In this document: piece by piece, positions 1-64,000 of the stretch
Position numbering within the stretch: position 1 is the stretch's first letter
Layout of the letters: the number at the start of each line of letters is the position of its first letter
Assembly: GCA_051278165.1 (NCBI GenBank)
Contig: JBNMNW010000001.1
Span: forward strand, 42,235 to 106,234
Direction of reading: 5' to 3'
DNA from: Planctomycetota bacterium
Lineage (GTDB): Bacteria > Planctomycetota > UBA1135 > UBA2386
Length of the DNA stretch: 64,000 nt
Notes under the pieces: model-generated
Seen by the model: the letters and a program-made list of their open reading frames with translations, nothing else
Databases searched by the model: none
Told to the model about the DNA's origin: nothing
Position numbers and translations under genes: made by a program

Positions 1-285
1 GAACTCGCCGTAGCCGCCGATCGACAGTCCCTGCGTGACGTCATAGACCTTCGCGGCACCTTGGCCGACACCACGCTTGGCAGTGCTCAACGGCGGCACG
101 ACGCCACCGAGGTCAATGCTCTCGACATCGGAAGACAGCGCACCGACTTGAGCCTGCAGCTGCCGGTTTTGCTCCTCAAGGCGCTGCAGGCGCTGTTCGA
201 CGGTTTCTTGTGCGATGAGTAACGGGGAGATCACGACTGCGGCCAGGCCGCACACCGAACGAGTGAGTGTAGGAAAACGAATCAT
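1..285 (-). CDS. 5' part of a gene for a secreted coiled-coil protein, possibly an outer-membrane porin (continues beyond window start)
   Basis: Not in the ORF track because it runs off the window. Own translation of the minus strand from ATG 285-283: MIRFPTLTRSVCGLAAVVISPLLIAQETVEQRLQRLEEQNRQLQAQVGALSSDVESIDLGG...TQGLSIGGYGEF. It has a signal-like N-terminus, a heptad coiled coil, then a beta-strand-like GGYGEF. The ATG overlaps the apbE stop (ATGA at 282-285). The porin assignment is a guess. Confidence 0.55.
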   Translation of the reverse strand, partial: MIRFPTLTRSVCGLAAVVISPLLIAQETVEQRLQRLEEQNRQLQAQVGALSSDVESIDLGGVVPPLSTAKRGVGQGAAKVYDVTQGLSIGGYGEF

Positions 286-1346
286 TGGAATGTGATGTCC
301 GGCACCAGTGCCGTGACCCGGTCGCGCATCCCCGAGGTCATGCGCGCGGTGAGTTGTGGGTTGTCGTCATCGCCGCTCGCAACTAGCGCCAGCACCTCGA
401 TGCCTTCCTGCTTCTCAGCAAAGGCGAGCGCGGCATCCGGGCCCATGACGAATAGGCCAGTCGACAGGCAGTCGGCCGCGAATGCACTGCGCGCCCACAC
501 GGTGATGGAGCCGAAATCCTTCGCCGGACGACCGGACCGCGGATCAAGGATGTGGCCTAGGTCTCGATCACCGACGCGGATGCGGCGCTCGCTATTGGCG
601 GTAGTCGCAAGGCTACCGACGTCGATGCGAATGCGGAGCACGCCGCGTAGTCGTTCGTTCGGGTCGGCGATGTCATAGTCCTCGGCAGCGTCGCGCGCAC
701 CCGCCCGCAACACTTGACCACCGAAGTCCATTGCGACCGCGGTCGCGCCAGTTGCGAGCATCGCGCGCGCTGCCGCATCGAGACCCGCACCTTTGCCAAA
801 GCCGCCTTCTTCGAGTCGCAACTTCGCGCTGAGTCGACTAGCGCTGCCGTAGACAAGCTGTAATTGATCGAGGCCGCAGTGAGGCATGCACGCCCAGACC
901 TCTTGGTCCGTTGGCCAACGACCACCATCGCGCAGTTGGTAGAGATCGACGAGCGCACCAACCGCTGGATCAAAGGCACCGCCGGTCGCGCGCTGCCACC
1001 AGCGGGCCTTGCGCAGGTCTTCGAGCAATGGGCCCGACAGCTTCATGTAGCTGCCGACGCGCAGTCGATTCAGCTGAGCCAGTTCGGAATCGTCACGCCA
1101 GGTCGACAAGCGAGCGTTCACGACTGCCATCGCTTGCAGGCCTGCTTCGGAAGCCAGCAGCGCCTGCGCGCGCGACGCCGCCGTGACCTGCACGTGCAGG
1201 TTGGTCCCCATCGCGACCACGATGCGCTCGACGATTGCCGAGGCGCCATCACCCGCGTTTGCCACGTTGCGATCCGCATGCGAAACACACCCTGCCCATG
1301 CCGCAGAAGCAGCGATCAGGGCACAGATGGTCAGAGAAACTCGCAT
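282..1346 (-). CDS. apbE: FAD:protein FMN transferase (ApbE family) lipoprotein
   Basis: 354-aa ORF. Lipoprotein signal MRVSLTICALIAASAAWAGC. ApbE-type motifs AMGT, GGAFDP, EEGGFGKGAGLD, GHILDPRSGRP and SLATTANSERR. Confidence 0.88.
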   Translation of the reverse strand: MRVSLTICALIAASAAWAGCVSHADRNVANAGDGASAIVERIVVAMGTNLHVQVTAASRAQALLASEAGLQAMAVVNARLSTWRDDSELAQLNRLRVGSYMKLSGPLLEDLRKARWWQRATGGAFDPAVGALVDLYQLRDGGRWPTDQEVWACMPHCGLDQLQLVYGSASRLSAKLRLEEGGFGKGAGLDAAARAMLATGATAVAMDFGGQVLRAGARDAAEDYDIADPNERLRGVLRIRIDVGSLATTANSERRIRVGDRDLGHILDPRSGRPAKDFGSITVWARSAFAADCLSTGLFVMGPDAALAFAEKQEGIEVLALVASGDDDNPQLTARMTSGMRDRVTALVPDITFQ

Positions 1347-1367
1347 GGCGGCCTCTACTCCTATCGA

Positions 1368-1414
1368 TAATGAGACTCGGTCTCAAGAGCACTTATTGAG
1401 ATTCCTTCTCATTA
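1368..1414. promoter_or_regulatory. 47-nt AT-rich nested palindrome in the apbE 5' region
   Basis: Minus-strand reading: TAATGAGA-AGGAA-TCTCAA-TAAGTGCTC-TTGAGA-CCGAG-TCTCATTA. This gives an 8-bp outer stem and a 6-bp inner stem, ending 21 nt upstream of the apbE ATG (1346), with GGAG in between. Function unknown. Confidence 0.4.
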
Positions 1415-1735
1415 CTGCTGCAACATCCCGTGCACGGCCCAAGATGCGAGAGCCGAACAGCCAATGACATAGGCAGTTCGACAGCCGCACCCTGCCGGTG
1501 AAGGGGTCAGCCACAACAGTAGGTAATGCGGTCGCGAGTCCCGCCGAACGGCAGGATGTGGCAGTTTTGCCCGTGCATGACTGCAATCGTGCCGGCGTCT
1601 ATATCACCGCATTCCTTCGCGCTCGCTCTGGCGGTGGCAGCTACCTGCCTTGCTCGCCATCGCGATCTCGCCGGCGCTCACTGCACAGCAACGGGCTTCA
1701 CCGTCAGCAACGCGACCGAACTTGTGATCTTCAAG

Positions 1736-2503
1736 CTACGGCAGATCGACGCGCGCGACCGGCAATCGCGTGCGATCGAAACGTTCGACGAAGTCCAATA
1801 GCAGCACCTCCGCAGAGGGCATAGCTACCTTGCGTATCGGCTTATTGGCCAACCGCACCTCAACCTTGCCCCCCTTGCCAAGCTGGTCGGCTGCCAGCAG
1901 CAACGAAAACTTGGTGATGCCAAAGCCCTGCGCGCGAAACCGTCCCTTGCCGGTCTGTTGCACGGCAACCCGGGCGGTGTTCTTGGCCAACGCTTTCACA
2001 ATGTAGGCGCGCTTCGCCTCTTCGTTCATCGTCGCCCACCGCCGCACTGCCACTTGCGGTTGCGCTTCGACTTGCACCTTCTTGCGCATGCCGGTGATCT
2101 CGATCCAACTGGCGCGGGTCTCGGTCAGATCGGCAGCGATGCGGACGACCTTCTTTGGCCAAGGGTCGCGGCGCTTGGCAAAGAACGTTGGCCAATCGAC
2201 CACCGAGAGATCCGCATCGTGACCGCGGTCCGCGAACTCGATCAACTCGACATCCTTGGCCCTCAGCTTCTTCAGGTTCTTGAACGCCAAGCGAAGGTTC
2301 ATCAACAAGCGCGGGTCGTCGCCGCTGCCTTGCAGATCGCGGATCGGGAGGTGCGCGACGTTCTCTAAGTAGCGCAGGTTGTTGGCGGACGGCGGATTCA
2401 TCAGAGGCCCACCGACGCAGACCACCATGCCGGCGAACAGGTCTGGGTTTCGCAAGGCTAGATCCCAAGCGAGATGGCCGCCGCGCGACCAGCCGCCAAC
2501 GTA
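1736..2503 (-). pseudogene. 5'-truncated alpha/beta-hydrolase (esterase-like) gene remnant
   Basis: The tracked ORF 1736..2455 starts at TTG. Reading the same frame upstream gives ...RR-TAG(2506-2504)-YVGGWSRGGHLAWDLALRNPDLFAG. The GxSxG nucleophile elbow (GWSRGG) therefore lies between an in-frame stop and the first usable start. A second in-frame stop occurs at 2569-2567, and only 119 bp separate this region from the neighbouring gene stop (2625). There is no room for the N-terminal half of the fold. Confidence 0.55.
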
Positions 2504-2624
2504 CTAGCGGCGATGAAGGTGGGCCCCACACCCGAAGACCCCACCCCGAAGAGCAGGGCACGCATCTCAGCAGCTCAAGCTGCGGCAACACTCTACGGCT
2601 CGACTAGCGCGCCCGAAGCGAACG

Positions 2625-4148
2625 TCAGCGCCGACGACGCTTGGGCAGGTCGACCGAACGGTCACCTGGCACGTGGTATAGGTCCACGATCCGCGCTTCC
2701 GCTTCCCGCGCATGGTCGGCGTCGAGCAGCACGGTGGCACCGCTCGACAACTTGATGACGACATCACCACTCGCCTTGTCGACGCGCTTGATGAAGTCGA
2801 GCATGTCGACCGGTGGTACGCCATTGACGCTGGCCACGCTGTCATTGTGGAACGCCTCGTAACCAACGTTGACCGCATCAGCGAGCACTTGTGCAAGTAC
2901 AACGACTTCCTGCTGCTCGGGCCGTCGCAAGCCGTGGTAGTAGCTGTGCAGCAGTTCCTTTGGCGCCTTGTCCCACCAGTGCTCGCCCCAGTTGCGCAAG
3001 TACTCGGCCGTCAGCCGCTGGAACACCAAGCCGCCGAACAAGAACCACATCGGCCGCCGGTCGTACTCGGTGCGCGGCACCAACCACTTCATTGGCTGCA
3101 TCGACAGGTCCACGCTCTTCGACTTGCCGCAGCGCAACACGCGCGCCTTGATGACATCGCCGCAGTCGTAGTCGCCAATCACCGCATCGAACTGGCAGCG
3201 GTGCCGGCCGCGATAGCGAATCGTGCCGTTGTCGGCGATGCGATGGCCATCGAGCTCCATCAGCACATCACCCTCAGCGAACTTACCCCAACCACTGGAG
3301 CCATATTGCACCGCGGTCACCAGCACGCCGCTATCGCGCGTCTTCATGCCCAGGTATTTGCGCAACGCCGGGTTCTCCAACGGCTGGGTCGTGATGCCAA
3401 TGCCCGGCACGTCCGGCTTCCTCTTCTTCTTGACGCTGTCGAGGAAGCGGCGAATGATCGGTGCCGGCACCATCTCGCCAACATTCTCGGCATCGGGCAG
3501 CGCTTGGAATGCAATGCCAACAATCTTGCCGCGGGCGAACACCGGCCCACCGCTGTTGCCTTCGTTGATCGCCGCGTCGACGGTCACCGCGAGTAGATGA
3601 CGCTGGCTGTGCTCGTATCGCTGCACCTCGATGCGCGACACCACGCCTTCGGTGATCGAGACCTCTTCACCGCCGATCGGATAGCCGACCACCTGAACGG
3701 CATCGCGCAGCTTCGGCAAGTCGCCAACCACCGACGACTTGATCCCGCGGGCGAACGGCTTGTCGTCGATCTCGAGCAACGCTAGGTCGCAGTCGTGACT
3801 GATCGCCAGCACCCGCGCCGTGACCTTCTTAGGATCGCTTTGCTTTTGCACCTGCACGAAGGTGGCATTCGCCACCACGTGGGCACCGGTCAGGATCCGG
3901 CCGGGACCAACCACAACACCAGACCCGGTGCTGCCGCGCGGCGCGACGTTCTGCCACGGACACTCATAGTCGGGGTCCTGGTAAGTACTGTAGACGCGAA
4001 CGACTTGGGGGTAGCTCATGAGCGATCGGCGAACAACGTAGCGGCCGGCCGCGCGGAAGCGACCCTGGCCGGACGGATCCCGCGCATCTGTCTCAATTAG
4101 AACCTGTCGAGACAGGCAGCTGCCAGTCGACAGGCTGACAGCCACCAA
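2625..4148 (-). CDS. Deg/HtrA-family (S1C) serine protease with PDZ-like C-terminal part
   Basis: Triad contexts TGAHVV (His), HDCDLALLEI (Asp) and GNSGGPVF (Ser). Overall it resembles Do-like (DegP2/9-type) proteases. The probable true start is ATG 4019-4017 (MSYPQVVRVYS). No obvious signal peptide. Confidence 0.85.
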   Translation of the reverse strand: MVAVSLSTGSCLSRQVLIETDARDPSGQGRFRAAGRYVVRRSLMSYPQVVRVYSTYQDPDYECPWQNVAPRGSTGSGVVVGPGRILTGAHVVANATFVQVQKQSDPKKVTARVLAISHDCDLALLEIDDKPFARGIKSSVVGDLPKLRDAVQVVGYPIGGEEVSITEGVVSRIEVQRYEHSQRHLLAVTVDAAINEGNSGGPVFARGKIVGIAFQALPDAENVGEMVPAPIIRRFLDSVKKKRKPDVPGIGITTQPLENPALRKYLGMKTRDSGVLVTAVQYGSSGWGKFAEGDVLMELDGHRIADNGTIRYRGRHRCQFDAVIGDYDCGDVIKARVLRCGKSKSVDLSMQPMKWLVPRTEYDRRPMWFLFGGLVFQRLTAEYLRNWGEHWWDKAPKELLHSYYHGLRRPEQQEVVVLAQVLADAVNVGYEAFHNDSVASVNGVPPVDMLDFIKRVDKASGDVVIKLSSGATVLLDADHAREAEARIVDLYHVPGDRSVDLPKRRRR

Positions 4149-4394
4149 CCGTCATTGCCAACGAACGAACTGGTCGAATAGGCTACGAGTTCGGTCCAGC
4201 AGGCAGCTGCCGTAGCCGGCAATCGGCCCCAGCAGTGCACGGAGGACAGGTATCGCCGAGGTACGCTTGACCGCGCAGACCCCAGTCCACGGCAATGACA
4301 AGTTGTGGCAAGGATGCAATGTCAACGGAACCTGACCCGGCTTTAGCCCGTCCTACCCGCGGCGCTGCCTCACCAACGCCCCACCCTCATCCAC

Positions 4395-6806
4395 ATGCAT
4401 CGCTACTCGCCCGCCGCCATTCTGGTGGCTTTGTTCGTTTCTCCAGTCCTCGCCCAAACGCCAGCCGTTGGCCAGCCAGTCCTCGCCCCGACTGTCAGCC
4501 CGGTTGGCCAGATCCACCCGAACGCCCAACCGCTGGGCAGTGTCGCCAGCTATGGCGTGCCGATGCTGGACCGCAACACGCTCTCCATCGAGGACACGAA
4601 CCGCGCGGCCAATGGCCAACCGGCTCGTTACGCGGTGTCGAACCCCGTCAACATCTCGCCGGTCTCGCACGGCACCTGGGAGCAACTAGACGCGACATGG
4701 TCCCTGTGGCGCTTGCGCATCAAGGCTCCCGACTCAGACCACGTCAACCTCGGCTTCCAGACGTTCTTTATGCCGGCCGGCGCGCGCATGCAGGTCTACA
4801 GCAGCGACAACAGCTACGTCGTGCGTCCGTTCGACAGCGTCGACCACCAGCCGACCGGCGAGTTTTGGACTCCGGTTGTCATGGGCAGCGAGATCGTCTG
4901 TGAGGTCTACGTGCAAACCGCGCTCAAGCCGCAAGTGCTGCTCGACATGATCCACATTGGCTCCGGTTACCGCTACTTCGGTAGTGGCGCAACCGCACTC
5001 AGCGACGGCAGTGGCTCGTGCAATGTCGACGTCAACTGCCCGCAAGGCGCTGGCTGGGCAGCCGAGATTTCCGCCTCCGCAGCAATCTCGACCGGTGGCT
5101 CGCTCTTCTGCAGCGGCAGCATGATCAACAACACGGCCAACGATGGTCGCAACTTCTTCCTGACGGCCTACCACTGCGGTGTCGGTTCGTCGCAAGCATC
5201 GTCCTTGGTCTGCTACTGGAATTACGACGCTGTAACTTGCGGCAGCAACTCCGCGCCGCTCAACCAGTTCACGATCGGCTCGGTGCTACGCGCCGGCTGG
5301 AACACGTCGGACTTCACGCTGGTCGAACTCAACAGCACGCCGAACGCCGCCTGGGGCGTCACCTACGCCGGCTGGAACCGCAGCACGTCGACCGCTAGCT
5401 CGGCCGTCGCCATCCACCACCCGAGTGGCGACTCCAAGAAGATCTCGTTCGAAACCGCACCGGTTCAGTTCACGGCCTACGGCGGCACCTCGCAAAGCGC
5501 GAATGCCAACCACGTGCGCGTGGTCGACTGGGACACTGGCACGACCGAAGGCGGCTCGTCTGGCTCGCCGTTGTTTGACCAAAACCACCGCATCATCGGC
5601 CAACTGCACGGCGGCGGCGCCGCCTGCGGCAACAACCAGTCCGACTGGTATGGTCGCCTGCGCACGTCATGGACTGGCGGCGGCAACAACTCGAATCGCC
5701 TGTCGAACTGGCTGGATCCGGTCAACACCGGCGCGCAGACGCTCGACACGCTCGGCGGCACGCCAGCCGGCGATGTTGCCGCGGCGACGTCCTACGGCAC
5801 CGGCTGCTACGCCGGCTTCGGCACGCTCGCCGAAGAGTTTCTGAGCAACACGTTCGACCTCAGCGGCACGGCGATCTCCTCCATCAACTTGCGCCTGACG
5901 CCAACGACCAACGGCTACACGATGGCCTCCGCAACCGCGGCATGGGTCACCCCATCCAGCCCCGACCTCGGGCTCTCGGATGACGACACCTCGGTGCAAA
6001 CCCTGCCGTGGACGCTCAACTACCCCGGCGGTTCGACCAACCAGATCAGCTTCTGCTCGAATGGTTACGCCTGGGCTGGCAACTCGACGACCGCTGACTG
6101 GTCGCCAACGATGGCCGAACTCGTCAACGGCGGCGCACGCTTCTGCCCGCTGTGGACTGACCTTGACCCGACGTCGGGCGGCAGCTGCCACTACGACTCG
6201 CTCGGTAGTTCGGTGGTGTTCACGTGGAACAACGTTCCGGCTTACACGGCCGGCACGACTGGCCCCGGCAACACGATGCAGATCCAGATCTACCAAAACG
6301 GCACGGTCGACTATCGCTTCCGAGCGATGCCAGACCAACCGCAAGGGTCAATCCTGGCCTTCACCCGCGGCAACACCAACACGCCGCCGGCGACCGACAT
6401 CAGCAACTCGCTGCCGCTTTCGGTAAGCGTTGACAGTGATCCTCTGACCTGGACCGGCCTCAACCGGCCACTGCTCGGGAGCACCCAGTTCCTGCAATTG
6501 GGCAACATCCCGAGCGCGGCGCAAAGCATCGGCCTAGTGGTGATTGGCTTCAGCGAGATCCCAGGTGGTCTCGACCTAGGCATCATTGGCGCCGCCGGCT
6601 GCAGCCTCTACACGCAGTCAACGATCATCGAGACGATCTTCCCGATGAGCGGCGTGAGCCAATTGTGGCAGCTGCCGATCCCGAACACTCCGGCGCTTAC
6701 GGGCACGAGCATCTTCACGCAGGGCGCCTTGCTTGAGCCACCGGCGCAAAACGCGTTCGGCTTGCTGACCGGCAACGGCGTCGAGCTGCTCTTCGGCACG
6801 CTCTAG
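4395..6806 (+). CDS. secreted S1 serine protease, lysyl-endopeptidase-like, with long C-terminal extension
   Basis: Signal peptide MHRYSPAAILVALFVSPVLAQ. CSGSMINNTANDGRNFFLTAYHCG (His) and EGGSSGSPLFDQNHRIIGQLHGG (Ser) resemble API/lysyl endopeptidase-type enzymes. About 340 aa follow the protease domain, ending in a module shared with the 19238-20224 protein. Confidence 0.85.
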   Translation: MHRYSPAAILVALFVSPVLAQTPAVGQPVLAPTVSPVGQIHPNAQPLGSVASYGVPMLDRNTLSIEDTNRAANGQPARYAVSNPVNISPVSHGTWEQLDATWSLWRLRIKAPDSDHVNLGFQTFFMPAGARMQVYSSDNSYVVRPFDSVDHQPTGEFWTPVVMGSEIVCEVYVQTALKPQVLLDMIHIGSGYRYFGSGATALSDGSGSCNVDVNCPQGAGWAAEISASAAISTGGSLFCSGSMINNTANDGRNFFLTAYHCGVGSSQASSLVCYWNYDAVTCGSNSAPLNQFTIGSVLRAGWNTSDFTLVELNSTPNAAWGVTYAGWNRSTSTASSAVAIHHPSGDSKKISFETAPVQFTAYGGTSQSANANHVRVVDWDTGTTEGGSSGSPLFDQNHRIIGQLHGGGAACGNNQSDWYGRLRTSWTGGGNNSNRLSNWLDPVNTGAQTLDTLGGTPAGDVAAATSYGTGCYAGFGTLAEEFLSNTFDLSGTAISSINLRLTPTTNGYTMASATAAWVTPSSPDLGLSDDDTSVQTLPWTLNYPGGSTNQISFCSNGYAWAGNSTTADWSPTMAELVNGGARFCPLWTDLDPTSGGSCHYDSLGSSVVFTWNNVPAYTAGTTGPGNTMQIQIYQNGTVDYRFRAMPDQPQGSILAFTRGNTNTPPATDISNSLPLSVSVDSDPLTWTGLNRPLLGSTQFLQLGNIPSAAQSIGLVVIGFSEIPGGLDLGIIGAAGCSLYTQSTIIETIFPMSGVSQLWQLPIPNTPALTGTSIFTQGALLEPPAQNAFGLLTGNGVELLFGTL

Positions 6807-6820
6807 GAGCCGCCGCCGCG

Positions 6821-7039
6821 ATGACCAGCCGTATCGGCGAGGTCATCGCTGGCTTGCTGGCCGCCCGCTATCGGGAGGCCAGCAACGTGGTCAACTTGCG
6901 CCACGCCAGCCTGCAGGTCGCGATAATTGCGACCGCGGCTATATCCCACGTAGCGAACACAGGGACTGGCTTTGCCGATGACCATCAGCAACGGAATTGG
7001 CTTCGTCGCGAAATAGTCGGCGGATTGGTGCGATCGTAG
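6821..7039 (+). CDS. possible small CDS or gene remnant (72 aa)
   Basis: Starts 15 nt after the protease stop, with AGGAG at 6805-6809. The first ~35 codons show the strong G/C third-position bias of real genes here, then the bias decays. No family recognised. The opposite-strand ORF 6803..7186 has poor third-position bias. Confidence 0.25.
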   Translation: MTSRIGEVIAGLLAARYREASNVVNLRHASLQVAIIATAAISHVANTGTGFADDHQQRNWLRREIVGGLVRS

Positions 7040-7269
7040 TGGGTCTAGTTTGTTGTTTCTTGTCCAGGCACCGTACCGACAACTCATGAGCAGACGAGCA
7101 ACACGAGAGGGTCCCGAAGTTGGGGTGAAGTGGGTTCGCTGGGTGGCGGGCGCTATCTGCTTGGCGATCATTGTCGCCATGTGCATTGACTCAGCGGCGA
7201 TGTTTCAGTCGGTCTTGCGCTTCTTCAGCTTTGTGGCGCGGCTGCTGTAGAGCCAACCGCGCGAGTCGC

Positions 7270-8664
7270 TTACAGGAACCAGTCGCGCTGCTCACCACCG
7301 GGCGCTTCTTCGGGCAGGTCGGCGCTGGCGTTGACGAGCTCTTCCAGCCACCAGTTGGTGCTGTTGTAGAGGCAGGTAACCTCGCCGCACTCGACGCTCG
7401 CATCGAACGTATTGAGCAGGTCCGTGGTCTTGTGCTGAGCGGCTGGCGGCACGTTCCAGATGTCCTTATCGCCCACCATCGCCTTCTTCACGCCACGGTG
7501 CGCGGGGCAGTTGTAGGTGCCCAACGGCGTCACGACCTGGCGCAGCATCTGCATGTGGCACACCTTTGGCTGCTTGGTGTATTCCTTCCAAGTGCCGGCC
7601 ATCAAGACCCGCAGATTGGTGCTCGCCAAAACGCGGAAGTCATCGCGAACCGAGGCCCGCGCTTCTTCGAGGTTGACCTGGATGCGCGCCACAACCGCCT
7701 GCAGCTCAGCCTCCGTCTTGGTGGGGTCCATGACCTCGGCGCCGTCCTCTTGCCGTTCGAGGAACGGCTTGAAGGAGATGTAGTCGAACATCGCATCGGA
7801 GGCGCGCTTACTCGCCAAGACCATCTCGTGGATGTTCTCGACAATCTTGACCTCGCCACGACTGCCGCCAACCCAGGTGATAACGAACGAGAAGCCCATC
7901 TGCAGATCGGGGTTAGCGGCCTTGATCTTCGGGGTCCAACCGCAAATTTCGTCGAGCGTCAGCGACTTCTTCGCCGGGTGGTGCATGCGCTGGAACACGT
8001 CATTGCTGCCCGAATCGAGCGAATAGCGCACCCAGTCACCCTTAGTGAAGTGCGGCGCAGCTTTCAGGATGCGGTCGCCGCGACTGCCGTTGGTGACGAC
8101 CGAGACGGACAGGTCGAGCTTCTTCAAGAACGCGACGAAGTCGACGAAGCCGGGGTAGAGCGTCGGCTCGCCGCCGCCGATCAAAATCACGCTGCGCAGA
8201 CCACGTTCGGCCATGCGCTCGATCGACACGCGCAGCTGCTCGTCCTCGTGCTTTTCCTTGCTGTTAAGGATGTCCCAATCGATGCAGTGGTCGCACGCGA
8301 AGTTGCACGCCGTGGTCAAGTCGAGGTTGATCGACAGCGGCGCGATGTCCGGCATCTCCGGCAGCTGCTTGCCTTCCGCCTGAGCCTTGCGCAGCGAGCG
8401 CTGCCACTTCACGTAGTCGACAACTTTCGGCCACATGCTCGGCTGCTGCAGCTTGCTGGCGAAGTCGTGAACGCGCTCGACCTGTTTGCCCGCCTGCTGA
8501 GTACCAGTCTGCTGCTTACCAGCCTGCTGCTTACCAGTCTGTTGCGTCGTGCGCTCAGAGTTGGGCAAGGAGGCTGGCGTAGAGCCGGATCCGGAGGGCG
8601 ATGGTGTCGAGGGCGTTGGTTCGTTCACTTGAGTTGGCATTGTGGAGGTTTGCGAGAAAACCAT
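7270..8664 (-). CDS. radical SAM enzyme with C-terminal Cys-rich (auxiliary-cluster-like) region
   Basis: DLTTACNFACDHC (CxxxCxxC), VILIGGGEPTLYP, and a C-terminal CHMQ..NCPAHRG..ECGEVTC. The first 76 aa are low complexity (TGKQQ/AGKQQ from 15-bp repeats at 8494-8545) and overlap the upstream gene by 110 nt. The true start may be ATG 8436-8434 (MWPKVV). Confidence 0.8.
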   Translation of the reverse strand: MVFSQTSTMPTQVNEPTPSTPSPSGSGSTPASLPNSERTTQQTGKQQAGKQQTGTQQAGKQVERVHDFASKLQQPSMWPKVVDYVKWQRSLRKAQAEGKQLPEMPDIAPLSINLDLTTACNFACDHCIDWDILNSKEKHEDEQLRVSIERMAERGLRSVILIGGGEPTLYPGFVDFVAFLKKLDLSVSVVTNGSRGDRILKAAPHFTKGDWVRYSLDSGSNDVFQRMHHPAKKSLTLDEICGWTPKIKAANPDLQMGFSFVITWVGGSRGEVKIVENIHEMVLASKRASDAMFDYISFKPFLERQEDGAEVMDPTKTEAELQAVVARIQVNLEEARASVRDDFRVLASTNLRVLMAGTWKEYTKQPKVCHMQMLRQVVTPLGTYNCPAHRGVKKAMVGDKDIWNVPPAAQHKTTDLLNTFDASVECGEVTCLYNSTNWWLEELVNASADLPEEAPGGEQRDWFL

Positions 8665-9514
8665 ACACCAGCTGGTCCAGCGGATCCTGAACGTTCACTG
8701 CCCGACCGTCTTCGCTGGCGAATGAGATCGCGTAGTTCTCACCCAGTTGGCGATCGATGCGCACGCCATTGACCGCGAACCATGCTGGCCGCGGTTGCCG
8801 TGGACAACATTCCAGGTGCAGTTCCACCGCCACGCTACCGATGCCACTGGCGACTTCGAACCGGACCAGATTGTCACGCGCGTCGGGCGCCGCATTGCTC
8901 TGCACAACGTTCCGCAATTCGGCGTCCGCCGGCAGCGGCACCAGTGCCTGCAGCAAACTGAGCACGTGGGACAGAGAATCTTCGACCATGACGCGCCCCG
9001 GGTGCGCTGGCGACAACCGCATCGTCAGCGAACGCACCGGCTGCTCACGCAGGCCGGGATGCAGGGCTTCGAGCGCCGCCAGGGCATAGGGCCACTGGCA
9101 GTTCTCAGCCAATAACAGCCCTGCCTCGCGAAAGGCCTCGACCCGCTGCAAGCCGAGCGACGCATCGGCGGTCGCCACGAATGGCTTCTCACATAAGCAG
9201 GCAACGCCGGCAGTCAGCGCAGCGTCGAGCCCGGCTAGATGCCCCTCAACCGGACAGGCGACCACCAACGCGTCGACGGTCTTCGCGAGTTCCACGGGGT
9301 TGTCGTAGGCCGCGACGTCGTGGCCCAACTGGGTCGACATCGCCGCAGCCGCGTTGCGGGTGCGCGTGTGGTCACGACCGGCAATTCCGATGATCCGTGC
9401 ACCGGACTTTTCGAACCAACGCGCCAGGAATGGACCGAGGCCTTGCCTCGTCCGACCGGCACCAAGGATGCCTACCGCAGGAACGGTCGTGTCGTCGTTC
9501 GCTTCGAAGTTCAC
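8555..9514 (-). CDS. Gfo/Idh/MocA-family NAD(P)-dependent oxidoreductase
   Basis: N-terminal Rossmann motif VGILGAGRTRQGLG, ~320 aa, typical family length. The GTG start at 9514-9512 lies inside the last copy of a 17-bp tandem repeat. Confidence 0.75.
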   Translation of the reverse strand: MNFEANDDTTVPAVGILGAGRTRQGLGPFLARWFEKSGARIIGIAGRDHTRTRNAAAAMSTQLGHDVAAYDNPVELAKTVDALVVACPVEGHLAGLDAALTAGVACLCEKPFVATADASLGLQRVEAFREAGLLLAENCQWPYALAALEALHPGLREQPVRSLTMRLSPAHPGRVMVEDSLSHVLSLLQALVPLPADAELRNVVQSNAAPDARDNLVRFEVASGIGSVAVELHLECCPRQPRPAWFAVNGVRIDRQLGENYAISFASEDGRAVNVQDPLDQLVYGFLANLHNANSSERTNALDTIALRIRLYASLLAQL

Positions 9515-9560
9515 TGCCTGCCTAATTTCACTGCCTGCCTCACTTCACTGCCTGCCTCAC
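9510..9560 (-). repeat. 3 x 17-bp tandem repeat (minus strand GTGAGGCAGGCAGTGAA) containing the oxidoreductase start codon
   Basis: Plus-strand copies lie at 9510-9526, 9527-9543 and 9544-9560 (TTCACTGCCTGCCTMAY). Each unit carries a GAGG/AGG element and a GTG. Confidence 0.9.
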
Positions 9561-9980
9561 TCGCGCTCACAAACTCTCAAAACTTTCTAAAGAACCGCGT
9601 GACGCTCGCGCCGTTCTCAGCCTTAGGCACTGCGTTGTAGCGATGCGTGAAGAGCTTTTCGCGCGGTTTGCAGCGACTGGCTGAATGCTTGCACATTCAG
9701 AGCATGACGTCAGAGCATGACGCCACGGCATCCCAAAGGTCGCATTTCTGCAATCGCCGCAACCCAAACACCTCCAAACAACAAATACAGCCTCGGCTGG
9801 AACTTTCTGCGACCGAGTTCGTCACCGCGCCGCCGCGACGAACTAACCAGCACAGATCGCCTACCTACCCAGCCACCCCACCACTAGTGACTACTCGCGT
9901 AGCCACCACAACCAACATATTCACCGCCAACCTGCCCTGCGGGTCATGGCGGAAGCTTCGGGAAGGAAGGGATCTTAATG

Positions 9981-10016
9981 GCCGTCCGGCACTGCACCGG
10001 GCGGCTGTTTTTTATT
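9981..10016 (+). terminator. Rho-independent terminator with no upstream CDS
   Basis: GCCGTCCGG (9981-9989), loop CACTGCA, CCGGGCGGC (9997-10005; 8 Watson-Crick pairs plus one G-U), then TGTTTTTTATT (10006-10016). This is the only stem plus T-tract of this quality that I found in the window. Confidence 0.7.
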
Positions 10017-10156
10017 GCCTAGTGCACGCCAAACACACTGCGATTCGTCGGACACAACTCGCCGGACCAACGACGGTTGGCGATGGCAATACGACAGTCT
10101 GACGTTCTTCCGTCGCCCCTCTAGCTTCGCGAACTACGCACCGCCAAGCTTGCAGC

Positions 10157-12127
10157 ATGGCTTACCGCACCCTCGCCGTGCTCCTGACGTTGGCAACGTC
10201 CGCGTTCTCTCCGGTAACGGCACAGCAATCAGACGGCCCGCGACTGCTGACCAGTCGCGACGCAGGCAAGCAACTGCTGAAGCTGCCGAAGGAAGACGAT
10301 TCGTTCGGCTTCATCGTGTTTGGCGACCGCACCGGCGGGCCAGCCGAAGGCATCAAGGTGCTCGATCAGGCCGTAGTGGATACCAACCTGCTCGACCCGG
10401 ACCTGGTCATGACCGTTGGCGACCTCATCAACGGCTACAACCAGACCGAGCAATGGCTCGAACAGGCTGATGAGTTCAAAACCTCAATGAGCAAACTGCG
10501 GATGCCGTGGTTCCCCGTAGCGGGCAATCACGACATCTATTGGCGCGGCAAGAACAAGCCAGCCGGCGAACACGAGAGCAACTATGAGACGGTGTTTGGC
10601 CCGCTCTGGTATGCCGTGCAGCACAAGAAGTGCTGGTTCATCGTGCTGTATTCCGACGAGGGCAACCCCGAAACCGGCGAGAAGAACTTCAACGACCCCG
10701 AGTGCCAACGCATCAGCCAAGAACAACTGGATTGGCTGTCGGCGACCCTCAAGCAAGCTCACGATGCGCCACACGTATTCGTGTTCCTGCATCATCCGCG
10801 CTGGCTGAAGCAATACGGCGACGATTGGCCAAAGGTGCACAAGATGCTCGTAGCCAACGGCAACGTGCGTGCGGTGTTTGCCGGCCATATTCATCACATG
10901 CGCTACGGCGGCGCGCCCGACGGCATTGAGTATTACACCGTCGCCTCGGTTGGCGCGCACCTGGGACTTGATGCGCCGCAAGCCGGCTTCCTGCATCAAT
11001 ACCACGTCGTCACAGTGCGCCCCGAAGGCATCAAAGTTGCCGCCGTTCCGGTTGGCACGGTGATCGACCCCAAGACCATTCCCGACGCGCTCGTCGACGA
11101 CGTATTAGCGATTCATCGCGGCATGCGCATCAAGACCAGTGAGGTCGTTCCCGCGGGCAATGGTGCCGCCGTCGCTGTCGATGGCACCGTCGATGCCGTG
11201 GTCACGTTGCGCTGCCACAATCCGGGTTCGCGCGCCATCGAACTCGAACTGGTGCCGCAAGAAGGCCAGCCTTGGACGTTCGGGCCGGACCATCAGCACG
11301 TCATCGTCGCGCCCGAAAGCGATGGTTACACCACGTTCTCGATGCATCGCACGGCAACCCAAGAACCATTCACGCTGCCGACCATCGAGGTTCTCTGCGA
11401 CTACCTAGCCGTCGACCGACGCGTCGCCATCCCAGCCCGGAAGGTGACCATCGATCTACCGCCCCCCGCCCAATTGGGCAGCGCAGACCAAGCAAACAAC
11501 GGCGTGCTCGTGCTCGACGGCAAGGGCTGCCTGAAGATCACCGACCAACAAATCAAACTGCCCGACGGCCCGATCACGCTCGAGTGCTGGCTTCGCGGCG
11601 ACGACTTCAGCGGCCGCCGCGGCCTGGTCACCAAGACGGAGATGAGCGACTACGGCCTGTTCTGCAGCGACGGCGAGATCGACTTCTCGGTCTTGCTTGG
11701 CGACCGGTATGCATCGGCATCCTCCACCGGCGCAGTGCTGCAGCCCGGCACTTGGCACCACGTCGCAGGCGTCTTCGACGGCCAACAGGTGCGCATCTAC
11801 GTCGACGGCAAGCTCGTCGCCATGCAGGCCGGTAGTGGCCACCGCCGCACCAACGAATTGCCGTTGTTCATCGGCGCCGACACCAACAAGAACGGTCGAC
11901 CAACGTCATACTTCGCCGGCTCAATCGACGACGTGCGCCTGTCCAAAGTCGCGCGCTACGTCGGCGATTCGTTCGATCCGCCCGCCAAGCACGCGCCGGA
12001 TGACGACACCGTATTGCTGATTCCATGCGACCGTGACTTCGGCCCGTGGACGATCGACCGATCCAAGCAACACTCCCATCCGCGCCGAGTCGGCAGTGCC
12101 TACTGCACGGTGTCGGATCGCAAGTAG
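10157..12127 (+). CDS. secreted metallophosphoesterase fused to a LamG/concanavalin-A-like lectin domain
   Basis: Signal peptide MAYRTLAVLLTLATSAFSPVTAQ. Calcineurin-like motifs FIVFGDRTGG, GDLINGY, VAGNHD, FLHHP and FAGHIHH. The C-terminal LECWLRGDD...WHHVAGVFDGQQVRIYVDGKL...FAGSIDDVRLS is typical of the Laminin_G_3 type. Confidence 0.85.
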   Translation: MAYRTLAVLLTLATSAFSPVTAQQSDGPRLLTSRDAGKQLLKLPKEDDSFGFIVFGDRTGGPAEGIKVLDQAVVDTNLLDPDLVMTVGDLINGYNQTEQWLEQADEFKTSMSKLRMPWFPVAGNHDIYWRGKNKPAGEHESNYETVFGPLWYAVQHKKCWFIVLYSDEGNPETGEKNFNDPECQRISQEQLDWLSATLKQAHDAPHVFVFLHHPRWLKQYGDDWPKVHKMLVANGNVRAVFAGHIHHMRYGGAPDGIEYYTVASVGAHLGLDAPQAGFLHQYHVVTVRPEGIKVAAVPVGTVIDPKTIPDALVDDVLAIHRGMRIKTSEVVPAGNGAAVAVDGTVDAVVTLRCHNPGSRAIELELVPQEGQPWTFGPDHQHVIVAPESDGYTTFSMHRTATQEPFTLPTIEVLCDYLAVDRRVAIPARKVTIDLPPPAQLGSADQANNGVLVLDGKGCLKITDQQIKLPDGPITLECWLRGDDFSGRRGLVTKTEMSDYGLFCSDGEIDFSVLLGDRYASASSTGAVLQPGTWHHVAGVFDGQQVRIYVDGKLVAMQAGSGHRRTNELPLFIGADTNKNGRPTSYFAGSIDDVRLSKVARYVGDSFDPPAKHAPDDDTVLLIPCDRDFGPWTIDRSKQHSHPRRVGSAYCTVSDRK

Positions 12128-12182
12128 CAGCGGCACGTTCCTGCCTGCCCAACCTGGACTCGAACTTGCAGGGGCAAACACG

Positions 12183-14099
12183 ATGAACCCCTCTAGTCTG
12201 GCGCAAACCCAGTGCTTGCGTCACAAACGCTCGGTCGCGGCCCTGCTAGTGGCTTCCGTGTGTCTCCTTACGACTACACTGCTGACGCGCGCACTGCCTG
12301 CCCACGGCGGCCAATACCGTGGGCCAACCAACGGCGGCGTGCCTGGCAACCCGCAATTCCCCGGCGGATCTGGCAACCCAGGCCTAGTGCCCGGCGGGCC
12401 ATTGACCGGCGGCAGCGCCAGCCTGGATGTCGCGAGCTGGCGCGTTTGGTGGGGACTCAACAGTGACCGCTACGTGCGCCCAAAGAGCGCCAGCAAGGTC
12501 ACCGACATCCAGCGCAGCCAGCACGTCTTGCCAAGCCTGAAGGCGGCACTCGACGCGACCGACAACCCGGACATCAACTCAGCCTGCCTGATCGCGTTGG
12601 GCAAGGCGGCCATCCAGCATCCTGAGTTTGACGTTCTCGAGGTGTTGCGCACACGACTGAAGCGCGCCAACCTTGAAGTGCGTGAAGCCGCCGTTTTGGC
12701 GATGGGACTGACCGGCCGATCCGACGTGTTCGACGATCTCGACGGAATCATGCGCAACACCAAGGCGGGCCGAAAGCTCGTCGGTCGCGACAGCGTTGAA
12801 GATCGCGCCCGCACGTTCGCCGCGTATTCGCTCGGCATGCTCGCCAACCGTTCGACGTCGACCGTGCTAAAGACGCAGGTTCTCGGCAGCTTCGTCGCGA
12901 TGCTCGAAGACAATTCGATCAAGGATCGCGACCTGCTGACCGGCGTGCTCAACGGCATGCGCTTGCTAGGCCCCAACAAGGACAAGCGGTTGCTGTGGCA
13001 AGCTACGGGCGCCATTGAAGCGCACCAGCAGCGCCGAATGCGCGATAAGGCCAGCGCTGTGCAGTCGCATGGCCTGACCGCACTCGCCGCACTGCTTGGC
13101 CGCGGCAACAGCAGCGCCCACGAACGCGCCAAGGAACTGATGGCCGACGTGCTCAAGAGCCGCAGCCAGGAAACGACCACCTACATCTCCGCCATCATCG
13201 CACTCGGCGAAATCGTAAGCCCAGGCGACAAGGTGCCGATGGACGCACTACTGCGCGCCGTGTCGCGGCCGAGTGATTCGCTGATGCCAAAGTTTGGCAT
13301 GATCGCGTTCGGCAAGATCGGCGGCAAAGTATGCCGCGAGCAACTCGAACGCGCGTTCAAACGCGGCAAGCGCGACGTGCGGCCGTGGGCAGCCATCGGC
13401 CTCGGCCTGCTGGCTTTCCATGAGGATGACGTGATTGCGAGTCCTACGGCGGGAACCGCAGCACGCACCGCCAAGGGAGCGCTCGCCGCCTCGATTGGCA
13501 AGTTCCTGCACAAGGAGTTCAACGATGAGAAGAAGGAGATGCAGGCCGCCATCGCGATCGCACTCGGCCTGGCCAGCTACAAGGTGGCAGCTCCCGATCT
13601 TCGCAAGCTCGCGACCAAATACATGAGCAACGAACCGCTAGCCGGTCCGTTGTGCCTCGGCCTCGCGATGATGAAGGACACTCCTTCCATCCCTCTACTT
13701 CTCGACGGCATGCAACGCATCGACCGCCCGGTACTGTTTGGCGAGGCAGCTTTGGCGCTGTCGCGCCTCGACCGCCCCGACGCCTCGGCAAAGGCGGTGG
13801 CAACCCTGCAGGCAATGACGCGCATCCACCCGATGTTCCTGCGGCAACTCGCCGCCGCGGCGCAAGCGATCGGCCACCTGCGAAACCCCAAGGACATTGA
13901 CAGCCTCGCCGCGATCGTCGGCGATACGAAACGTAGCAAGCGCGACATCTGGCAGGTGGCGTTCGCCGCCGCCGCACTCGGTTCGGTCGCGGATCATGAC
14001 CCGGTTGGCTTCGGCACCCGCATCGCGCACGGCATGAACTACACCGCTCGCGAGCAGACGATCAGCAACGGGCGTAACGGGATCCTCGACATCTTCTAG
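12183..14099 (+). CDS. secreted HEAT/armadillo-repeat protein
   Basis: The tracked ORF starts at 12033 inside the previous gene. The likely start is ATG 12183 (MNPSSLAQ..., hydrophobic signal/anchor). It has a Gly/Pro-rich GGQYRGPTNGGVPGNPQFPGG segment, then repeated alpha-helical ~35-aa units (e.g. VREAAVLAMGLTGRSD, KFGMIAFGKIGG, WAAIGLGLLA). Confidence 0.7.
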   Translation: MNPSSLAQTQCLRHKRSVAALLVASVCLLTTTLLTRALPAHGGQYRGPTNGGVPGNPQFPGGSGNPGLVPGGPLTGGSASLDVASWRVWWGLNSDRYVRPKSASKVTDIQRSQHVLPSLKAALDATDNPDINSACLIALGKAAIQHPEFDVLEVLRTRLKRANLEVREAAVLAMGLTGRSDVFDDLDGIMRNTKAGRKLVGRDSVEDRARTFAAYSLGMLANRSTSTVLKTQVLGSFVAMLEDNSIKDRDLLTGVLNGMRLLGPNKDKRLLWQATGAIEAHQQRRMRDKASAVQSHGLTALAALLGRGNSSAHERAKELMADVLKSRSQETTTYISAIIALGEIVSPGDKVPMDALLRAVSRPSDSLMPKFGMIAFGKIGGKVCREQLERAFKRGKRDVRPWAAIGLGLLAFHEDDVIASPTAGTAARTAKGALAASIGKFLHKEFNDEKKEMQAAIAIALGLASYKVAAPDLRKLATKYMSNEPLAGPLCLGLAMMKDTPSIPLLLDGMQRIDRPVLFGEAALALSRLDRPDASAKAVATLQAMTRIHPMFLRQLAAAAQAIGHLRNPKDIDSLAAIVGDTKRSKRDIWQVAFAAAALGSVADHDPVGFGTRIAHGMNYTAREQTISNGRNGILDIF

Positions 14100-14211
14100 T
14101 CGCCGCTTAGGTCACGCTCGCGCATAGCAGAAGATTTGAGCGGCAAAGTAAGACGCGCCGCTCGTCGGTACCGCGTTGACTCGCGCCCCCAACTAACGTC
14201 GAGTCCAACCC

Positions 14212-15483
14212 GTGCTGTTCCGCTTCAGCCTCTACGGGTTCCTCAAGAACCAACGGTATTTTGAACCGTTCCTGATCCTCGCGTTCCTCGAGAAGGGCAT
14301 GTCGTTCTTCGCGATCGGCGCGCTGATCGCGTTCCGAGAGATCGCGACGAACGTGCTCGAGATCCCATCCGGATCGATCGCGGATCTGCTTGGCCGACGC
14401 CGTTCGATGCTGCTGTCGTTTGGCGCCTACTTGTGCAGCTTCGTCGTGTTCTGGCTGGCGGACGAGCAGTGGCTGTTGTGGCCAGCGATGTTCTTGTTCG
14501 CGATCGGCGAAGCGTTTCGCACCGGCACGCACAAATCGATGATCTTCGAATGGCTGCGGCGCGAAGGGCGTAGCGCCGAGAAGACCAAGGTCTACGGACA
14601 CACGCGCTCATGGAGCAAGTTCGGATCGGCGGCGTCCGTAGTGATCGGCGCCGGCTTGGTGTTCTCGCTCGACAGCTACGCGGCGGTGTTCTTGCTATCC
14701 GCCGTGCCGACGGCCTGCAACATGATCAACCTCGGTAGCTACCCGACGTATCTCGATGGCGAAGCCGTTCAGGCCATCGGTTGGCGCGACGTTTGGCAAC
14801 ACAGTCGTAAGGCAATCGCCAAGGCGGTGCAGCAACCGCAACTGCGCAGATTGATGACCGAGTCGATGAGCTTCGAAGGTGTCTTCCATGCCAGCAAAAA
14901 CTATCTGCAGCCACTGCTAGCGGCGGCCGCAACGGCGTGGTTCACGGTGCAGCTGGACGCCGAGTCAGGGGCGGGCCATGACTGGTCGGAGCTACAGCGA
15001 ACGACCTTGCTGATCGCGCCGGTCTACCTGTGCCTGCACCTGATGTCGGCGTCTGCCAGCCGGCGCGCGCACCGCTTGGTCGCGGCAGTTGGTGGCGACG
15101 AAGCGCGAGCGGCGCGACTCTTGTGGAGCCTGACTGCGGCGTTGTTCGTTGGCCTTTTGGTCGGCGAACTGACGCAGGTCATCACCATCTCGATCACCGC
15201 GTTTGTCTTGCTACATGTCGCGCAGAACCTGTGGCGACCGATCCTGATTAGCCGCATCGACTCAGCAACCGGCCATGCCAACTCAGCGGTGACGCTGTCC
15301 GTTGAGAGCCAAGCGCGTCGCATGGCAACCATCGTATTGGCGCCGCTGTTTGGCTTCGCAATCGATGCGACGAGCCGTGGCGACGCGAGCCAAGCTGGCA
15401 TCTATTGGCCGATTGCCGTCGTCGGTGCAATGATGGCGATTGTGATGCGATTGACCGGTCGCAAGGTCGCAACGACTGCGTGA
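14212..15483 (+). CDS. MFS transporter
   Basis: 423 aa with ~12 hydrophobic segments. The loop motif IPSGSIADLLGRRRSM between TM2 and TM3 is typical of MFS. Confidence 0.8.
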   Translation: MLFRFSLYGFLKNQRYFEPFLILAFLEKGMSFFAIGALIAFREIATNVLEIPSGSIADLLGRRRSMLLSFGAYLCSFVVFWLADEQWLLWPAMFLFAIGEAFRTGTHKSMIFEWLRREGRSAEKTKVYGHTRSWSKFGSAASVVIGAGLVFSLDSYAAVFLLSAVPTACNMINLGSYPTYLDGEAVQAIGWRDVWQHSRKAIAKAVQQPQLRRLMTESMSFEGVFHASKNYLQPLLAAAATAWFTVQLDAESGAGHDWSELQRTTLLIAPVYLCLHLMSASASRRAHRLVAAVGGDEARAARLLWSLTAALFVGLLVGELTQVITISITAFVLLHVAQNLWRPILISRIDSATGHANSAVTLSVESQARRMATIVLAPLFGFAIDATSRGDASQAGIYWPIAVVGAMMAIVMRLTGRKVATTA

Positions 15484-15558
15484 TTCTGAGCCCGATCGAA
15501 CCACAGGTTCTTACAGGAATGGTGGGAGATAGTGACGGGAGTGCAGTAACAAGGGCGC

Positions 15559-16578
15559 ATGGCATCGAGTACCGCGACCGAAAGCTCCCCAACGAAGACT
15601 GACACCTCGAAGCGAGTGACCAAAAAGGCCACGGCCAAACGACCAACGGCGAAGAAGGTGCCTGCAGCAAAGAAGGCGCCCGCCAAGAAGACCCCGACAG
15701 CTACGAAAGGCCCGATCGCCAAGCAAGGTCAGGTCGCCAAGAAGGGCGCCATCACGAACAAGCCCCCCGTCAGGAAGAAGCTGACGGCACGCACCGCCAA
15801 CAAGCACATCCTCTACCAACTGTCGGTGCAGGCTCCTGCGACCGACTCGAGGACCTACGCTCGCTGGTTCAAGAAGTACACCGGTCGCGACCTGCGCGCG
15901 TGGCGCGAAGACTTCTGCGGCACGTCGGTGCTGTCCTGCCACCACGTGTTGAATCACAAGGACAACACCGCGGTCGGCGTCGACTTCCACCGCCCGACGC
16001 TCGACTGGGGCATCAAGCACAACGTCAATGAACTGCTCAACGACGAGCAGAAGCAGCGCCTGACGCTGATCGAAAGCGATGTGCTCGAAGTCACCGCCCC
16101 GAAGGTCGACTGCGTGCTGGCGCTAAACTTCAGCTACCAGGTGTTCACGACTCGCGAGACGCTCGGCAAGTACTTCAAGCAGGTCTACAAGTCGCTGAAG
16201 CCGGGCGGCGTATTCTACCTCGATGCGCTCGGCGGCCCGGATGTGCTTCAGCAGAAGACCGACCGCACCAAGCACAAGGGCTTCACCTACCACTGGGAGC
16301 AACGCAGCTTCGATCCGATCAGCCATCGCTTCGTCTGCGCCATCCACTTCTCGTTCCCAGACGGCACGATGAAGAAGAACGCATTCGTCTACGACTGGCG
16401 CATGTGGACGCTGCCCGAGTTGCGCGAACTGTTCGTCGATGCGGGCTTTGACGACGTGCATATCCTGTGGGAAGGCACGGATAAGGCGACCATGAGCGGC
16501 AATGGCATCTTCCGGCGCAAGGAAGTCGGCGACATGGACGAGGCCTGGATCAGCATGGTCGTGGGCCGGAAGAAGTAG
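15559..16578 (+). CDS. class I SAM-dependent methyltransferase with Lys/Ala/Pro-rich histone-H1-like N-terminal tail
   Basis: The first ~80 aa read SKRVTKKATAKRPTAKKVPAAKKAPAKKTPTATKGPIAKQGQVAKKGAITNKPPVRKK. These are followed by MTase motifs EDFCGTS (motif I variant), AVGVD, VDCVLALNFS and LKPGGVFYLD. Confidence 0.8.
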   Translation: MASSTATESSPTKTDTSKRVTKKATAKRPTAKKVPAAKKAPAKKTPTATKGPIAKQGQVAKKGAITNKPPVRKKLTARTANKHILYQLSVQAPATDSRTYARWFKKYTGRDLRAWREDFCGTSVLSCHHVLNHKDNTAVGVDFHRPTLDWGIKHNVNELLNDEQKQRLTLIESDVLEVTAPKVDCVLALNFSYQVFTTRETLGKYFKQVYKSLKPGGVFYLDALGGPDVLQQKTDRTKHKGFTYHWEQRSFDPISHRFVCAIHFSFPDGTMKKNAFVYDWRMWTLPELRELFVDAGFDDVHILWEGTDKATMSGNGIFRRKEVGDMDEAWISMVVGRKK

Positions 16579-16764
16579 TCGCAGCAGAGTTCTTATGCCG
16601 GGCAAACCCCGGCGCCACCGCTGGTTGGCGTCAGATTGCCGCGAGGATGTGGCTCAGGGGTGTTGCACATATGGGGCGTTCTCCGAACAATGCTTGCCCC
16701 AAATTGTGGCTCGGCAATCGCTCATTTGCCGATGGGTATCCAGCCACCTAGCACCCAGCCCACT

Positions 16765-17856
16765 ATGAAAGAAATCGTCATCCTCGGCGCCGGCAAGATC
16801 GGTCGCATGGTCTGCCACTTCATGTCCCATGCGCGGACAGAATCGGCCCCTTCTTACTCCGTTCGCATTGGTGACGCAGCGCTTGGCGCCATCGACCACA
16901 TCAAGACGGAGTATCCGGATGTCTCGGGCCAGGTTGTCGACTTCAGCGATGCCGCCAGTGTCGAGGCGATCCTCAAGGGTGCCTGGGCCGTCATCAGCTG
17001 CGCGCCGTTCCACTGCAACCCGGTGATCGCCGAGCGCTCCAAGGCGCTGGGCGTGCACTACTTTGACCTGACCGAAGACGTCGAAGTCACCAACCAGGTC
17101 AAGGAACTCGCCAAGGGTGCCAAGACCTTGTTCGCGCCCCAGTGCGGTCTCGCGCCGGGCTTCATCACGATCACGGCCAACCACCTGATGCAGTCGATGA
17201 GCGAAGTGTCCGACCTGCATCTGCGTGTCGGTGCACTGCCGCGCTACCCGTCCAACCGCCTCAAGTACAACCTGACTTGGAGCACGTCGGGTCTAATCAA
17301 TGAGTACTGCCAGCCGTGCGAATCGGTCGAGAACGGCGAACTGACGAACGTGCCGCCAATGGAGCAGCTCGAGCACATGACGATCGACGGCGTCGAATAC
17401 GAAGCCTTCAACACGTCAGGCGGCCTCGGCACGCTCGCGATCACGCTCAAGGACAAGGTCAAGAACGTCAACTACAAGACGATGCGCTACCCGGGCCACT
17501 GCGAGCTGATGAAGTTCTTGCTGCAGGACCTGCACATGCAAGAAGACCAAGAAGGCCTCGGCCGCATGTTCGAGAAGTCGCTGCCGGCGACCTTCCAAGA
17601 TCAGATCGTGATCTTCGTCAGCGCGACCGGCCAATACAAAGGCCGCCTCGCCGAGCGCACCTACGCCAAAACGATCTACCACCAGGAGATCGACGGCAAG
17701 AACTGGAGCGGCATCCAGATCACCACGGCGGCCGGAATCACGGCGATCGTCGACATGCTGGCCAACGGCGAACTGCCCGATAACGGCTTGTTGAAGATGG
17801 AAGATGTCGACTACGACAAGTTCCTCGCCAACCGCTTCGGCAAGTACTACGCCTAG
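16765..17856 (+). CDS. saccharopine dehydrogenase-family NAD(P)-dependent oxidoreductase
   Basis: The likely start is ATG 16765 (MKEIVILGAGKIGRMV, Rossmann GxGxxG). About 363 aa. The central LAPGF and C-terminal TSGG/RYPGH segments fit the saccharopine/lysine dehydrogenase fold family. Confidence 0.75.
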   Translation: MKEIVILGAGKIGRMVCHFMSHARTESAPSYSVRIGDAALGAIDHIKTEYPDVSGQVVDFSDAASVEAILKGAWAVISCAPFHCNPVIAERSKALGVHYFDLTEDVEVTNQVKELAKGAKTLFAPQCGLAPGFITITANHLMQSMSEVSDLHLRVGALPRYPSNRLKYNLTWSTSGLINEYCQPCESVENGELTNVPPMEQLEHMTIDGVEYEAFNTSGGLGTLAITLKDKVKNVNYKTMRYPGHCELMKFLLQDLHMQEDQEGLGRMFEKSLPATFQDQIVIFVSATGQYKGRLAERTYAKTIYHQEIDGKNWSGIQITTAAGITAIVDMLANGELPDNGLLKMEDVDYDKFLANRFGKYYA

Positions 17857-17957
17857 GCAAATCGGCTAGCAGGGCAGCTACGCAAGGCTGCTAAGCCGGG
17901 CAGCTTGCCCCAAATCAGCTAGCGCCAGCAGACCGGCCGGGCCATCATCCTTGGCCC

Positions 17958-19151
17958 ATGCCGAAGTTCCCTCTGCTGTGTGCGATGATGTTCCTCCAGT
18001 TCTTTGTCTGGGGAAGCTGGTATGTGACTGCCGGAACCTTCGTGCAGCCCATGGGCTGGGACCAAACCACGACCGGCTGGATCTACTCCGCTGGTCCGAT
18101 CGCCGCGATGATCACGCCCCTGTTCTTGGGGCTGATTGCGGACCGCTTCTTCGCTTCCCAGCGAGTCCTAGCGGTCATGCACGCACTCGGCGCCATTGTC
18201 ATGCTGGTGTTCGTGCCGGGCGCCATTGAGACCAAGGACGCGGCCTCGTTCGAATGGTATGTGCTGATCTACATGCTGTGCTACATGCCCACGCTCGGGC
18301 TATCGAACACCATCGCGTTCACGCACATCAAGAACCCCGAGCGGCAGTTCCCGATTGCGCGCGTGTTTGGCACCCTAGGTTGGATCGCCGCCGTGACGCT
18401 GGTCAGCAAGGGACTGCAGGCAGACACCCTGCCAATCATGTTCCAAGTGGCCGGCTACAGCTCGATCGCGATGGCGATACTGAGTTGGGTTCTGCCGCAC
18501 ACGCCGCCGCCGTTGGCTGGCAAGAAGGTCAGCATCGCAGAAACGTTGGGACTCGGCGCGCTCGTACTGTTGAAGCGCCCGGCGTTCGCAGTCTTCATGC
18601 TGTGCTCGTTCCTAATCTGCATCCCGCTCGCCGGCTACTACAGCTACGGCAACCAGTTCGCCGCGACGGTCTGGCCTGAAGCCGGCTTCTACATGGCGTT
18701 TGGCCAATGGGCCGAAGTTGGCTTCATGCTGATCATGCCGCTCTGCTTCCGACGCCTCGGGGTCAAGAAGATGCTGGCGATCGGCATGCTGGCCTGGGTC
18801 GTTCGCTACGGCCTTTGGAGCTTCGGGGCACCGGACTCGATCGCCTGGATGGTGCTCGGCGGAATCCTGCTGCACGGCATCTGCTACGACTTCTTCTTCG
18901 TCACTGGCCAGATCTACGTCGACCAACAGGCGCGCCCCGAGATTCGCGGCCAGGCGCAGAGCTTCCTGGTCATCATGACACAAGGCGTTGGCATGTTCCT
19001 CGGCGCCCAGATCGTGACCGGCATCGTCGAAACCAACACCACCGACGAGGTCCCGGACTGGAGCCAGATCTGGTTTTGGCCAGGTGTCGCAGCGGCAGCC
19101 ATTCTGGTGCTGTTCCTGGTTGCCTTCCGCGAGTCCCGCAAGGCCGCGTAA
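17958..19151 (+). CDS. nucleoside:H+ symporter-family MFS transporter (NupG/XapB-like)
   Basis: MMFLQFFVWGSWYVTAGTF, GLIADRF, YMPTLGLSNTIAF and FPIARVFGTLGWI align well from memory with E. coli NupG (LSFLQFCLWGSWLTTLGSY, GIVADKW, YMPTLGLINTISY, FPPIRIWGTIGFI). Confidence 0.85.
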   Translation: MPKFPLLCAMMFLQFFVWGSWYVTAGTFVQPMGWDQTTTGWIYSAGPIAAMITPLFLGLIADRFFASQRVLAVMHALGAIVMLVFVPGAIETKDAASFEWYVLIYMLCYMPTLGLSNTIAFTHIKNPERQFPIARVFGTLGWIAAVTLVSKGLQADTLPIMFQVAGYSSIAMAILSWVLPHTPPPLAGKKVSIAETLGLGALVLLKRPAFAVFMLCSFLICIPLAGYYSYGNQFAATVWPEAGFYMAFGQWAEVGFMLIMPLCFRRLGVKKMLAIGMLAWVVRYGLWSFGAPDSIAWMVLGGILLHGICYDFFFVTGQIYVDQQARPEIRGQAQSFLVIMTQGVGMFLGAQIVTGIVETNTTDEVPDWSQIWFWPGVAAAAILVLFLVAFRESRKAA

Positions 19152-19237
19152 TCGCGCCGGCCGAAGCGCCAGCCGCAGAGATCCAGCCGTGAGGAGCCAA
19201 CCGAACTCGCCGGCGAACCTAGGTACCGCGCCCGCTG

Positions 19238-20224
19238 CTACTGGATCGTGAACTGCAGGCCGTTGCTGAACACCAACGGCAACGGTGTGCCGAGCGCCAG
19301 GTCAATCATCGCGAACTGGGATCCGATGACCATGCCGCTCAGCGCTGGGTTGCCCGGGATGCCAAGCGGGAACACGCAGTGCCCGGAGAAGCCAGGGCTG
19401 CCCGGAAACTGACTCGCACTCTCGTTACCTGTGCCAGTAGAGACGAGCGCCGTCGCCAAACTGTCCGTGTGCAGCGAGCAGCCCGGCGCGCCTGGCACCG
19501 GCAGGCTGCCCCACGCCGGGTTCGTGCCCAAGATCATCAAGCCCAAAGAACCAGGCAAGAACCCTGAGGCTTCGAGCTGGAAGTCGAGGTTGCCAACCGT
19601 GGGCTCGTAGTTCGTCATCATGCCCGGCAGCGTGCCGGCCGACGTGGCGCAACCAAACCCGACCGGCGTCACGGCCGCGCCATCGAGCAAGTTGCAGTAG
19701 CCGCGCCACTTCGGCGCTGACGACGTCGCCTGGGTCAACCAACTGCTGCCCGAACGCCTCACGTAGGTTGCGGTGATGCCACCCGGCTCGACCGGCAACT
19801 CACTGAAGCCCGGCTCAATCCACACGAACCAGTAGCTCTGGCCGGCGTTCAACGTGACCGGTGCATCGAAGTTGGCGCCGTGCCAGCCAAGGCCAAGTGA
19901 CGGATCCGCTTCGAACGTGCCGCCACCAAGGCGTTGACCCGGCGTGAAGATAAAGTTCGTGTCCCAGATCTCTAGCGACATGAAGCCGCGGTTCGTCAGG
20001 AACAGGTTCTCGGTGAAGATCTCTGCCGAGAACAGCACCATCGTCTGGTTAGGCGTGAACTGCCAGCCGTGGCCGTTGGGGCCGACGAATGACGTTGGAG
20101 TGATCGTGCCACCCGTGTTGACGGTGGTCGAATCGTTGGCCGAAATGCATGGCGGCGTTTGGGCCGCGAGAGTCATGCCGAGAAGGGCGGTTGCGAAAGT
20201 GCCGCGGATACTGCCAGTCGTCAT
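19238..20224 (-). CDS. secreted protein of unknown function sharing a C-terminal module with the 4395-6806 protease
   Basis: The tracked ORF extends into the upstream gene. The likely start is ATG 20224-20222 (MTTGSIRGTFATALLGMTLAAQ signal peptide). The C-terminal 122 aa (19241-19606) carry GAPGCSLHT...GIPGNPALSG...FSNGLQF, which matches the protease tail. Confidence 0.7.
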   Translation of the reverse strand: MTTGSIRGTFATALLGMTLAAQTPPCISANDSTTVNTGGTITPTSFVGPNGHGWQFTPNQTMVLFSAEIFTENLFLTNRGFMSLEIWDTNFIFTPGQRLGGGTFEADPSLGLGWHGANFDAPVTLNAGQSYWFVWIEPGFSELPVEPGGITATYVRRSGSSWLTQATSSAPKWRGYCNLLDGAAVTPVGFGCATSAGTLPGMMTNYEPTVGNLDFQLEASGFLPGSLGLMILGTNPAWGSLPVPGAPGCSLHTDSLATALVSTGTGNESASQFPGSPGFSGHCVFPLGIPGNPALSGMVIGSQFAMIDLALGTPLPLVFSNGLQFTIQ

Positions 20225-20291
20225 CAGATCTCCTGTTTGAGAGTTGTGGTGCGTGAGAGCCACGAGCAAACAGTGTCCCTGAAAGCGGCGA

Positions 20292-21503
20292 CTAGGGCGA
20301 CGCAACCACGTGCCGTCTTGGTAACCAGACCACCATGACTGCGGACAGCAATGCGCAGACGATACCGAACCACAAAGCAGGTGCAAATGAGCCGGTCTCG
20401 CGGAACACTTCGCCCATCTGCCCTTTGACCGGCAACACAAAGCCGCGCGCCAGCGCGTAGCACAAAGCGGCTGCCGTAGCGCGCAATGCGGCCGGATAGT
20501 ACTGGCCGAACAAGGCGCCGAAACACGACCAGGTGCCTGCGCCGAGCCCCATTACGGCAATGGCGATCGTGAACGACGCGAAGTTATCCTGCAGTGAATC
20601 CAGTTGCCCAAGCACCAAGGTTTGCCCGACTGCGAACACCAGACAGAACGCGACGAAGACCTTGATGCGCCCGAGTCGCGCCGCCAGGAATCCGAACAAG
20701 ACGTCGGCGACCACGTGCACGGCGTTCACTTGAATTTGGAACCAACCAACGTCTGCCGTCGACACTTGGTGCATCTGCATCAGGGCACTAGGCAATTCCG
20801 CATAGACACACCAAAAGCCAACCATGTGCAGCGACAAGATGGTCAACAGCACCAAGGTCGTGCGGCGATAGGCGGGTGCCAGCAGTGCGCGAACGGGCAT
20901 GGCCGGTTCTCTTTGCACCGCGCGATCTGGTCCGGGCATCGCCCAACGGCCAGCAAGCGCCAACACACCCAAGGCACTCGAGCCATAAAACACGGCGCGC
21001 CAACCAACATCAGGGAGCGGCGCGAGGAAGCATGCAACTGCCGCAGCCAGCGCCATCGCCACCGGACTGCCGGCCTGCAAGATGCCGTGCACCTTGTCGC
21101 GCTGCTTGCCGGACCAGTAGTCGGCAACCACCGCATGTCCGATCCCCCATTCGCCACCAACCCCTAGGCCAGTGATGAATCGTGCGACGAACAACGACCA
21201 GTAGCTATCCGCCATGCCGGTCAACGCGGCACCGATCGAGAACACCACAATGCTCCAGATCATCGCCGAACGACGACCGATCAAATCGGCGACGCGACCA
21301 AACACGAAGCCACCGATGGCCGTCGCCAACAGGGACCAACCTTCGATCCACGACAGGTCTGGCCACAGTTCGAGGCCGAGGTCGGCAGCAATACTGCGCT
21401 TCGTGAAGCTGAACAGAATCAGGTCATAAAAGTCGAAGACCCAACCGAGCCAACAGAACACCAGGACACGACCGCGGCCGTTGCTAAGCAAACCACCAGC
21501 CAT
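20292..21503 (-). CDS. MFS transporter
   Basis: 403 aa with 12 predicted hydrophobic segments. N-terminal LGWVFDFYDLILFSF and the loop GRVADLIGRR are MFS signatures. The start overlaps the upstream stop by 1 nt (TGATG at 21501-21505). Confidence 0.8.
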   Translation of the reverse strand: MAGGLLSNGRGRVLVFCWLGWVFDFYDLILFSFTKRSIAADLGLELWPDLSWIEGWSLLATAIGGFVFGRVADLIGRRSAMIWSIVVFSIGAALTGMADSYWSLFVARFITGLGVGGEWGIGHAVVADYWSGKQRDKVHGILQAGSPVAMALAAAVACFLAPLPDVGWRAVFYGSSALGVLALAGRWAMPGPDRAVQREPAMPVRALLAPAYRRTTLVLLTILSLHMVGFWCVYAELPSALMQMHQVSTADVGWFQIQVNAVHVVADVLFGFLAARLGRIKVFVAFCLVFAVGQTLVLGQLDSLQDNFASFTIAIAVMGLGAGTWSCFGALFGQYYPAALRATAAALCYALARGFVLPVKGQMGEVFRETGSFAPALWFGIVCALLSAVMVVWLPRRHVVASP

Positions 21504-21901
21504 CAGGTAACCAGGGCCCGATCGCGCCAGCTAGAGACATTGCCGCGACCGCGAGAGATATCGTCGCGCCAGCGAGAGATATCGTCGCGCCAGCTAGAGA
21601 CATCGTCGCGCATCTTCATCGCTGCCTTCACAAAGCCACGCTTCGTTTCATGCCGGTCGGCACCAACGTCGACGGTTAGCGCCGATTTGGGCAAGCAGCC
21701 AAACTTCGCAATCTGCGCCGCCGCCAGCGTCAGTTTCTCTGGCTGAACCGTCGCTGGGTGAAATCTCAGCGCGACGTGCTTGTCTTGGCGCACAATCGGC
21801 TTAACCACCGGCTGTCGAGGTGCCGGTTTCTGGGCCACCGCACCTGCCGTGAGGGCAAGCGACGAGGCAAATGCCAGTCGAAATGAGCCATGGCTTGCCA
21901 T
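21503..21901 (-). CDS. small secreted protein with C-terminal WRDD(I/V)S heptad repeats
   Basis: The likely start is ATG 21901-21899 (MASHGSFRLAFASSLALTAGAVAQ signal). The C-terminus RDDVSSWRDDISRWRDDISRGRGNVSSWRD is encoded by 4 x 21-bp tandem repeats at 21523-21606. No family recognised. Confidence 0.5.
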   Translation of the reverse strand: MASHGSFRLAFASSLALTAGAVAQKPAPRQPVVKPIVRQDKHVALRFHPATVQPEKLTLAAAQIAKFGCLPKSALTVDVGADRHETKRGFVKAAMKMRDDVSSWRDDISRWRDDISRGRGNVSSWRDRALVT

Positions 21902-21979
21902 TGCCTGGCAGCATAGGCCCGAACCTTCCCATCGCCTACAGCGACGATTGCGGCCCAGTCTGCTATCGTCTTCGCCCCC

Positions 21980-23191
21980 ATGTTCGTGCCCCAGCGCCAC
22001 AAAACGATCTCAGTCCCGGTCGGTCCCGTCCAGGTTGGCAGTTGCCACCAGGTCGTCGTGCAATCGATGACCAACACCGACACCGCCAATGCCGAGAGCA
22101 CCGCGACGCAAGTCGCCGAGCTCTACAATGCCGGCAGCGAATTGGTGCGCATCACCGTCAACACGCAGGAGGCGGCGGCGGCCGTCCCCGAGATCCAACG
22201 TCGCCTGCACGACCTCGGCCTCGACGTGCCGATGATCGGGGACTTCCACTACAACGGGCACGTCCTGCTGAAGAAGTATCCGGAGTGCGCCCAGATCCTC
22301 GCCAAGTACCGGATCAACCCGGGCAACGTCGGCAAGGGCGCCAACCACGACAAGAACTTCGCGACGATGGTGCAGTGCGCCGTCGATCACAACAAGCCAG
22401 TGCGCATCGGCGTCAACGCTGGCTCGCTCGATCAGGATTTGCTCAATGACCTGATGGAGACCAACGCGAAGTCTTCGATCCCGCAAGATGCGCAGACGGT
22501 CTTCCTCGAGGCAATGGTGCAGAGCGCAGTTCGTTCCGCGCATGCCGCCGAAGAACTGGGACTGAAGCGCGAGCAGATCATCCTCAGCTGCAAGATCAGC
22601 AAGGTGCAAGAACTGGTGCGCGTCTACCGGGCGCTCGCCGATCGCACCGACCACGCGCTGCACCTCGGCCTGACCGAAGCGGGCATGGGCAGCAAGGGCA
22701 TTGTCAGCTCGACAGCCGGACTTGCGATCCTGCTGCAAGAAGGCATCGGCGACACCATCCGCGTGTCGTTGACCCCCGAGCCGGGCGGCGCGCGCACGCA
22801 AGAGGTGCGCATCGCGCAGCAGATCCTACAGTCGATGGACATCCGTCCGTTCTTACCGCAGGTCACCGCATGTCCTGGCTGTGGCCGCACGACCTCGAGT
22901 TACTTCCAAGTGCTCAGCCAAGAAGTCGAGCAGTTCTTGGTCGCGCGCATGCCGGTGTGGAAGAAGGAAAAGCCGCAAGCGGCCAACCTGCAAGTTGCGG
23001 TGATGGGCTGTGTCGTCAATGGCCCCGGTGAGAGCAAGGCCGCCAACATTGGCATCTCGCTACCCGGCACCGGCGAAGCCCCGCGGGCGCCGCTCTACGT
23101 CGACGGCGAGCAAGTAGGCACACTCGAAGGGCCGACGCTGACGCAGGACTTCCTCGATCGCATCGAAGAATACGTCGCGCACATGGAGTAG
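21980..23191 (+). CDS. ispG: 4-hydroxy-3-methylbut-2-en-1-yl diphosphate synthase (flavodoxin), MEP pathway
   Basis: [59 protein letters not shown] and [10 protein letters not shown] all match IspG/GcpE. Confidence 0.95.
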
Positions 23192-23199
23192 TTCGCGTT

Positions 23200-23559
23200 G
23201 TGCCGTACGATCCTCTGAAGCACGGGCCGAAACGCATCGTTGGGCCAGGCTTCCATGAGCAAGTGCACGAACTCGTGCGCACCGTGCCGGAAGGATCGGT
23301 CACGACCTATGGCGACATTGGCGCCGCGCTCGGCAGCAAGAACGTTGCGCGCCACGTCGGCTATGCGATGGCCGCGCTGCCCGAAGGTCATGAAGTGCCG
23401 TGGTGGCGGGTTGTGGCTGCTGGCGGCCGGCTATCGCAGTTGCCAGGCGCAGCCGAACGACAGGCAGCACACCTGATGGACGAAGGCATCGAAGTGCGCA
23501 ATTTGCGCGTGCGCCACTTTACCGAGCGGCGCCATGTGCTTGCAGCCCGTGCTGATTAG
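23200..23559 (+). CDS. MGMT-family DNA-binding protein lacking the acceptor cysteine (alkyltransferase-like, ATL)
   Basis: 119 aa. VPEGSVTTYGDIGAALG...ARHVGYAM...EVPWWRVVAAGGRLS. The canonical PCHRV active-site motif reads PWWRV here. Confidence 0.75.
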   Translation: MPYDPLKHGPKRIVGPGFHEQVHELVRTVPEGSVTTYGDIGAALGSKNVARHVGYAMAALPEGHEVPWWRVVAAGGRLSQLPGAAERQAAHLMDEGIEVRNLRVRHFTERRHVLAARAD

Positions 23560-23577
23560 CACGGTAAACGGCGGAAC

Positions 23578-24066
23578 CTAACCGTCGGCCTTGTCAGTGA
23601 TGTAGGCGTCGCTCGGCCACCGCAACAAGCCGAACAGAAGACTGGTCTCTTCGCTGTAGCGCCAGCCGGATGGCACGCGCACGTCATCCCGCTCGTAGCG
23701 GTAGAGCCCCCAAAGGTAGGACTGCTGGACATTGCGCTCGTAGAGCTCTTGCTGCTCGTCGTAGTGGAACGAGTCCGCGTCGACAAACATGAACAGCGGG
23801 CCGTAGGCGTCATACTCGGCATAGCCAGTGCCCTTGGGCCACGGTGGATTGCTGACATTGTACAGCTCCATGTTCATCGCCAGCAGCGGCAGCCAAGAGA
23901 CGTCGCCGAGGCCACCGTTGTTGTTCTTCGCCAACTGCCCCAGACGCGCCTCCTCAAGCATTTTCACGTCGGGCGTTCCATCGCGATCAGCAAACCTGTG
24001 ACTGCGCACGACGCAAGAGGTCAACGGGAGCAGGAGAACGGCGACGGCGAGTGATGCGTGCTTCAT
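23578..24066 (-). CDS. lipoprotein of unknown function
   Basis: The likely start is ATG 24066-24064 (MKHASLAVAVLLLPLTSC lipobox). 162 aa, rich in Tyr/Trp/acidic residues. No family recognised. Confidence 0.55.
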   Translation of the reverse strand: MKHASLAVAVLLLPLTSCVVRSHRFADRDGTPDVKMLEEARLGQLAKNNNGGLGDVSWLPLLAMNMELYNVSNPPWPKGTGYAEYDAYGPLFMFVDADSFHYDEQQELYERNVQQSYLWGLYRYERDDVRVPSGWRYSEETSLLFGLLRWPSDAYITDKADG

Positions 24067-24381
24067 GGATCTGTGGAATCCGAGTGACAGGAATCTCGAC
24101 AACCGAGAGCAGGGTCCCCAACGCACCATTGCGAAGCGTTCCTCGGCACAAAATCTACCCGACACCCCGAATTCTCAGCCCGCACGAAATTGCGACGAAT
24201 GCGATTCCTTGTTGCTAGGGACGCGGCTTAACGGGCGATGCGATCGCAGCGACGTCACCGCACCCGCTGGCACTGCCGATAGTGGCGCTGGTAGCTCCAG
24301 TGCACGGACCAACACGCACTGGCGTGATGCACCGCTAGCCGCGCATTCGCCAGCACGGCCGCACCTCGCCCACCCATCCGC

Positions 24382-26031
24382 GTGCCCGACAGCCAACAAC
24401 CCGAGGCAGCAACCCGCGTGCGGCACGCGCTGTGGATAGTCGCGGCAGTGTATGCCGGCATCGGCCTCGTGATGATGCTAGTCGCCTCGCCGAAGGTGCC
24501 CTACGCCGATCCGTGGCGGTTCCTGGCGACCTTCCTGGAGCAACCGTTCCCGGACAACATCCTCATCGCCGACAACGGTCACCGCGAGATTCTGCCGAGC
24601 TTGGTTCGCCTCGCGGAGCTGCACTGGTTCGGGGCCAATCAGTGGCTGCAGATCCTGGTTGGTATGGCGCTCGCGGTGGTCACGGTGCGAATGCTTTGGC
24701 GAGCGCTGTATTGCGATAGCCCTACCGTCCGCGCGAGCTCTGCATGCATCCTTGCGGTCGGCTTGTTTTGGCTGGGCAACGCCCGCAAGTTGTCACACGG
24801 CAACGAGTCGGTGCACTTATTCATAGTCCTGTTGTGCCTGGTCCAAGGCCTGCGCTGCCTGATCGGGGAGCATCCGCGTCGCGGCTTCCACGCGGGCTTT
24901 GCGGCGCTACTCGCCAGCGTCACGTTCGGCAGCGGAGCTGCGTGCTTTGGCGCATTCCTAGTGATCATGTGGCTGCGACGTGAACCACTGCGCCACTACG
25001 TGCCGATGCTGCTGCTCGCCATGGTCGGAGCTGCCGCGCTGATGACCGACAACGACGGCGCACTACTCAGCCAAGACCTCAAACTGTGGGCCCACGTCGA
25101 CCAGTTGCTGCGATTTCTCGGCGCACCGTTCGTCTGGGCCTGGTCGCCGCTGCTCGATGTGGCACACGCGGATCGACTACCGTTCGCGCCGCTGCGCGCC
25201 GTGCTTCACCCAATCGCGGCGACAGCCCAAGGATCGTTTGGACCGGCGATGACGGCGCGCTGGCCGGCGACCTTGTTTGGCGCCATTGCCGTGCTCTGGC
25301 TTACTGCTCAGAGTCTCGCCGCGCGGCGTTACCAAGAGCCACAGCCAAGACGCCTGTTCGCGCTCGGCATCGCGTGGTTCGGTTTCGGCGTTGGCTTGCT
25401 GGTCGTGATTGCGCGATGCCGGTTCTTCTTGGCCAACGAAGACCAGATCGTCGCGCAACGCTACTTGCCATGGTCGATGCTGCTGTGGATGGGCCTCTTG
25501 TTGACGTTTGTGCAGCGCTCCGTTCGCAGTGCTCGCTGCAAGGTGCTGGCCGTGCTATTTGCCGCCGCCGCCTTCGCTCCCAGCCAGGTTTGGACTGGCC
25601 GCTACGCGTTCCGCCGCCAGATGACCGCCAACCAAACGGCGATTGCTGCCGCCGTCGAAGTCGTCGACCGAGACTTTGATCTCGTCGAAACGAGCAAACC
25701 GGACCTGCTGCGAGCGCAACCGCTGCTGCGCGACGCCGGCAAGACCGTCTGGAGTTGGCCAACGGTGCAGCTGCTCGGCATGCCAATACCCGCCGGCGCG
25801 CGGATGCTCACGGCCGACCACATCGAGGTGCTACCGGTAGACAACTTATTCGCGCGTAGCGGTTGCTCGGCACAATTCGTCGCCGACTCGGACCAAGACC
25901 TGCTGCTGCTAGTCGATCCGGCGGGCGTCGTGCAGGGGCTCGCCATGCCAGCGTCGCAGGCAAGGCAATGGATCGGGTGGTTTAGGGGCACGCAAACCGC
26001 GAGTGAACTGAGGATCTTCGCACTGAACTAG
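24382..26031 (+). CDS. polytopic membrane protein of unknown function (possibly GT-C-like)
   Basis: 549-aa ORF with many hydrophobic segments and good third-position GC bias, plus a soluble ~150-aa C-terminal part. The GT-C idea rests on architecture only. Start uncertain. Confidence 0.6.
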   Translation: MPDSQQPEAATRVRHALWIVAAVYAGIGLVMMLVASPKVPYADPWRFLATFLEQPFPDNILIADNGHREILPSLVRLAELHWFGANQWLQILVGMALAVVTVRMLWRALYCDSPTVRASSACILAVGLFWLGNARKLSHGNESVHLFIVLLCLVQGLRCLIGEHPRRGFHAGFAALLASVTFGSGAACFGAFLVIMWLRREPLRHYVPMLLLAMVGAAALMTDNDGALLSQDLKLWAHVDQLLRFLGAPFVWAWSPLLDVAHADRLPFAPLRAVLHPIAATAQGSFGPAMTARWPATLFGAIAVLWLTAQSLAARRYQEPQPRRLFALGIAWFGFGVGLLVVIARCRFFLANEDQIVAQRYLPWSMLLWMGLLLTFVQRSVRSARCKVLAVLFAAAAFAPSQVWTGRYAFRRQMTANQTAIAAAVEVVDRDFDLVETSKPDLLRAQPLLRDAGKTVWSWPTVQLLGMPIPAGARMLTADHIEVLPVDNLFARSGCSAQFVADSDQDLLLLVDPAGVVQGLAMPASQARQWIGWFRGTQTASELRIFALN

Positions 26032-26391
26032 CGGTGTAAAGCAGGTAGATCGGGCCGATTCAGGCGGCCCGAAAGAACCAGCTGCGCCTGGAGCTGAGCC
26101 TTGCAGGTCTCGCCCAAGCCCGATTTCTCGGCCTCAAGGCTTCGCTCAACAGTGCTCGGCGCGACCTGGACTACGCCCTGACCGTTGCCCAGCGCCACGT
26201 AGGTACCGCCACTTGGTTGCGCCACGGGTTGCCGCCACGGGGTAGCAGGCTCAGCTCGAACGTCCCAAAGGAATGATTTCCACCCCGGAACCCACGCGGA
26301 CCTGGGCCCCGCCTGTGGCATCGCCGCCCGCGGTGTTCTAACTTGACCGCCCGGCGGAGCTCTCCCAGCGTCCCCCGAACGAAGCACAGCT

Positions 26392-29208
26392 ATGACGTCC
26401 GCTACCAAGCCCGATTTCGCCCTGATCCAAAAGGTCGCGCGCCGCGCATTCGTCCACATGGTGGCGATGATCCACGTTGCGAATCATCGCGACGACGCGG
26501 ACAAGACCGACCCCAAGGTCGGCGGCCACCCCGCCGCCTGCGCTTCAAGCCTCGACTTCATGTCGGCGCTGCACCTCGCGGTGCGCCAGCCGGGTGACTT
26601 CATCTGTTGCAAGCCGCACGCGTCGCCGATCGATCACTCGCTACACCACGCGATGGGATTGTTCCGCCACCCCGACGGCAAGTGGTTCGAGGAAGAGGAA
26701 GCCGAAGCGGTCATGCATCGACTGCGCAGCTTCTCGCACGATGGCAAGCCGGTCTTCCAGAGCTACCACGCCGAAGCCGATCCAGACAGCTGGCACTTTC
26801 TGCCGTCTGGCTCAGTTGGCATTCCGCCGGTCGTCGCGGTCTACCAGGCACTCGCCTACCGCTACGCAAAACAGCACGGCTGGGACATCGACGAGCCGCA
26901 CTTCTGGTGCATGATGGGCGACAGTGAGTTCCGCGAAGGCTCGCTGCTCGAAGTGCTTCCCGAGGTCGCCGAACGCGAACTAGGCAACGTCACGTGGATC
27001 GTTGACTACAACCGCCAGAACCTCGACGGCACGCGCATCCCGAACAACCGCGGCTTGCAGGGCACGGATGCGGACCGCATCGAAGGCACCGCGATCGCCA
27101 ACGGCTGGGACGTCATCCAACTGCGTCACGGCAAGTTCCGCGAGTCGATCTTCGCCAAGCAGGGCGGCGACGCGCTGCGCAAGGTGATCGAAGATGGCAT
27201 GACGGATTACCACTACCAGGCCCTGCTCTGGAAGCGCGATCCGAGCCTGATGCGCGAAGCGATTGTCGCCAAGGACAAGTCGACCAAGAAGCTGCTCGAG
27301 TCGCTGAGCGATGACGATGTCATCAAGCTCTACTTCGACACCGGTGGTCATGACTACGAAGCGATCGTCGAAGCCTTCGAAGCGTCGAAGGTCGACAAGC
27401 TGCGCCCGACGCTGATCGTCGCCCACACCATCAAGGGCCGCGGCCTCGAGTGCGTCGCCGCCAACGGCAATCACTCCGCGATGCCGACCGAGAAGGAAGT
27501 CGTCGCCATCCTCGAAGAGCACGGCATGTCGCTGGAGCGCCCGTTCCAACGCCTCGACGCTGACAGTGAGGAAGCCAAGTTTGTGACCCAACGTGGTGCA
27601 GAGATGCGCCTCGGCATCGAATCGCTCGAGGCACAAGCCGAAGCCAACCGCCAGCGCGTCGTAGCCCAGATTGAAGAGCACGGCGGCCTACCGGACGCCC
27701 TCAACATCAACCTGAAGCTCTCCCCAATCACCCACACGCAATGGATGTGGGGCCAGCTTGCCAGCAAGTTGGTGCGCATCGGCGTCTATGACGAACTGCG
27801 CAAGGGCGGCCACGAGAAGAAGGCCGGCAAGGAACTGACCGCCGACGAGACCAAGTGGAATCCGCTCGCCGACCTGATGATGACGATGGCGCCCGACGTT
27901 GGCACCTCGACCAACATCAACCCGGCGATGGACGAGAAGATCTTCGGTCCGAAGCACGATGAAAACTGGGAGTCGAAGCTCGACCTGCACGAGCGCCTGC
28001 GCCCACAACTCGCGCCGACCGACGAAGCCTGGACGCGCCACATTCGCTTCGAGATCGCCGAGGCCAACTGCATGACCGCGGTCGGCAGCTTCGGCAAGAT
28101 GGGCGACTGCGCCGGCATCCCGTTCTTGCCGATGATGACGGTCTACGACTTCTTCATCAAACGCGCGCTCGACCAGCTCTACTACAACCTCTACTGGGGC
28201 AGTTCGTTCGTGCTCGTCGGCACGCCGTCGGGCATCACGCTCGCACCGGAAGGCGCGCAGCACAGCTGGAAGAGCGACATCCAGATTCCCAACCTGATCA
28301 CGTGGGAACCCGCCTACGCGATCGAAATGGAATGGATCCTGTGTGACGCGATCAAGCGCCACTTCACGAAGGACAACAAGGGCCGCACCGGTGTCTTGGT
28401 GCGCGCCGTGACGCGGGGCTTGGTCCAGAAGGATTTGATGATCTGGCTGAAGAAGCAGCTGCAGTTCAAGACCAACATGCCGGCGAACGCACAGCTCGGC
28501 ATGACCGCGCAAGACGGCGGCCTGCATGAAGCCGAGGTCACGACCAAGACTGAGGAGGAGATCCTCACGACCATCAAGCAGCACTCACTGTCTGGCGGTT
28601 ACCGCCTGATCGATTGGCGCGGCTACCGCGGCTACCAGCCGGGCGAGAACGTCGTCGAGCTATTCGTCATGGGCGCCCTGGTACCCGAGGCGATTGGCGC
28701 GGCACAACTCCTGCTCGATCGCGGCATCTACGCCAACGTCACGGTCGTCTCGTCGCCGGATCTGTTGATCGGTGAAATGGCGCGCAAGAACGGCTTCGCC
28801 CACTTGAAGCAAACGCTGCAAGTTGACGGCCGCCTGCACCTTCGCCCCGCTGGCGGCAAGAGCGGCCAAGCCCTCGGCAAAACCGACGTCGTCAACTTGG
28901 CTGGCAGCCGCGTGCCAGTCGTATCGGTGCACGACGGCGAGATCGGCCTGCTCGACAACATCGGTTCGCTGATCGGCGTGCCGCAGTATGCCAAGGCCGT
29001 CACCAAGTTCAGCAAGTCCGGCACCATCAAGCACATCTTCGAATACCACGGCATGCACGCCGAGGGCATCGTCGAGGCGTGCGGCCAGATCCTGAGCGAG
29101 ACGGCCATGGAGCAGGTCGAACTGCATCCTGAAGCCATGTCGATGCTGCGTCAGCAGGGCGGCACGGCGGACGGCGATTGGCGCGACCTGTGGCCAAAGA
29201 CCCAGTAA
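26392..29208 (+). CDS. aceE: thiamine-diphosphate-dependent 2-oxoacid dehydrogenase E1 component, homodimeric AceE-like
   Basis: 938 aa. VAMIHVANHRDDADKTDPKVGGHPAACASS parallels AceE AMAMVVRANKK..LGGHIASFASS. The ThDP motif GDSEFREGSLLEV...NVTWIVDYNRQNLDG parallels GDGEMDEPES...NLIFVINCNLQRLDG. No E2 or E3 gene is adjacent. Confidence 0.8.
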   Translation: MTSATKPDFALIQKVARRAFVHMVAMIHVANHRDDADKTDPKVGGHPAACASSLDFMSALHLAVRQPGDFICCKPHASPIDHSLHHAMGLFRHPDGKWFEEEEAEAVMHRLRSFSHDGKPVFQSYHAEADPDSWHFLPSGSVGIPPVVAVYQALAYRYAKQHGWDIDEPHFWCMMGDSEFREGSLLEVLPEVAERELGNVTWIVDYNRQNLDGTRIPNNRGLQGTDADRIEGTAIANGWDVIQLRHGKFRESIFAKQGGDALRKVIEDGMTDYHYQALLWKRDPSLMREAIVAKDKSTKKLLESLSDDDVIKLYFDTGGHDYEAIVEAFEASKVDKLRPTLIVAHTIKGRGLECVAANGNHSAMPTEKEVVAILEEHGMSLERPFQRLDADSEEAKFVTQRGAEMRLGIESLEAQAEANRQRVVAQIEEHGGLPDALNINLKLSPITHTQWMWGQLASKLVRIGVYDELRKGGHEKKAGKELTADETKWNPLADLMMTMAPDVGTSTNINPAMDEKIFGPKHDENWESKLDLHERLRPQLAPTDEAWTRHIRFEIAEANCMTAVGSFGKMGDCAGIPFLPMMTVYDFFIKRALDQLYYNLYWGSSFVLVGTPSGITLAPEGAQHSWKSDIQIPNLITWEPAYAIEMEWILCDAIKRHFTKDNKGRTGVLVRAVTRGLVQKDLMIWLKKQLQFKTNMPANAQLGMTAQDGGLHEAEVTTKTEEEILTTIKQHSLSGGYRLIDWRGYRGYQPGENVVELFVMGALVPEAIGAAQLLLDRGIYANVTVVSSPDLLIGEMARKNGFAHLKQTLQVDGRLHLRPAGGKSGQALGKTDVVNLAGSRVPVVSVHDGEIGLLDNIGSLIGVPQYAKAVTKFSKSGTIKHIFEYHGMHAEGIVEACGQILSETAMEQVELHPEAMSMLRQQGGTADGDWRDLWPKTQ

Positions 29209-29386
29209 GCCGCTGCCGCCGCGCGCTTTCGTAAGGGGCGGATCCACGAGGCGCACCCGTGGGCGAAATCCCACGATTGAGCCGCTGCAGGCGGCAACTC
29301 GTGACCAGGGCGCACCAAGCCGGCTTTTGAGTGAACCGGCAGCCGACGACGGTCGTTGCGGCGGGCTTCCCATTAGGAGCCTACCC

Positions 29387-30862
29387 ATGATCCTTCGCGC
29401 ACTCGTCTCAGCGGGACTCGCTGCAGCCCCGACCCTTCTCGCCCCGACCGTGCTAACGGCGAGCCTCACCTGTCAGGAACCACCAGCCCTGCTGGCGACC
29501 TCGCAGTATCTATTCATCGTGCGCGGCGACTGGGTCTACCAGTATGACGTCAACACCTTGCTACTGAAGGGTCGCGCGGCGATCCCAGCATCTGGCGCCA
29601 CTGGTCGCCGTTCGCCGCGACGTGCCACAAATGGCATAGGCACCATCGGCATAGATAAACGGTCCGATCGCGGCACGCCAGCCGTCGACAAACCGAGGCG
29701 CGTCAAGCCGAAACCTGCGCAGCCGGTGATCGTCGAAGTCACCGAAGAGCGGCCGCTCATGGGCGGTGCCGGTGGTCGTTACGGCAGTCGCGGCGGAGGT
29801 CGTGGTGGCAAGGGTGGTGGCAAGCCGACCGCGACAGCCATCGGTGCAGGCCTGAACTGGCTCGCCAAGCACCAAGACAAGAACGGTCGGTGGGATGCCG
29901 ATGGGTTCATGAAGCACGACACCTCGGGCACGGCCTGTGACGGCGGTGGCAGCGCCGCTCACGATGTAGGCGTCACCGGCCTCGCCATGTTGGCGATGCT
30001 CGGCGACGGCAGCACGCTGCGCGGCGGCCCCTACAAGGAGCAACTGAAGCTCGCGGCCAGGTGGCTCCAAGACCAACAAGGCCCGAACGGCCGCTTTGGC
30101 AGCAACGCGTCACACGACTTCATCTACGACCACGCCATTGCGGCCTACGCGATGTGCGAGGCCTACGGCCTGTCTAACTACAAGCTGCTCAAACAATCGG
30201 CACAGAAGGGCATCAACTACCTAGAGAGCCACCGCAACCCGTACTCCATGTGGCGCTACCAGCCGCGCGACAACGACAACGACCTGTCGGTGACGTCCTG
30301 GTGCTTGCTCGCGTATAAGTCCGCCGAGTTCTTCAAGCTTCAGGTCAACCAGAACGCCATCAAGCTCGGCGAAACCTACCTTGACCAGGTCAGCACACCG
30401 GATGGCCGCCACGGCTACACAAAGCAAGGCGAAGGCAGTTCGCGCATGCCCGGTGATCACGCGACGCGGTTCCCGACCGACAAGTGCGAAACGCTGACCG
30501 CCGCCGGCCTGTTCTGTCGCTACTTCATTGGCCAAGATCCTGATAGCAAGCCAGTGATGAAGGCTGCCGCGGACCTACTGATCCAGAAACCGCCACGCTG
30601 GGACACCAACGCCGGCACGATTGATCACTACTACTGGTACTACGGCACCTACGCGATGTTCCAAGCGGGTGGCATGCATTGGAAGAACTGGAGCAAGCAC
30701 CTGAAGAGCGCCTTGCTGCCAACGCAATACACGGAAGGTAACGCAGCTGGTTCGTGGGATCCGGCAGGCGTCTGGGGCACGCAAGGCGGACGCGTCTACT
30801 CGACCGCGATGTCGACCCTGTCCCTCGAAGCCTACTACCGCTACTCGCGCCTCGTTAGGTAG
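29387..30862 (+). CDS. secreted prenyltransferase/squalene-oxidase-repeat (alpha-alpha toroid) protein
   Basis: AGGAG lies 9 nt upstream of ATG 29387. Signal-like MILRALVSAGLAAAPTLLAPTVL. An RGG-rich linker (GGRYGSRGGGRGGKGGGK) is present. Repeats of the type GLNWLAKHQDKNGRW, AARWLQDQQGPNGRF, GINYLESHRNP and SWCLLAY are seen. Confidence 0.75.
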   Translation: MILRALVSAGLAAAPTLLAPTVLTASLTCQEPPALLATSQYLFIVRGDWVYQYDVNTLLLKGRAAIPASGATGRRSPRRATNGIGTIGIDKRSDRGTPAVDKPRRVKPKPAQPVIVEVTEERPLMGGAGGRYGSRGGGRGGKGGGKPTATAIGAGLNWLAKHQDKNGRWDADGFMKHDTSGTACDGGGSAAHDVGVTGLAMLAMLGDGSTLRGGPYKEQLKLAARWLQDQQGPNGRFGSNASHDFIYDHAIAAYAMCEAYGLSNYKLLKQSAQKGINYLESHRNPYSMWRYQPRDNDNDLSVTSWCLLAYKSAEFFKLQVNQNAIKLGETYLDQVSTPDGRHGYTKQGEGSSRMPGDHATRFPTDKCETLTAAGLFCRYFIGQDPDSKPVMKAAADLLIQKPPRWDTNAGTIDHYYWYYGTYAMFQAGGMHWKNWSKHLKSALLPTQYTEGNAAGSWDPAGVWGTQGGRVYSTAMSTLSLEAYYRYSRLVR

Positions 30863-31201
30863 ATACGTCGCCGGCAGAGACGTCGCCGGGGCACGCAGTC
30901 CCGGCACGCAGTTCGGCACTATGTTTCGGCACGACGTGCGAAGGGCGCGAATCAGCGCCCCCTGCCAAGAACCGGTCCGCACTTGGCAGCGAACCGACCG
31001 TTCCTCAGAAGGTCCGCGCCGCACAGCCAACCGACAGCAAGGGACAATCCCCCCACCTCCACTGCCAGGCCGCCAGTTCCCGTCACACTGAGACCCACTA
31101 GTTTCTATTCACCGAGTAGAGTTTATCCCGCGTACTTACGGCGAAACCGCGTAGCCGACCGCCACTCCGATGCACCACCCGCAGCCCCCACAAGCACGTC
31201 G

Positions 31202-32365
31202 ATGAGCAGCAACTACACGCCGTTCACCCCCCAACGCCAAAGCCCGCTGCCATTGCTGTTCGCTGGCGCCGCGTTCGCACTCGCCGCCTACCTGGTGCTC
31301 GACCGCACTGGCGTGTTTGACCCGACGGCCAGCAGCGTCCCGCGAGTCATCTCGCCGCGCGGCGAATTGGCCCCGCACGAGGCCAGCTTGGTGGCACTGT
31401 TCCAAAACACGTCGCCGTCGGTCGCCCACATCAGCACAACGTCGATGGTGCGAACCTACTCGGGCCTCACCGAGCAGCAAGGATCGGGTAGCGGCTTTGT
31501 CTGGGACAACGCCGGCACGATCGTCACCAATCACCACGTCGTCGCCGGCGCGAGCGAAGTGATGGTGACCGTCGACGGTCACAACTACCTCGCGGATGTG
31601 CTGCGCTCGTCGCCATCTCACGACCTCGCAATCTTGAAGCTGCGCGCCAGTGGCGTCGACCTCAAGCCAATCGCACTCGGCACCTCCAAGGACCTGCAAG
31701 TCGGCCAAACGACGATCGCGATCGGCAACCCGTTCGGCTTCGACCAGACGATGACAACCGGCATCGTAAGCGCGATCAACCGCACGTTGAAGTCGAAGGA
31801 AGGCAACGTGATGCGCGGCCTGGTGCAGGTCGATGCGGCGATCAACCCCGGCAACTCTGGCGGACCATTACTCGATAGTGCCGGTCGACTGATCGGCGTT
31901 ACGACTGCGATCTACTCACCGAGTGGCGCCAACGCTGGCCTCGGCTTTGCCGTGCCCGTTGACGTCGTCAACTTGGTCGTGCCACGCCTGATCGCCGGCA
32001 AACCAACGACCGCCTTGCTCGGCGTGCAATCAGACTTCGAACGCCTCAACCTCGATCCCAAACTGGGGTATCGCTCGGGCGCGATCGTCACCGAGGTCGT
32101 CGAAGGCTACGGCGCGCGCGCCGCCGGACTGCGGCCGTTCAAGATCCGCAACGATCATCGCATCGAAAAGTACGGCGACGTCATCGTGGCCATCGATGGC
32201 CAACCAGTGCGGTCCTACAGCGAACTGCCGCTCGTTTTATCGAGCCGCAATTCCGGTGACATGGTGCGAGTCACGGCCATCCGTGGCTTACCTGACAATC
32301 CACGCACCGTGACGTTCGACATCGAGATGCGCACCCAAGACGAGCCGATCGACGCCGGCATGTAG
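31202..32365 (+). CDS. HtrA/DegP-family serine protease with PDZ domain, membrane-anchored
   Basis: The likely start is ATG 31202 (MSSNYTPF..., TM segment LPLLFAGAAFALAAYLVL). Triad contexts TNHHVV, SHDLAILKL and GNSGGPLLDSAGRLIGV. The PDZ-like tail contains GDVIVAIDGQPV. Confidence 0.88.
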   Translation: MSSNYTPFTPQRQSPLPLLFAGAAFALAAYLVLDRTGVFDPTASSVPRVISPRGELAPHEASLVALFQNTSPSVAHISTTSMVRTYSGLTEQQGSGSGFVWDNAGTIVTNHHVVAGASEVMVTVDGHNYLADVLRSSPSHDLAILKLRASGVDLKPIALGTSKDLQVGQTTIAIGNPFGFDQTMTTGIVSAINRTLKSKEGNVMRGLVQVDAAINPGNSGGPLLDSAGRLIGVTTAIYSPSGANAGLGFAVPVDVVNLVVPRLIAGKPTTALLGVQSDFERLNLDPKLGYRSGAIVTEVVEGYGARAAGLRPFKIRNDHRIEKYGDVIVAIDGQPVRSYSELPLVLSSRNSGDMVRVTAIRGLPDNPRTVTFDIEMRTQDEPIDAGM

Positions 32366-32427
32366 CGACGCGCGGCTTGGCCTAGCTCTGGTGACCGAAC
32401 GGTAAGTTCAGCGCCCGACTAGCTCGA

Positions 32428-33327
32428 CTAGCCCAACTTGGCTTCGATGATCTGCTCGTTCGCATCAAAGCTCGGCAGCTTGATGTGCGCCGCAAGCTCG
32501 GCATCGATAGCGGCTCTCGGAGCCAAGCCAATCAACTCGCTTGCAACAACCTCGACACCCTGTGCTGCCGCGAGTTCGGCGACCTTGTCGAACACGGTGC
32601 GAATCGACGTCACGTTGTAGTCGAGCAAGTTCATGCTGACCTGCGACTGCTTCTTGTCTTCTAGCGAGAAGCCCATGCCCTGCACCTTGGCAAAGCCGCC
32701 GTCCTTCTCACGCACCGCCTTGGCGATGTCCTTGGCAATCTGCACGTCTTCGGTTGCCAGGTTGATGTTGTAGGCGATCAAGAACGTGCGCGCGCCAACC
32801 GCCAATGCGCCGGCCGTGCTGTGCATCTTGGCGGGACCGAAATCCGGCGCGTAGTCCGGGTCGACTCCGACCAGTTCTTGCAGGCCTTCGAACTGCTTGT
32901 TCCGGAAGTTGCCGAGCTTGCGACGGTCTTCGCGCTGGCACGCTTCCGCGTAGAGGAACACCGGCAAACTCAGTTCTTCGCCAATGCGCTTCGCGACGGC
33001 GCGCGCGGTATCGACGGCATCCTGCATCGTCGCATTGCCGAGCGGCACGAACGGGCAGACGTCCATGGCCCCCATGCGCTTGTGCTCGCCAACATGGTGA
33101 CGCAGATCGATCTTGTCCATGGCCGCACCAGCGCCAACAAAGGCTGCTTCCGCAACCGCGTCGGCCGGGCCAGCCAACGTGACCACAGCACGGTTGTGGC
33201 TGCCATCGAGTTCGGCGCCAAGGCATGTCACGCCCGGGACGGCCGTCATGGCGGCGACGATGCTGTCGATAACGGCCTGATCTTTGCCGTTGGAGAAGTT
33301 AGGAATGAACTCTAGAAGCGGTTTCAC
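32428..33327 (-). CDS. ftcD: glutamate formimidoyltransferase (formiminotransferase domain only)
   Basis: N-terminal LLEFIPNFSNGKD (compare ECVPNFSEGR), DGSHNRAVVTLAG and MGAMDVCPFVP. At 299 aa it covers the FT domain without the cyclodeaminase domain. Confidence 0.85.
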   Translation of the reverse strand: MKPLLEFIPNFSNGKDQAVIDSIVAAMTAVPGVTCLGAELDGSHNRAVVTLAGPADAVAEAAFVGAGAAMDKIDLRHHVGEHKRMGAMDVCPFVPLGNATMQDAVDTARAVAKRIGEELSLPVFLYAEACQREDRRKLGNFRNKQFEGLQELVGVDPDYAPDFGPAKMHSTAGALAVGARTFLIAYNINLATEDVQIAKDIAKAVREKDGGFAKVQGMGFSLEDKKQSQVSMNLLDYNVTSIRTVFDKVAELAAAQGVEVVASELIGLAPRAAIDAELAAHIKLPSFDANEQIIEAKLG

Positions 33328-33428
33328 GTGTGCTGAGGTATCGCGGCCAGCCCACCGTGTCCAGTTGTGGCTACAAAGCGCGGCCTTCCAGTGTTGTTGG
33401 CGAGGCGGTCGTGGCTACGATCCAACGC

Positions 33429-33722
33429 ATGAAGAAGGCTCTCCTAAGCCTCTCCGCCCTCGCGTGCCTGAGCCTGCAAAGCTGTGTTCTCACTAACATC
33501 CAGGTGCCGCTTGACACGGACCTCCAGAACACCGACCTCGGGGATAAGACCGGGGAATCGTCGTTTCAGAGCGTTCTTGGGCTCGTCATGTGGGGCAACG
33601 CCGGCACGCAGGCAGCAGCCATGGACGGTGGCATCACAACGCTGAAGCACGCTGACCAGCAGATCTTCTCGGTCTTCTGGGGCGTCTACTACCGCCAGAC
33701 TACGGTCGTTTACGGGAACTGA
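33429..33722 (+). CDS. TRL-like family lipoprotein
   Basis: The likely start is ATG 33429 (MKKALLSLSALACLSLQSC lipobox). KTGESSFQSVLGLVMWGNAGTQAAAMDGGITTL...TTVVYGN matches the TRL-domain pattern. Confidence 0.7.
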   Translation: MKKALLSLSALACLSLQSCVLTNIQVPLDTDLQNTDLGDKTGESSFQSVLGLVMWGNAGTQAAAMDGGITTLKHADQQIFSVFWGVYYRQTTVVYGN

Positions 33723-33808
33723 TTTGATGCGCACGCTCTTGAGCATCGCAGGTATCTGGACCCAGGTGTTCGTCACGGTCTACGGCGAGTAGCCCGAACG
33801 CGCTGATT

Positions 33809-34585
33809 ATGTCGAACGACCAAGACAATGCGGACGGGTTCGCCTGCGACGAGTTTTTTGATCAGGACTACCTCGAGTTCTACGAAGCCGAACTCAACGA
33901 CGAAACCAACGACGACGAAGCGCACACGATCGCCGAGCTATTGCAACTACAGCCCGGGATGCGCCTGCTCGATCTGCCCTGTGGCCACGGCCGCATCGCT
34001 CGGCGGCTGGCGGCCATGGGCGCAGCGGTAACCGGTATCGACCGCAGCGAGCTGTTCCTCGAACACGCACGAAGTGACGCCGCTCAGCATGGCGTCGAAG
34101 TCGACTATCGAAGCGGCGACATGCGCACGCTCTCGATTGACGGTGCGTTCGATGTCGTGCTCAACTGGTTCACGTCGTTCGGCTACGAAGATGACGACAC
34201 GCTTCGCACGCTGCTAACGCGCATGCACCGCGCACTGGTGCCCGGCGGCCGCCTGCTGCTAGAGACGATCAACCTGCACCAGCGCAACCTGCAGTCGCAA
34301 GAGACCTCGGACACGAAGGAGCTCGTCACCGATGAAGGCACGCACTTCCTGATCGATCGTTGCCACTACGACCCGCACGACGGCCGCATCCACGCCCGCC
34401 GCTTCATCACTCGTAGCGGCCAGCAGACCCGCATGATCCCGTGGCAGCTGCGCTTGTTCCCGCTAACGGAACTGAAGAGTTGGCTACACGACGCGGGCTT
34501 CGCGAACGTGCAAGCATTCGGCTCCGACGGCGAAGTGTTTCGCTGTGACAGCGAACGATTGATCGTTGTTGCGCAGCGTCAGTAA
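33809..34585 (+). CDS. class I SAM-dependent methyltransferase
   Basis: LLDLPCGHGRIARRLAAMGAAVTGIDRS (motif I and post-I), FDVVLNWFTSFGY and LVPGGRLLLET. Its C-terminal half is paralogous in pattern to the 15559-16578 MTase. Confidence 0.85.
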   Translation: MSNDQDNADGFACDEFFDQDYLEFYEAELNDETNDDEAHTIAELLQLQPGMRLLDLPCGHGRIARRLAAMGAAVTGIDRSELFLEHARSDAAQHGVEVDYRSGDMRTLSIDGAFDVVLNWFTSFGYEDDDTLRTLLTRMHRALVPGGRLLLETINLHQRNLQSQETSDTKELVTDEGTHFLIDRCHYDPHDGRIHARRFITRSGQQTRMIPWQLRLFPLTELKSWLHDAGFANVQAFGSDGEVFRCDSERLIVVAQRQ

Positions 34586-34629
34586 CCAGGGGATCGATCG
34601 CCGCGCGACAATTCGTAGCCCCCGTTGGC

Positions 34630-34857
34630 ATGGACAATGACGCTGCCATTCACGCCATTGTCGAATGCGCCGACGTCGCCCGCCGAGGGCTGGCTGAAGG
34701 ATTGGCCAATACGATCCTGCGACTGGTGGTGCGCCGATTCGACGTGCAGCTGTCCGAGTTCGAAACACGCATCCGCAGCGCGTCCGTCGAAGAGTTGGAT
34801 CTATGGACGGACCGCGTGTTGCACGTCGAGTCCGCATCGGACCTCTTCACGATCTAG
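34630..34857 (+). CDS. stand-alone DUF4351-like domain (C-terminal fragment type of Rpn/YhgA-like PD-(D/E)XK nuclease/transposase proteins)
   Basis: 75 aa. GLAEGLANTILRLVVRRFDVQLSEFETRIRSASVEELDLWTDRVLHVESASDLF fits the DUF4351 pattern (EG..LLLRLL.RRFG.L....RI......LE.W..R.L.A.SL.E.F). Only 44 bp separate it from the preceding gene, so no nuclease domain is present. Confidence 0.55.
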   Translation: MDNDAAIHAIVECADVARRGLAEGLANTILRLVVRRFDVQLSEFETRIRSASVEELDLWTDRVLHVESASDLFTI

Positions 34858-34894
34858 TGCGACTCACTAACGCGAGCCAGGACACCGCGGAAAC

Positions 34895-36232
34895 CTACTC
34901 GCCGTGTTCGCCATCGCCATCGCCATCGCCATCGAGCACCACCCCGTCGGCGAACCAATCCGGTTGCCGGTCGGCAGTGTTGGCGAGTACCGGACGACCA
35001 TCCTTGATCGTCATAGCAACCGGGTTGCCACCGAACGAGTAGCCGAGCGCCTGCCAACTAGGAATGTCTAGCACGCACATGTCCGCGCGCTTGCCTGGAT
35101 GCAAGGTGCCAACCTCGTGATCCAATTGCAGCGAGAAGGCCGGATTGATCGTCGTCGCCGTGATGCACTCTTCCGGACTCATCTTCATCTGTGTGCACGC
35201 AATCGTATGAATCAACGTCATTGACTGCGTATGGCAAGAACCCGGATTAAAGTCCGTCGCGAGGGCGACCGCGCAACCAGCTTCGATCATCTTGCGAGCT
35301 GGCGCATAGCCTGGCTTGCCTAGGAAGAAGATCGTGCCCGGCAACAACACGCCGACCGTGTCACTGCTGGCCAGTGCCGCGATGCCTTCCGCTGAGATTT
35401 GGCCGAGGTGATCCGCGGAAGCGGCGCCGAGCGCGACGGCCATCTCAGCACCCCCCATTGGGTTGATTTCGTCAGCGTGCACGCGCAGTCGCATGCCAGC
35501 CGCCAAAGCAGCTTTGAGCACCCGCTCACTCTGCTCGCGAGTGAACACTCCTGGCTCCGCAAAGACATCGCAGTAGTCCACAATCGGCGCAACTGCTGGA
35601 ATCATCTCCTCGCAAACGATGCGCACATACTCATCACGGTTGTCGCGATACTCCGGCGGAAACTCATGGGCACCAAGAAACGTGCGCTTCAGTGCGAGCG
35701 GTACGACCGCGGCTGCTTGCGACAATGCCTCCATGCTCTTCTGCTCGGCTTCAAGCGACAGGCCATAGCCACCCTTCGCTTCAATCGTGGTAGTGCCGTG
35801 CTCAAGGAACCGCCACAGGTGCCGTTCGGTTGTCTCGACGAGATGCTCGAGCGTCGCGTCACGCACGGCCTGCATCGAACTCAAGATGCCGCCGCCGGCC
35901 TTGGCGATCTCCATATAGTCCGCGCCGGCACACCGCATGTGGAACTCACGTTCGCGCGTCTTCGCGAAGACCGGATGCGTGTGGCAGTCGACGAAGCCAG
36001 GCATCACGACAAAGCCATCGAGGTCGAGTTCTTCCGGCGCGCGGTAGTCACGCAGAATGTCTTCGGTGGTGCCGACCGCGACAATGCGACCGTCCTTGAC
36101 CGCGACAGCGCCGTCCTCGATCACGCCCAACTTGCGCATCGCCTCACCCCGGCGCGGGCCCGTTGCCTCGCCATCCGTGAGCGTGACGAGTTCTCGGCAG
36201 TGCACGAACAGGCGGTCGACAGTCTCTTGCAT
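34895..36232 (-). CDS. hutI: imidazolonepropionase (histidine utilisation)
   Basis: PGFVDCHTHPVFA, ASADHL and ALATDFNPGS motifs. The acidic C-terminal tail DGDGDGDGEHGE is encoded by 4 x GCCATC at 34910-34933. Confidence 0.9.
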   Translation of the reverse strand: MQETVDRLFVHCRELVTLTDGEATGPRRGEAMRKLGVIEDGAVAVKDGRIVAVGTTEDILRDYRAPEELDLDGFVVMPGFVDCHTHPVFAKTREREFHMRCAGADYMEIAKAGGGILSSMQAVRDATLEHLVETTERHLWRFLEHGTTTIEAKGGYGLSLEAEQKSMEALSQAAAVVPLALKRTFLGAHEFPPEYRDNRDEYVRIVCEEMIPAVAPIVDYCDVFAEPGVFTREQSERVLKAALAAGMRLRVHADEINPMGGAEMAVALGAASADHLGQISAEGIAALASSDTVGVLLPGTIFFLGKPGYAPARKMIEAGCAVALATDFNPGSCHTQSMTLIHTIACTQMKMSPEECITATTINPAFSLQLDHEVGTLHPGKRADMCVLDIPSWQALGYSFGGNPVAMTIKDGRPVLANTADRQPDWFADGVVLDGDGDGDGEHGE

Positions 36233-36316
36233 GCCTTAAAGGATCTACCGCCGACGCAGGGTTGCAAGCTTCGAAACCTCTACAGGTAAACCCTTAGCGC
36301 ATTCCTTCAGGCACAC

Positions 36317-37663
36317 TTGCGCAGCGGCCCATCAAGGCGGTGCGAGGATCTGGTCGATGTGATAGCCGTGGAACGCCTCGACATAGTCATTGCCAAAGAT
36401 GGCATGCAAGCAGAAGTCGTCCTTCGTCAAGGCCCAGCACTCAGCACAACTGAGCTAGCTGAGGCACTCGCAGCCGCTGGAGTTGTGCACGGGATCGATG
36501 CCGATGCCGTCACGCGTTTGTGCGCCGCCGCCTCGGAGACCCGAGAGATCGTCGCGCACGGCACCGTCGCCAAGCCTGGGCAAAACGAAGAACTGCGCGC
36601 AGAGGAGTGGCACCGCAAGCTGTCTGGCACGACGTTCCCATCGGGCAAGATCAATTACCGCGAACGACATTTCCTGCACCCGCTTACAGAAACCGACGTG
36701 TTGGGCACGATCACCGCACGCACGGACGGCGATGCCGGCAGAGATGTGCTCGGGCGTGAGTTACCGACCACCTCAGGCCAACCGCTTCACCAGCGCATCG
36801 GGGACGGCGCCATACGCAAAGGCAACTCGATCATCGCGCGACGCAACGGAGTCGCACTCGTCAACGAAGAATGGATCGACGTCGTGCCGCTCTACACGCA
36901 CAGCGGCAATGTCGACTATGCATCCGGCAACCTGCGAACGGCGGGGTCTCTACTGATCGAAGGGGAAGTAACAGTTGGGTTCCTAGCCGATGCCGATGGC
37001 GACATCGCCGTCATGGGCACGGTGCAAGGCGAAGTGCATGCCAAGGGATCCGTGATGATTGAACGAGGCATCTTGGGCAAGCAGACCGTGCGCGCCGGCG
37101 CAGACCTCACGTGCCACCACGCCACCAATGGCACGCTGCGGGCCGGCAACAACTTGGTGGTCGCCGACCAAAGCTCCCAATGCAGTCTGCATGCACGAAA
37201 CGTGCTCGTCATCGACGGTCGCGCCACCGTGCGCGGCGGACAGATCTGCGCCCGTGACCGCATCCTTGTCGGGACCGCGGGATCGGTGGCAGGCCCTCCC
37301 ACAGTCCTTGCCGTAGGCCAACTGTTAGACGAACGCGCCGAACTAGCGCGGCGCAACGCCGCGACCCATCGTGAATCGAGGCGCTCCAAACGATCACCAG
37401 ATCGCGGCCAAGCGAGCAAGAGCAATCGAATTGCCGTCAAAGCCAATGACCACGCACTGGCTGAGAAGCTGCGGCTGAAACGGCTGCAACGCGAGATTCT
37501 GCGCGAGGCGAGCATTCATGTCAGCAAGATGTGCTTCAGCGGCGTGAAGATCGAATTCGGCCAGTTCCGCCTGCAGGTAGATCACGACCTACGCGACGTC
37601 ACGTTCCGCTTCGATTTGGAAACAGACACGATTCGACACAACAGGCACGAGAACCCAGCATGA
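36317..37663 (+). CDS. FapA/DUF342-family protein
   Basis: Beta-helix-like repeats typical of DUF342: GNVDYASGNLRTAGSLLIEGEV, GDIAVMGTVQGEVHAKGSVMIERGI and LRAGNNLVVADQSSQCSLHARNVLVI. A C-terminal coiled coil is present. The real start may be GTG 36368 (VERLDIVIAKDGMQAEVVL). Confidence 0.75.
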   Translation: MRSGPSRRCEDLVDVIAVERLDIVIAKDGMQAEVVLRQGPALSTTELAEALAAAGVVHGIDADAVTRLCAAASETREIVAHGTVAKPGQNEELRAEEWHRKLSGTTFPSGKINYRERHFLHPLTETDVLGTITARTDGDAGRDVLGRELPTTSGQPLHQRIGDGAIRKGNSIIARRNGVALVNEEWIDVVPLYTHSGNVDYASGNLRTAGSLLIEGEVTVGFLADADGDIAVMGTVQGEVHAKGSVMIERGILGKQTVRAGADLTCHHATNGTLRAGNNLVVADQSSQCSLHARNVLVIDGRATVRGGQICARDRILVGTAGSVAGPPTVLAVGQLLDERAELARRNAATHRESRRSKRSPDRGQASKSNRIAVKANDHALAEKLRLKRLQREILREASIHVSKMCFSGVKIEFGQFRLQVDHDLRDVTFRFDLETDTIRHNRHENPA

Positions 37664-38064
37664 GCAACCTTCTAAAGCAACTGCTCGCCAGGGACGTCAT
37701 GAACGAAGGCATCCAATGGGCGGACAGCACCGAGAACCTGCGGACGGCCGGCAACCGCATGGCGAAACATCGCATTCGCACGCTGCTCGTACGGGGCCAG
37801 GACGAGCATGATCTGCCCGGTATTCTGTCGAGCAAGGATGTCGTCAACATGGTCGGTGCCCACGATCTTTCGGTGCTTGACGAACTGCACGTGGAAGACG
37901 CGTGTACCCGTCCGGCCATATGTGTTCCGGAAACCACACACTTACTCGATTGCATCAACCTGATGCGTATGGCGGGAGTGCGCCGCATGCCGGTCCTACG
38001 CGAAGGCAAGGTCGTCGGGATCCTCAGTCTCAGCGATGTCTTTGATCGCATCATGAAGAACTGA
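37660..38064 (+). CDS. CBS-domain-pair protein
   Basis: ATG 37660 overlaps the fapA-like stop (ATGA at 37660-37663). 134 aa with two CBS-like units (VMNEGIQWADSTENL...IRTLLV...GILSSKDVV; ICVPETTHLLDCINLM...VRRMPVLREGKVVGILSLSDV). Confidence 0.8.
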   Translation: MSNLLKQLLARDVMNEGIQWADSTENLRTAGNRMAKHRIRTLLVRGQDEHDLPGILSSKDVVNMVGAHDLSVLDELHVEDACTRPAICVPETTHLLDCINLMRMAGVRRMPVLREGKVVGILSLSDVFDRIMKN

Positions 38065-38138
38065 CGATCGGCGGCCGCTGAGTCAAACCGAGAGCTGATC
38101 GTGCGGGACTAGCTGCAGATCACGTCATAGGATGCGCC

Positions 38139-39110
38139 TCAAGCAACGGCCGATGCAGTTTCAACATCCTGCGTGCCAGAATCCTGAGTAGCTGAATCCT
38201 GAGTGCCTGAATCCTGCGCAGCTGGCCGGGCAACTCCTTGCCGCGAAACCGCGCGAACCGCCTTACCGGCATCCATCGCAGGTGCGCCGGCCAGCAGCCG
38301 GCCGAGATGTTCGTGGATGCGCTTGCGGGCGCGGAACACGACCATCTTTAACGCCTCTGGGCGGATGCCGAGGATCTGCGCGAGCTCTGCGTAACGCATG
38401 CGGCGCACCTCCACCATCTGCAGAACGAAGCGTTCGCGTTCGCCCAGACGCTGGAAGGCGACCAAGTAGGCTTGCAGCACAACTCCGAACGCCGCGGCTG
38501 TCGCCCGGCACTCTTCGTTGTTCTCTGCTTCCATGCTCGGCTCGCGCATCGACGTGTCAGCCTGCTCCTGCAGCGTTTCTGGATCGCGCAGAGTAATGCC
38601 TAGATCGCGCTTGCTACGGCGAAGGTGCCTGCGAATCGCGTTGTCGACGATCGTCGACGACCACGCGGCAAAGGCACCAGGTCGCGACGCCAGGAAGCGA
38701 TCGGGATATCGATAGATATTGACGATCGTGTCCTGCCAGACCTCACTGGGGTCCAGCATGGCGCCCAGTGATCGAAGCCGGGAGCGAACGCGAGCTCGCA
38801 GATGAGGGCCAGCCCAGCGAACCAGGCCGTCATAGGCCTCTGGGTCACGGGTCTTGCGGAAGGAATCCATTAAGGCTGTCGCGAGTGCGGCATCAGCGGT
38901 AGCTGAGTCGGCACTATCGAGCGGACCGTCACAACCGAGTTTCTCAAGAAGAGAGATCAGCTGTGCGCGGTTTCGCTCACGCTCAGAGAACGCTACTGAG
39001 CAACTAGCCAGATGCGAGGGGGAGCAGGTCATGGCGAACATCCCCTTGCGAAGGGTGGGCCAATGGGTCGCAAAAACGTCCCAGTAGGCGGGTATATGCT
39101 CCTTAAGCAT
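38139..39110 (-). CDS. sigma-70-family (ECF-type) RNA polymerase sigma factor with N-terminal extension and C-terminal QDS repeats
   Basis: The region-2-like segment is VWQDTIVNIYRYPDRF...AWSSTIVDNAIRRHLRR. The region-4 HTH is RERFVLQMVEVRRMRYAELAQILGIRPEALKMVVFRARKRI. The C-terminal AQDSGTQDSATQDSGTQD comes from 4 x 15-bp repeats at 38166-38225. Confidence 0.8.
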   Translation of the reverse strand: MLKEHIPAYWDVFATHWPTLRKGMFAMTCSPSHLASCSVAFSERERNRAQLISLLEKLGCDGPLDSADSATADAALATALMDSFRKTRDPEAYDGLVRWAGPHLRARVRSRLRSLGAMLDPSEVWQDTIVNIYRYPDRFLASRPGAFAAWSSTIVDNAIRRHLRRSKRDLGITLRDPETLQEQADTSMREPSMEAENNEECRATAAAFGVVLQAYLVAFQRLGERERFVLQMVEVRRMRYAELAQILGIRPEALKMVVFRARKRIHEHLGRLLAGAPAMDAGKAVRAVSRQGVARPAAQDSGTQDSATQDSGTQDVETASAVA

Positions 39111-39183
39111 GTGTCACTCCGCGACTTGTTACGTTTCCTAGGGTTTTTCCCCTAACTCACTCTACGACTTCAACGGATCGAAC

Positions 39184-41220
39184 TTGAGCGCCGTCACGTG
39201 CGGAGCCGAACAAAGGAGCAGGCCACACGTGACCAGCACAACTTCGTTCAATCGCGCCCACAATCCGCTGCGCCAGCTCCCTTCGGTGTTGGCGATGCCG
39301 GACTTACAGCGACGCCTCAGGCGCGTGATGGACGAGCAGGTGATCGACGAAGACGAGCTCGTGGCGCTCCTCAAGATTGACCCGCTAGCGGCTGTGCGCG
39401 GTCTGCGGGTCGCGAGCACCGCGATCTTCCGCCAGGCGAACGAACTGCCGACCGTACGCGGCATTGTGCGCAGCCTAGGCCCAACACTCAGCAAGAGGCT
39501 GTTCAGGCAGCCCGCCACAGACATCGCCGACTGCGATCAGCTGAAGAATCTGTGGCTCCACGCGATCGCAACGGCCCACGCGGCCAAAGAACTGGCCGCT
39601 CGCACCGGGTTGATCGATCCCGAGGTCGCCTACCTCGTCGGCCTGCTGCACGACCTGCCCGAATGGCTGCGTCGCCTCAACCAGATCGAGCCGGGTTCGG
39701 CTTCCAGCAACTTCCAACCGACGGATTGGATCCTCAACTGGCACCTGCCGGCACCGTTCGTATCGCTGATTCTGGCGATCGACATGGGCGACAAGCCTGC
39801 TTCGGCTGATGAACCACCCGACCCGGCAGGACTGATCCTCGCCGCAGAACTGCTTGCAGAACTCGCCGGCTACCATCACGACGAGCACGAGGCCGACCAC
39901 TCGCTGCACAACGCGCTGAAGATCGACCAGTCGGAATTGCTCGTGGTAGAGCAACTCGAAAAGAAGGTGGACGAGTCCCTGCAAGCCTTCGGGCTTGATC
40001 GAGCAGCGCCCAGAAACGAGTTGGTAGCAACCGATGAAGACCCCGCACCTGACGAGGCGAAAAGCAATATCGACCAAGTCGTAATGAGCATCCTCGGGTG
40101 CACACGATCCGAAAGTTACCGCGGCATCATCACCGTGCTGACCGCTGCATCCGTGCGCTACGGCAACTACGACCGCGCGTTCTACGCCAAGTGGCACGAC
40201 AAAAGTGCAACCTTGACGCTGCGCTCCAAGGCCGACTCCTCAGCGCGCCGCATGGTGCTAACGCGCCTCCAGGTTGCCGACCACGAAGCCGCACTCCTTC
40301 GCAGCGCGCTGGAGACGCAAACGCCTAGACACCTCGCGGTAGGGCCTAGCAAGGCCAATGGCTTGCTAGGCATGCTGTCAACCGACGAGCTGCTGGCAAT
40401 CCCGCTTAACTGTGATTTCGAATCACCGGCGTTCTTGCTGCTCGACCGCTCCGTCACGCTTACGCCGATCACCGCGTCGGCCGACATGACGATGGCGACC
40501 ATGCTCGGCATGACCGGCTCATTGCTAATCCAGAACCTGCTGCTTCGCCGCCGCCGCCAACGCGCTCAGAAGTTTGCCCTGACAGATCCGCTGACGAGGC
40601 TGTTCAACCGGCGCATGGGCATGTACGAGCTTGAGCAGGCCATCGCGCGCACCGGCCGTGACAGCCGCCCGCTGACTATCTTGATGTGCGATCTCGACCA
40701 CTTCAAGCGACTCAACGACACCCTCGGCCACGTCTGCGGCGATTCAGCTCTACGCGCGACCGCCGACGTGCTGCGTCACTCGGTGCGCAAGACCGACACC
40801 GTCTGTCGCTACGGCGGCGAAGAGTTCTTGGTCATGCTGCCCGACACCACTCCCGACGATGCAACCGTGCTCGCCGCTCGGATGTTCACCGCCGTGCATG
40901 CACGCGGCGAAGAATTGGGCCTGCCAATCACCATCTCCATTGGCCTGACGAGCCTCCGCCAAGACGACACGATGGAGTCTGTGCTGATCCGTGCCGACCA
41001 CGCGCTCTACGCCAGCAAAGGCTACGGACGCAACCGCTTCTCCGCTGACGTCGACTTCGACGACGACGACGACGACGAGCAAGCCGCAACGCCAGCTCCG
41101 ACTTCGAACGAACAACGCTCCGCCAAACAGCCAGCGGAAGCTAGCCCTTCCACCTCGGCGGTCGAACCAGCATCCCCCACCGGCGGCTCGGTTCCTGGCG
41201 ACAAGCAAGACGACGCCTAA
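39184..41220 (+). CDS. HDOD-domain / GGDEF-domain diguanylate cyclase
   Basis: The HDOD pattern is LKIDPLAAVRGLRVASTAIF...VRGIVRSLG...LWLHAIATAHAAKELA...AYLVGLLHDLPEWL. The GGDEF domain is DPLTRLFNRR...CDLDHFKRLND..GH..GD, with RKTD (I-site RxxD) 5 aa before GGEEF. It has a poly-Asp/acidic tail. Start is ambiguous (GTG 39229 with AGGAG upstream, or ATG 39295). Confidence 0.85.
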   Translation: MSAVTCGAEQRSRPHVTSTTSFNRAHNPLRQLPSVLAMPDLQRRLRRVMDEQVIDEDELVALLKIDPLAAVRGLRVASTAIFRQANELPTVRGIVRSLGPTLSKRLFRQPATDIADCDQLKNLWLHAIATAHAAKELAARTGLIDPEVAYLVGLLHDLPEWLRRLNQIEPGSASSNFQPTDWILNWHLPAPFVSLILAIDMGDKPASADEPPDPAGLILAAELLAELAGYHHDEHEADHSLHNALKIDQSELLVVEQLEKKVDESLQAFGLDRAAPRNELVATDEDPAPDEAKSNIDQVVMSILGCTRSESYRGIITVLTAASVRYGNYDRAFYAKWHDKSATLTLRSKADSSARRMVLTRLQVADHEAALLRSALETQTPRHLAVGPSKANGLLGMLSTDELLAIPLNCDFESPAFLLLDRSVTLTPITASADMTMATMLGMTGSLLIQNLLLRRRRQRAQKFALTDPLTRLFNRRMGMYELEQAIARTGRDSRPLTILMCDLDHFKRLNDTLGHVCGDSALRATADVLRHSVRKTDTVCRYGGEEFLVMLPDTTPDDATVLAARMFTAVHARGEELGLPITISIGLTSLRQDDTMESVLIRADHALYASKGYGRNRFSADVDFDDDDDDEQAATPAPTSNEQRSAKQPAEASPSTSAVEPASPTGGSVPGDKQDDA

Positions 41221-41295
41221 CGGGCCGAGCAGCTATACCCCTGCCGAAAGCACGTCGCCGCGTGGACAGATAGCCACCATCCTCGCCTTGCATTG

Positions 41296-41331
41296 GCTCA
41301 GGGTCTACGGGTTCGAAGCGAGGCCCTGAGC
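41296..41331. terminator. possible bidirectional hairpin between convergent genes
   Basis: GCTCAGGG (41296-41303) and CCCTGAGC (41324-41331) form the stem, with a 20-nt loop. There is no T-tract. Confidence 0.25.
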
Positions 41332-41337
41332 TGCAAG

Positions 41338-42300
41338 CTATTGCGCGTTCTTGCGTAGGAAGCTGCGCATCTTCTCGGCAATCTCCGCACCGTCTTCCTC
41401 GAGAGCGAAGTGACCGGTGTCCAAGAGGTGGAACTCCAGGTTCTTGAGGTCGCGCTTGTAGGGATGGGCACCGTCGGCCGGAAAGATGTGATCGTTCTTA
41501 CCCCATACGATCAGCGTCGGGGGTTGGTGCTTGCGCAGGTAGCTCTGCCATTCAGGGTAGAGCGCCGGATTGCTGCCATAGTCGTAGAACAGGGCAAGCT
41601 GGATCTCTTGGTTGCCCTCGCGATCGAGCAGGCGCTGATCGATGTTCCAGTTGTCGGGGCTGATCGTTGCCACGTTGCGCACTCCGTGGGTGTATTGCCA
41701 CTTGGTCGCGTCGATCGTGAGCAGGCTGCGCAGTGCGTCGGCGTTCTTGGTCGTCTTGTCGTTCCAGTAAGCCTTGATCGGCGTCCAGAACTCACGCAGG
41801 CCTTCGCTGTAGGCGTTGCCGTTCTGGATGATCAGCGCGTTGACGCGCTCCGGATGACGAGTGGCTAGACGGAAGCCAACCGGTGCCCCGTAGTCCATCA
41901 GGTAGATGCTGTAACTTGAGAGCTTGAGCTTCTCGGTGAACGCCTCGACGACGTTGGTCAAGTTGTCGAAGGTGTAGTCGAACTTGTCGACGGCAGGCAT
42001 CGAGCTGTTGCCAAAGCCGGGGTAGTCCGGGGCCACGACGTGGTATTCCTTCGCAAGCTCTGGGATCAGGTTGCGGAACATGTGCGACGACGTCGGGAAG
42101 CCGTGCAGCAGCAGCACGGTCGGCGCGGTGCTCGGGCCGGCCTCGCGGTAGAAGATCTCGAGGCCGTCGATCTTGACGGTCTTATGGAGGACTTGCGTGT
42201 TGGCGTCAGTCGGCTGCGGGACGGGCTGCGGATCCGCGAAGCTGGCGGCGACGGCGAAGAGCGGGAGTGCGATAGCAATCGCGGTTGTGAAGGTGTTCAT
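41338..42300 (-). CDS. secreted alpha/beta hydrolase of the epoxide-hydrolase/haloalkane-dehalogenase type (Asp nucleophile)
   Basis: Signal peptide [22 protein letters not shown]. The HGxP oxyanion motif is [13 protein letters not shown]. The nucleophile elbow is [10 protein letters not shown] (Sm-x-Asp-x-Sm). C-terminal GHFALEE supplies the catalytic His. Confidence 0.8.
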
Positions 42301-42343
42301 CGGTCTGGTCTCTTGGTAGCGGTAAGTAAAAGGTGAGGGTCAA

Positions 42344-42916
42344 TCAGGCGTTCGCCGGCGACTCTGGTCGCGTCCACGCGAATCGCTGGAACGATGCGTC
42401 GACCGGCGTCTCGGCAATGTGGTTGGCGAAGTTGCTGAGCGTCTTGAGGCTGATCCCAAGCACGACTTCGAGCACGTGTCGCTTCGTGTAGCCGGCGGCT
42501 AAGAACGCCTCGATGTCTGGCTCCGATACCACGCCGCGCATCTGCACGACCAGGCGTGTGAACGTGCGCAACGCTTCGAGCTTCGGCTCCTGGATTGCCG
42601 TGCCGTTGCGCACGCTATCGGTGACGTGCTGCGGCACATCTTGCATCGAGGCGATCGCGGAATGCGCCGCCATGCAGTATTCGCAGTTGTTCTCGAAGCT
42701 CGTCGTCAACAGCACGATCTGCAGTTCCGTCGGACTGAACAGCGAGGACTTGTTGAGGATCGAGCCGAGGCTGGCATAGGCCTCGACGATCGCCGGAGAC
42801 TCAGCGAGCACGCCGAACAGGTTGGGGATGGTGCCAAACTTCTGCTTGGCTTCTTTGAGCACCGGCTGCGATTGTGCCGGTGCGGATTCCATGGTGTGGA
42901 CTTCGAAAGTGGTCAT
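42344..42916 (-). CDS. carboxymuconolactone decarboxylase / AhpD-like family protein (CxxC)
   Basis: 190 aa. NCEYCMAAHS (CxxC followed by His) lies in an all-helical context typical of the AhpD-like core. Confidence 0.75.
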   Translation of the reverse strand: MTTFEVHTMESAPAQSQPVLKEAKQKFGTIPNLFGVLAESPAIVEAYASLGSILNKSSLFSPTELQIVLLTTSFENNCEYCMAAHSAIASMQDVPQHVTDSVRNGTAIQEPKLEALRTFTRLVVQMRGVVSEPDIEAFLAAGYTKRHVLEVVLGISLKTLSNFANHIAETPVDASFQRFAWTRPESPANA

Positions 42917-42976
42917 CGTTCTTGCTCTCTCTTGTTGGTTGGTTCGTTGGTGAGTTGCTTGGCTGCCGCTGACGGA

Positions 42977-43429
42977 TCAGGTGGAGCCAACGGCCTGGTA
43001 GCCGCGCCCCTCGGTGGCCGCCGCTCGCCGCTCGACGGGGATGAACGCTGCCAGCACTAGGCCAAAGCCGAGGTGTCGTGCGAGCGTGATGAACGGCATC
43101 GCGATGCCCGCTTCGATCCCGGCGATGCCGGCCCCGAGCAGCGGCAACATGAACAGCCACACACCGAAGACGGTCTCGGCGGTGACGTAGGTCAGGGCGC
43201 GGGTGACGCGCGAACCCCAAAGGGATGGCGCGACCGCGGCGTAGATGACGGCCAGCAGGGCGCCGTTGGCGTAGTGCGCAAACACGCCGGCTGTGGTCCC
43301 GGTGCCGAGCTTGGCGCCGAGCAGCTGCGGGATATCCCACCAGGCGCCGGTGATTAGCAGGCCGAGGATGTCGAACGCGAGGGTGCCGAGTAGGCCGGCG
43401 AGGATGGTGAGCTTCCAGTTGATCTTCAT
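42977..43429 (-). CDS. small 4-TM membrane protein of unknown function
   Basis: 150 aa with four hydrophobic segments. AGGA lies 7 nt upstream of the ATG. It is the first gene downstream of the predicted sigma-54 promoter. Confidence 0.65.
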   Translation of the reverse strand: MKINWKLTILAGLLGTLAFDILGLLITGAWWDIPQLLGAKLGTGTTAGVFAHYANGALLAVIYAAVAPSLWGSRVTRALTYVTAETVFGVWLFMLPLLGAGIAGIEAGIAMPFITLARHLGFGLVLAAFIPVERRAAATEGRGYQAVGST

Positions 43430-43464
43430 AGCGAGTCCTGCGGGTTAGGGTTCGACCGACCTAA

Positions 43465-43481
43465 AGCACAAGCCGTGCCAG
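43465..43481 (-). promoter_or_regulatory. sigma-54 (-24/-12) promoter
   Basis: The minus strand 43481->43465 reads CTGGCACGGCTTGTGCT, against consensus YTGGCACGrNNNTTGCW. GG and GC are correctly spaced and there is one mismatch (G for the first T of TTGC). It lies ~35 nt upstream of ATG 43429. Confidence 0.7.
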
Positions 43482-43548
43482 ACGCATAGAGAACTCATAA
43501 AGTTCTGATTCATAGCATCTTACGAGACATCACATCAACCAATCAAGG

Positions 43549-43604
43549 TGACGAAATATCGTTAATTTACGAGGAGTCGTGACTGACTCACGAAATATCG
43601 TAAG
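43549..43604. promoter_or_regulatory. two copies of imperfect palindrome ACGAAATATCGT (candidate enhancer/UAS for the sigma-54 activator)
   Basis: Copies lie at 43551-43562 and 43590-43601, spaced 39 bp. Each is ACGA-N4-TCGT (10 of 12 positions self-complementary). Their centres sit ~75 and ~115 bp upstream of the -24 element. Confidence 0.5.
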
Positions 43605-45207
43605 TTCAGACGTCATGGACAGCCTTGAAGGTGAGTTCGCGGAACTGATGCTGGAGATGCCCCAGCAGCGGACCTGCTCGGGCCTGCTGGACCTGATCGT
43701 GCGGCGGTTGAACCAGCGTGCCGGCACGGCGCTGGCGCGGATCTGGCTGGCGCTTCCGGGCGACATCTGCGACGCGTGCCACCTGGCTTCGGAGTGTCGT
43801 GATCGCACGACCTGCATGCATCTGGAAGCGAGCGCCGGCAAATCGCTCGTGGATGCCTCGGCGGACTGGTCCGCAACCGATGGCGCGTTTCGCCGGTTCC
43901 CAATGGGCGTGCGCAAGGTCGGCAAGATCGCTGCAACCCGGCAACCGGTCGAGGTGCCCGACATCACCGGCAACGAGAGTTGGATTGCTCGCCCCGAATG
44001 GGTCAAGGCCGAGGGCATCCGTGGCTTTGGTGGCCAGCCACTGCTCTTCAAAGGCGAAGTGCTCGGAGTCTTAGCGGTCTTTACGCGGGAGCCGCTCAAA
44101 CCGCACGCGCTGGTCGGCCTGCGCATGATCGCGGACCACGCCGCCATCGCGATCGCGAACGCCCGCGCCTTCGAGCAGATCGATGAACTGCGCGCCAAGC
44201 TCGAACTCGAGAACACCTACCTGCGCGAAGAAGTGCGCGAGGCCTCGATGTTTGGCGAGATCGTTGGCCAGAGCCCTGCCTTGCGGCACGTCATCGAGCA
44301 GATGGATCTCGTCGCAACAACATCCGCAACGGTCTTGATCACCGGCGAGTCCGGCACTGGCAAGGAACTAGTGGCCCGCGAGATCCATGATCGCAGCGGC
44401 CGTCGCGATTGCCCGATGATCAAGGTCAACTGCGCATCCGTGCCGCGCGAACTTTACGAGAGCGAGTTCTTCGGACATGTGAAAGGTGCGTTCACGGGAG
44501 CGGTGCAAGATCGCGTCGGACGCTTCGCCGCAGCCGACGGCGGCACCTTGTTCCTCGATGAAGTCGGCGAGATTCCTCTCGAACTGCAAAGCAAGCTGCT
44601 GCGTGTGCTGCAAGAAGGTGAGTACGAACGAGTCGGCGACGAGCGTACGCAGCAGGTCGACGTGCGCATCGTGGCCGCCACCAATCGCAACCTAAAGGCC
44701 GAGGTCGAAGCAGGACGATTTCGACAGGATCTCTACTACCGCTTAAACGTGTTCCCGCTGCTCGCTGTCCCCCTGCGCGATCGTCGTGATGACATTCCGC
44801 TGCTAGCCGAGCACTTCCTGAAGAAGGCCGCTCGCGGCATGAATCGGCCGATTCCAAAGCTGACCAAGGCGGGCGTTGCGCAGCTCCAGAGCTACCAATG
44901 GCCTGGCAATGTGCGTGAACTACAGAACGTGATCGAACGCTCGGTCATCACGTCAACGGGCCGCTCGCTGCGATTTGATTTGCCAACAGAACCCGAAGCC
45001 GCGCGCGGTGAGGATGGCGCCAAGGAAGTGCGCGTCATCGCCACGGATGCCGAGATGAAGCGTCGAGAGCGCAGCAATCTCACGGCCGCGCTTGAGGAGA
45101 CTCGCTGGAAGATATCAGGTGCCGGTGGCGCAGCAGAACTACTCGGCATTCGCGCCACAACGTTGACGTCACGCCTCAAGAAACTTGGCATCGAGCGCGG
45201 GCTCTAG
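43579..45207 (+). CDS. sigma-54-dependent transcriptional activator (GAF sensor, AAA+ domain, Fis-type HTH)
   Basis: The GAF-like N-terminal domain contains [19 protein letters not shown]+ motifs are [29 protein letters not shown] and RVIAATN. The C-terminal HTH is [21 protein letters not shown]. The start is either GTG 43579 or ATG 43615. Confidence 0.9.
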
Positions 45208-45216
45208 CGCCTGCTG

Positions 45217-45241
45217 CTGATCGGCGTCGTCAACCGATCAG
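45217..45241. terminator. possible hairpin between the convergent activator and blh genes
   Basis: CTGATCGG (45217-45224) and CCGATCAG (45234-45241) form the stem, with a 9-nt loop. There is no T-tract. Confidence 0.25.
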
Positions 45242-45307
45242 CTAACCCTGCTAGTCGTGGTTACCAAGCCCAATCACTACCCAGACTTTCGCCAAGATCC
45301 TAGCCAC

Positions 45308-46237
45308 TCACATCGAGCCGGGCTGGACACGCAGGGAGCGCCGCAGCGCGTCGGTTACGATCAGGTGCGGCACCGTTAGCGACGCCAGGCCGATGAACAC
45401 CATCTGCAGCCAGCGTCGCAGCGGCACCTGATCAGTCGGCAGCATGACCCAAACCAGAGCGCCAGCAGCGATGGTCGCGACCGTCATCGGCAGCGCGGAC
45501 CAACCGAAGCCGCCGAGCGCGCGCAGCCAAGGTCCAGGGCGCAGTTCTTGCGCGACGACCAGGATGTGACGCGGCGCATGCCAGATGCAAAAGTAGAGAC
45601 CGAACGACAGCAGCGGCGGCAGCAGCAGCCCAGCGACGGCCACTGCGAGGACTTCGACGAGCTCGCCCGCAGCACGGCGGGGCCGAAACACGAAGGCAGC
45701 CAGCATCAAGCTTGTCGCCAACAGCAGCGCTGGCCTTGCCTGACGCAGGATGTCATTCCACGCGGCGGCGTCACCATTGGTCAGCAGCGAGAACAGCTCG
45801 CCGACCGCTTCCGGATGAGCAATCGCTGGCATCAGAATCGGCAAGCTGCCGTGCACGAGCACTCCGAGTGGATCCTTCGCATCGCCGGTTCCAAAGTGAT
45901 GAACGGACATCACCAAAAAGACCACGAGGCTCACCGTCGGCAGCAGCCACCAGACAATGGCTACGGCGAGTGCCAGGGCCACATAGCCAAGCAGAAACGT
46001 CGGCAGCCAGATTGGCCCCAGCCGGCCGCGCAGAATCGGCGCCATGCGATGATGATCGACCGCGCCGTGCGGCACGCCGGTCAGCAACACTCCCACCCCG
46101 AGCAAGATCGCCTGCACGTGCGGTTCGAGATGGCTCGCCGGACCGGCGAAGAGCACGGCGCAAACGGTAGCTAGCAACGCGATGCGTCGATGGCGGCGGC
46201 CAGCCGCACGTTCGTCGATCGTAGCCACGGCGCTCAT
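45308..46237 (-). CDS. blh: Brp/Blh-family beta-carotene 15,15'-dioxygenase (retinal synthesis)
   Basis: Polytopic membrane protein with the conserved His sites GVPHGAVDHH, SVHHFGTGD and WHAPRH. The preferred start ATG 46237-46235 overlaps the crtY stop (ATGA). Confidence 0.85.
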   Translation of the reverse strand: MSAVATIDERAAGRRHRRIALLATVCAVLFAGPASHLEPHVQAILLGVGVLLTGVPHGAVDHHRMAPILRGRLGPIWLPTFLLGYVALALAVAIVWWLLPTVSLVVFLVMSVHHFGTGDAKDPLGVLVHGSLPILMPAIAHPEAVGELFSLLTNGDAAAWNDILRQARPALLLATSLMLAAFVFRPRRAAGELVEVLAVAVAGLLLPPLLSFGLYFCIWHAPRHILVVAQELRPGPWLRALGGFGWSALPMTVATIAAGALVWVMLPTDQVPLRRWLQMVFIGLASLTVPHLIVTDALRRSLRVQPGSM

Positions 46238-47415
46238 GCGGACCGCACCCACAGTCGCAGCGAGCGCATTGATTCACGGAGCATCGGCAGCTTGGGTAGC
46301 GCCATCGCGACCGCTGCCGCATCGCGCAGCGTGCTGCGGTCGGAGAGAAATCGCACCAGCACGTCCGGAGCCACCTTCTCAAACATGTGCAAGAACAGCT
46401 GCGGCATGCGCGCCGGATCGCGGCGCATGAACGCTAGGAACATACGATCCATCGCCAGCGCGCGGGCACTGCGTGGTGCTTGGCCGGTTGGCTTGCGGCC
46501 AGCGGCAAGATCCTCAGCAACCGCACGCGACCAGCGCTGCACCGCTTCGAACGAATACCCAGTGCTCGGCTTGACCAATCCTCCCGCAGTGCCGATTGGA
46601 ATCACGCGGGCATCTTCGGCTGGCACCAGCCGGCGCCGTGTGCTCATCGGCACGCGGCCGCGCTCCGTCGCGAGGATCTCGTAGGAGGGGCCACCGAGCA
46701 CCTCGCTGAAGTGCCCATGCAGCATCGCCTCGTGCTCAGCATCGGCAACCGCCGCCGGAGCAAACGCTGTCGCCTCGACCAGCGCTTCGTTCTGCGAGAA
46801 AGGCAACACGTACACGAAGCGCACGTCCGCGTCGCTCGCGTGGAAGCGCATCAGCGTCACAGTCTGAGCATCAAAGACCGGCTCTTCACTGCGTACGTGC
46901 CAGCCGAGGAAGTCCTGCACCCAATCGACCTCGTCACGATCGACGGTCGCGGTGGGCGGTTGCAATCGACTATCGAACACCATCGACGCCGACAGCACTT
47001 CGCCGCTCGCGACCTCGACCTCGGCCGCCTCGCCGACGTCACGCACCTCGCGCACGGCGCAACCGAGCCGCAACTCAGCGTTGGACGCCGCTGCGAGCCG
47101 CCGCAGCGCTTCGTCATAGAGCCGCCCCGAAGGGATGCAACGATACGGCTGACTGTCGCAACTCTGCACGTGCTCGCGGCCGTCAGCGGCAACCCGCCAG
47201 CGGGTCCACGAGTTTTCGATACAGTTGGTGAACGGGTGCGTTGGCTGGGCCCAACTGCACCAAAAGCGGTCGTGGCGATACTCGGTGCGCGCTTCGAGGA
47301 CCAACAGCCGACGCTCGCCGATGCCCTGCTCAAGCAAATGGCACGCTAGGCTTAGACCGGCAAGACCACCACCAACGATGATGATGTCCGCAGCTAGCTT
47401 GCGATCGGCACTCAT
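46234..47415 (-). CDS. crtY: lycopene beta-cyclase (CrtY type)
   Basis: N-terminal FAD fold DIIIVGGGLAGLSLA, ~390 aa, with the PIGTAGGLVKPSTGYSF motif. It sits between crtB and blh, and its start overlaps the crtB stop (ATGA at 47412-47415). Confidence 0.85.
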   Translation of the reverse strand: MSADRKLAADIIIVGGGLAGLSLACHLLEQGIGERRLLVLEARTEYRHDRFWCSWAQPTHPFTNCIENSWTRWRVAADGREHVQSCDSQPYRCIPSGRLYDEALRRLAAASNAELRLGCAVREVRDVGEAAEVEVASGEVLSASMVFDSRLQPPTATVDRDEVDWVQDFLGWHVRSEEPVFDAQTVTLMRFHASDADVRFVYVLPFSQNEALVEATAFAPAAVADAEHEAMLHGHFSEVLGGPSYEILATERGRVPMSTRRRLVPAEDARVIPIGTAGGLVKPSTGYSFEAVQRWSRAVAEDLAAGRKPTGQAPRSARALAMDRMFLAFMRRDPARMPQLFLHMFEKVAPDVLVRFLSDRSTLRDAAAVAMALPKLPMLRESMRSLRLWVRSA

Positions 47416-48380
47416 GCTGGATCGATTTCGGGCAAGCCGTGCAGATCCGCATGCAACCTAGGATCGTGAGAAGCCGTCGGCCCGCTCGGCCAGAAACGCG
47501 GATAGATCACGAGAGCAGAGAGTGCGCGCGCCGTGTGCCAAAGCTTGCCGCCAGCGTTCACATGACAGCGCCGCTGCCAGTAGTCCGGACCGCGGCGTCG
47601 AATGACGGCGCCAATGCCTTCATAGATGCGGCTCGCGGCCAGGATCGCCGCGCGGGCGCGCCATGGCAGGTAGCGCATGCCGTGGTCGGCGCTGCGGTAA
47701 TAGAGCGCCGCGAGATCGAGCACATCTGCCACCGCCGACCGCGCGTCCGAGCGCACGCCAACGCTGTCGTGACGCAGAGACTCGGACGAAATGTGCTTAG
47801 CCATAGGCACGTAGATGCGGCCTCGGCCAGCGTCTTCGAGCACGTCACGTGAGATGTTGGTCAGCTGCATCGCGATGCCTAGATCGATTGCGAACGCCCG
47901 CCCCCGGCGGTCGCTGCAGCCAAGCACGTCGCACATCATCAGCCCGACTGTCGACGCGACCCCAAAGGCATAGCGCACCAGCTGCCGACGATCACGAAAC
48001 CGCACGGCTCCGGTGTCACGCTGCAGCGTGTCGAGCAGCACGTCGACCACAACCGGGTCGATGCGGCAGCGCTGCATGAGTGCGGCGAAGGCGCTGACCA
48101 CGTCGACTGCGACCGACGGGCCTGATTCGTCCCCACCCGCCAGACGGGCGCGCAGCGCGACGATCTCGGCCCGTCCCTCGACCGGCGGTAGTTCGTCGAC
48201 GAGATCGTCGGCGTGGCGACAGAACGCATAGAGTGTTGCCGCGTCTTGAGCATGCTGCTTCGTCAGGAACGCACTCGCCCAGTGGAAGCTGCGACCGTGA
48301 TGGGCCAGAACAGCCGCAGAGTCGCTAGCGGCCATTGGCTGACCTCTAGGCTGACTCGCTGCCGGAACCGGGCTCGCCAT
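47412..48380 (-). CDS. crtB: phytoene synthase
   Basis: GRSFHWASAFL, YAFCRHADDLVDE (first Asp-rich motif) and NISRDVLEDAGRGRIY (second). The preferred start ATG 48380-48378 shares 1 nt with the crtI stop. The tracked ORF 5' extension overlaps crtI. Confidence 0.9.
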   Translation of the reverse strand: MASPVPAASQPRGQPMAASDSAAVLAHHGRSFHWASAFLTKQHAQDAATLYAFCRHADDLVDELPPVEGRAEIVALRARLAGGDESGPSVAVDVVSAFAALMQRCRIDPVVVDVLLDTLQRDTGAVRFRDRRQLVRYAFGVASTVGLMMCDVLGCSDRRGRAFAIDLGIAMQLTNISRDVLEDAGRGRIYVPMAKHISSESLRHDSVGVRSDARSAVADVLDLAALYYRSADHGMRYLPWRARAAILAASRIYEGIGAVIRRRGPDYWQRRCHVNAGGKLWHTARALSALVIYPRFWPSGPTASHDPRLHADLHGLPEIDPA

Positions 48381-49990
48381 CAGCGCACCACGCGGCCCGC
48401 ATTGCCAGCCTGAAACACATCTGGCGACGGCACAACCCGGTCGAGCACCTTCGCCGACGAAAGCACCCCTGGCACACCCGCGCCGGGATGCGTGCCTGCT
48501 CCGACCAGGAACAAGTTCTCGAGCTCTTCCGAGCGGTTGTGGAAGCGGAACCATGCTGACTGCTGCAGCAGCGGTTGGATCGAGAAGCCGGCACCGTTGA
48601 CCGACAGGTAGCGATCTCCGAAATCCTGCGGCGTCATGTGGAAGCGCACCGCCAGCGATTCGCGCAGTCCTGGCATCATGGTGCGCTCGAGCGCCTCCAG
48701 GATGCGATCGCCATATGACTCGGCCTGTTCCGACCAGTCGATGCCTGATTTGAGGTTGGGCACTGGCGACAGCACGTAGAACGTGTCACATCCCGGCGGC
48801 GCCATGCCTGGATCGGTCGCGGTCGGCCGATGCAGATACAGGCTGAAGTCGTCAGACAGCACCTTCTTCTCGAAGATATCGTGCAGCAGCCCGCGGTAGC
48901 GCGGCCCCATCGAGATCGTGTGGTGCGCGATGTCCGAGTACTGCCGACGGGTGCCAAAGTGCAGCACGAACAATCCCATCGAGTAGCGCAGGCGGTCGAG
49001 CTTGCGCTTGGTCCAGCGACGCTTCTTGCCCGGCACCATGCTGCGGTAGAGGTGGGGCGCATCCGCATTGCTGACCACGATATCGGCGGGCAGTTCACGG
49101 CCGCCTGCCAGCAGCACGCCGGTTGCCCGACCTCCGTCAGTCGTGATCTGCTCGACGGTCTCGCCGAGCCGCACTTCGATGCCCTGGCGCTCCATCAAGG
49201 ACCCGAGAGCCTTCACCAACGCGCCGGTGCCGCCCATCGGAAAGTGCACGCCCCACTGTCGTTCGAGGAAGTGGATTAGCGAGTAGATCGACGTCGTATC
49301 AAATGGGTTGCCGCCAACCAGCAGCGGCTGGATACTGAACGCTTGCCGCAGCTGCGGGTTCTTCAGGTGGCGTTTGACGAGGCCGTAGACGGACCGGTCG
49401 CTACGCAACCGCAACAGCTGTGGCAGCAGCTTGAGCATGGTCGAGAACCGGTCAAATGGACGGTCTGCCAGGCCCGTGAAGCCAACATCGAAGATCCGCT
49501 TACTCGTTTCGAGCAGCTTCAAGTAGCCCGCCTGATCGCGTGGCTCGAAGCGAGCAATCTCCGCTAGCGTCTGTTCAATGGTGCCGCCGTAATCAAACGT
49601 TTTGCCGTCGTCAAAGCGAAACCTATACCAAGGCTCTACCGGTCGCAGATCCACGTGATCTGCCATGTTCTCGGAGAACAGTGAGAACAATTCTTCTAAT
49701 AGAAAAGGTGCGGTGATGACGGTTGGGCCACCGTCAAAAACAAAGCCATCGCGCTCGAACACCTGCGCGCGCCCACCGAGCATCGGGCAACGATCGACGA
49801 GTGTGACGCGATAGCCCCGGGCCCGCAAACGCAGAGCCGCAGCCATGCCCCCGAAGCCGGCGCCGATCACCACCGCGTGAGCTCCCTGGCCGGATGCGGC
49901 GAAGGCCGTGCCGCGTCCTATCGTTTGCGCGCCATCGATTGGGACGCCATCCTTCGGAACCCCGCTCGGCCGGACTTGCGAGGTTGTCAT
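48380..49990 (-). CDS. crtI: phytoene desaturase
   Basis: N-terminal dinucleotide fold AVVIGAGFGGMAAALRL. About 536 aa. C-terminal LVGAGTHPGAGVPGVLSSAK is typical of CrtI. Confidence 0.92.
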   Translation of the reverse strand: MTTSQVRPSGVPKDGVPIDGAQTIGRGTAFAASGQGAHAVVIGAGFGGMAAALRLRARGYRVTLVDRCPMLGGRAQVFERDGFVFDGGPTVITAPFLLEELFSLFSENMADHVDLRPVEPWYRFRFDDGKTFDYGGTIEQTLAEIARFEPRDQAGYLKLLETSKRIFDVGFTGLADRPFDRFSTMLKLLPQLLRLRSDRSVYGLVKRHLKNPQLRQAFSIQPLLVGGNPFDTTSIYSLIHFLERQWGVHFPMGGTGALVKALGSLMERQGIEVRLGETVEQITTDGGRATGVLLAGGRELPADIVVSNADAPHLYRSMVPGKKRRWTKRKLDRLRYSMGLFVLHFGTRRQYSDIAHHTISMGPRYRGLLHDIFEKKVLSDDFSLYLHRPTATDPGMAPPGCDTFYVLSPVPNLKSGIDWSEQAESYGDRILEALERTMMPGLRESLAVRFHMTPQDFGDRYLSVNGAGFSIQPLLQQSAWFRFHNRSEELENLFLVGAGTHPGAGVPGVLSSAKVLDRVVPSPDVFQAGNAGRVVR

Positions 49991-50994
49991 TCTGCCACCT
50001 CAAAAGAAGTGTCGGAGTCATCACCCGTACGGGTGCAGGCGGGCAAACTGCGCTCGAAGCGCAGCACTTCGCCATGAAGCAGCCCGACGCAGTCGGCGGG
50101 CAGGACAGACCAGCAGCTACGCGCCGCCGTCAGCAGTTCGTCAATGCGCGCTATGGTGCGCTCGATCGCTCCGCTTTCGCGGATGGCCCGAACCCATGGC
50201 ATGACATCGGCGGTGCGCCGCTCGCGAGCCGAGAGCAACTGAAGTAGATGCTCTTTGCTCGATTGTGTGGTGTGCTCAAGAAAGTCGATCGCGGGCCACG
50301 TGAGTTTGCCTTCGCGCAGATCAGCTCCCGCTTCACCGCGTTGCTTCCGGTCGAGTAAATCGGCGACGTCATCGGCTAGCTGGTAGGCGGTGCCGAGCAA
50401 CAGCCCACCTTCACGCATCGCCGCAACGTCGCGTTCTTTGAGACCGGCCAGGATCGCCGCGCACTCGAGTGGCAGCGCCAGCAGCGGCCCCGTCTTGTCG
50501 CTAGCGATGCGCTCGTAGCGATCTCGTTCAAGACTCAGATCTTCGCGGTGCAGAATCTCATCTGACTGACCGCACGCTATCCGACTGGTCGCGACAGCGA
50601 ACACCTGCACGAGCCGGATGCGCCGCTCGGCTGGCGCCGGCAGCTTGGCTAAACATGCAAACGCACACGCCAAAAGATGGTCACCAAGGTTGATGGCGAC
50701 AGGCTCGCCGAAGCGAACCCACACCGTTTCGCGACCACGTCGCAGGACATCTCTATCCTGAATATCGTCGTGTACTAACGACGCGTTATGCAGCAATTCA
50801 CAAGCCACGCCGAGGTCGCGTGCGCCTGGCGTATCAACGCCAAGGCGCGACGCGACCGTCTGCGCGAGGCCGCCCCGCAATTGCTTGCCTGGGCGGGCTA
50901 AGTGGTATCGAGCAGCGGCACCAAGGATGCCTCCGAGGCGGGCGGCTTGCTGAACGCTCTCGTGAAGGATTTCCTGCTGATCGACTGCTGACAT
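49987..50994 (-). CDS. crtE: polyprenyl (geranylgeranyl) diphosphate synthase
   Basis: LLHNASLVHDDIQDRD (first DDxxD) and YQLADDVADL (second). GAGGTG lies 7 nt upstream of the ATG. The stop overlaps the crtI start (ATGA at 49987-49990). Confidence 0.88.
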   Translation of the reverse strand: MSAVDQQEILHESVQQAARLGGILGAAARYHLARPGKQLRGGLAQTVASRLGVDTPGARDLGVACELLHNASLVHDDIQDRDVLRRGRETVWVRFGEPVAINLGDHLLACAFACLAKLPAPAERRIRLVQVFAVATSRIACGQSDEILHREDLSLERDRYERIASDKTGPLLALPLECAAILAGLKERDVAAMREGGLLLGTAYQLADDVADLLDRKQRGEAGADLREGKLTWPAIDFLEHTTQSSKEHLLQLLSARERRTADVMPWVRAIRESGAIERTIARIDELLTAARSCWSVLPADCVGLLHGEVLRFERSLPACTRTGDDSDTSFEVAE

Positions 50995-51044
50995 AGCGTG
51001 TCACCTCATTACTGGGTTTCGTGATCCAGACATCCGGGCCGCGC

Positions 51045-51833
51045 TTACGCGGCCTTGCTCGAAGCTTCCGATCCGTCGGAACCAACCACGTAGCCGTCGG
51101 CATCAGACTTCTCGCGAGCGATGAAGTAGATGTAGATGCCGAGACCGACCTTCGCAGTAATGTCGGCGATCGTGTAGCCAACTTGCAGCGTCACTTGGCC
51201 AGCAGAGTCGCTGAGGCCCAGCACCGTCGCCAAGTAAGCAATCGGGTAGAAGCTCCAGGTGATCAGGATCAGGCCGCGTGCCTTCTTGATGATCGGTTGC
51301 ACCGAGCTCGGCTGGCTGTTGACAGCGCTACCGAACGTCGTGAACAGGGTGAACATGATGAACAGGAACGGGATCATCGATAGCACCCACCAGAGCCATT
51401 TACCGCCGGCTTCGGTTGCAACTTCGCCGGGGTAGCCGAGCACGATCATCAACGCCGCCGCGATCGACAGACGCATCGACATGCTGCGTGAGGCTACCTT
51501 GGCTAGGCCCAATACAGCGACCAGTTCGATCACCAAAAGCGGCACGGTCAACAGCCAGTCGGCATAGCGATAGGCATCGTTAAACAGCTCGCCAGACGCA
51601 ACATAGTTGCCATCCACGAGCATGTAGGAAGCGTCAAAGCTGTGGGCGATTCGGAAGTAGTGGTAGCACGCGATCGTTGGCACGAGGGCCGAGATCAGTA
51701 GCGCTGGGCGATACTTCGGTGCGACTTGCGAGCGGGAGAAGAAGAAGAACAGCGCGCCAGCAAACATCGCCGCAATGCAGAGCGACATGACGTTGTAGAC
51801 GAGGCTGAACTCGGTAGGAGTTAAGGTTGGCAT
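51045..51833 (-). CDS. microbial (type 1) rhodopsin, xanthorhodopsin/Gloeobacter-rhodopsin clade, predicted outward proton pump
   Basis: The preferred start is ATG 51833-51831 (MPTLTPTEFSLVYNV; 262 aa, 7 TM). Helix C is RYADWLLTVPLLVIE (D92/T96/E103 = DTE). H58 lies in CYHYFRI. Helix G is YTIADITAK (D224, Schiff-base K228). It aligns without gaps, at a constant offset of 29, to Gloeobacter rhodopsin recalled from memory. Confidence 0.93.
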   Translation of the reverse strand: MPTLTPTEFSLVYNVMSLCIAAMFAGALFFFFSRSQVAPKYRPALLISALVPTIACYHYFRIAHSFDASYMLVDGNYVASGELFNDAYRYADWLLTVPLLVIELVAVLGLAKVASRSMSMRLSIAAALMIVLGYPGEVATEAGGKWLWWVLSMIPFLFIMFTLFTTFGSAVNSQPSSVQPIIKKARGLILITWSFYPIAYLATVLGLSDSAGQVTLQVGYTIADITAKVGLGIYIYFIAREKSDADGYVVGSDGSEASSKAA

Positions 51834-52156
51834 AGCAGCGTTTTGAAATGGTTGTTGTGGGGTCAGAATCGTTATGCGCCTAAGGGTTCGCAGATCGATG
51901 GTCATCCGGATGCACGCGAAACCTTGTTTTCCGAGTCGCTGTGAGAGACCTCGCAAGCTGCGCATCCGCCCGAATATCGAGATGAAATTCGCGCCGCGGA
52001 CAATCGCAGACGGGTTAGGTCAATGACGAGGACAGGGCGCCCAGCACGGCGTGGCGTCGTCACGCCAATTTGATCAACGCCTTCATTCCCAGCGGTAGAC
52101 CGCCTTGCCGCATGGTTAGCGGAGAGCGCGATCCCGACGGATCCAGCAGATCGTGA

Positions 52157-52594
52157 ATGCGAAGGTTCGGATCTCGACGCCAACGCGTAGTGCGCAACCG
52201 CTACCGTTTGCGCGTGCGATACGTCCAAACGCTCAGTGCCTATCTCCTTGCTGTGCCGTTGATCGGCTCCGCCATCAACCACGTCTTCCAACTGGTCGAG
52301 CCACCCATGGATGACGGTTCGCGCGGCGCGCAGATGTGGCAAATCATCCGCGACGGTGGGCTGATGACCTGGCTCGCAACCGGGCACGCGCTGCTCGGCA
52401 TGCTGCTACTTCTGCCGCGCACGCGCTTCGCGGCGGGCATGCTGCAACTCCCGGTCACGCTGGGCATCGTAGCCTTCAACCTGACGATGTTTCCGGCAGG
52501 AGTCGCGCTGGCGCTGGGGATGCTCGCCGTCAATCTGGCCGTCGTTCTGCGGCCCGCGGACCTTCACCGTCTACTGGCGACAGCGAGGGCCTAA
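52157..52594 (+). CDS. small membrane protein (DoxX-like topology)
   Basis: 145 aa with strong G/C third-position bias. After an Arg-rich N-terminus come four hydrophobic segments. Family assignment is tentative, and the start may be an internal GTG. Confidence 0.55.
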   Translation: MRRFGSRRQRVVRNRYRLRVRYVQTLSAYLLAVPLIGSAINHVFQLVEPPMDDGSRGAQMWQIIRDGGLMTWLATGHALLGMLLLLPRTRFAAGMLQLPVTLGIVAFNLTMFPAGVALALGMLAVNLAVVLRPADLHRLLATARA

Positions 52595-52679
52595 TTCCGC
52601 ATAGGCCTCCAATCCACAGAGGCCACAAACACAAGATGCTTCAGCCACGGCAAGCCTGGCTCGCTGACCGCGCGCGCTG

Positions 52680-53054
52680 CTACACGTAGGGAACCGCGCA
52701 GATCACGATGCACATGATCAGCATGAGCGTGGCCGGGACATACTTAGAAGCCGGATCACCGACTTTCATGTGCATAGCGAACGCACCTGCCATCAGCACG
52801 GCAACGACCGCAGCGGCGGGCACGACGACCGGTTCGTAGGCGAAGCCGACCAGCAGCAGAACTCCGGCCAGGATCTTTAGGCCGCCGACGATGTAGAACA
52901 CCGAGCTTGGCAACCCATAGGTTGCGAACTCTTCTTTAAGGTTCTTGGCGTCGCCGCCGCGGAAGGCAGTCGCGCTGCGAGGGCGAACGAGCCAAACGTT
53001 GAGGAGACCTAGGCCGACGATGGCCTGAAGAATGGAAGCGAGTCCGTCGAGCAT
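52680..53054 (-). CDS. DoxX-like family membrane protein
   Basis: 124 aa with 4 TM. EEFATYGLPSSVFYIVGGLKILAGVLLLVG...MAGAFAMHMKVGD fits the DoxX-like (DoxX_2) pattern. Confidence 0.65.
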   Translation of the reverse strand: MLDGLASILQAIVGLGLLNVWLVRPRSATAFRGGDAKNLKEEFATYGLPSSVFYIVGGLKILAGVLLLVGFAYEPVVVPAAAVVAVLMAGAFAMHMKVGDPASKYVPATLMLIMCIVICAVPYV

Positions 53055-53087
53055 TGCCCTAGCCTAATCTGCCGCTCCCTATCGCGC

Positions 53088-53465
53088 ATGCAGCGAGGAA
53101 ATCAAGAGCACGTTCCCATGCAGATTACTTTCGAAGTCGCCCGCGCCATCTCGATCCTCGCGTTCCTGTTCTACGGAGTGACTTGCCTAGTCACGACGCG
53201 CATGGTTGCCGAGTTCCAGCGCTACGGCCTAGGGCGATTCCGCCGGTTGGTCGGCGCTCTCCAGTTCATCGGCGCCGTTGGGATGCTCGCGGGCTATGCG
53301 TATCAATCGTTGCTGATTGTCTCCGCCGCAGGCCTGACACTCCTGATGCTGCTGGGGATCGCCACGCGCATCCGGATCGGCGACACCCTGATTCAGACGC
53401 TCCCGGCGATGGTCTTCTTCGTCGTTAACGGCTTCATCCTAGTCGTCGCGCTGCAGGCAATGTGA
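53088..53465 (+). CDS. DoxX-like family membrane protein
   Basis: 125 aa with 4 TM. AEFQRYGLGRFRRLVGALQFIGAVGMLAG...LLGIATRIRIGD follows the same pattern as the 52680-53054 product. The start may be M11. Confidence 0.65.
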   Translation: MQRGNQEHVPMQITFEVARAISILAFLFYGVTCLVTTRMVAEFQRYGLGRFRRLVGALQFIGAVGMLAGYAYQSLLIVSAAGLTLLMLLGIATRIRIGDTLIQTLPAMVFFVVNGFILVVALQAM

Positions 53466-53907
53466 CCGACGAGCCTGCGGTCCCTTTGCGGCACCCGCTT
53501 GGCTGTGAGTCGGGGTCGTGAACCGGGCCACTGCCGCGCCTGAAGCGACCTGGATCAGCGGCTTGCAAACTCGAAGCGATCGTCACATCTTTCGGCGCTG
53601 ACGGCAGCTTCGATCAGGAGGTATTGCGGCCTACGTCACGTGTTATAGCAAGCATGCCCATCGTCGCGGCAGGCGCCGCGTTCGGTATCGCCTCGGCAAC
53701 TCCGGCGATCGAGTGCGTCTTCGGACAATAGGCACCCCAGGCACTGCCCCTGCTAGCCGCAGGCAGCTAGTTGCGCCCAATCCGGCACTAGTTCCCCGGC
53801 TTCGACCAGCCGTAAGACGCCGCGCCCAACCCGGGTCGGCTAAGCTTCACCCCCCCATCGTGTCGAAGGGATCATGGGGCCTCGGGCTCCATAGGAAAGG
53901 CGCCCAA

Positions 53908-55503
53908 ATGACGCCGACCGAACGTATGCTGTCCGAACTAGTGCCAAGCACAACTTCAGCTCTCGGCCTCGCAGCGGCATCCGCCGCCGACGGATGCGCC
54001 GACGACCCCGAACCTCCGTCGACGCCAGCGAGCCGCCCGAGGCTAGCTGGCAAGCCCAAAAAACACGTCGCCGCGCTAGCTCTGCTACCGCTTGGGCCCA
54101 TGGCTGTACCCGCAGAGATGCAGGGCGCAGTAATGCAGGGCGGTGACCTGCCGGATTGGGGTTCCGCGCTGCCAGACATCCTGGCCGCCGAATTGGTGGT
54201 CTCTTTCAGTCCGCTCTACGCACTCCTCGCGGTGCTTGCAGGCGTGCTCGGCAGCTATGGCGCCATCGCCGCGGCGAGCATGATTGGCTACTCACCAACT
54301 CTGCTTGGCCAACTGCTCGACGACCGCCGCCACAAGGACGCCGACAAGCTGCCTAAAGAGCTGGCCGCACGCCACCGCGAGTACTTCGTCGTCGCGATCA
54401 TCCTGGCCGGCGCGGGCTGGGTCTTCGGCATGCTCGCACTGCGCGAGGCCGTCGAACCTGCAACCTATCCATGGGCGCTCGCGGTGTGGGCGGCAATGAT
54501 GTTGTTTGGCACCGGCAGCTTGCCAGGCGCTCTCGCCGACGCGCGCTCCGAAGCCACGATCCTGTCGCTACTGCCACTACTGCGCGCCAGCTGGTATCTG
54601 CTGCGTTGGCCGGTCGTCATGCCGCTGACTGGCGTGACCAAGTTGGCGATGCGTGCGCTGCGCTTGCAGCGAGTCGAAACCGACGACCCTGCGGAACTGC
54701 AAAAGCAAGTCATGGCTGCCGTCGCCGACAATGTCGACAAAGACGACCTCGTCGATTCCGAACGCACGTGGATTGGCAACATCCTCGCGCTGAAGGATCA
54801 CCAAGTATCGACCGTGATGACGCCGCGCCCGGATATCACGGCGCTGAGCGAAGACATGACGCTGCGCGAAGCCGTTGACCAAGCGCTCGAACACGAGTTC
54901 TCGCGCTACCCGGTGTATCGCGAGCGACTCGATGAAGTCATCGGCATCTTCTACGTCAAAGACGCTCTGCGTATGATGCAGCAGAACCCGGAGAAGCTGG
55001 CCGACACCCCGATTAGCACGTTGCTTCGCGAACCGATGTTCGTGCCCGAAACGACCAGCGTTGCGCAACTGCTCAACCGCGTGCAAGCGGGCAACCAACA
55101 CATGGCAATCGTGCTCGATGAGTATGGAACCACGGTTGGTCTAGCGACCATCGAAGACCTGGTCGAAGAAATCGTCGGGGAGATCGAAGACGAATACGAT
55201 CCGCAGCCCGACGAGCAAAACGACGATCAGATCCGTGTCGTCGAAGCCGGTCGCGTGCTCGAGATTCCGGCGCGCACATCGGTAATCGACATCAACCGAC
55301 TGCTTGGCTCGCAACTTTCCGACGATGGCGACTGGGACACCGTCGCCGGGTTAGTCATCAACTCGTGCAACCGCATCCCGAGCGTCGGGGAATCGATCGT
55401 CATCGACAACGTCGAGTTCGAGGTATTGGAAGCGGACGAACGTCGCGTGCAACGCATGCGCGTGACGGCGACCACGCCAGAGCCCGCTGAGGGTTCGCGT
55501 TGA
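53908..55503 (+). CDS. CNNM/TlyC-family (DUF21-CBS-CorC_HlyC) membrane protein
   Basis: GGAAAGG lies 8 nt upstream of ATG 53908 (the tracked ORF starts at 53713). TM region, then a CBS pair (VSTVMTPRPDITAL...FSRYPVY...VIGIFYVKD; FVPETTSVAQLLNRVQ...HMAIVLDEYGTTVGLATIEDLVEEIVGEIEDEYD), then a CorC_HlyC tail. Confidence 0.85.
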   Translation: MTPTERMLSELVPSTTSALGLAAASAADGCADDPEPPSTPASRPRLAGKPKKHVAALALLPLGPMAVPAEMQGAVMQGGDLPDWGSALPDILAAELVVSFSPLYALLAVLAGVLGSYGAIAAASMIGYSPTLLGQLLDDRRHKDADKLPKELAARHREYFVVAIILAGAGWVFGMLALREAVEPATYPWALAVWAAMMLFGTGSLPGALADARSEATILSLLPLLRASWYLLRWPVVMPLTGVTKLAMRALRLQRVETDDPAELQKQVMAAVADNVDKDDLVDSERTWIGNILALKDHQVSTVMTPRPDITALSEDMTLREAVDQALEHEFSRYPVYRERLDEVIGIFYVKDALRMMQQNPEKLADTPISTLLREPMFVPETTSVAQLLNRVQAGNQHMAIVLDEYGTTVGLATIEDLVEEIVGEIEDEYDPQPDEQNDDQIRVVEAGRVLEIPARTSVIDINRLLGSQLSDDGDWDTVAGLVINSCNRIPSVGESIVIDNVEFEVLEADERRVQRMRVTATTPEPAEGSR

Positions 55504-56291
55504 CCGCCACCGGCCGCGCGCCCAAGCAGCGCGCCGGCCGGCAGACGACCGCTCAGGCGATCGTTCTGCGGCGTCGCGACTTTCGCGAAACCAGCCGCAT
55601 CGTCACCTTCATCACCCGCGAGCACGGCAAGATTACCGGCCTTGCCAAGGGCGCGCATCGACCCGACTCACCGCTGCTCGGGCGCATCGACTTCCTCAAC
55701 GAGGTGACGGCATCGTTCTCCGCAGATCGCGGCGGGCTGCGTATTCTAGCGAGCGCTAAGCTGACCCGAGAACGACGTGCCTTGCGCACGCCCAAGCGCT
55801 TCCTCGCCGCCGGCCATATCGCCTGGCTGGTCGACGTCGCCAGCATGGAAGGCACCCCCGCCCCCGAACTGTTCGACCTGCTATTCGGCGGCCTTAACCT
55901 GCTCGAACGGTGTCCGCTTGCGACCATTCCGCAAGTCGTGCTAGGCCTGGAACTCCGCCACCTGGAGGCCGTCGGCGGCTTACCCGACTTCGAATCATGC
56001 GCCGAATGCAGTGTTGCCCTGACCGACCAGGCGTTCCGCCAGGAAGACACGATGGGGCTGGCCTGCCGACAGCACGCCGGCCTGCCGCGGCACCCGGTGC
56101 TTGGTTCCGCACTGCAGTTACTGCGCACGCTACGGGCCACTAGCGGCCGCGACTGGCCAAGCCTCGAGGTCGGTGCGGAAACCAGATCCGCGGCCAATCT
56201 GACGGCCCTGTGGCTCGCCGCGGCCGTCGAGCAGCGCGCCCCCTACCGGCACATGATCTTTGCGACGAACTCAGCTACCGGGCAAACGTAG
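55500..56291 (+). CDS. recO: DNA repair protein RecO
   Basis: AIVLRRRDFRETSRIVTFITREHGKITGLAKGAHR parallels the E. coli RecO N-terminus. A Cys-rich zinc motif CAECS...CRQH is present. The TTG start overlaps the upstream stop. Confidence 0.85.
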   Translation: MTATGRAPKQRAGRQTTAQAIVLRRRDFRETSRIVTFITREHGKITGLAKGAHRPDSPLLGRIDFLNEVTASFSADRGGLRILASAKLTRERRALRTPKRFLAAGHIAWLVDVASMEGTPAPELFDLLFGGLNLLERCPLATIPQVVLGLELRHLEAVGGLPDFESCAECSVALTDQAFRQEDTMGLACRQHAGLPRHPVLGSALQLLRTLRATSGRDWPSLEVGAETRSAANLTALWLAAAVEQRAPYRHMIFATNSATGQT

Positions 56292-56394
56292 CCGGCCGGC
56301 GAGCTGGGCCAGCAGGTGCAACCTCCGCGGAAGCGCCCGCAAACTCCGGAGACAAGGTTGCCGCCAACGCCCTCGTGCCCCAACATCTTCGAGA

Positions 56395-57366
56395 ATGAAT
56401 GGTCGCCGATTTGCGTGTCTTAGCCTGGGCATCATGCTCGCGGGAACGGCGTGCTCGACGACCAACCTGCCGCTGCAGAGCGCCCCGCAATTGATCGTCG
56501 TGGCCGAGCAACAACTCGAGGAACAGCAGTTCCATCAGGCCCTCGCGACACTCGACCCGATCGTCGATCTGCAGTGCCCAAAGCGCCTGCGCGACCGACG
56601 CGACCTGATCACGGCCCAAGCATTCTTCGGACTGGGCCAACCGTGGCAGGCGTTCCTCGAGCTCGAAGAGTTCTCCGTGCTCTACCCGCATAGCGACTTG
56701 CGCAGCCGCGCCGTCGACATCATCTGGAACGCCGGCAAGGTGCTCTTCGAGAGCGACGGTGGCTTCCTGTTCTTCTGGTCGGACAAGCGCGCTGGACGCA
56801 CCGTGCTCGAGCACTTGGTGACGCGCCACCCCGACACCCAGCGCCTTGCCGACGCCCTGCGCATCCTCGGCGACATGGCTTTTGAGAACGGCAACTACGA
56901 GCTCGCCCAAGAACGCTATCGCGACATCATCTACAGCCGACCCGACAGTGACTGGCGCTTCTACGCGCAGTTCCGACTAGCGATGAGCCTCGTCGCGAGC
57001 CTGCGCGGAGCGGACTACGACCTCAGCCGCATGGAGCAAGCGGCCGGCCATCTGCGCGAGTTCCTGAGCAGCAAGCCCGAAGGTCCGAAGATGGTCGAGG
57101 CCGCAACGCAGGCGCTGACGATGGTCAAGCAGTGGCAGGTGCAACGTCACATGGACATCGCCGACTTCTACAAAACGCTGAACAGCATCGAAGGTCAGCG
57201 CTACCACTTGCAGCTGGCGACCAGCAGCGAGTTCGAACAGGCGCCGGGTTATGAGCAAGCTGTCGAACGGCGCCAGGCATTCGAAGCGGCCAACCCAGTG
57301 GGCGGCGCCCAAGTTGCGACCACTCCAGTTGTGGACATCAAAAATGCTGCGGGCGGCCAACCATGA
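56395..57366 (+). CDS. TPR-like lipoprotein, BamD (YfiO)-like outer-membrane assembly factor
   Basis: The likely start is ATG 56395 (MNGRRFACLSLGIMLAGTAC lipobox). Helical repeat content follows (e.g. QQFHQALATLDPIV, GNYELAQERYRDIIY). It lies next to an LptE-like gene. Functional assignment is moderate. Confidence 0.55.
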   Translation: MNGRRFACLSLGIMLAGTACSTTNLPLQSAPQLIVVAEQQLEEQQFHQALATLDPIVDLQCPKRLRDRRDLITAQAFFGLGQPWQAFLELEEFSVLYPHSDLRSRAVDIIWNAGKVLFESDGGFLFFWSDKRAGRTVLEHLVTRHPDTQRLADALRILGDMAFENGNYELAQERYRDIIYSRPDSDWRFYAQFRLAMSLVASLRGADYDLSRMEQAAGHLREFLSSKPEGPKMVEAATQALTMVKQWQVQRHMDIADFYKTLNSIEGQRYHLQLATSSEFEQAPGYEQAVERRQAFEAANPVGGAQVATTPVVDIKNAAGGQP

Positions 57367-57902
57367 TGGCTCGAACGCAGCGCACTCTGTCATGGATGCT
57401 GCTACTCGCGACCGCCACGCTGAGTAGCTGTGGCTACACGTTCGGCAACGGACTGGCCGACTACGGCATTCGCACCGTGGCCTTCCAGGTCGTCGGCAAC
57501 CAGAGCTACCGCCAACGACTCGAGGTCGAGATTAGCCGCTTCCTGGCGCGCGAGTTGCCGGTCACCACCGACCTTACGCTCGCCGACCGCAGCACCGCAG
57601 ACGCGGTGCTGCAAGTCGTGCTCTCTGATGTCCGCGAGCGCACCGTCGTGACCGGTCGCCCAACGCCACCGCCACCCGGCGGCATACCAGACTTGGCCTT
57701 CTCGCGCGTTCGTGAGGGCGCGATCGAAGGCTCCATCGTGCTGCGTCTGGTGGCCAGAGACGGCACCGTGAAGCTAGAGCGCGAGTTACTCGACCGCACC
57801 GAATTCCGGGCGGGCATGGGCGAGAACCTGACTTCCGCGCGCGCCGAGCTTGCCGAAGACCTGGCTCGCAAGATTGCGCTCGCACTCGAGAACGACTTCT
57901 GA
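57363..57902 (+). CDS. LptE-like LPS-assembly lipoprotein
   Basis: The ATG overlaps the upstream stop (ATGA at 57363-57366). The lipobox is LATATLSSCGYTFGNG (compare the LptE pattern ..ACGF.L.G). 179 aa. Confidence 0.5.
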   Translation: MMARTQRTLSWMLLLATATLSSCGYTFGNGLADYGIRTVAFQVVGNQSYRQRLEVEISRFLARELPVTTDLTLADRSTADAVLQVVLSDVRERTVVTGRPTPPPPGGIPDLAFSRVREGAIEGSIVLRLVARDGTVKLERELLDRTEFRAGMGENLTSARAELAEDLARKIALALENDF

Positions 57903-57904
57903 TC

Positions 57905-58456
57905 ATGACCGATCCCCGCAAAGCCCTCTCCGAAACGTTCACCGCGGATCCGTTGGTCGGCGTCATCATGGGTTCGCGCAGTGACTGGGCGACCATGCAG
58001 CACTGTGCCGACACGCTCGAAGAGATGGGCGTTCCTCACGAAGTGCGCATCGTCTCCGCGCATCGCACGCCCGACTGGCTGATGGAATACGCGGGCACTG
58101 CCGAAGCGCGCGGCCTGCAGGTATTGATCGCGGCCGCCGGCGGCGCCGCACACTTGCCCGGCATGACCGCGAGCAAGACCGTGTTGCCAGTGCTCGGCGT
58201 GCCGATAGACGCAACCTGCATGAAGGGCATGGACGCGTTGCTGTCGATTGTGCAGATGCCAGGCGGCGTGCCAGTGGGAACCCTCGCGGTCGGCAAACCG
58301 GGCGCCATCAACGCCGCGCTACTCGCAACGGCGATGCTCGGCGAGGCACATCCCGAACTACGCGAAGCCTTGCGCCAACGTCGTCAAGCGATGACCGACA
58401 AGGTGCTCGCTGACCAGGACCCGCGCGAACCCGCGCCAGCCGCTAAGAACGCATGA
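57905..58456 (+). CDS. purE: 5-(carboxyamino)imidazole ribonucleotide mutase
   Basis: VGVIMGSRSDW, RIVSAHRTPD and AAGGAAHLPGM...PVLGVP. Confidence 0.95.
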   Translation: MTDPRKALSETFTADPLVGVIMGSRSDWATMQHCADTLEEMGVPHEVRIVSAHRTPDWLMEYAGTAEARGLQVLIAAAGGAAHLPGMTASKTVLPVLGVPIDATCMKGMDALLSIVQMPGGVPVGTLAVGKPGAINAALLATAMLGEAHPELREALRQRRQAMTDKVLADQDPREPAPAAKNA

Positions 58457-59559
58457 TCACCGCGGTGCTCGGAGGAGGCCAACTGGCCCGCATGCTAGCG
58501 CTTGCTGGCGCCTCACTCGGGCTGCGCACGCGCTGCCTCGATCCATTCCCGGACGCTGTCGCCGGTCACGTCAGCGAACTGATCGTTGCCGACTTCGACG
58601 ATGTCGCAGCGCTCGGTCGCTTGGCCCAAGGCGCCGACGTGTGCACGTTCGAGTTTGAGAACGTGCCGGTAGCGGCAACCGAGTGGCTAACCGAACACGC
58701 AACGGTGCATCCGCATCCGCGGGCCCTAGGCATTGGCCAAGACCGTGTGCAAGAGAAGCAGTTGTTCCAGCGACTCGGCATCGGCGTCGCCAGATTCGAA
58801 GCCGCGAACACACTCGAAGAGTTGCGTCAGGCAGTCGCCACGATTGGCACACCGTGCATCATCAAGACGCGCCGCCTCGGCTACGACGGCCGCGGTCAAG
58901 TGCGACTGCAGCCCGGCGACGATCTCGCGCAAGCGATCGACGCGGCCCACGCTTCGCTAACTGATAACTACCATGGCGGTTTGGTGGTCGAAGGCATGGT
59001 GCCGTTCGACCGCGAACTCTCGGTGCTTGCCGTGCGCGGTCGCACCGGCGAGATCGCCTGCTATCCGCTGGTCGAGAACGAGCACGAGGGCGGCATCTTG
59101 CGCCGCAGCCGCGCGCCGGCACCGAACCTATCTTCCGAAGTGCAGGCAGAGGCAGCTGAGATTGCCGCGACGCTGCTCAACGAACTCGACTACGTCGGCG
59201 TTCTCGCCGTCGAACTGTTCGATGTTGGCGGCACGCTGCTCGCCAACGAGATGGCGCCACGGGTGCACAATTCGGGCCACTGGACGATCGAAGGTTCGGT
59301 CTGTTCGCAGTTCGAAAACCACCTGCGTGCCGTTCACGGCTTGCCGCTCGGCAGCACCGAGATGGCGCAAGGCGGCGTCGCCACGATGATCAACTTGATC
59401 AGCGAGATGCCGGAGCGACAGCACTTGTTCTCGCTGCCGGGCGTGCATGTGCACGACTACGGCAAGTCACCACGAGCAAACCGCAAGCTCGGTCATGCAA
59501 CGGTTGTCGGTCAGGACCGCGCCGAAGTCGACGCGATGGCCGGCCGCATCTTGGGCTGA
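58453..59559 (+). CDS. purK: 5-(carboxyamino)imidazole ribonucleotide synthase
   Basis: GGGQLARM at the N-terminus, an ATP-grasp body (KTRRLGYDGRGQ), and APRVHNSGHWT. The start overlaps the purE stop (ATGA). Confidence 0.92.
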   Translation: MITAVLGGGQLARMLALAGASLGLRTRCLDPFPDAVAGHVSELIVADFDDVAALGRLAQGADVCTFEFENVPVAATEWLTEHATVHPHPRALGIGQDRVQEKQLFQRLGIGVARFEAANTLEELRQAVATIGTPCIIKTRRLGYDGRGQVRLQPGDDLAQAIDAAHASLTDNYHGGLVVEGMVPFDRELSVLAVRGRTGEIACYPLVENEHEGGILRRSRAPAPNLSSEVQAEAAEIAATLLNELDYVGVLAVELFDVGGTLLANEMAPRVHNSGHWTIEGSVCSQFENHLRAVHGLPLGSTEMAQGGVATMINLISEMPERQHLFSLPGVHVHDYGKSPRANRKLGHATVVGQDRAEVDAMAGRILG

Positions 59560-59622
59560 ACGCGCGCGCAGTTCTTACCGTGCGCGATGCGCAAGGGAAC
59601 CGCGACGCGCAAGCGCCGGGCC

Positions 59623-60489
59623 TTAGCCCTTGCCTTCGCTCAGTTCGCGGATCTTGACCTTCTTAGCAGGGGTCTTGTTGCCGTTGTCGTTGCCGTTGTC
59701 GTTGCCGTCGGCGGGCTTGCCGGGCTTGGTCACAACCTCAACCCATGAGCGAACGATCTTCGGACCATCCTTCAGCACGCCGTTGTTCGCGCGTGAACCC
59801 AACTTGGCGAGCGCCTGCAACGTAGCTTGACCTTCGACGACTTCGCCCCAGATGGTGTACTTACCATCGAGTTGGGCCGTCGGACCGAACGTCAGGAAGA
59901 ACTGCGAGCCTTCACTCTTCGGGCGACCGGTGTTGGCCGTGCTCAGGATGCCGGCCTTGTCGTGCTTTCGCTTGCCCTTGAACTCGCCTGCCATGAAGTA
60001 GCCGGGGTTGCCGGTGCCACTGCCCGTCGGGCAACCACCCTGCGCCATGAAGCCCGGGATGATGCGGTGGAAGTTGAGGCCGTCGTAGAAGCCGAGGCGC
60101 GACAGGTAGATGCCACTCGAAACGTGCTTTGGCGCAGTGTCGGCGAAGTAGCGGATCTTCATCGAGCCAACGGCCGTCTCCACGTGCCAAAAGTACTCAG
60201 CGTTCTTGTTGAACGCCAACGTCGGCGGCTGGCTCAACGACTGGCGCCAGCCCGCCTTCTTCGTGTCGACTTCCTTCTTGGCGATGAAGTTGTCGAGGGC
60301 CTTGATCCCAATATCGGCCTTCGTCGCCTTGGTGTCCTGGTTCTTGGGCGCCTGGGCCTTGGTGTCCTGGGTCTTGGTGTCCTGGGACTCGGTGTCCTGG
60401 GACTTGGGGCCCTGCTTCTTGTCTTGAGCGGGCAGAACGGCGAGTGCCGCGAGCAGCGGCGCACAGACGACAATCGTCAGGGTCTTCAT
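59623..60489 (-). CDS. secreted cyclophilin-type peptidyl-prolyl cis-trans isomerase with repeat-rich termini
   Basis: The likely start is ATG 60489-60487 (MKTLTIVVCAPLLAALAVLPAQ). The cyclophilin core is FHRIIPGFMAQGGCPTGSGTGNPGY...SQFFLTF. The N-terminal QDTESQDTKTQDTKAQAPKNQDTK comes from 15-bp repeats at 60327-60410. The C-terminal GNDNGNDNGN comes from 12-bp repeats at 59677-59710. Confidence 0.88.
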   Translation of the reverse strand: MKTLTIVVCAPLLAALAVLPAQDKKQGPKSQDTESQDTKTQDTKAQAPKNQDTKATKADIGIKALDNFIAKKEVDTKKAGWRQSLSQPPTLAFNKNAEYFWHVETAVGSMKIRYFADTAPKHVSSGIYLSRLGFYDGLNFHRIIPGFMAQGGCPTGSGTGNPGYFMAGEFKGKRKHDKAGILSTANTGRPKSEGSQFFLTFGPTAQLDGKYTIWGEVVEGQATLQALAKLGSRANNGVLKDGPKIVRSWVEVVTKPGKPADGNDNGNDNGNKTPAKKVKIRELSEGKG

Positions 60490-60724
60490 GGCCGGAATCA
60501 TATACAGAGACGGCGACATCGCGACCCCATGCCGTACCGATCAGCGCTCGGAATGGCTAGATCTGACGTAAGCGAGTCAAACCAGACGGCAAATCGCCTC
60601 GATCAAGACGCTCATGGCCCATCGACGGATGGCTGGCCCGAGGCCAAGCAGCAGCCGTAACACCGCTGACCGCAAATAGACTGGCTGACTGCACTGGCCC
60701 AATTCCATGGCCCAAGTCACTGCC

Positions 60725-60763
60725 GAGATTATCTGCCGCGATTATCAGTCGCGATTATCTGTC
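60725..60763. repeat. 3 x 13-bp tandem repeat GMGATTATCWGYC
   Basis: gagattatctgcc (60725-60737), gcgattatcagtc (60738-60750) and gcgattatctgtc (60751-60763). It lies 22 bp beyond the stop of the 60785-62062 gene, between two minus-strand genes. Confidence 0.85.
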
Positions 60764-60784
60764 GACTGGGCGACTTCGCAGCCG

Positions 60785-62062
60785 CTACTTCGACGCAGAT
60801 CTATCCGGCTTGATCATCGACAACGCCTGCGATGGCATGAGTTGCTGATCCTCACGCGGCAAGCCGTGCTCCAGCCAGTGCAGGATGCGGGACACGCGAT
60901 GGTAGTACTGGTGATGCTGCATCACCTCGGCGTGGCCATGGGCCGCCACTCGGGCGCGCTCATCCGCCTTGGGCAACCACTGCTCGATCTTCTCAAGCGC
61001 TTCGTCTTCGTCGCGATACCACAGCAGGTGCTCACCGTTTTGGAAGACCTTCTCCAACTGCGGCACGTAGTGCGTCAGATGGAACGCTCCGCATGCCATC
61101 GTCAAGAACGTGCGGTTACTGCAGTAGTAGGCGTCGTCATTGACTTCATTGACGCCGAGCACGATGCGTGACGTTGCACAAACCTTGGCGTAGGTCCGGT
61201 TGTTGATTGGTCCGTTGACGCGCAGGTGTGAATGCTGCGCACTCCAGCGATCCCAGTGACGGCCGTAGACTTCGGTGTCAAAGCGGCGGGCGATCTCGGC
61301 CAAGAACGAAGCGCGCTGACCGCGGCGACCCGGCCCACCAATGAACGCAACATCACGCAACGGTCGCTGCGGCTCGATCGGACGGTGGTAGCGCGGCGCG
61401 AAGCCACTCATCAAGAACGCCATGTTGTCGAGGCCGTGCTCGCGCAACCACGGGAAGCGCGCCGGGTTGCTCATGCAAACCAAGTCGGCCTGACGGAAGT
61501 AGTCGATGACCGAGACATCCAGCTGCTCCAACGCTTCTTCACACCAAACGACAATGCGCGCGTCGTGACGAAACTCGGACGCCAACACCTGCGGCAAGTC
61601 TCGGAAGAACACGAAGATCGTGTCGGGCTTGTAGTTCTTGAAGTCAGCAGCCAAGAGCTTATTGGCAATCTGGGTGCCAAACCAACGACGCCATTTGACA
61701 CGATTGCGCCAACGTACTTCGACGCCGTGGCGACGCAGCGAATCAACGAGCGCGCCCGTGCAACGCGTGCGCGACATGCTCTTGCCGAGGAACAGCACGC
61801 GACGAACTGGTCCCAGCCGGGACAAGCCTGTCAGTCGACCTTTCGAAATGCTCGCGGCGTGGGAATCGACTGGGTTCATACCAAAAGGCATTACTAACGA
61901 GTCGGGTCCGACCGGCTCGAGTTTCGGCTGCTGATGCGCATTCCGTTGCGACGGCTCTCCAGGGGAGTCGCCAGAGGTGTCTCGAAGGGAGCTGGAGCGC
62001 TCGCCTCCGCTTTGCGGGGTTCGCGACATGTCTGATTCGTCGTTAGGCACCGATCCTCCCAT
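60785..62062 (-). CDS. CgeB-like glycosyltransferase-family protein (DUF3880 / Glyco_trans_1_2 type)
   Basis: VLFLGKS...RHGVEV...DTIFVFFRD in the N-terminal half. DVAFIGGPG...RASFLAEI...RIVLGVNEVND...SNRTFLTMACGAFHLTHY...NGEHLLWYRDEDEALEKI in the C-terminal half. Both are typical of CgeB-family proteins. Start uncertain (M1 or M12). Confidence 0.7.
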   Translation of the reverse strand: MGGSVPNDESDMSRTPQSGGERSSSLRDTSGDSPGEPSQRNAHQQPKLEPVGPDSLVMPFGMNPVDSHAASISKGRLTGLSRLGPVRRVLFLGKSMSRTRCTGALVDSLRRHGVEVRWRNRVKWRRWFGTQIANKLLAADFKNYKPDTIFVFFRDLPQVLASEFRHDARIVVWCEEALEQLDVSVIDYFRQADLVCMSNPARFPWLREHGLDNMAFLMSGFAPRYHRPIEPQRPLRDVAFIGGPGRRGQRASFLAEIARRFDTEVYGRHWDRWSAQHSHLRVNGPINNRTYAKVCATSRIVLGVNEVNDDAYYCSNRTFLTMACGAFHLTHYVPQLEKVFQNGEHLLWYRDEDEALEKIEQWLPKADERARVAAHGHAEVMQHHQYYHRVSRILHWLEHGLPREDQQLMPSQALSMIKPDRSASK

Positions 62063-62088
62063 ACATCAGAGCCATAAGCATATGGACC

Positions 62089-62163
62089 CAATTGCAGCCA
62101 GCCCAATTGCAGCCAGGTCAATTGCAGCCAGGTCAACTGCAGCCAGGTCAACTGCAGCCGGCT
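62089..62163. repeat. 5 x 15-bp tandem repeat CAAYTGCAGCCAGGT upstream of the CgeB-like gene
   Basis: Units lie at 62089, 62104, 62119, 62134 and 62149, and the end units are slightly diverged. It sits 27 bp upstream of the ORF start at 62062. On the minus strand, internal unit junctions read CAATTG|ACCTGG, creating TTGACC hexamers. Confidence 0.9.
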
Positions 62164-62229
62164 CAGCGCATGCTGAACAGTCGTGCAACCTTGGCGGGTT
62201 TGCTGGCGCATCGAACCGCGCTACTCCCC

Positions 62230-62265
62230 CCGACCGCGTGAAAACATCCGACCGCGTGACAACAT
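62230..62265. repeat. 2 x 18-bp tandem repeat CCGACCGCGTGAMAACAT (plus a degenerate third copy)
   Basis: Copies lie at 62230-62247 and 62248-62265. A diverged copy at 62266-62283 runs into the stop of the kinase gene. Confidence 0.8.
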
Positions 62266-62274
62266 CCCACCGCG

Positions 62275-63294
62275 CTACCGCACAGAGCGAGTTGCTGCCG
62301 AAGAGACTGATCGCACTTCTTCTTCGATCCGTTCGTCTTCGCACAGAAAAGGAACATACAGGGCAGCACCACCACCGAGCCACCACCACTTTTGGAAGAA
62401 TGCCGCGAACACCGGCGCTATGCCTTCCTGCAGGTGACGGGCCCGTTGCCCAATCCAAGCCGTTCGCAGCGACCGCCCTCCTTGCCACCAACGCCCCGGC
62501 GGCAACTCTCCACGCAGCCGGTATTCGACTCCCGCTAGCTGGGTGCGGCGCGAAAACTCGGTGCTGTTCATCAAGCAGCGGCGAATCCGTGAGTCTTGGT
62601 AGTGCAGCTGAAGCCGCTGAAGCCGGGTATTCACTGACTCACACTCATGGTCACTCCGGAGCAAGCCGATGCTCCGCATACGAACCAATGCGGCCACTCG
62701 CTCCAGTTCGTCGCGGTCGCGGAGTAGACGCGACGCAACGGCGAGTCGCACCCTGGACGACGAAGTCTGGCCTAAGCGGATTTGCGACGCGGACTGCATG
62801 TCCAATACGGCGAGTTCGCCAGACGCCATCAGCACGAAGTTCTCGGTATGCAGATCGCGATGATGGATGCCGGCCGTGACCAACCGCTTGGCGAGTTCGA
62901 TTTCTTGCTCGAGCCGCTGGGAAGGGTTCGGCGCAAGATCACTGAGCGGTAGGGAGCGCAACACCAGCATCGAACGGTGCGGCAGCCAGGCACGCCGCTG
63001 CACGCGCACATCGACAACGTCGGGGCATGGGATCGCAGCGGCCCGGGTCAGAGCAAGCATGTTCGCTTCGTGCACCGCAGGCAGCGCGCGGAACGCATAC
63101 CGCAAACGATCCTTCTTGCGTGGGAAGGTCATCGTCTTGATGTGCACCGGCCCCGACGGCAACTCGCCGCGATGCACGGCGCGAATCAACCGCCCCTGCA
63201 CGCGAACCAAGTCCTTCGGCAGTTCGCCGGTTGCAACGAACGTCTGCCACCAATGCTCGAGCACCTGCTGATCTGCTGCGGAGGTCTCAAGCAT
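62275..63294 (-). CDS. lipopolysaccharide kinase (Kdo/WaaP/InaA) family protein
   Basis: Protein-kinase-like catalytic loop GIHHRDLHTENFVL and LAVLDMQS. The upstream part is VHIKTMTF...HEANMLAL. The preferred start is ATG 63294 (MLETSAADQQ), which overlaps the upstream gene by 8 nt. Confidence 0.7.
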   Translation of the reverse strand: MLETSAADQQVLEHWWQTFVATGELPKDLVRVQGRLIRAVHRGELPSGPVHIKTMTFPRKKDRLRYAFRALPAVHEANMLALTRAAAIPCPDVVDVRVQRRAWLPHRSMLVLRSLPLSDLAPNPSQRLEQEIELAKRLVTAGIHHRDLHTENFVLMASGELAVLDMQSASQIRLGQTSSSRVRLAVASRLLRDRDELERVAALVRMRSIGLLRSDHECESVNTRLQRLQLHYQDSRIRRCLMNSTEFSRRTQLAGVEYRLRGELPPGRWWQGGRSLRTAWIGQRARHLQEGIAPVFAAFFQKWWWLGGGAALYVPFLCEDERIEEEVRSVSSAATRSVR

Positions 63295-64000
63295 TGCGTT
63301 CGGCCAGTAACTGGCAGTAGAGCTCGCGAGTGCGCTCGGCAGCGACACTCGGATTCATATCCAACTGCGTGCGCCGCAACGCTGCCGCGCCGCAGTCAGC
63401 ACGCAGCGACGAATCACTGAGCAAACGTAGCAACGCACCACCTAGTGCACGGTCGGTTTCTTCGACAGCGAAGCCTGGCACTTCGCTGCGGCGCCGCTCA
63501 GCCAGCAACTCCGGTAGGATCCCACGCTGCGTCGACACGACGGGCTTGCCGAATGCCATCGCATCGCAAACCGCGCGGCACGTGCCATCGCTTCCGGGCA
63601 CCAGAAACAAGAATGCGTCGAGTGCGCGCAGCGCCTCATCGTATGCCGGACCCTTTTGGTAACCCGGTAACACCACGTTGTCGGCGATGCCCAACTCGGC
63701 GATTGGCTTGTGCACCAATGCCTCCGTGTCTTCGTCGTTGCCGCGACCGAGCAATACAAACCTCACATTGGGCAATTGCTCGCGCACATAGCGGACCGTC
63801 TGCCACAACAGTTCGAAGCGGCGATGCGGCTGAATGCGTGCCGTGATGCCAACGACCAGATGGTCTGCGCTAAGTCCCCAGCGGCCGCGCGCATCAGGAC
63901 CTTCGAGCGCGCGTGGCTCGGTCACGGGTTCTTGCAACAGCACCCGGTCCTCGCGAATCGAGAAGCGACGCGCGACGCCAACTTGTGCCGGCACCGTCGG
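63287..64000 (-). CDS. GT-B (group 1 / GT4-like) glycosyltransferase, 3' part (5' end beyond window)
   Basis: VGITARIQPHRRFELL...VRFVLLGRGNDED...NVVLPGYQ...LDAFLFLVPGSDGTCRAVCDAMAFGKPVVST is the typical C-terminal Rossmann half of group-1 glycosyltransferases. The reading frame stays open to the window edge. Confidence 0.8.
   Translation of the reverse strand, partial: PTVPAQVGVARRFSIREDRVLLQEPVTEPRALEGPDARGRWGLSADHLVVGITARIQPHRRFELLWQTVRYVREQLPNVRFVLLGRGNDEDTEALVHKPIAELGIADNVVLPGYQKGPAYDEALRALDAFLFLVPGSDGTCRAVCDAMAFGKPVVSTQRGILPELLAERRRSEVPGFAVEETDRALGGALLRLLSDSSLRADCGAAALRRTQLDMNPSVAAERTRELYCQLLAERNA

Follow-up and report, generated by a model that had tools for sequence, protein, structure and literature searches.

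NorR and PexR are sigma-54 enhancer-binding proteins (bEBPs) that are autoinhibited by a metal-binding GAF domain and have three dyad enhancer sites by a divergent target (PMC12754779). NorR of E. coli (b2709) is an NO sensor divergent from norVW, and its GAF domain is described as the inhibitory sensor (PMC2941729; PMC12754779). PexR of Myxococcus xanthus (MXAN_1565), reported in 2025, is an H2O2 sensor that likewise has the GAF-AAA+-HTH order and an autoinhibiting, metal-binding GAF domain (PMC12754779). We analysed a 64-kb stretch of DNA (hereafter the window), one region of which is likely to be a self-contained sigma-54 switch of this NorR/PexR type, fired through cysteines of its GAF domain by an oxidant or electrophile. 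The window stems from an uncultured MAG with inconsistent taxonomic labels.

The regulator of this region is a 530-aa sigma-54 enhancer-binding protein with GAF, AAA+ and Fis-type HTH domains (43615 to 45207, plus strand), as assigned by Pfam and by gene callers in near-identical contigs. The Pfam matches to GAF, Sigma54_activat (E 9e-73), AAA_lid_14 and HTH_8 confirmed the divergent GAF-AAA+-HTH activator of the initial annotation, and its translation shows GESGTGKE and GAFTGA. The AAA+ sigma-54 interaction domain including GAFTGA spans 44260 to 44760 on the plus strand (PF00158, residues 228-394 of the 542-aa ORF), followed by the C-terminal Fis-type HTH (45067 to 45186, plus strand; HTH_8, E 5e-5). 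This HTH, the presumed reader of the ACGA-N4-TCGT sites described below, is kept in orthologues that have the same DNA sites. The activator most likely starts at the ATG at 43615, giving 530 aa. An upstream GTG at 43579 is an unlikely start; gene callers choose the ATG at 43615 in near-identical contigs.

With this most likely start, a 185-bp intergenic region holds all three ACGA-N4-TCGT sites. These are the distal site 1 (ACGAAATATCGT, 43590 to 43601, centred at about -141 from the predicted transcription start), the middle site 2 (43569 to 43580, centre about -120), which reads ACGAGGAGTCGT on the plus strand and ACGACTCCTCGT on the minus strand, and the proximal site 3 (ACGAAATATCGT, 43551 to 43562, centre about -102), which is followed after 72 nt by the T of TGGCAC. 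The spacings are 21 and 18 bp, and the activator ATG is located 13 nt beyond the end of site 1. Of the two palindromic sites that had been noted previously, both copies of ACGAAATATCGT were found exactly as described; the middle site had been overlooked, and palindromy is confined to the outer 4+4 bases of each site. The window contains four matches to ACGA-N4-TCGT compared with 1.4 expected, and three of the four fall inside 51 bp. The activator is predicted to bind these sites.

On the minus strand, positions 43481 to 43465 read CTGGCACGGCTTGTGCT, a sigma-54 (-24/-12) promoter that had been proposed from the sequence and whose element recurs in orthologous loci. The GG-to-GC separation is 10 nt, with a single mismatch to TGGCAC-N5-TTGCW. 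The ATG at 43429 is situated 35 nt past the end of the motif and has an AGGA 7 nt upstream. Taking the GC as -12 by convention, transcription is predicted to start near 43454 with a leader of approximately 25 nt. The motif by itself is not rarer than chance in the window (4 matches versus 3.07 expected, allowing at most one mismatch). The promoter call was settled by comparative evidence, namely a TGGCAC-N5-nTGC element whose distance to the sites is constant across orthologous loci. The operon would be sigma-54 dependent; a scan of window ORFs did not reveal an rpoN gene. The 72-nt spacer between sites and promoter contains a possible bend or IHF site (43521 to 43498, minus strand), in which AA (43521/43520) and TT (43500/43499) are 21 bp apart. 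These A (69/79%) and T (65/81%) positions are the only conserved columns of the spacer in 48 loci. An IHF-like motif match, AATCAGAACTTTA, is located at 43510 to 43498 (minus strand), and such matches occurred in the spacers of 16 of 54 loci versus 8% of shuffles.

For comparison, we collected 80 genomes via the 4-TM protein encoded by the target operon and 83 non-redundant loci via the GAF domain alone. In the former set, 10 of the 80 genomes had an orthologous activator next to the operon, together with the same sites and a TGGCAC promoter. In the latter, two to four ACGA-N4-TCGT sites were located just upstream of the activator gene in 73 of the 83 loci, with equivalents of site 1 in 73, and 41 of the 83 had at least three sites with a middle one at 17-22 bp spacing (at most one mismatch). 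Site spacings peaked at 17-18 and 21-22 bp, and site density upstream of the activator gene was 37-fold higher than in the rest of the loci. In 49 of 58 loci, TGGCAC-N5-nTGC started 69-74 nt past the last site, within a search range of 150 nt. The scan of orthologous intergenic regions that the initial annotation had suggested thus showed both the GG-N10-GC element and the palindromes to be conserved at a fixed separation, which also bears out its placement of enhancer-type sites at a suitable distance from the -24 element.

Dozens of uncultured bacteria share this layout, which in them precedes genes of detoxification type. In acidobacterial activators, a PAS domain with a His/Cys-rich motif replaces the GAF domain, while the AAA+/HTH part, the three sites, the promoter and the 4-TM and hydrolase targets are shared; the activator gene is upstream on the same strand, with the sites after its stop codon at the usual distance to the promoter. 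In Bacteroidota, the target genes are present and both the activator and the sites are absent. Because the PAS-type loci keep the sites and the activator-less Bacteroidota do not have them, the sites track the output part of the activator, not the sensor.

Gene calls confirmed the three co-oriented genes of the target operon on the minus strand. Gene 1 (42977 to 43429) encodes a 150-aa membrane protein of an uncharacterised family that is distantly related to DUF2938, DUF6789 and DUF1440; its model shows four long helices and one short one (pLDDT 92), the invariant residues of the family include D20, W31, K40, H52, Y53 and H119, and a PDB fold search gave no match. Gene 2 (42344 to 42916) encodes a 190-aa CMD/AhpD-like protein with C-x-x-C-x-x-x-H, here C-E-Y-C-M-A-A-H, that matches PDB 6e8l (AhpD; E 8e-39) and 3lvy (E 2e-37) and falls short of the curated thresholds for Pfam CMD and TIGR01926. 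Gene 3 (41338 to 42300) encodes a 320-aa alpha/beta hydrolase (Abhydrolase_1, E 2e-34) with HGFP, an Asp nucleophile in MDYG and a His in GHFALEE. It aligns with haloalkane dehalogenases (E 5e-24), and the Asp of MDYG aligns to the nucleophile of DhaA, in agreement with the earlier assignment of HGFP and a nucleophilic Asp. A signal peptide is plausible, judged by the hydrophobic N-terminus. Orthologues of the hydrolase, 55-74% identical, adjoin the 4-TM gene in 45 of the 80 genomes.

Across 43 loci, the regulon comprised ABH (22), PNPOx-like (20), CMD (24, i.e. 17 + 7), DUF1348 (17) and 4-TM (11) families in addition to thioredoxin, nitroreductase, GST, Zn-ADH, NmrA, MOSC and isochorismatase; the first three of these and MOSC are less frequent members. 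The controlled operons are mosaics, in which the Asp-nucleophile hydrolase is a single conserved one. Because the recurrent families in these 43 loci include neither AhpC nor catalase, peroxide is not an obvious cue. The regulon content points to thiol, redox and electrophile chemistry, and the three products of the operon would detoxify or repair damage by electrophiles or organic peroxides at the membrane and periplasm.

The GAF domain of the activator carries a four-cysteine insertion (43768 to 43815, plus strand), C52-D-A-C55-H-L-A-S-E-C61-R-D-R-T-T-C67 followed by M-H-L, and the motif C-x2-C-x5-C-x5-C-L-H is near-invariant in the activator family. Among 41 family members, C67 is invariant and C52, C55 and C61 are each at least 90% conserved, which places the cysteines with the most conserved residues of the domain; orthologues of Rokubacteria and Verrucomicrobia have the motif as well. 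In an AF2 model (pLDDT 92), it occupies the loop joining strands 38-48 and 66-75 of a standard GAF fold that is closest to ligand-binding GAF domains such as PtsP and the cAMP-binding Lcd1. Because the same module is also found N-terminal to a histidine kinase and a Ser/Thr kinase, the Cys4-GAF is a portable sensor. A few members (L086, P0257, P0298 and P0299) have lost two or three cysteines and retain sites and targets, and therefore the cysteines may be structural or dispensable. The redox or electrophile stress put forward by the initial annotation is consistent with the four-cysteine sensor insertion and with the gene families controlled elsewhere, and we keep it as an interpretation. The sensor is probably thiol- or metal-based and directed at an oxidant or electrophile, a signal that we infer.

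In the mechanism that we propose, the N-terminal GAF domain would keep the AAA+ domain inactive in the resting state, and its C-x2-C-x5-C-x5-C insertion would either ligate a metal, as Zn2+ or in an Fe-S cluster, or form a redox-active thiol cluster. A reactive oxidant or electrophile would oxidise or alkylate the cysteines and thereby relieve the inhibition; that clustered cysteines could release metal and form disulfides when oxidised is an idea discussed in PMC12754779. The activator (43615 to 45207), probably dimeric, would bind the three ACGA-N4-TCGT sites through its Fis-type HTH and assemble on them, and ATP hydrolysis would open the sigma-54 closed complex at TGGCAC-N5-GTGC (43480 to 43465), probably assisted by bending of the 72-nt spacer DNA. 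The operon of 4-TM, AhpD-like and Asp-nucleophile hydrolase genes would then be transcribed from about 43454. As 13 nt separate the end of site 1 from the ATG of the activator gene, the activator bound there probably autoregulates its own gene.

The same architecture could also employ the GAF domain as a small-molecule pocket for an organic inducer, e.g. a substrate of the hydrolase (an epoxide, halogenated compound or lactone), with the four cysteines as a structural zinc knuckle and the operon as a dedicated catabolic or resistance pathway instead of a stress response. GAF domains of bEBPs such as that of FhlA bind small ligands, and the standard fold with PtsP and Lcd1 as closest relatives, the members that retain sites and targets without most of the cysteines, the 55-74% sequence identity of the hydrolase across phyla, which suggests a specific substrate, and the debrominase Bmp8 of the CMD family (6ohi, among the PDB matches of the gene 2 product) are all in line with this. 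We nevertheless consider it unlikely: the operons are variable mosaics drawn from generic redox and detoxification families with no fixed pathway, a PAS domain with a His/Cys-rich motif can substitute for the GAF domain before the same targets, and the cysteines, which few positions of the domain match in conservation, belong to a module that also occurs in kinases with no relation to these enzymes. It is similarly doubtful that the cysteines hold an Fe-S cluster, so that the activator, likened to Wbl, NsrR/IscR, VnfA and OrpR, would report O2, NO, superoxide or Fe-S/iron status and not electrophiles via thiol chemistry. The C-x2-C-x5-C spacing may correspond to that of the Wbl [4Fe-4S] motif, and C-x5-C-x5-C to that of the Rrf2 regulators IscR and NsrR. 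Zn, however, is bound equally well by Cys4 of such spacing, as in Hsp33 and RsrA (PMC12754779). OrpR is a precedent, a bEBP whose sensor domain contains an Fe-S cluster (cited in PMC12754779), and CSK/Hik2 has a GAF domain with a bound [3Fe-4S] cluster (PMC6949291), but a comparable cysteine motif is absent from CSK. Most of the carriers are aerobic bacteria of marine and soil habitats, and their target genes serve neither Fe-S assembly nor NO detoxification, which also argues against a cluster.

We regard it as very unlikely that the ACGA-N4-TCGT sites serve another transcription factor, or autoregulation of the activator only, instead of being a sigma-54 enhancer. The 13 nt between site 1 and the activator ATG mean that the sites must overlap the promoter of that gene, and the PexR sites double as operators of a sigma-A promoter. 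However, the sites are confined to loci that encode this AAA+/HTH module, whatever the sensor, and the same target genes without the activator are also without sites. Furthermore, the distance to the -24 element is kept within about 5 nt in 49 of the 58 loci, a constraint expected of an enhancer but not of an unrelated operator, and the acidobacterial sites follow the activator stop codon, yet precede the promoter at the same distance. An accidental GG-N10-GC match, with the operon driven by an unrecognised sigma-70 promoter, is extremely improbable. Such matches are as frequent in the window as expected by chance, and a high-scoring 'promoter' within the activator gene is the coding sequence for ALARIWL, but distant phyla share the element at a constant distance from the sites, across an otherwise unconserved spacer, a sigma-54 activator is encoded alongside, and no sigma-70-like promoter was found in 41200-45400.

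The favoured oxidant- or electrophile-responsive switch resembles several known systems in part. MhqR, YodB and CatR of B. subtilis and NemR of E. coli control nitroreductase, quinone or NAD(P)H oxidoreductases, a carboxylesterase-type alpha/beta hydrolase and thioredoxin-linked functions, together with a small four-helix membrane protein, the DoxX-like MhqP/CatD. These gene types resemble the family regulon found here; the gene families are not orthologous, the 4-TM protein has no Pfam match to DoxX, and the regulators are MarR/DUF24/TetR-type repressors of sigma-70 promoters, unlike the sigma-54 activator described here. Among redox-sensing bEBPs, VnfA/AnfA have their cysteines at the very N-terminus, OrpR has its cluster in a PAS domain and in NifA the cysteines follow the AAA+ domain; their targets are nitrogenase or cell-division genes. 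None of them is known to have a C-x2-C-x5-C-x5-C-L-H insertion. VnfA/AnfA, OrpR and rhizobial NifA are sigma-54 activators that have conserved sensor or linker cysteines for redox or metal sensing (see PMC12754779). With Hsp33, RsrA (Zn-Cys4) and the Wbl Fe-S proteins, the likeness is in cysteine spacing only, and folds and outputs are unrelated.

NorR has the same three-domain order, and its AAA+ domain is 51% identical to that of the window activator. In E. coli norR-norV, three dyad sites with spacings of 21 and 24 bp end 56 nt before TGGCAC, compared with 21 and 18 bp and 72 nt in the window. However, the activator scores 374 against the cut-off of 476 of the NorR equivalog model, and the two GAF domains gave no BLAST alignment. 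In a profile alignment, the NorR iron ligands D96 and D99 fall into a gap, C113 corresponds to G139 and D131 to the invariant F156; NorR is without the Cys4 insertion, recognises GTCA-N3-TGAC (GT-N7-AC) instead of ACGA-N4-TCGT, and targets flavorubredoxin genes instead of CMD, hydrolase and 4-TM genes. For PexR, as here, sigma-54 promoters are preceded by three interrupted palindromes in tandem, the sites overlap the regulator-proximal promoter region, and its divergent antioxidant target, the ahpCD operon, includes an AhpD. Its description sets PexR apart: the metal site H102/H120/C122/D140 is a NorR-like pocket with a single Cys, whereas four cysteines are found here in an insertion of the beta1-beta2 loop, the PexR site is CACCG-N6-CGGTG, and the targets ahpC, katB and ccp are not among the recurrent families here. 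The gene combination, which the initial annotation did not recognise as a described regulon, is not one in the literature searched, where NorR and PexR (PMC12754779) are nearest. Overall, the switch is a relative, undescribed in that literature, of NorR, which senses NO, and PexR, which senses peroxide; these two are the closest known systems and differ from it in metal ligands, DNA sites and target genes.

The regulatory gene at window 43615..45207 (+) encodes a 530-aa protein composed of an N-terminal GAF domain (PF01590, E 6e-18), an AAA+ sigma-54 interaction domain followed by an AAA lid (PF00158, E 9e-73) and a C-terminal Fis-type HTH (PF02954, E 5e-5), and Walker motifs, GAFTGA and LFLDEVGE can be read in its translation. 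This GAF-AAA+-HTH order is that of a group III bacterial enhancer-binding protein (bEBP), and the GAF fold is backed by an AF2 model and by Foldseek matches to GAF structures. The start at ATG 43615 is the one set by gene callers on near-identical contigs. Pfam and NCBIfam confirmed both the gene calls of the initial annotation and its GAF-AAA+-HTH activator, and the protein matched no curated equivalog: the NifA, FhlA and NorR models stayed below their cut-offs and mostly matched the AAA+ part. Source annotations of these genes are generic ('transcriptional regulator with GAF, ATPase, and Fis domain', 'hypothetical protein', 'pimeloyl-ACP methyl ester carboxylesterase').

The sigma-54 motif previously called on the minus strand at 43481..43465 is indeed read there as CTGGCACGGCTTGTGCT, with a 10-nt gap between GG and GC and one mismatch to TGGCAC-N5-TTGCW. 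Its GG-N10-GC core in a TGGCAC/TTGCW-like context, TGGCACGGCTTGTGCT, occupies 43480..43465 upstream of the target genes; 35 nt separate the end of the motif from ATG 43429 of a 150-aa ORF, and AGGA lies 7 nt 5' of the same ATG. Because consensus matches with at most one mismatch numbered 4 in the window against 3.07 expected, which is about chance level, the motif count alone is no proof and was dropped as evidence. Other one-mismatch matches to TGGCAC-N5-TTGCW lie at 7556-7571 (+), 35015-35030 (-) and 61664-61679 (-). A high-scoring sigma-54-like match inside the activator gene, TGGCGCGGATCTGGCT (43733-43748, +), is found in most orthologues; because it encodes the conserved ALARIWL, it is a recurrent false positive in motif scans and was discarded. 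Scanning 41200-45400 for sigma-70 promoters and terminators gave nothing useful, and none of the window ORFs scanned was identified as rpoN.

Two palindromic copies had been noted upstream of the promoter, and both are exact: the 12-mer ACGAAATATCGT occurs at 43551-43562 and at 43590-43601. A search for ACGA-N4-TCGT revealed a third copy of the palindromic core between them (ACGAGGAGTCGT, 43569-43580), so that the array consists of three sites rather than two, with start-to-start spacing of 21 and 18 bp and centres at about -141, -120 and -102 from the predicted transcription start. The core occurs 4 times in the window against 1.4 expected, and 3 of the 4 fall inside 51 bp. Because the activator starts at ATG 43615, all three sites lie inside the 185-bp intergenic region, the distal one ending 13 nt from that ATG.

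An alignment of the GAF domain only, without use of the DNA sites in the selection, yielded 80 metagenome loci, which together with the loci derived earlier from the four-transmembrane (4-TM) protein gave 83 non-redundant cases. When sites with at most one mismatch in the eight specified bases were counted over the 160 nt preceding the activator start, at least two were present in 73 of the 83 loci and at least three in 41. Their density there was 13.5 per kb, 37 times the 0.36 per kb counted in the remainder of these loci, and spacing peaked at 17-18 and 21-22 bp or, in arrays with a degenerate middle site, at 38-40 bp. Within 150 nt past the last site, the range searched for the -24 element, the best GG-N10-G(C) match started 69-74 nt past that site in 49 of 58 non-redundant loci, with a mode of 72, which is also the value in the window. 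The initial annotation had tied its reading to the recurrence of the promoter element and the palindromes in orthologous regions, and these counts bear it out for both. Because the search did not impose the distance between sites and promoter, this distance is the strongest single argument that the two form one functional unit. The motif count at chance level might be taken to favour a fortuitous match to the sigma-54 consensus, and the palindromes might serve some other factor; beside the fixed distance, we consider both explanations much less likely.

Aligned on the -24 element in 48 loci, the 72-nt spacer shows conservation at four positions only, counted from the T of TGGCAC: AA at -41/-40 and TT at -20/-19. 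In the window these two dinucleotides correspond to 43521/20 and 43500/499 and lie 21 bp apart. Within 43498-43521 of the window, the IHF-like sequence AATCAGAACTTTA overlaps the TT, and IHF-like matches were found in the spacers of 16 of 54 loci compared with 8% of shuffles. From these sequence features, it is reasonable to suppose that the spacer may be an IHF or bending site, whether the bend is protein-induced or intrinsic. An inverted repeat, TAAG-N17-CTTA, was rejected as a general element because it is present in only 6 of the 48 loci; only AA...TT is general. In the homologous locus L167, a second three-site array (ACGACTATTCGT, ACTAGATTTCGT and ACGATTCTTCGC at 3166-3216, spacing 22 and 17 bp) lies about 1.7 kb from the activator-proximal array, so some genomes may contain more than one regulated promoter.

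The target genes on the minus strand encode the 4-TM protein (42977..43429), a CMD/AhpD-like protein (42344..42916) and an alpha/beta hydrolase (41338..42300). They are separated by gaps of 60 and 43 nt, the next gene downstream is convergent, and the scan of 41200-45400 predicted no terminator between them; a three-gene operon is the simplest reading. The AF2 model of the 150-aa membrane protein (pLDDT 92) has four long helices and one short helix, for which there was no fold match in the PDB. The family has a mean column identity of 54% and invariant D20, W31, K40, H52, Y53 and H119. The window protein scored 20.2 against DUF2938 (PF11158; gathering threshold 31.4), weak DUF2938 matches were found in 31 of 32 family members, and DUF6789 and DUF1440, the only other Pfam similarities, were also matched weakly, below threshold; the family is a distant relative only.

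The 190-aa CMD/AhpD-like protein belongs to the AhpD/CMD superfamily by homology to solved AhpD-like proteins (nearest 6e8l, E 8e-39, and 3lvy, E 2e-37) and by its C-x-x-C-x-x-x-H motif (CEYCMAAH in the translation), while scoring under the curated cut-offs (Pfam CMD, 20.9 vs 23; TIGR01926, 55.9 vs 81.8). In the 320-aa hydrolase, the Asp of MDYG aligns with the nucleophile of the haloalkane dehalogenase DhaA and HGFP with the oxyanion-hole motif, and HGFP, MDYG and GHFALEE make the epoxide hydrolase type, which is defined by HGXP with aromatic X, an Asp nucleophile, a catalytic His and two cap-domain Tyr, a candidate assignment. Assignment as a haloalkane dehalogenase was rejected: NF002938 scored 116.6 against a cut-off of 241 and matched the N-terminal half only, and the sequence has D-Y rather than D-W, HGFP in place of the HGNP of DhaA, and neither the halide-binding Trp nor the Asn.

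A scan for the 4-TM family with one genome per species yielded 80 loci in Bacteroidota, Rokubacteria, Verrucomicrobia, Acidobacteria, Planctomycetes and Campylobacterota. A hydrolase orthologue (55-74% identity) was encoded on the same strand within 2.5 kb in 45 of these loci, a CMD protein in 47, and one or the other in 65. The activator was encoded in only 10 of the 80, and in Bacteroidota TetR or Crp regulators are neighbours in its place; the four-gene layout is kept in the closer relatives of the window, whose 4-TM proteins are 72-81% identical. Every activator-bearing locus contains a TGGCAC-type element in the intergenic region, and all but one contain two or three (C)ACGA-N4-TCGT(G) palindromes. 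The exception, the Pirellulaceae locus L010 (~1080-1290), has a PAS-type activator beside the 4-TM and CMD genes and the palindromes TCGCAA-N4-TTGCGA and CGCAA-N4-TTGCG, half-sites that suggest a diverged DNA specificity within the same system. In a Rokubacteria contig (L004, 2768-3534), part of the 3' half of the CMD gene recurs almost exactly behind the gene, together with the preceding ribosome-binding region; the repeat reflects tandem duplication or else an artefact of assembly.

Convergent to the activator gene in the window lies a complete retinal/rhodopsin cluster (45308-51965, -), comprising genes for blh (45308-46252), lycopene cyclase (46234-47415), phytoene synthase (47412-48554), phytoene desaturase (48380-49990), polyprenyl synthase (49987-50994) and a bacteriorhodopsin-like protein (51045-51965), all on the minus strand. 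This adjacency is kept in the near-identical contigs L092-L094 and not in the more distant L081 and L083; one could imagine a connection with photo-oxidative stress, but it is unsupported. The operon is flanked on its other side by genes for a FapA-like protein (36317-37663), a CBS-domain protein (37531-38064), a sigma-70 region-2 (ECF-like) protein (38139-39110) and an HDOD-GGDEF diguanylate cyclase (39184-41220), the last of which is convergent to the hydrolase gene. The four proteins encoded by activator and target genes are deposited in identical form for MAGs that bear the labels Planctomycetota bacterium, Hyphomicrobiaceae bacterium and Neolewinella sp., and because these labels conflict, the taxonomic assignment of the window sequence, itself from an uncultured MAG, is unreliable.

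The content of the regulon was determined by homology in 43 non-redundant loci with at least 1.5 kb downstream of the promoter. The hydrolase family of the window was the most frequent (22 loci), followed by PNPOx-like proteins (20), a second CMD type, CMD_B, and DUF1348/SnoaL-like proteins (17 each), the 4-TM protein (11), the CMD type of the window, CMD_A (7), DUF5069 (5), isochorismatase-like and YHS-domain proteins (4 each), MOSC, thioredoxin, Zn-dependent dehydrogenase and nitroreductase (3 each), and GST and NmrA-like proteins (2 each). The first gene of the operon was most often a CMD gene, and AhpC, catalase and CCP were absent from the recurrent operon families in these 43 loci. The one functional hint from the searchable literature is a DUF1348 protein tied to cercosporin resistance in a fungus. 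The regulon combines thiol, flavin and hydrolase functions in varying assortments, as in electrophile, quinone and organic-peroxide responses, and is no linear pathway; the window trio is one variant of this mosaic.

The GAF domain of the activator is marked by the motif P-G-D-I-C-x2-C-x5-C-x5-C-L-H-L-x-A-S-x-G, whose cysteines are C52, C55, C61 and C67 (Cys4-GAF) and which is present in orthologues from several phyla. The last of the four never varies among 41 family members, in which each of the other three reaches at least 90% conservation. The AF2 model (pLDDT 92) has a standard GAF fold and places the motif in the loop that joins strands one and two, and a fold search with this GAF model returned generic GAF neighbours only and no specific redox-GAF relative. 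The Fe-S GAF of CSK/Hik2 was rejected as a relative because it has no comparable cysteine motif. An exhaustive search returned 268 GAF representatives at E ≤ 1e-30; of the top 150 proteins, 144 were new, and 65 of these carry the strict form of the motif, while several proteins failing the strict pattern retain all four cysteines. The Cys4-GAF further stands at the head of one PAS-HisKA-HATPase histidine kinase (P0291) and one Ser/Thr protein kinase (P0274), and precedes extra GAF or PAS domains in six longer sigma-54 activators (P0245, P0247, P0264, P0269, P0273 and P0286). Because it occurs on these longer activators and on both kinases, it behaves as an independent sensor.

The reverse exchange was found in acidobacterial loci (L035, L052, L060, ~4240-6010), which encode paralogous activators with a PAS domain in place of the Cys4-GAF. 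The conserved motif of this PAS domain is H-H-S-H-x-D-G-S-x-Y-P-x-E-E-C-P-I, in these three loci HHSHADGSHYPxEECPIY. The AAA+/HTH part, the three ACGA-N4-TCGT sites, the TGGCAC promoter and the 4-TM and hydrolase targets are unchanged, and the activator gene is on the same strand, upstream of the sites. Because the sensor is swapped and the AAA+/HTH part and the sites stay the same, the DNA sites belong with the output half of the protein. The exchange also suggests that the PAS and Cys4-GAF sensors report a related cue.

The best-supported reading is a switch of the NorR/PexR kind with the Cys4-GAF as inhibitory sensor: an oxidant or electrophile would modify the Cys4-GAF, the AAA+ domain would be released, and the released domain would activate the sigma-54 promoter from the three enhancer sites. 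Our confidence differs between its parts. The predicted regulatory architecture is very probably correct, whereas a thiol or metal redox signal has about an even chance of being the right one, and for a detoxification role of the operon the case for and against is similarly balanced. The two main rivals concern the signal and take the same cysteines differently. They could be merely a structural zinc site in a protein that responds to a conventional small-molecule inducer, or they could ligate an Fe-S cluster through which O2, NO or iron status would be reported. Bearing on these readings are the near-complete conservation of the four residues and the loss of two or three of them in a minority of proteins, for example at the homologous locus L086, where the sites and the same targets are kept. 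Returning to the redox switch, we tentatively propose, with slightly less confidence than in either of the latter two parts, that the Cys4-GAF (C-x2-C-x5-C-x5-C-L-H) is an unrecognised portable thiol/metal sensor of reactive oxidants or electrophiles that heads bEBPs, a histidine kinase and a Ser/Thr kinase. As the sensor of a bEBP it would, via a rigid three-site enhancer, drive an undescribed widespread detoxification regulon of AhpD-like CMD proteins, a conserved Asp-nucleophile hydrolase, PNPOx-like and DUF1348 proteins and a new four-helix membrane protein, and it would constitute a third signal-specific branch beside NorR (NO) and PexR (H2O2).

The system is common among uncultured bacteria of the sea, soil and groundwater that belong to several phyla, and complete genomes with the activator include those of Desulfosarcina alkanivorans and Rhodopirellula sp. 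SM50. The gene combination had been called unfamiliar as a described regulon, and no description of the regulon, the DNA code or the sensor motif was found in the searchable literature, outside which most subscription journals lie; the operating principle is already known, and these three elements are new to that literature. If confirmed, the system would add a new stress-sensing branch to the GAF-type sigma-54 activators, give a functional handle on several abundant uncharacterised families (4-TM, DUF1348, the hydrolase family and PNPOx-like proteins) and provide a compact promoter/activator pair convertible to a biosensor. Because its three sites, its 72-nt spacer and its pair of conserved dinucleotides have a fixed geometry, the promoter is also a clean model for three dimers nucleating a bEBP hexamer.

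To our knowledge, among GAF-type sigma-54 activators that respond to reactive species, the sensing mechanism is understood for two only, NorR for NO and PexR for H2O2. The window array shares the plan of the E. coli norR-norV region, in which three GTCA-N3-TGAC sites spaced 21 and 24 bp apart are followed by a TGGCAC that starts 56 nt past the third. However, the GAF domains of NorR and of the activator do not align by BLAST, and identity with NorR was rejected on several grounds: NF003451 scored 374.2 against a cut-off of 476 with a match limited to residues 152-507; by hhalign, the non-haem iron ligands of NorR are unmatched (D96/D99 fall in a gap, C113 is replaced by G139 and D131 by F156); the sites are ACGA-N4-TCGT and not GT-N7-AC; and the targets are 4-TM, CMD and hydrolase genes rather than a divergent norVW.

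PexR of Myxococcus xanthus (UniProt Q1DC06), described in December 2025 as a non-canonical stress regulator, is likewise a GAF-AAA+-HTH protein; it binds three CACCG-N6-CGGTG repeats and activates the sigma-54 promoters in front of katB and of the divergent operon ahpCD (PMC12754779). Its GAF domain is autoinhibitory and binds Zn2+/Fe2+ via H102, H120, C122 and D140, the metal being lost on H2O2, and its authors stress the parallel to NorR, including three similarly placed enhancer sites (PMC12754779). Deletion of the GAF domain or mutation of its metal site makes PexR constitutive. The activator differs from PexR in its sites, (C)ACGA-N4-TCGT(G) instead of CACCG-N6-CGGTG, and in that ahpC, katB and ccp are not recurrent targets. 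The PexR pocket H102/H120/C122/D140 is equated with that of NorR in PMC12754779, and the NorR pocket is not conserved in the activator, a comparison made for PexR by description. As judged from sequence, membership of the NorR or the PexR family fails, PexR being set apart by its description. The system follows the same operating logic as NorR and PexR, but differs from both in its four-cysteine sensor chemistry, its DNA code and its target set.

Follow-up and report, generated by a model that had tools for sequence, protein, structure and literature searches.

The locus considered here raises the question of whether a single gene cluster could equip an uncultured planctomycete with a complete retinal-based photosystem and, if so, which type of rhodopsin it would serve and whether that rhodopsin would carry a carotenoid antenna. 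An ORF scan of the window (the whole stretch of 64,000 nucleotides that was analysed) recovered six co-oriented reading frames on the minus strand between positions 51833 and 45308, in the order opsin-crtE-crtI-crtB-crtY-blh (Table 1), exactly where an earlier sequence-only reading had placed them. The operon is real and intact, and we consider it very probable that it is a chromosomal six-gene unit of an uncultured Planctomycetota bacterium encoding a complete retinal-based photosystem, centred on what is probably an antenna-free xanthorhodopsin (XR) pump.

Table 1 Coordinates of the operon and of features within it (positions in the window)
Feature	Position	Strand	Details
Opsin	51045..51833	-	262 aa; Pfam Bac_rhodopsin 3.1e-42
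Trp149 codon of opsin	51387..51389	-	Aligns with the carotenoid-antenna fenestration position of Salinibacter XR (Gly156)
Opsin-crtE spacer	50995..51044	-	50 nt; junction read from sequence
crtE, polyprenyl diphosphate synthase	49987..50994	-	335 aa; Pfam polyprenyl_synt 2.2e-58
crtI, phytoene desaturase	48380..49990	-	536 aa; NCBIfam TIGR02734 crtI_fam
crtB, phytoene synthase	47412..48380	-	322 aa (start 48380) or 307 aa (start ATG 48335); Pfam SQS_PSY 4.2e-54
crtY, lycopene cyclase	46234..47415	-	393 aa; Pfam Lycopene_cycl 2.8e-61
blh	45308..46237	-	Pfam BCD 2.3e-55; NCBIfam TIGR03753

Read directly from the sequence, the opsin gene closes with a TAA whose last base is 51045, and crtE opens with an ATG at 50994, with a GAGGTG at 51007 to 51002, 7 nt 5' of that ATG. 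The crtI ATG overlaps the crtE stop codon in an ATGA (49990 to 49987) and is preceded, 4 nt upstream, by GAGGTGG, while ATGA overlaps also join crtB to crtY (47415 to 47412) and crtY to blh (46237 to 46234). These four junctions are as originally described, but the single-nucleotide overlap claimed between crtI and crtB (TGATG, with base 48380 common to both genes) depends on the start chosen for crtB, and this choice is ambiguous. Public gene calls on identical contigs use the next ATG, at 48335 (307 aa), with AGAGGT lying 6 nt before it and a 44-nt gap separating it from crtI; among relatives, crtB begins no more than 5 nt from the crtI stop or overlaps crtI. With either start, crtI and crtB are tightly packed. 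One public call also begins crtI at Val40 (497 aa). For the opsin, the longest ORF starts at 51965, yet the supported start is 51833, because conservation with relatives at 82-85% opsin identity sets in exactly at this ATG, and the alignment to the solved XR begins at residue 1 of the protein made from it. The operon has a GC content of 0.60-0.655, similar to the 0.60-0.65 seen throughout the window.

Of 83 related loci, 10 have the six genes in this order, all of them in metagenome-assembled genomes (MAGs), which belong to at least three phyla (Planctomycetota, Acidobacteriota and Proteobacteria). Both order and tight junctions persist in relatives with 74-82% opsin identity and flanks unlike those of the window (loci L094 and L095, for example), and in one relative (L091) even the spacer between opsin and crtE is again 50 nt. 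The cassette is thus conserved as a unit among relatives, and its packing and gene order, being retained in diverged relatives, point to more than chance. It also offers a clean example of a retinal-photosystem cassette that seems to behave as a horizontally mobile six-gene unit.

These comparisons bear on an alternative hypothesis, under which the crt genes serve mainly to make photoprotective carotenoids, the six genes do not form a single transcription unit, and the overlaps arise incidentally from compact coding or from the choice of start codon. The ambiguous crtB start (48380 or 48335) and the public call that shortens crtI lend themselves to this interpretation, as do the many related XR loci in which the opsin stands alone or is accompanied only by blh, with crt genes elsewhere. 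However, blh, whose sole known role is retinal production, ends the operon and overlaps crtY, the cassette travels as a unit between unlike flanks, and signals resembling internal promoters or terminators do not rise above chance (promoters being judged against an E. coli-type consensus). We therefore regard a primarily photoprotective, multi-transcript arrangement as unlikely. Under the photosystem interpretation, one promoter upstream of the opsin would probably drive all of the genes, and translational coupling of the downstream genes is likely, by way of stop codons that overlap start codons and of ribosome sites of the GAGGT type. A scan with an E. coli-type consensus, which may not apply to Planctomycetota, identified no promoter for the operon and no sigma-70-like match inside it, and terminator-like sites within it occur at chance level only. 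The region upstream of the opsin is not conserved among the relatives with 82-85% identical opsins. Sigma-54 regulation had been noted next door, and a sigma-54 activator does adjoin the operon (43579 to 45207), but this proximity does not translate into a link. The activator gene and blh are transcribed towards each other, none of the related XR loci beyond this population carries the activator, and the interval upstream of the opsin (51834 to 52156) holds no match to TGGCAC-N5-TTGCW at two or fewer mismatches. With no -24/-12 (GG-N10-GC) motif upstream and no synteny of the activator in relatives beyond this population, the possibility of a sigma-54-regulated operon was rejected.

All six products exceed the gathering score of their Pfam family by a wide margin, and CrtI and Blh also exceed NCBIfam subfamily cut-offs. 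CrtE carries both aspartate-rich motifs (DDIQD, residues 76-80; DDVAD, residues 208-212), but scores only 96-120 bits against GGPP-synthase equivalog models (NCBIfam) with cut-offs of 460-500; because none of these is reached, its assignment as a GGPP synthase, and hence its C20 product, is inferred from operon context. CrtI (Pfam Amino_oxidase) has the GAGFGG dinucleotide fold at residues 43-48 and reaches 598 bits against TIGR02734, for a cut-off of 238. CrtB contains the Asp-rich motifs DDLVD and DVLED and falls below every NCBIfam equivalog cut-off. CrtY has GGGLAG at residues 15-20 and scores 208 bits against Pfam Lycopene_cycl (cut-off 23.4), but lies below the NCBIfam thresholds (TIGR01790, 103 against 209.5; TIGR01789, 70 against 215), and its presumed beta-ring specificity is suggested by the fact that blh comes next. 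Blh scores 196 bits against TIGR03753 (cut-off 95), and across a set of 31 sequences (the window Blh and 30 homologues) His57, His114, His220 and His291 are kept in 30-31, and His224 in 23; we take these conserved histidines to be the iron ligands of the Blh family.

The five enzyme families are contiguous and co-oriented with the opsin, and as the sequence-only reading proposed, together they would lead from GGPP to retinal. CrtE would condense IPP and DMAPP to GGPP, two molecules of which CrtB would join into phytoene; desaturation by CrtI would yield lycopene, cyclisation by CrtY would yield beta-carotene, and cleavage by Blh would release two molecules of all-trans-retinal, to be bound at Lys228 of the opsin. 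Elsewhere in the window lies ispG, a gene of the MEP pathway.

The opsin scores 145 bits against Pfam PF01036 (Bac_rhodopsin; cut-off 24.6), and its best solved relative is the xanthorhodopsin of Salinibacter (3ddl; 52% identity over the whole protein, E 2e-75). Other solved pumps of the XR clade follow at about 1e-57 to 1e-71 (PDB chains of psXR, Kin4B8, Gloeobacter Gll0198 and two deposited as 'Bacteriorhodopsin'), whereas proteorhodopsins (PRs) match at only about 1e-24 and ESR at 3e-30. A PR identity was consequently rejected, and the likeness to marine PR photosystems that had been drawn from the sequence applies to the gene content of the cassette but not to the type of opsin. The DTE proton-pump motif (Asp92, Thr96, Glu103), the helix-B His58 and the Schiff-base Lys228 are all present, and in an alignment of 124 sequences including XR, Kin4B8 and psXR, D92, T96, L100, E103, H58, D224 and K228 are invariant (124/124). 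The DTE motif, the His-Asp pair and the Schiff-base lysine are common to Salinibacter XR and the other solved XR-clade pumps (Kin4B8, psXR, Gloeobacter rhodopsin and thermophilic rhodopsin), as is the helix C segment NDAYRY(A/V)DWLLTVPLL. By family and motif, the opsin is a predicted light-driven proton pump of the xanthorhodopsin family; it would move protons outward, with Asp92 as acceptor, His58 as the partner of Asp92, and Glu103 as donor, and it probably absorbs green light. Functional data were found for no relative more than 52% identical, which leaves some room for a sensor, an inward pump or a pump of another ion. Yet in its full DTE motif, His58 and Lys228 the opsin agrees with characterised XR- and PR-family pumps that move protons outward, it has no transducer gene as a neighbour, and the NQ- and NTQ-type motifs of other ion pumps are absent, so that such a function appears highly improbable.

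Fenestrated, antenna-binding xanthorhodopsins have a glycine at XR position 156, by which the fenestration is opened to the carotenoid ring. In the window opsin this glycine is replaced: the segment LWWVLSMIPF aligns with LWGFLSTIPF of XR, bringing Trp149 opposite Gly156, and among the 124 aligned sequences the same column holds W in 110, F in 4 and G in 10. Trp at this position is known to abolish keto-carotenoid binding (PMC3646047), and published mutagenesis and surveys indicate that bulky residues here, Trp or Phe, block antenna binding. Consistent with this, neither the operon nor the window ORFs scanned contain a ketolase or hydroxylase gene, as the initial reading had already stated for the ketolase. 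Given Trp149 at the fenestration position, the opsin is most likely devoid of a carotenoid antenna, with retinal as its sole chromophore. It might nevertheless be supposed that the protein, like its Salinibacter ruber counterpart, carries two chromophores, its antenna carotenoid being produced by genes outside the operon or imported, since the closest solved relatives (S. ruber XR, psXR, Kin4B8 and Gloeobacter rhodopsin) all bind such antennas and beta-carotene is a product of the operon. Set against the bulky residue that fills the fenestration, and the missing ketolase and hydroxylase, this supposition is very unlikely to hold. A non-fenestrated pump of the kind we favour matters for estimates of light harvest: a pump relying on retinal alone forgoes the blue-violet gain of an antenna.

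Comparison with described systems shows differences from S. ruber, whose XR is associated with crtO and lies outside any retinal operon (PMC3646047), while the window opsin is the first gene of a complete crtEIBY-blh operon that lacks a ketolase. Trp156 xanthorhodopsins are located in retinal gene clusters of PR-like type that lack crtO (PMC3646047). Those of subgroup II, which group with Octadecabacter-type and dinoflagellate-type XRs, mostly have Trp at XR position 156 (in the clusters of Octadecabacter and relatives), combine the opsin with retinal-synthesis genes in a PR-cluster-like arrangement, lack crtO and have spread horizontally (Vollmers et al. 2013, PMC3646047). The window locus shares the Trp, the PR-like cluster and the absence of crtO, the traits associated with that subgroup. 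Its opsin also scores very high in similarity against subgroup I reference proteins, and for this reason may belong to a Trp-bearing branch nearer to subgroup I. The fuller proposal, that the window opsin belongs to a large Trp156 branch of XRs lying nearer to the antenna-binding subgroup I than the described subgroup II does, and that the host lineage is a genuine photoheterotroph, strikes us as improbable; its first part, if true, would imply that the antenna site was lost secondarily while a complete retinal operon was kept or gained. In a still bolder version, XRs with this Trp would accommodate a second chromophore by some non-canonical mode.

The marine cassette (PR-crtE-crtI-crtB-crtY-idi-blh) resembles the window operon in gene order, content, pathway logic and compactness, but its opsin is of the PR rather than the XR family, and it includes idi, which the window operon lacks. 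The marine cassette is reportedly sufficient for photophosphorylation in E. coli (Martinez et al. 2007). The six-gene requirement and common gene order of PR photosystems have been described (PMC10284914). Such cassettes are well known from many bacterial phyla, so that the present one is ordinary.

The proposed novelty of host and context was not upheld. The exact operon proteins are already deposited in NCBI under correct product names, in MAGs labelled 'Planctomycetota bacterium', and rhodopsin-bearing Planctomycetes have been published. The gene set, the gene order, the Trp/Gly dichotomy and rhodopsins in this group are all previously described; no new question is opened, and the locus extends the list of likely rhodopsin photoheterotrophs by one uncultured Planctomycetota population. 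Binning is not unanimous, because near-identical short contigs have been assigned to Neolewinella sp. or Hyphomicrobiaceae; of the pyruvate dehydrogenase E1 (PDH E1) relatives below 100% identity (62-80%), all named ones are from Planctomycetes/Planctomycetota MAGs, bar one listed as '[bacterium]'. The species itself is not among the GTDB representatives searched (best match 69%). An identical six-gene order is found in three Planctomycetota MAGs (L004, L009, L022) and one of Pirellulales (L045), with opsins 56-63% identical to that of the window. Cultured Planctomycetota carrying XR loci are represented by Rubripirellula obstinata (L067) and Pirellulaceae SH449 (L077), and loci of the Pirellula type are rearranged relative to the window, with opsin, blh, a gap, and then crtE-crtI-crtB.

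We find that the opsin is a predicted proton pump of the xanthorhodopsin (XR) family with a blocked antenna site, encoded by the first gene of a complete retinal-biosynthesis operon. The sequence-only reading had compared the gene set with marine proteorhodopsin (PR) photosystems; an opsin does head a complete retinal operon, but it is an XR, with PDB scores far above those of PRs. Across all PDB sequences its best match is the Salinibacter ruber xanthorhodopsin 3ddl (E 2e-75, 52% identity), followed at 1e-57 to 1e-71 by psXR, Kin4B8, Gloeobacter Gll0198, and 5azd and 9hfk (chains deposited under 'Bacteriorhodopsin'), with weaker matches to an Exiguobacterium rhodopsin (3e-30) and to PRs, which reach only about 1e-24. 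In an alignment of 124 sequences, in which the query was joined by 120 homologues from databases and three solved XRs, Asp92, Thr96 and Glu103, which form the DTE motif, are invariant, as are His58, Asp224, Lys228 and Leu100, which occupies the PR-105 tuning position.

In the Salinibacter XR, Gly156 opens a fenestration through which the carotenoid antenna contacts retinal. The residue aligned with it in the opsin is Trp149 (LWWVLSMIPF, against LWGFLSTIPF in XR), and the same column holds Trp in 110, Phe in 4 and Gly in 10 of the 124 aligned sequences. This would make the opsin a non-fenestrated xanthorhodopsin. Trp at XR position 156 abolishes keto-carotenoid binding, and XRs with Trp156 ('subgroup II') lack crtO and lie in conserved, PR-like retinal-synthesis clusters (PMC3646047). 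Binding is also lost in Kin4B8 G153F, and Gly is carried by about 55% of environmental XRs (10.1101/2022.08.24.505090). Consequently, the lack of a ketolase gene, which had been remarked on from the sequence, is to be expected of an XR of the Trp149 type and agrees with the absence of crtO from the XRs cited. The opsin scores very highly against references of subgroup I, which suggests that it may represent a Trp-bearing branch closer to that subgroup.

Open reading frames are present for all six minus-strand genes where the sequence-only reading had placed them, and the family motifs that it named in the five enzymes are found in their products (see table). When the window Blh is compared with 30 homologues, each of the four histidines listed is kept in 30-31 of the 31 sequences.

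Positions of the operon genes, associated signals and neighbouring features in the window
Feature	Position	Strand	Product or description	Motifs or residues	Pfam family (E value)
opsin	51833..51045	minus	262 aa; longest ORF extends to 51965		Bac_rhodopsin (3e-42)
crtE	50994..49987	minus	335 aa	DDIQD, DDVAD	polyprenyl_synt (2e-58)
crtI	49990..48380	minus	536 aa	GAGFGG	Amino_oxidase (1.5e-34)
crtB	48380..47412	minus	322 aa	DDLVD, DVLED	SQS_PSY (4e-54)
crtY	47415..46234	minus	393 aa	GGGLAG	Lycopene_cycl (3e-61)
blh	46237..45308	minus	309 aa	His57, His114, His220, His291	BCD (2e-55)
opsin leader	51834-51862	minus	CCACAACAACCATTTCAAAACGC
crtE ribosome site	51007..51002	minus	7 nt 5' of crtE ATG	GAGGTG
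CrtI N-terminal extension	49874-49990	minus	37-39 residues before Rossmann fold
serine protease gene	2625-4148	minus	trypsin-like/PDZ (HtrA-type)
serine protease gene	4395-6806	plus	trypsin-like/PDZ (HtrA-type)
serine protease gene	30983-32365	plus	trypsin-like/PDZ (HtrA-type)
FapA-family gene	36317-37663	plus
sigma factor gene	38139-39110	minus	ECF-type
diguanylate cyclase gene	39184-41220	plus	HDOD-GGDEF
small membrane-protein gene	43429..42977	minus	150 aa		DUF2938 (weak match)
sigma-54-type match	43480..43465	minus	TGGCACGGCTTGTGCT
sigma-54 activator gene	43579..45207	plus	GAF/AAA+/HTH
membrane-protein gene	52157-52594	plus	145 aa, predicted		no match
DoxX_2 gene	52680-53054	minus	small membrane protein		DoxX_2
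DoxX_2 gene	53088-53465	plus	small membrane protein		DoxX_2

The gene junctions, read on the minus strand, are as first described, except that the crtI/crtB overlap depends on the choice of crtB start. The opsin ends in TAA, after which a 50-nt spacer precedes crtE, and the crtE/crtI, crtB/crtY and crtY/blh junctions are all ATGA. With crtB starting at 48380 its junction with crtI is TGATG; however, public contigs that match the window at 99.97% identity or more across the operon have gene calls that use the next ATG, at 48335 (307 aa), which leaves a 44-nt gap to crtI, with AGAGGT 6 nt upstream. In diverged relatives crtB either overlaps the crtI stop or begins no more than 5 nt from it, and its N-terminus is similarly long and poorly conserved. 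Either start is plausible, and the genes are tightly packed in both cases. The opsin itself starts at 51833, since conservation with the opsins of 82-85% identical relatives begins exactly at this ATG and the alignment to a solved xanthorhodopsin begins at residue 1. Relatives show little conservation of the N-terminal extension of CrtI, which also varies in length, and in one public gene call crtI begins at Val40 (497 aa), which would abolish the ATGA overlap with crtE.

Searches with profile models, which had been proposed as a check, place every enzyme in its Pfam family, with all six products far above the gathering scores. CrtI and Blh also exceed their NCBIfam cut-offs (598 bits against 238, and 196 bits against 95, respectively). 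CrtE, CrtB and CrtY fall below every NCBIfam equivalog cut-off, and the opsin has no matching NCBIfam model; for the enzymes under the cut-offs, we therefore infer from the operon context that CrtE makes a C20 product and that CrtY is specific for beta rings.

A scan of 44900..52700 for promoters of the E. coli (sigma-70) type returned 0 matches against 1.3 expected, and terminator-like hairpins occurred at chance level only, so that nothing in these scans argues for internal transcription units. No conserved promoter or regulatory element was found 5' of the opsin, where the upstream DNA of the 82-85% identical relatives could not be aligned, and the window gave no Rfam match at gathering thresholds, whether to a riboswitch or to another known RNA. 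Ribosome sites of the GAGGT type are found before crtE and crtI and also before the alternative start of crtB. In contrast, the opsin leader is A/C-rich and has no Shine-Dalgarno sequence, while crtE and crtI have a clear GAGGTG, which suggests that translation of the opsin gene is initiated differently from that of the downstream genes. A Shine-Dalgarno sequence is likewise absent from the opsin leaders of three related metagenomic loci (L091, L094 and L095), and the leaders of L094 and L095 are also A/C-rich.

We scanned one genome per GTDB species with the opsin-family alignment, obtaining 595 relatives, from which 80 loci were kept, and added three metagenomic relatives with opsins 74-82% identical. 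The exact one-strand order opsin-crtE-crtI-crtB-crtY-blh occurs in 10 of these 83 loci, which derive from MAGs of Planctomycetota (L004, L009, L022), Pirellulales (L045), Burkholderiales (L007), Terriglobus (L070) and Bradyrhizobium (L075), and from the metagenomic contigs L091, L094 and L095. Three more show opsin-crtE-crtI before the contig ends; other arrangements include the Pirellula type (opsin-blh ... crtE-crtI-crtB), opsin-blh and opsin alone. Neighbouring operon genes in L091, L094 and L095 likewise overlap by 4 nt or stand a few nt apart, and L094 and L095 have flanking genes with no relation to those around the operon in the window. The six genes form the unit, one that has been transferred between contexts and phyla. 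The six-gene system and its order are known to be widespread across prokaryotes (PMC10284914). In L095 (opsin 75% identical) the operon is extended by a seventh gene at 16343-17080 (plus strand), which has a 4-nt overlap with the stop of blh and matches the acetoacetate decarboxylase-like and DUF2071 Pfam families; the window has no such gene.

NCBI 'Planctomycetota bacterium' MAGs, with contigs as long as 117 kb, contain identical proteins for the five operon products queried (opsin, CrtE, CrtI, CrtY and Blh) and for three of the five flanking genes that were searched, already under the right product names. Bins named Neolewinella or Hyphomicrobiaceae also hold near-identical sequences, on short contigs (3.5-18 kb) that include the 3.5-kb L001, with 95% DNA identity to the window. 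These labels are probably binning errors, because the identical genes are labelled Planctomycetota where the contigs are longer (up to 117 kb) and named relatives of the window's pyruvate dehydrogenase E1 are planctomycetal; we regard the short contigs as misbinned and as coming from the same population or a sister one. Apart from one that bears just the label '[bacterium]', the named E1 relatives (62-80% identical) come from Planctomycetes/Planctomycetota MAGs, and no named genus is represented among them; one Neolewinella-labelled E1 sequence is 100% identical to that of the window. The window's species was not found among GTDB representative genomes, where the best opsin match is 69%. Cultured planctomycetes with XR genes among the loci are Rubripirellula obstinata (L067) and Pirellulaceae SH449 (L077).

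The potential novelty of host and context is not borne out: rhodopsins of planctomycetes, the cassette with its gene order and the Trp/Gly dichotomy have all been described, and public MAGs already annotate the locus itself correctly. The surrounding genes are ordinary chromosomal ones (ispG, recO, purE/purK, pyruvate dehydrogenase E1, proteases and transporters), and recent horizontal acquisition, sought as a compositional anomaly, is unsupported, as the GC content of the operon (0.60-0.655) matches that of the window (0.60-0.65). Just upstream of the opsin lie two divergent DoxX_2 genes, homologues of which occur within a few kb of the XR gene in four unrelated loci, from a metagenomic contig, a Terriglobus MAG and two deltaproteobacterial MAGs; besides the window, the loci noted for DoxX_2 are L001, L093, L005, L006 and L070. 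The association is weak and may be due to chance. The 145-aa membrane-protein gene divergent from the opsin is kept in the near-identical contigs and L001, and none was seen in more distant loci.

Sigma-54 regulation next door had been proposed as part of the operon's context. However, the activator gene is convergent with blh, related XR loci outside this population contain no homologue of it, and the interval from the opsin to the divergent upstream gene contains no match to TGGCAC-N5-TTGCW with at most 2 mismatches. We therefore reject sigma-54 control of the operon, there being no -24/-12-like motif 5' of the opsin and an activator that is convergent and non-syntenic in other XR loci. The best intergenic match in the window, TGGCACGGCTTGTGCT (1 mismatch), precedes the small membrane-protein gene divergent from the activator by about 35 nt, and this gene is a more likely candidate target than the rhodopsin operon. 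A few kb from the operon, the FapA-family, sigma factor and diguanylate cyclase genes form a cluster, and in near-identical contigs the HDOD-GGDEF gene again follows the same neighbours. The window also carries three HtrA-type protease genes within its 64 kb.

Follow-up and report, generated by a model that had tools for sequence, protein, structure and literature searches.

Antenna-bearing and non-fenestrated rhodopsins

Xanthorhodopsin (XR) of Salinibacter, Gloeobacter rhodopsin (GR), Kin4B8 and psXR each carry a bound carotenoid as an antenna (PMC3646047; 10.1101/2022.08.24.505090; PMC12779958). In such antenna-bearing relatives of the opsin described here, a glycine of helix E leaves a fenestration through which the ring of the carotenoid touches the ring of retinal; XR T160 is a residue of the binding site (PMC3646047). 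PMC3646047 cites what follows when this Gly is exchanged for Trp in XR and GR, including the loss of binding in GR G178W; carotenoid binding is likewise lost in Kin4B8 G153F (10.1101/2022.08.24.505090), and xanthophylls are not bound by the non-fenestrated GPR (10.1101/2022.08.24.505090). That bulk at this position precludes an antenna is also a general statement of PMC12779958, and W138 of bacteriorhodopsin is cited in the literature as a bulky residue that prevents fenestration.

Both states of the fenestration position occur in nature. Environmental XRs have either a bulky Trp or Phe, with antenna use blocked, or Gly, and on average 55% are of the Gly type (Chazan et al., preprint 10.1101/2022.08.24.505090, later published in Nature 2023). 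The XR 'subgroup II', which comprises Octadecabacter, marine flavobacterial and dinoflagellate rhodopsins, has Trp at XR-156 in most of its members and poorly conserved helix-F slot residues, and its opsin genes are part of a conserved retinal-synthesis gene cluster from which crtO is absent (Vollmers et al. 2013, PMC3646047). Opsins that fall in the XR branch and carry a DTE motif are also on record from freshwater Planctomycetes (10.1101/2022.08.01.502354). The opsin gene analysed here is from a Planctomycetota metagenome-assembled genome (MAG), within a stretch of 64,000 nucleotides that is referred to below, at its full length, as the window.

The opsin gene and its retinal operon

The 262-aa form of the opsin is 100% identical to NCBI MFT4839591.1, "MAG: bacteriorhodopsin [Planctomycetota bacterium]", for which the NCBI start corresponds to 51833. 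The frame is open further upstream, where starts at the in-frame ATGs 51905 and 51965 would give 286 aa and 306 aa. Near-identical database opsins appear as the 286-aa form, from the 51905 start, in the calls of some pipelines, and the identical sequence as the 262-aa form at NCBI. An exact-sequence look-up with the 286-aa form gave no match, the recorded form being that of 262 aa. Since most homologs are of 259–270 aa and an identical 262-aa record exists at NCBI, the 51833 start is reasonable. Translation from its Met gives each of the functional residues that the initial annotation had named, H58, D92, T96, L100, E103, D224 and K228, the last two within YTIADITAK, and codon 149 reads directly as TGG. 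Coordinates are collected in Table 1.

Table 1. Positions in the window of the opsin gene, its functional codons and the adjoining retinal-synthesis genes
Feature	Position	Strand	Basis or remark
Opsin gene, XR-family DTE rhodopsin, non-fenestrated (Trp) type	51045..51833	-	262 aa; Pfam PF01036, PDB matches, AF2/Foldseek
Codon 58, His	51660..51662	-	aligned with XR H62 (partner of the Asp counterion)
Helix C motif RYADWLLTVPLLVIE	51525..51560	-	aligned with XR D96/T100/E107
D92	51560-51558	-	DTE motif, helix C
T96	51548-51546	-	DTE motif, helix C
L100	51536-51534	-	Leu at the PR-105 tuning site, helix C
E103	51527-51525	-	DTE motif, helix C
Codon 149, TGG (Trp), fenestration position	51387..51389	-	alignments (XR G156 / GR G178 / Kin4B8 G153)
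Codon 153, Met	51375..51377	-	alignments; opposite XR T160 (carotenoid-ring contact)
Helix G, D224 (51164-51162) and Schiff-base Lys K228 (51152-51150)	51150..51164	-	XR D236/K240
crtE-like polyprenyl (GGPP) synthase	49987..50994	-	PF00348, 198 bits; 50 nt downstream of the opsin gene
crtI-like phytoene desaturase	48380..49990	-	PF01593, 120 bits; start overlaps crtE stop by 4 nt
crtB-like phytoene synthase	47412..48380	-	PF00494, 184 bits; likely start ATG 48380
crtY-like lycopene cyclase	46234..47415	-	PF05834, 208 bits; start overlaps crtB stop by 4 nt
blh-like beta-carotene 15,15'-dioxygenase (makes retinal)	45308..46252	-	PF15461, 188 bits; last gene of the operon

Genes for five families of retinal-synthesis enzymes follow directly downstream of the opsin gene on the same strand, in the order crtE-crtI-crtB-crtY-blh, and no gap or overlap between neighbours exceeds 50 nt. 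The longest crtB ORF, 47412-48554 (-), overlaps crtI by 175 nt and its Pfam domain begins only at residue 84; the start at 48380 is likelier because it abuts the crtI stop and fits the Pfam domain boundary better, which hints at coupled translation throughout the operon. A scan for promoters and terminators around the operon revealed nothing above shuffle expectation. The order opsin-crtEIBY-blh recurs at other Trp-type loci (for example L005, L010, L024, L026, L028 and L051 among the genomic loci compared), in other Planctomycetota and in other phyla, the cultured Saltatorellus ferox Poly30 (L026) being one of the sources, and crtI homologs that are 48–78% identical lie beside opsins in related loci.

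Just upstream of the opsin gene are two small genes for DoxX-like membrane proteins, back to back at 52680-53054 (-) and 53088-53465 (+), and between these and the opsin gene is an ORF of 161 aa, 51902-52387 (-), with no Pfam match. At the other end a gene for a sigma-54 enhancer-binding protein, 43579-45207 (+), with GAF, Sigma54_activat and HTH_8 domains, converges on the end of blh.

Family, fold and predicted pumping

The opsin matches Pfam Bac_rhodopsin (PF01036) at 145 bits (E 3e-42; cutoff 24.6), and its best sequence match in the PDB (HMMER) is Salinibacter XR, 3DDL, at 257 bits and 2e-75. The other top matches are psXR (9WFA), Kin4B8 (7YTB, for which there is also 8I2Z), GR (6NWD), Thermus TR (5AZD) and the actinorhodopsin RlActR (9HFK). 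Matches within the XR clade score 198–257 bits, the next group no more than about 109 bits and proteorhodopsins about 90 bits; bacteriorhodopsin of Halobacterium salinarum, with a DTD motif and without the His partner, belongs to a distant family at 66 bits. Identity is 52% to XR and 48% to GR, with a range of 46–52% across XR, GR, Kin4B8, psXR and TR. The AlphaFold2 model, built on 50 homologs, has a pLDDT of 92.8 and a pTM of 0.88, and consists of seven long helices and a B-C hairpin. Foldseek comparison of it with the same five structures gives TM values of 0.90–0.98 at an rmsd of 0.9–1.4 Å; the probability is 1.00 to many rhodopsins, and the relatives rank in the same order as they do by sequence.

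These five relatives and the present opsin are alike in their DTE motif, His-Asp pair, tuning-site Leu and B-C beta-hairpin. In an alignment of 121 sequences, the opsin itself and its 120 closest database homologs at 54–98% identity, H58, D92, T96, L100, E103, D224 and K228 are invariant (121/121), K228 standing opposite XR K240 as the Schiff-base lysine. The closest relatives by sequence and by structure, the DTE motif and the His partner thus bear out the initial annotation in its assignment of the protein to the XR family as a DTE opsin of the proton-pump type.

The expected course of pumping is that of the family. Retinal, made on site by the co-transcribed crtE-crtI-crtB-crtY-blh, would form a Schiff base with K228; the proton acceptor would be D92, partnered by H58, E103 would re-protonate the Schiff base from the cytoplasm, and T96 would complete the DTE motif. 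Leu100 is at the place that we take to be that of L105 in GPR, going by the GPR helix-C sequence RYIDWLLTVPLLICE, and Leu at this PR-105 site leads to the prediction of green absorption.

Some XR-related lineages in the set representing 50%-identity clusters do carry other motifs, DTQ, DTA and NDQ, and no characterised member of the immediate Trp+Met clade of the opsin was found in the literature. It is nevertheless very improbable that the opsin is a sensor, pumps inward or moves an ion other than the proton: its DTE motif, His58, D224 and K228 are intact and invariant, its gene has no transducer-like neighbour and shares an operon with the retinal-synthesis genes, as pump genes do at other loci, and its nearest characterised relatives are all outward proton pumps. 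Residues, alignment, fold, operon and the conservation of W149/M153 throughout the clade are direct observations of this analysis; pumping direction and ion, like the colour and the predicted lack of carotenoid binding, are here extrapolated from characterised relatives and from the published Gly-to-bulky mutants, and outward proton pumping is the reading retained in what follows.

The fenestration position

In the HMMER alignment to PDB sequences, residues 3-247 of the opsin pair with GR (6nwd) 32-276 with zero gaps and at a constant offset of 29, as had been proposed at the outset, and no indel is brought in. W149 is accordingly opposite GR G178, at the fenestration position, a placement on which HMMER, MAFFT and structural superposition agree. 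Gly is opposite W149 in all five relatives (XR G156, GR G178, Kin4B8 G153, psXR and TR). Compared with the opsin, XR and Kin4B8 have three extra residues in the D-E loop, just upstream of helix E, which might raise the question of whether the Trp is misplaced there and the fenestration is in fact faced by a small residue. The likelihood of such an artefact is negligible and it was rejected: the GR and psXR alignments are without gaps over their whole length, the flanking W148 and the register of S152, P155 and F156 are common to XR, GR, Kin4B8 and the opsin, MAFFT and HMMER concur on the W149 column, and the structures superpose at 0.9–1.4 Å.

The difference from these relatives is not confined to one residue. 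XR, GR, Kin4B8, psXR and TR pair the Gly with Thr or Ser, in contrast to W149 with M153 in the opsin. With respect to W149 the opsin resembles bacteriorhodopsin, where W138 is likewise part of a Trp-Trp pair in helix E, the second Trp of which walls the pocket for the retinal ring; the place of M153 is there taken by T142. W149, backed by M153, would fill the helix E/F fenestration as W138 does in bacteriorhodopsin, so that no canonical carotenoid antenna would dock and light would be harvested through retinal alone.

The rest of the carotenoid site has also diverged. On a list of XR site residues drawn partly from PMC3646047 and partly from Luecke et al. 2008 (L148, F157, T160, N191, L194, L197, A198, G201, I205, Y207, M208 and M211), only L197, I205 and Y207 are kept, 3 of the 11 positions that could be mapped; the other 8 differ, among them T160M, N191K, L194G, A198I, G201S, M208L and M211V, and XR L148 falls in a gap. 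Opposite Kin4B8 A205, S208 and Y209 the opsin has L201, V204 and L205. The opsin therefore has neither the Gly at XR-156 nor the conserved set of ring-pocket and helix-F slot residues by which a fenestrated XR is recognised.

A carotenoid need not be held in the manner of XR: bacterioruberin sits between the protomers of archaerhodopsin-2. The present pump might similarly use a carotenoid non-canonically, on the helix E/F surface without insertion of the ring or between protomers, as a structural or photocycle cofactor or as a weak antenna. Beta-carotene is an intermediate of the operon's pathway, so carotenoids would be present in the cell, the three retained XR residues are in the helix-F slot, and carotenoids have been described as accelerating the rhodopsin photocycle in modes other than that of an antenna (preprint 10.1101/2024.11.08.622755). 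Against this are the changes at most slot and pocket positions, the fact that the GR and Kin4B8 Gly-to-Trp/Phe mutants lose binding itself altogether and not energy transfer only, and the failure of non-fenestrated GPR to bind xanthophylls; such a role is accordingly judged improbable. Much the best account is that the opsin, a member of the XR-like family and of its known non-fenestrated type, absorbs green light through retinal alone and uses it to pump protons outward, and on present evidence this is very probably correct.

The initial annotation had called the protein antenna-incompetent and had pointed to the lack of a carotenoid ketolase in the operon as agreeing with this. The first claim stands to the extent that the Trp occupies the very position at which published Gly-to-bulky mutants lose binding, closure of the fenestration being deduced from sequence and from those mutants. 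As to the second, there is indeed no ketolase-like gene in the operon or in the other scanned ORFs: no crtZ-, crtW- or crtO-like gene was detected with Pfam in about 50 ORFs across the window, ORFs of less than 150 aa outside the operon region having been scanned in part. This absence has little weight for the antenna question, because fenestrated XRs and PRs, Kin4B8 and psXR being examples, take up hydroxylated xanthophylls, zeaxanthin and lutein for instance (10.1101/2022.08.24.505090; PMC12779958), with no need of a ketolase, and because genes for an antenna carotenoid may lie outside the opsin operon.

Occurrence of the Trp state

The Trp had been presented as an exception within an antenna-bearing clade, a view that finds no support, the XR family being a known mix and the clade of the opsin almost uniformly of the Trp+Met153 type. 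Among the 120 closest homologs, position 149 is Trp in 109, Phe in 4 and Gly in 7 (Trp in 110 of 121 when the opsin itself is counted). At the species level, 52 of 80 genomic loci have Trp or Phe and 28 have Gly, the split by positions 149 and 153 being 48 W+M, 4 F+M, 22 G+S and 6 G+T. With 109 of 120 closest homologs having it, and with its publication by Chazan et al. and Vollmers et al., the Trp is not an anomaly. The variant is common, already published and ordinary, and the opsin is one more member of an abundant class. It is of the same type as the non-fenestrated environmental XRs of Chazan et al. (about 45%) and differs from them in nothing of substance; its source is a Planctomycetota MAG.

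The opsin is like subgroup II of Vollmers et al. in having W149, a cluster of retinal genes after the opsin gene and no ketolase-like Pfam match in the window. Its identities to XR and GR, 52% and 48%, are to be set against 44–47% to distant Trp-type representatives, some of which seem to come from marine eukaryote transcriptomes. By sequence, the group to which it belongs may be a separate Trp-type lineage that is closer to 'subgroup I'.

Positions 149 and 153 co-vary almost perfectly. In 162 DTE sequences, which include representatives of 50%-identity clusters, there are 123 W+M, 8 F+M, 19 G+T and 4 G+S pairs; the remainder are 4 F+C and 4 other combinations. In a bootstrapped neighbour-joining tree, built without columns 149 and 153, the opsin falls in a clade that is W+M throughout its 14 sampled sequences and has 69% support, and along the backbone between Trp-type and Gly-type lineages bootstrap values are below 20%. 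Because the pairing is strict and the Trp and Gly lineages are interleaved on that weakly supported backbone (<20%), W149/M153 and G149-T/S153 could be thought of as a two-residue switch that XR-family pumps have thrown again and again, from closed, with retinal only, to open, with an antenna, or back. Trp+Met would then be more than antenna loss and would itself have been selected, for instance for a shift in colour, for stability or for quicker turnover. This is rather unlikely. Were it true, a W149G/M153T double mutant might gain xanthophyll binding.

At the species level the closest opsin overall is that of another Planctomycetota MAG (L005, 75%), and the closest relatives are otherwise mostly from MAGs of Melainabacteria/Obscuribacterales, which are non-photosynthetic relatives of cyanobacteria, at 65–72% (L001-L004, L006, L007 and L009). 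The Melainabacteria/Obscuribacterales loci have the order opsin-crtI-crtB-crtY, with no crtE detected. The pattern suggests that the Trp-type opsin cassette has passed between phyla, and has done so in different versions. Loci L058-L080, mostly from Pirellula/Pirellulaceae, encode Gly+Ser XR opsins and have crtE-crtI-crtB about 3 kb downstream, with no crtY or blh match within the flank. Both types of fenestration position thus exist within Planctomycetota, with differing locus layouts.

The taxonomic labels of some database relatives are in conflict. The 90%-identity clusters of the opsin and of PurK (58453-59559) contain both Planctomycetota bacterium and Neolewinella sp. labels, and that of the opsin also has a Hyphomicrobiaceae bacterium label. 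The entries identical to the IspG (21980-23191), opsin and PurK of the window are all labelled Planctomycetota. The conflicting MAG labels suggest errors of binning or labelling.

Implications

Beyond correct annotation the finding has little significance, and the coupling of W/F149-M153 as against G149-T/S153 is a mildly interesting remainder. None of the solved XR-clade structures that were checked is of a Trp-type XR, which would make a member of the Trp clade a reasonable, if incremental, structural target. In surveys of phototrophy that divide light-energy capture into that with and that without carotenoid antennas, the opsin would be placed in the 'antenna-less' bin, and the appropriate annotation is that of a predicted XR-family proton pump of the non-fenestrated type, encoded in a Planctomycetota genome together with a retinal operon of its own.
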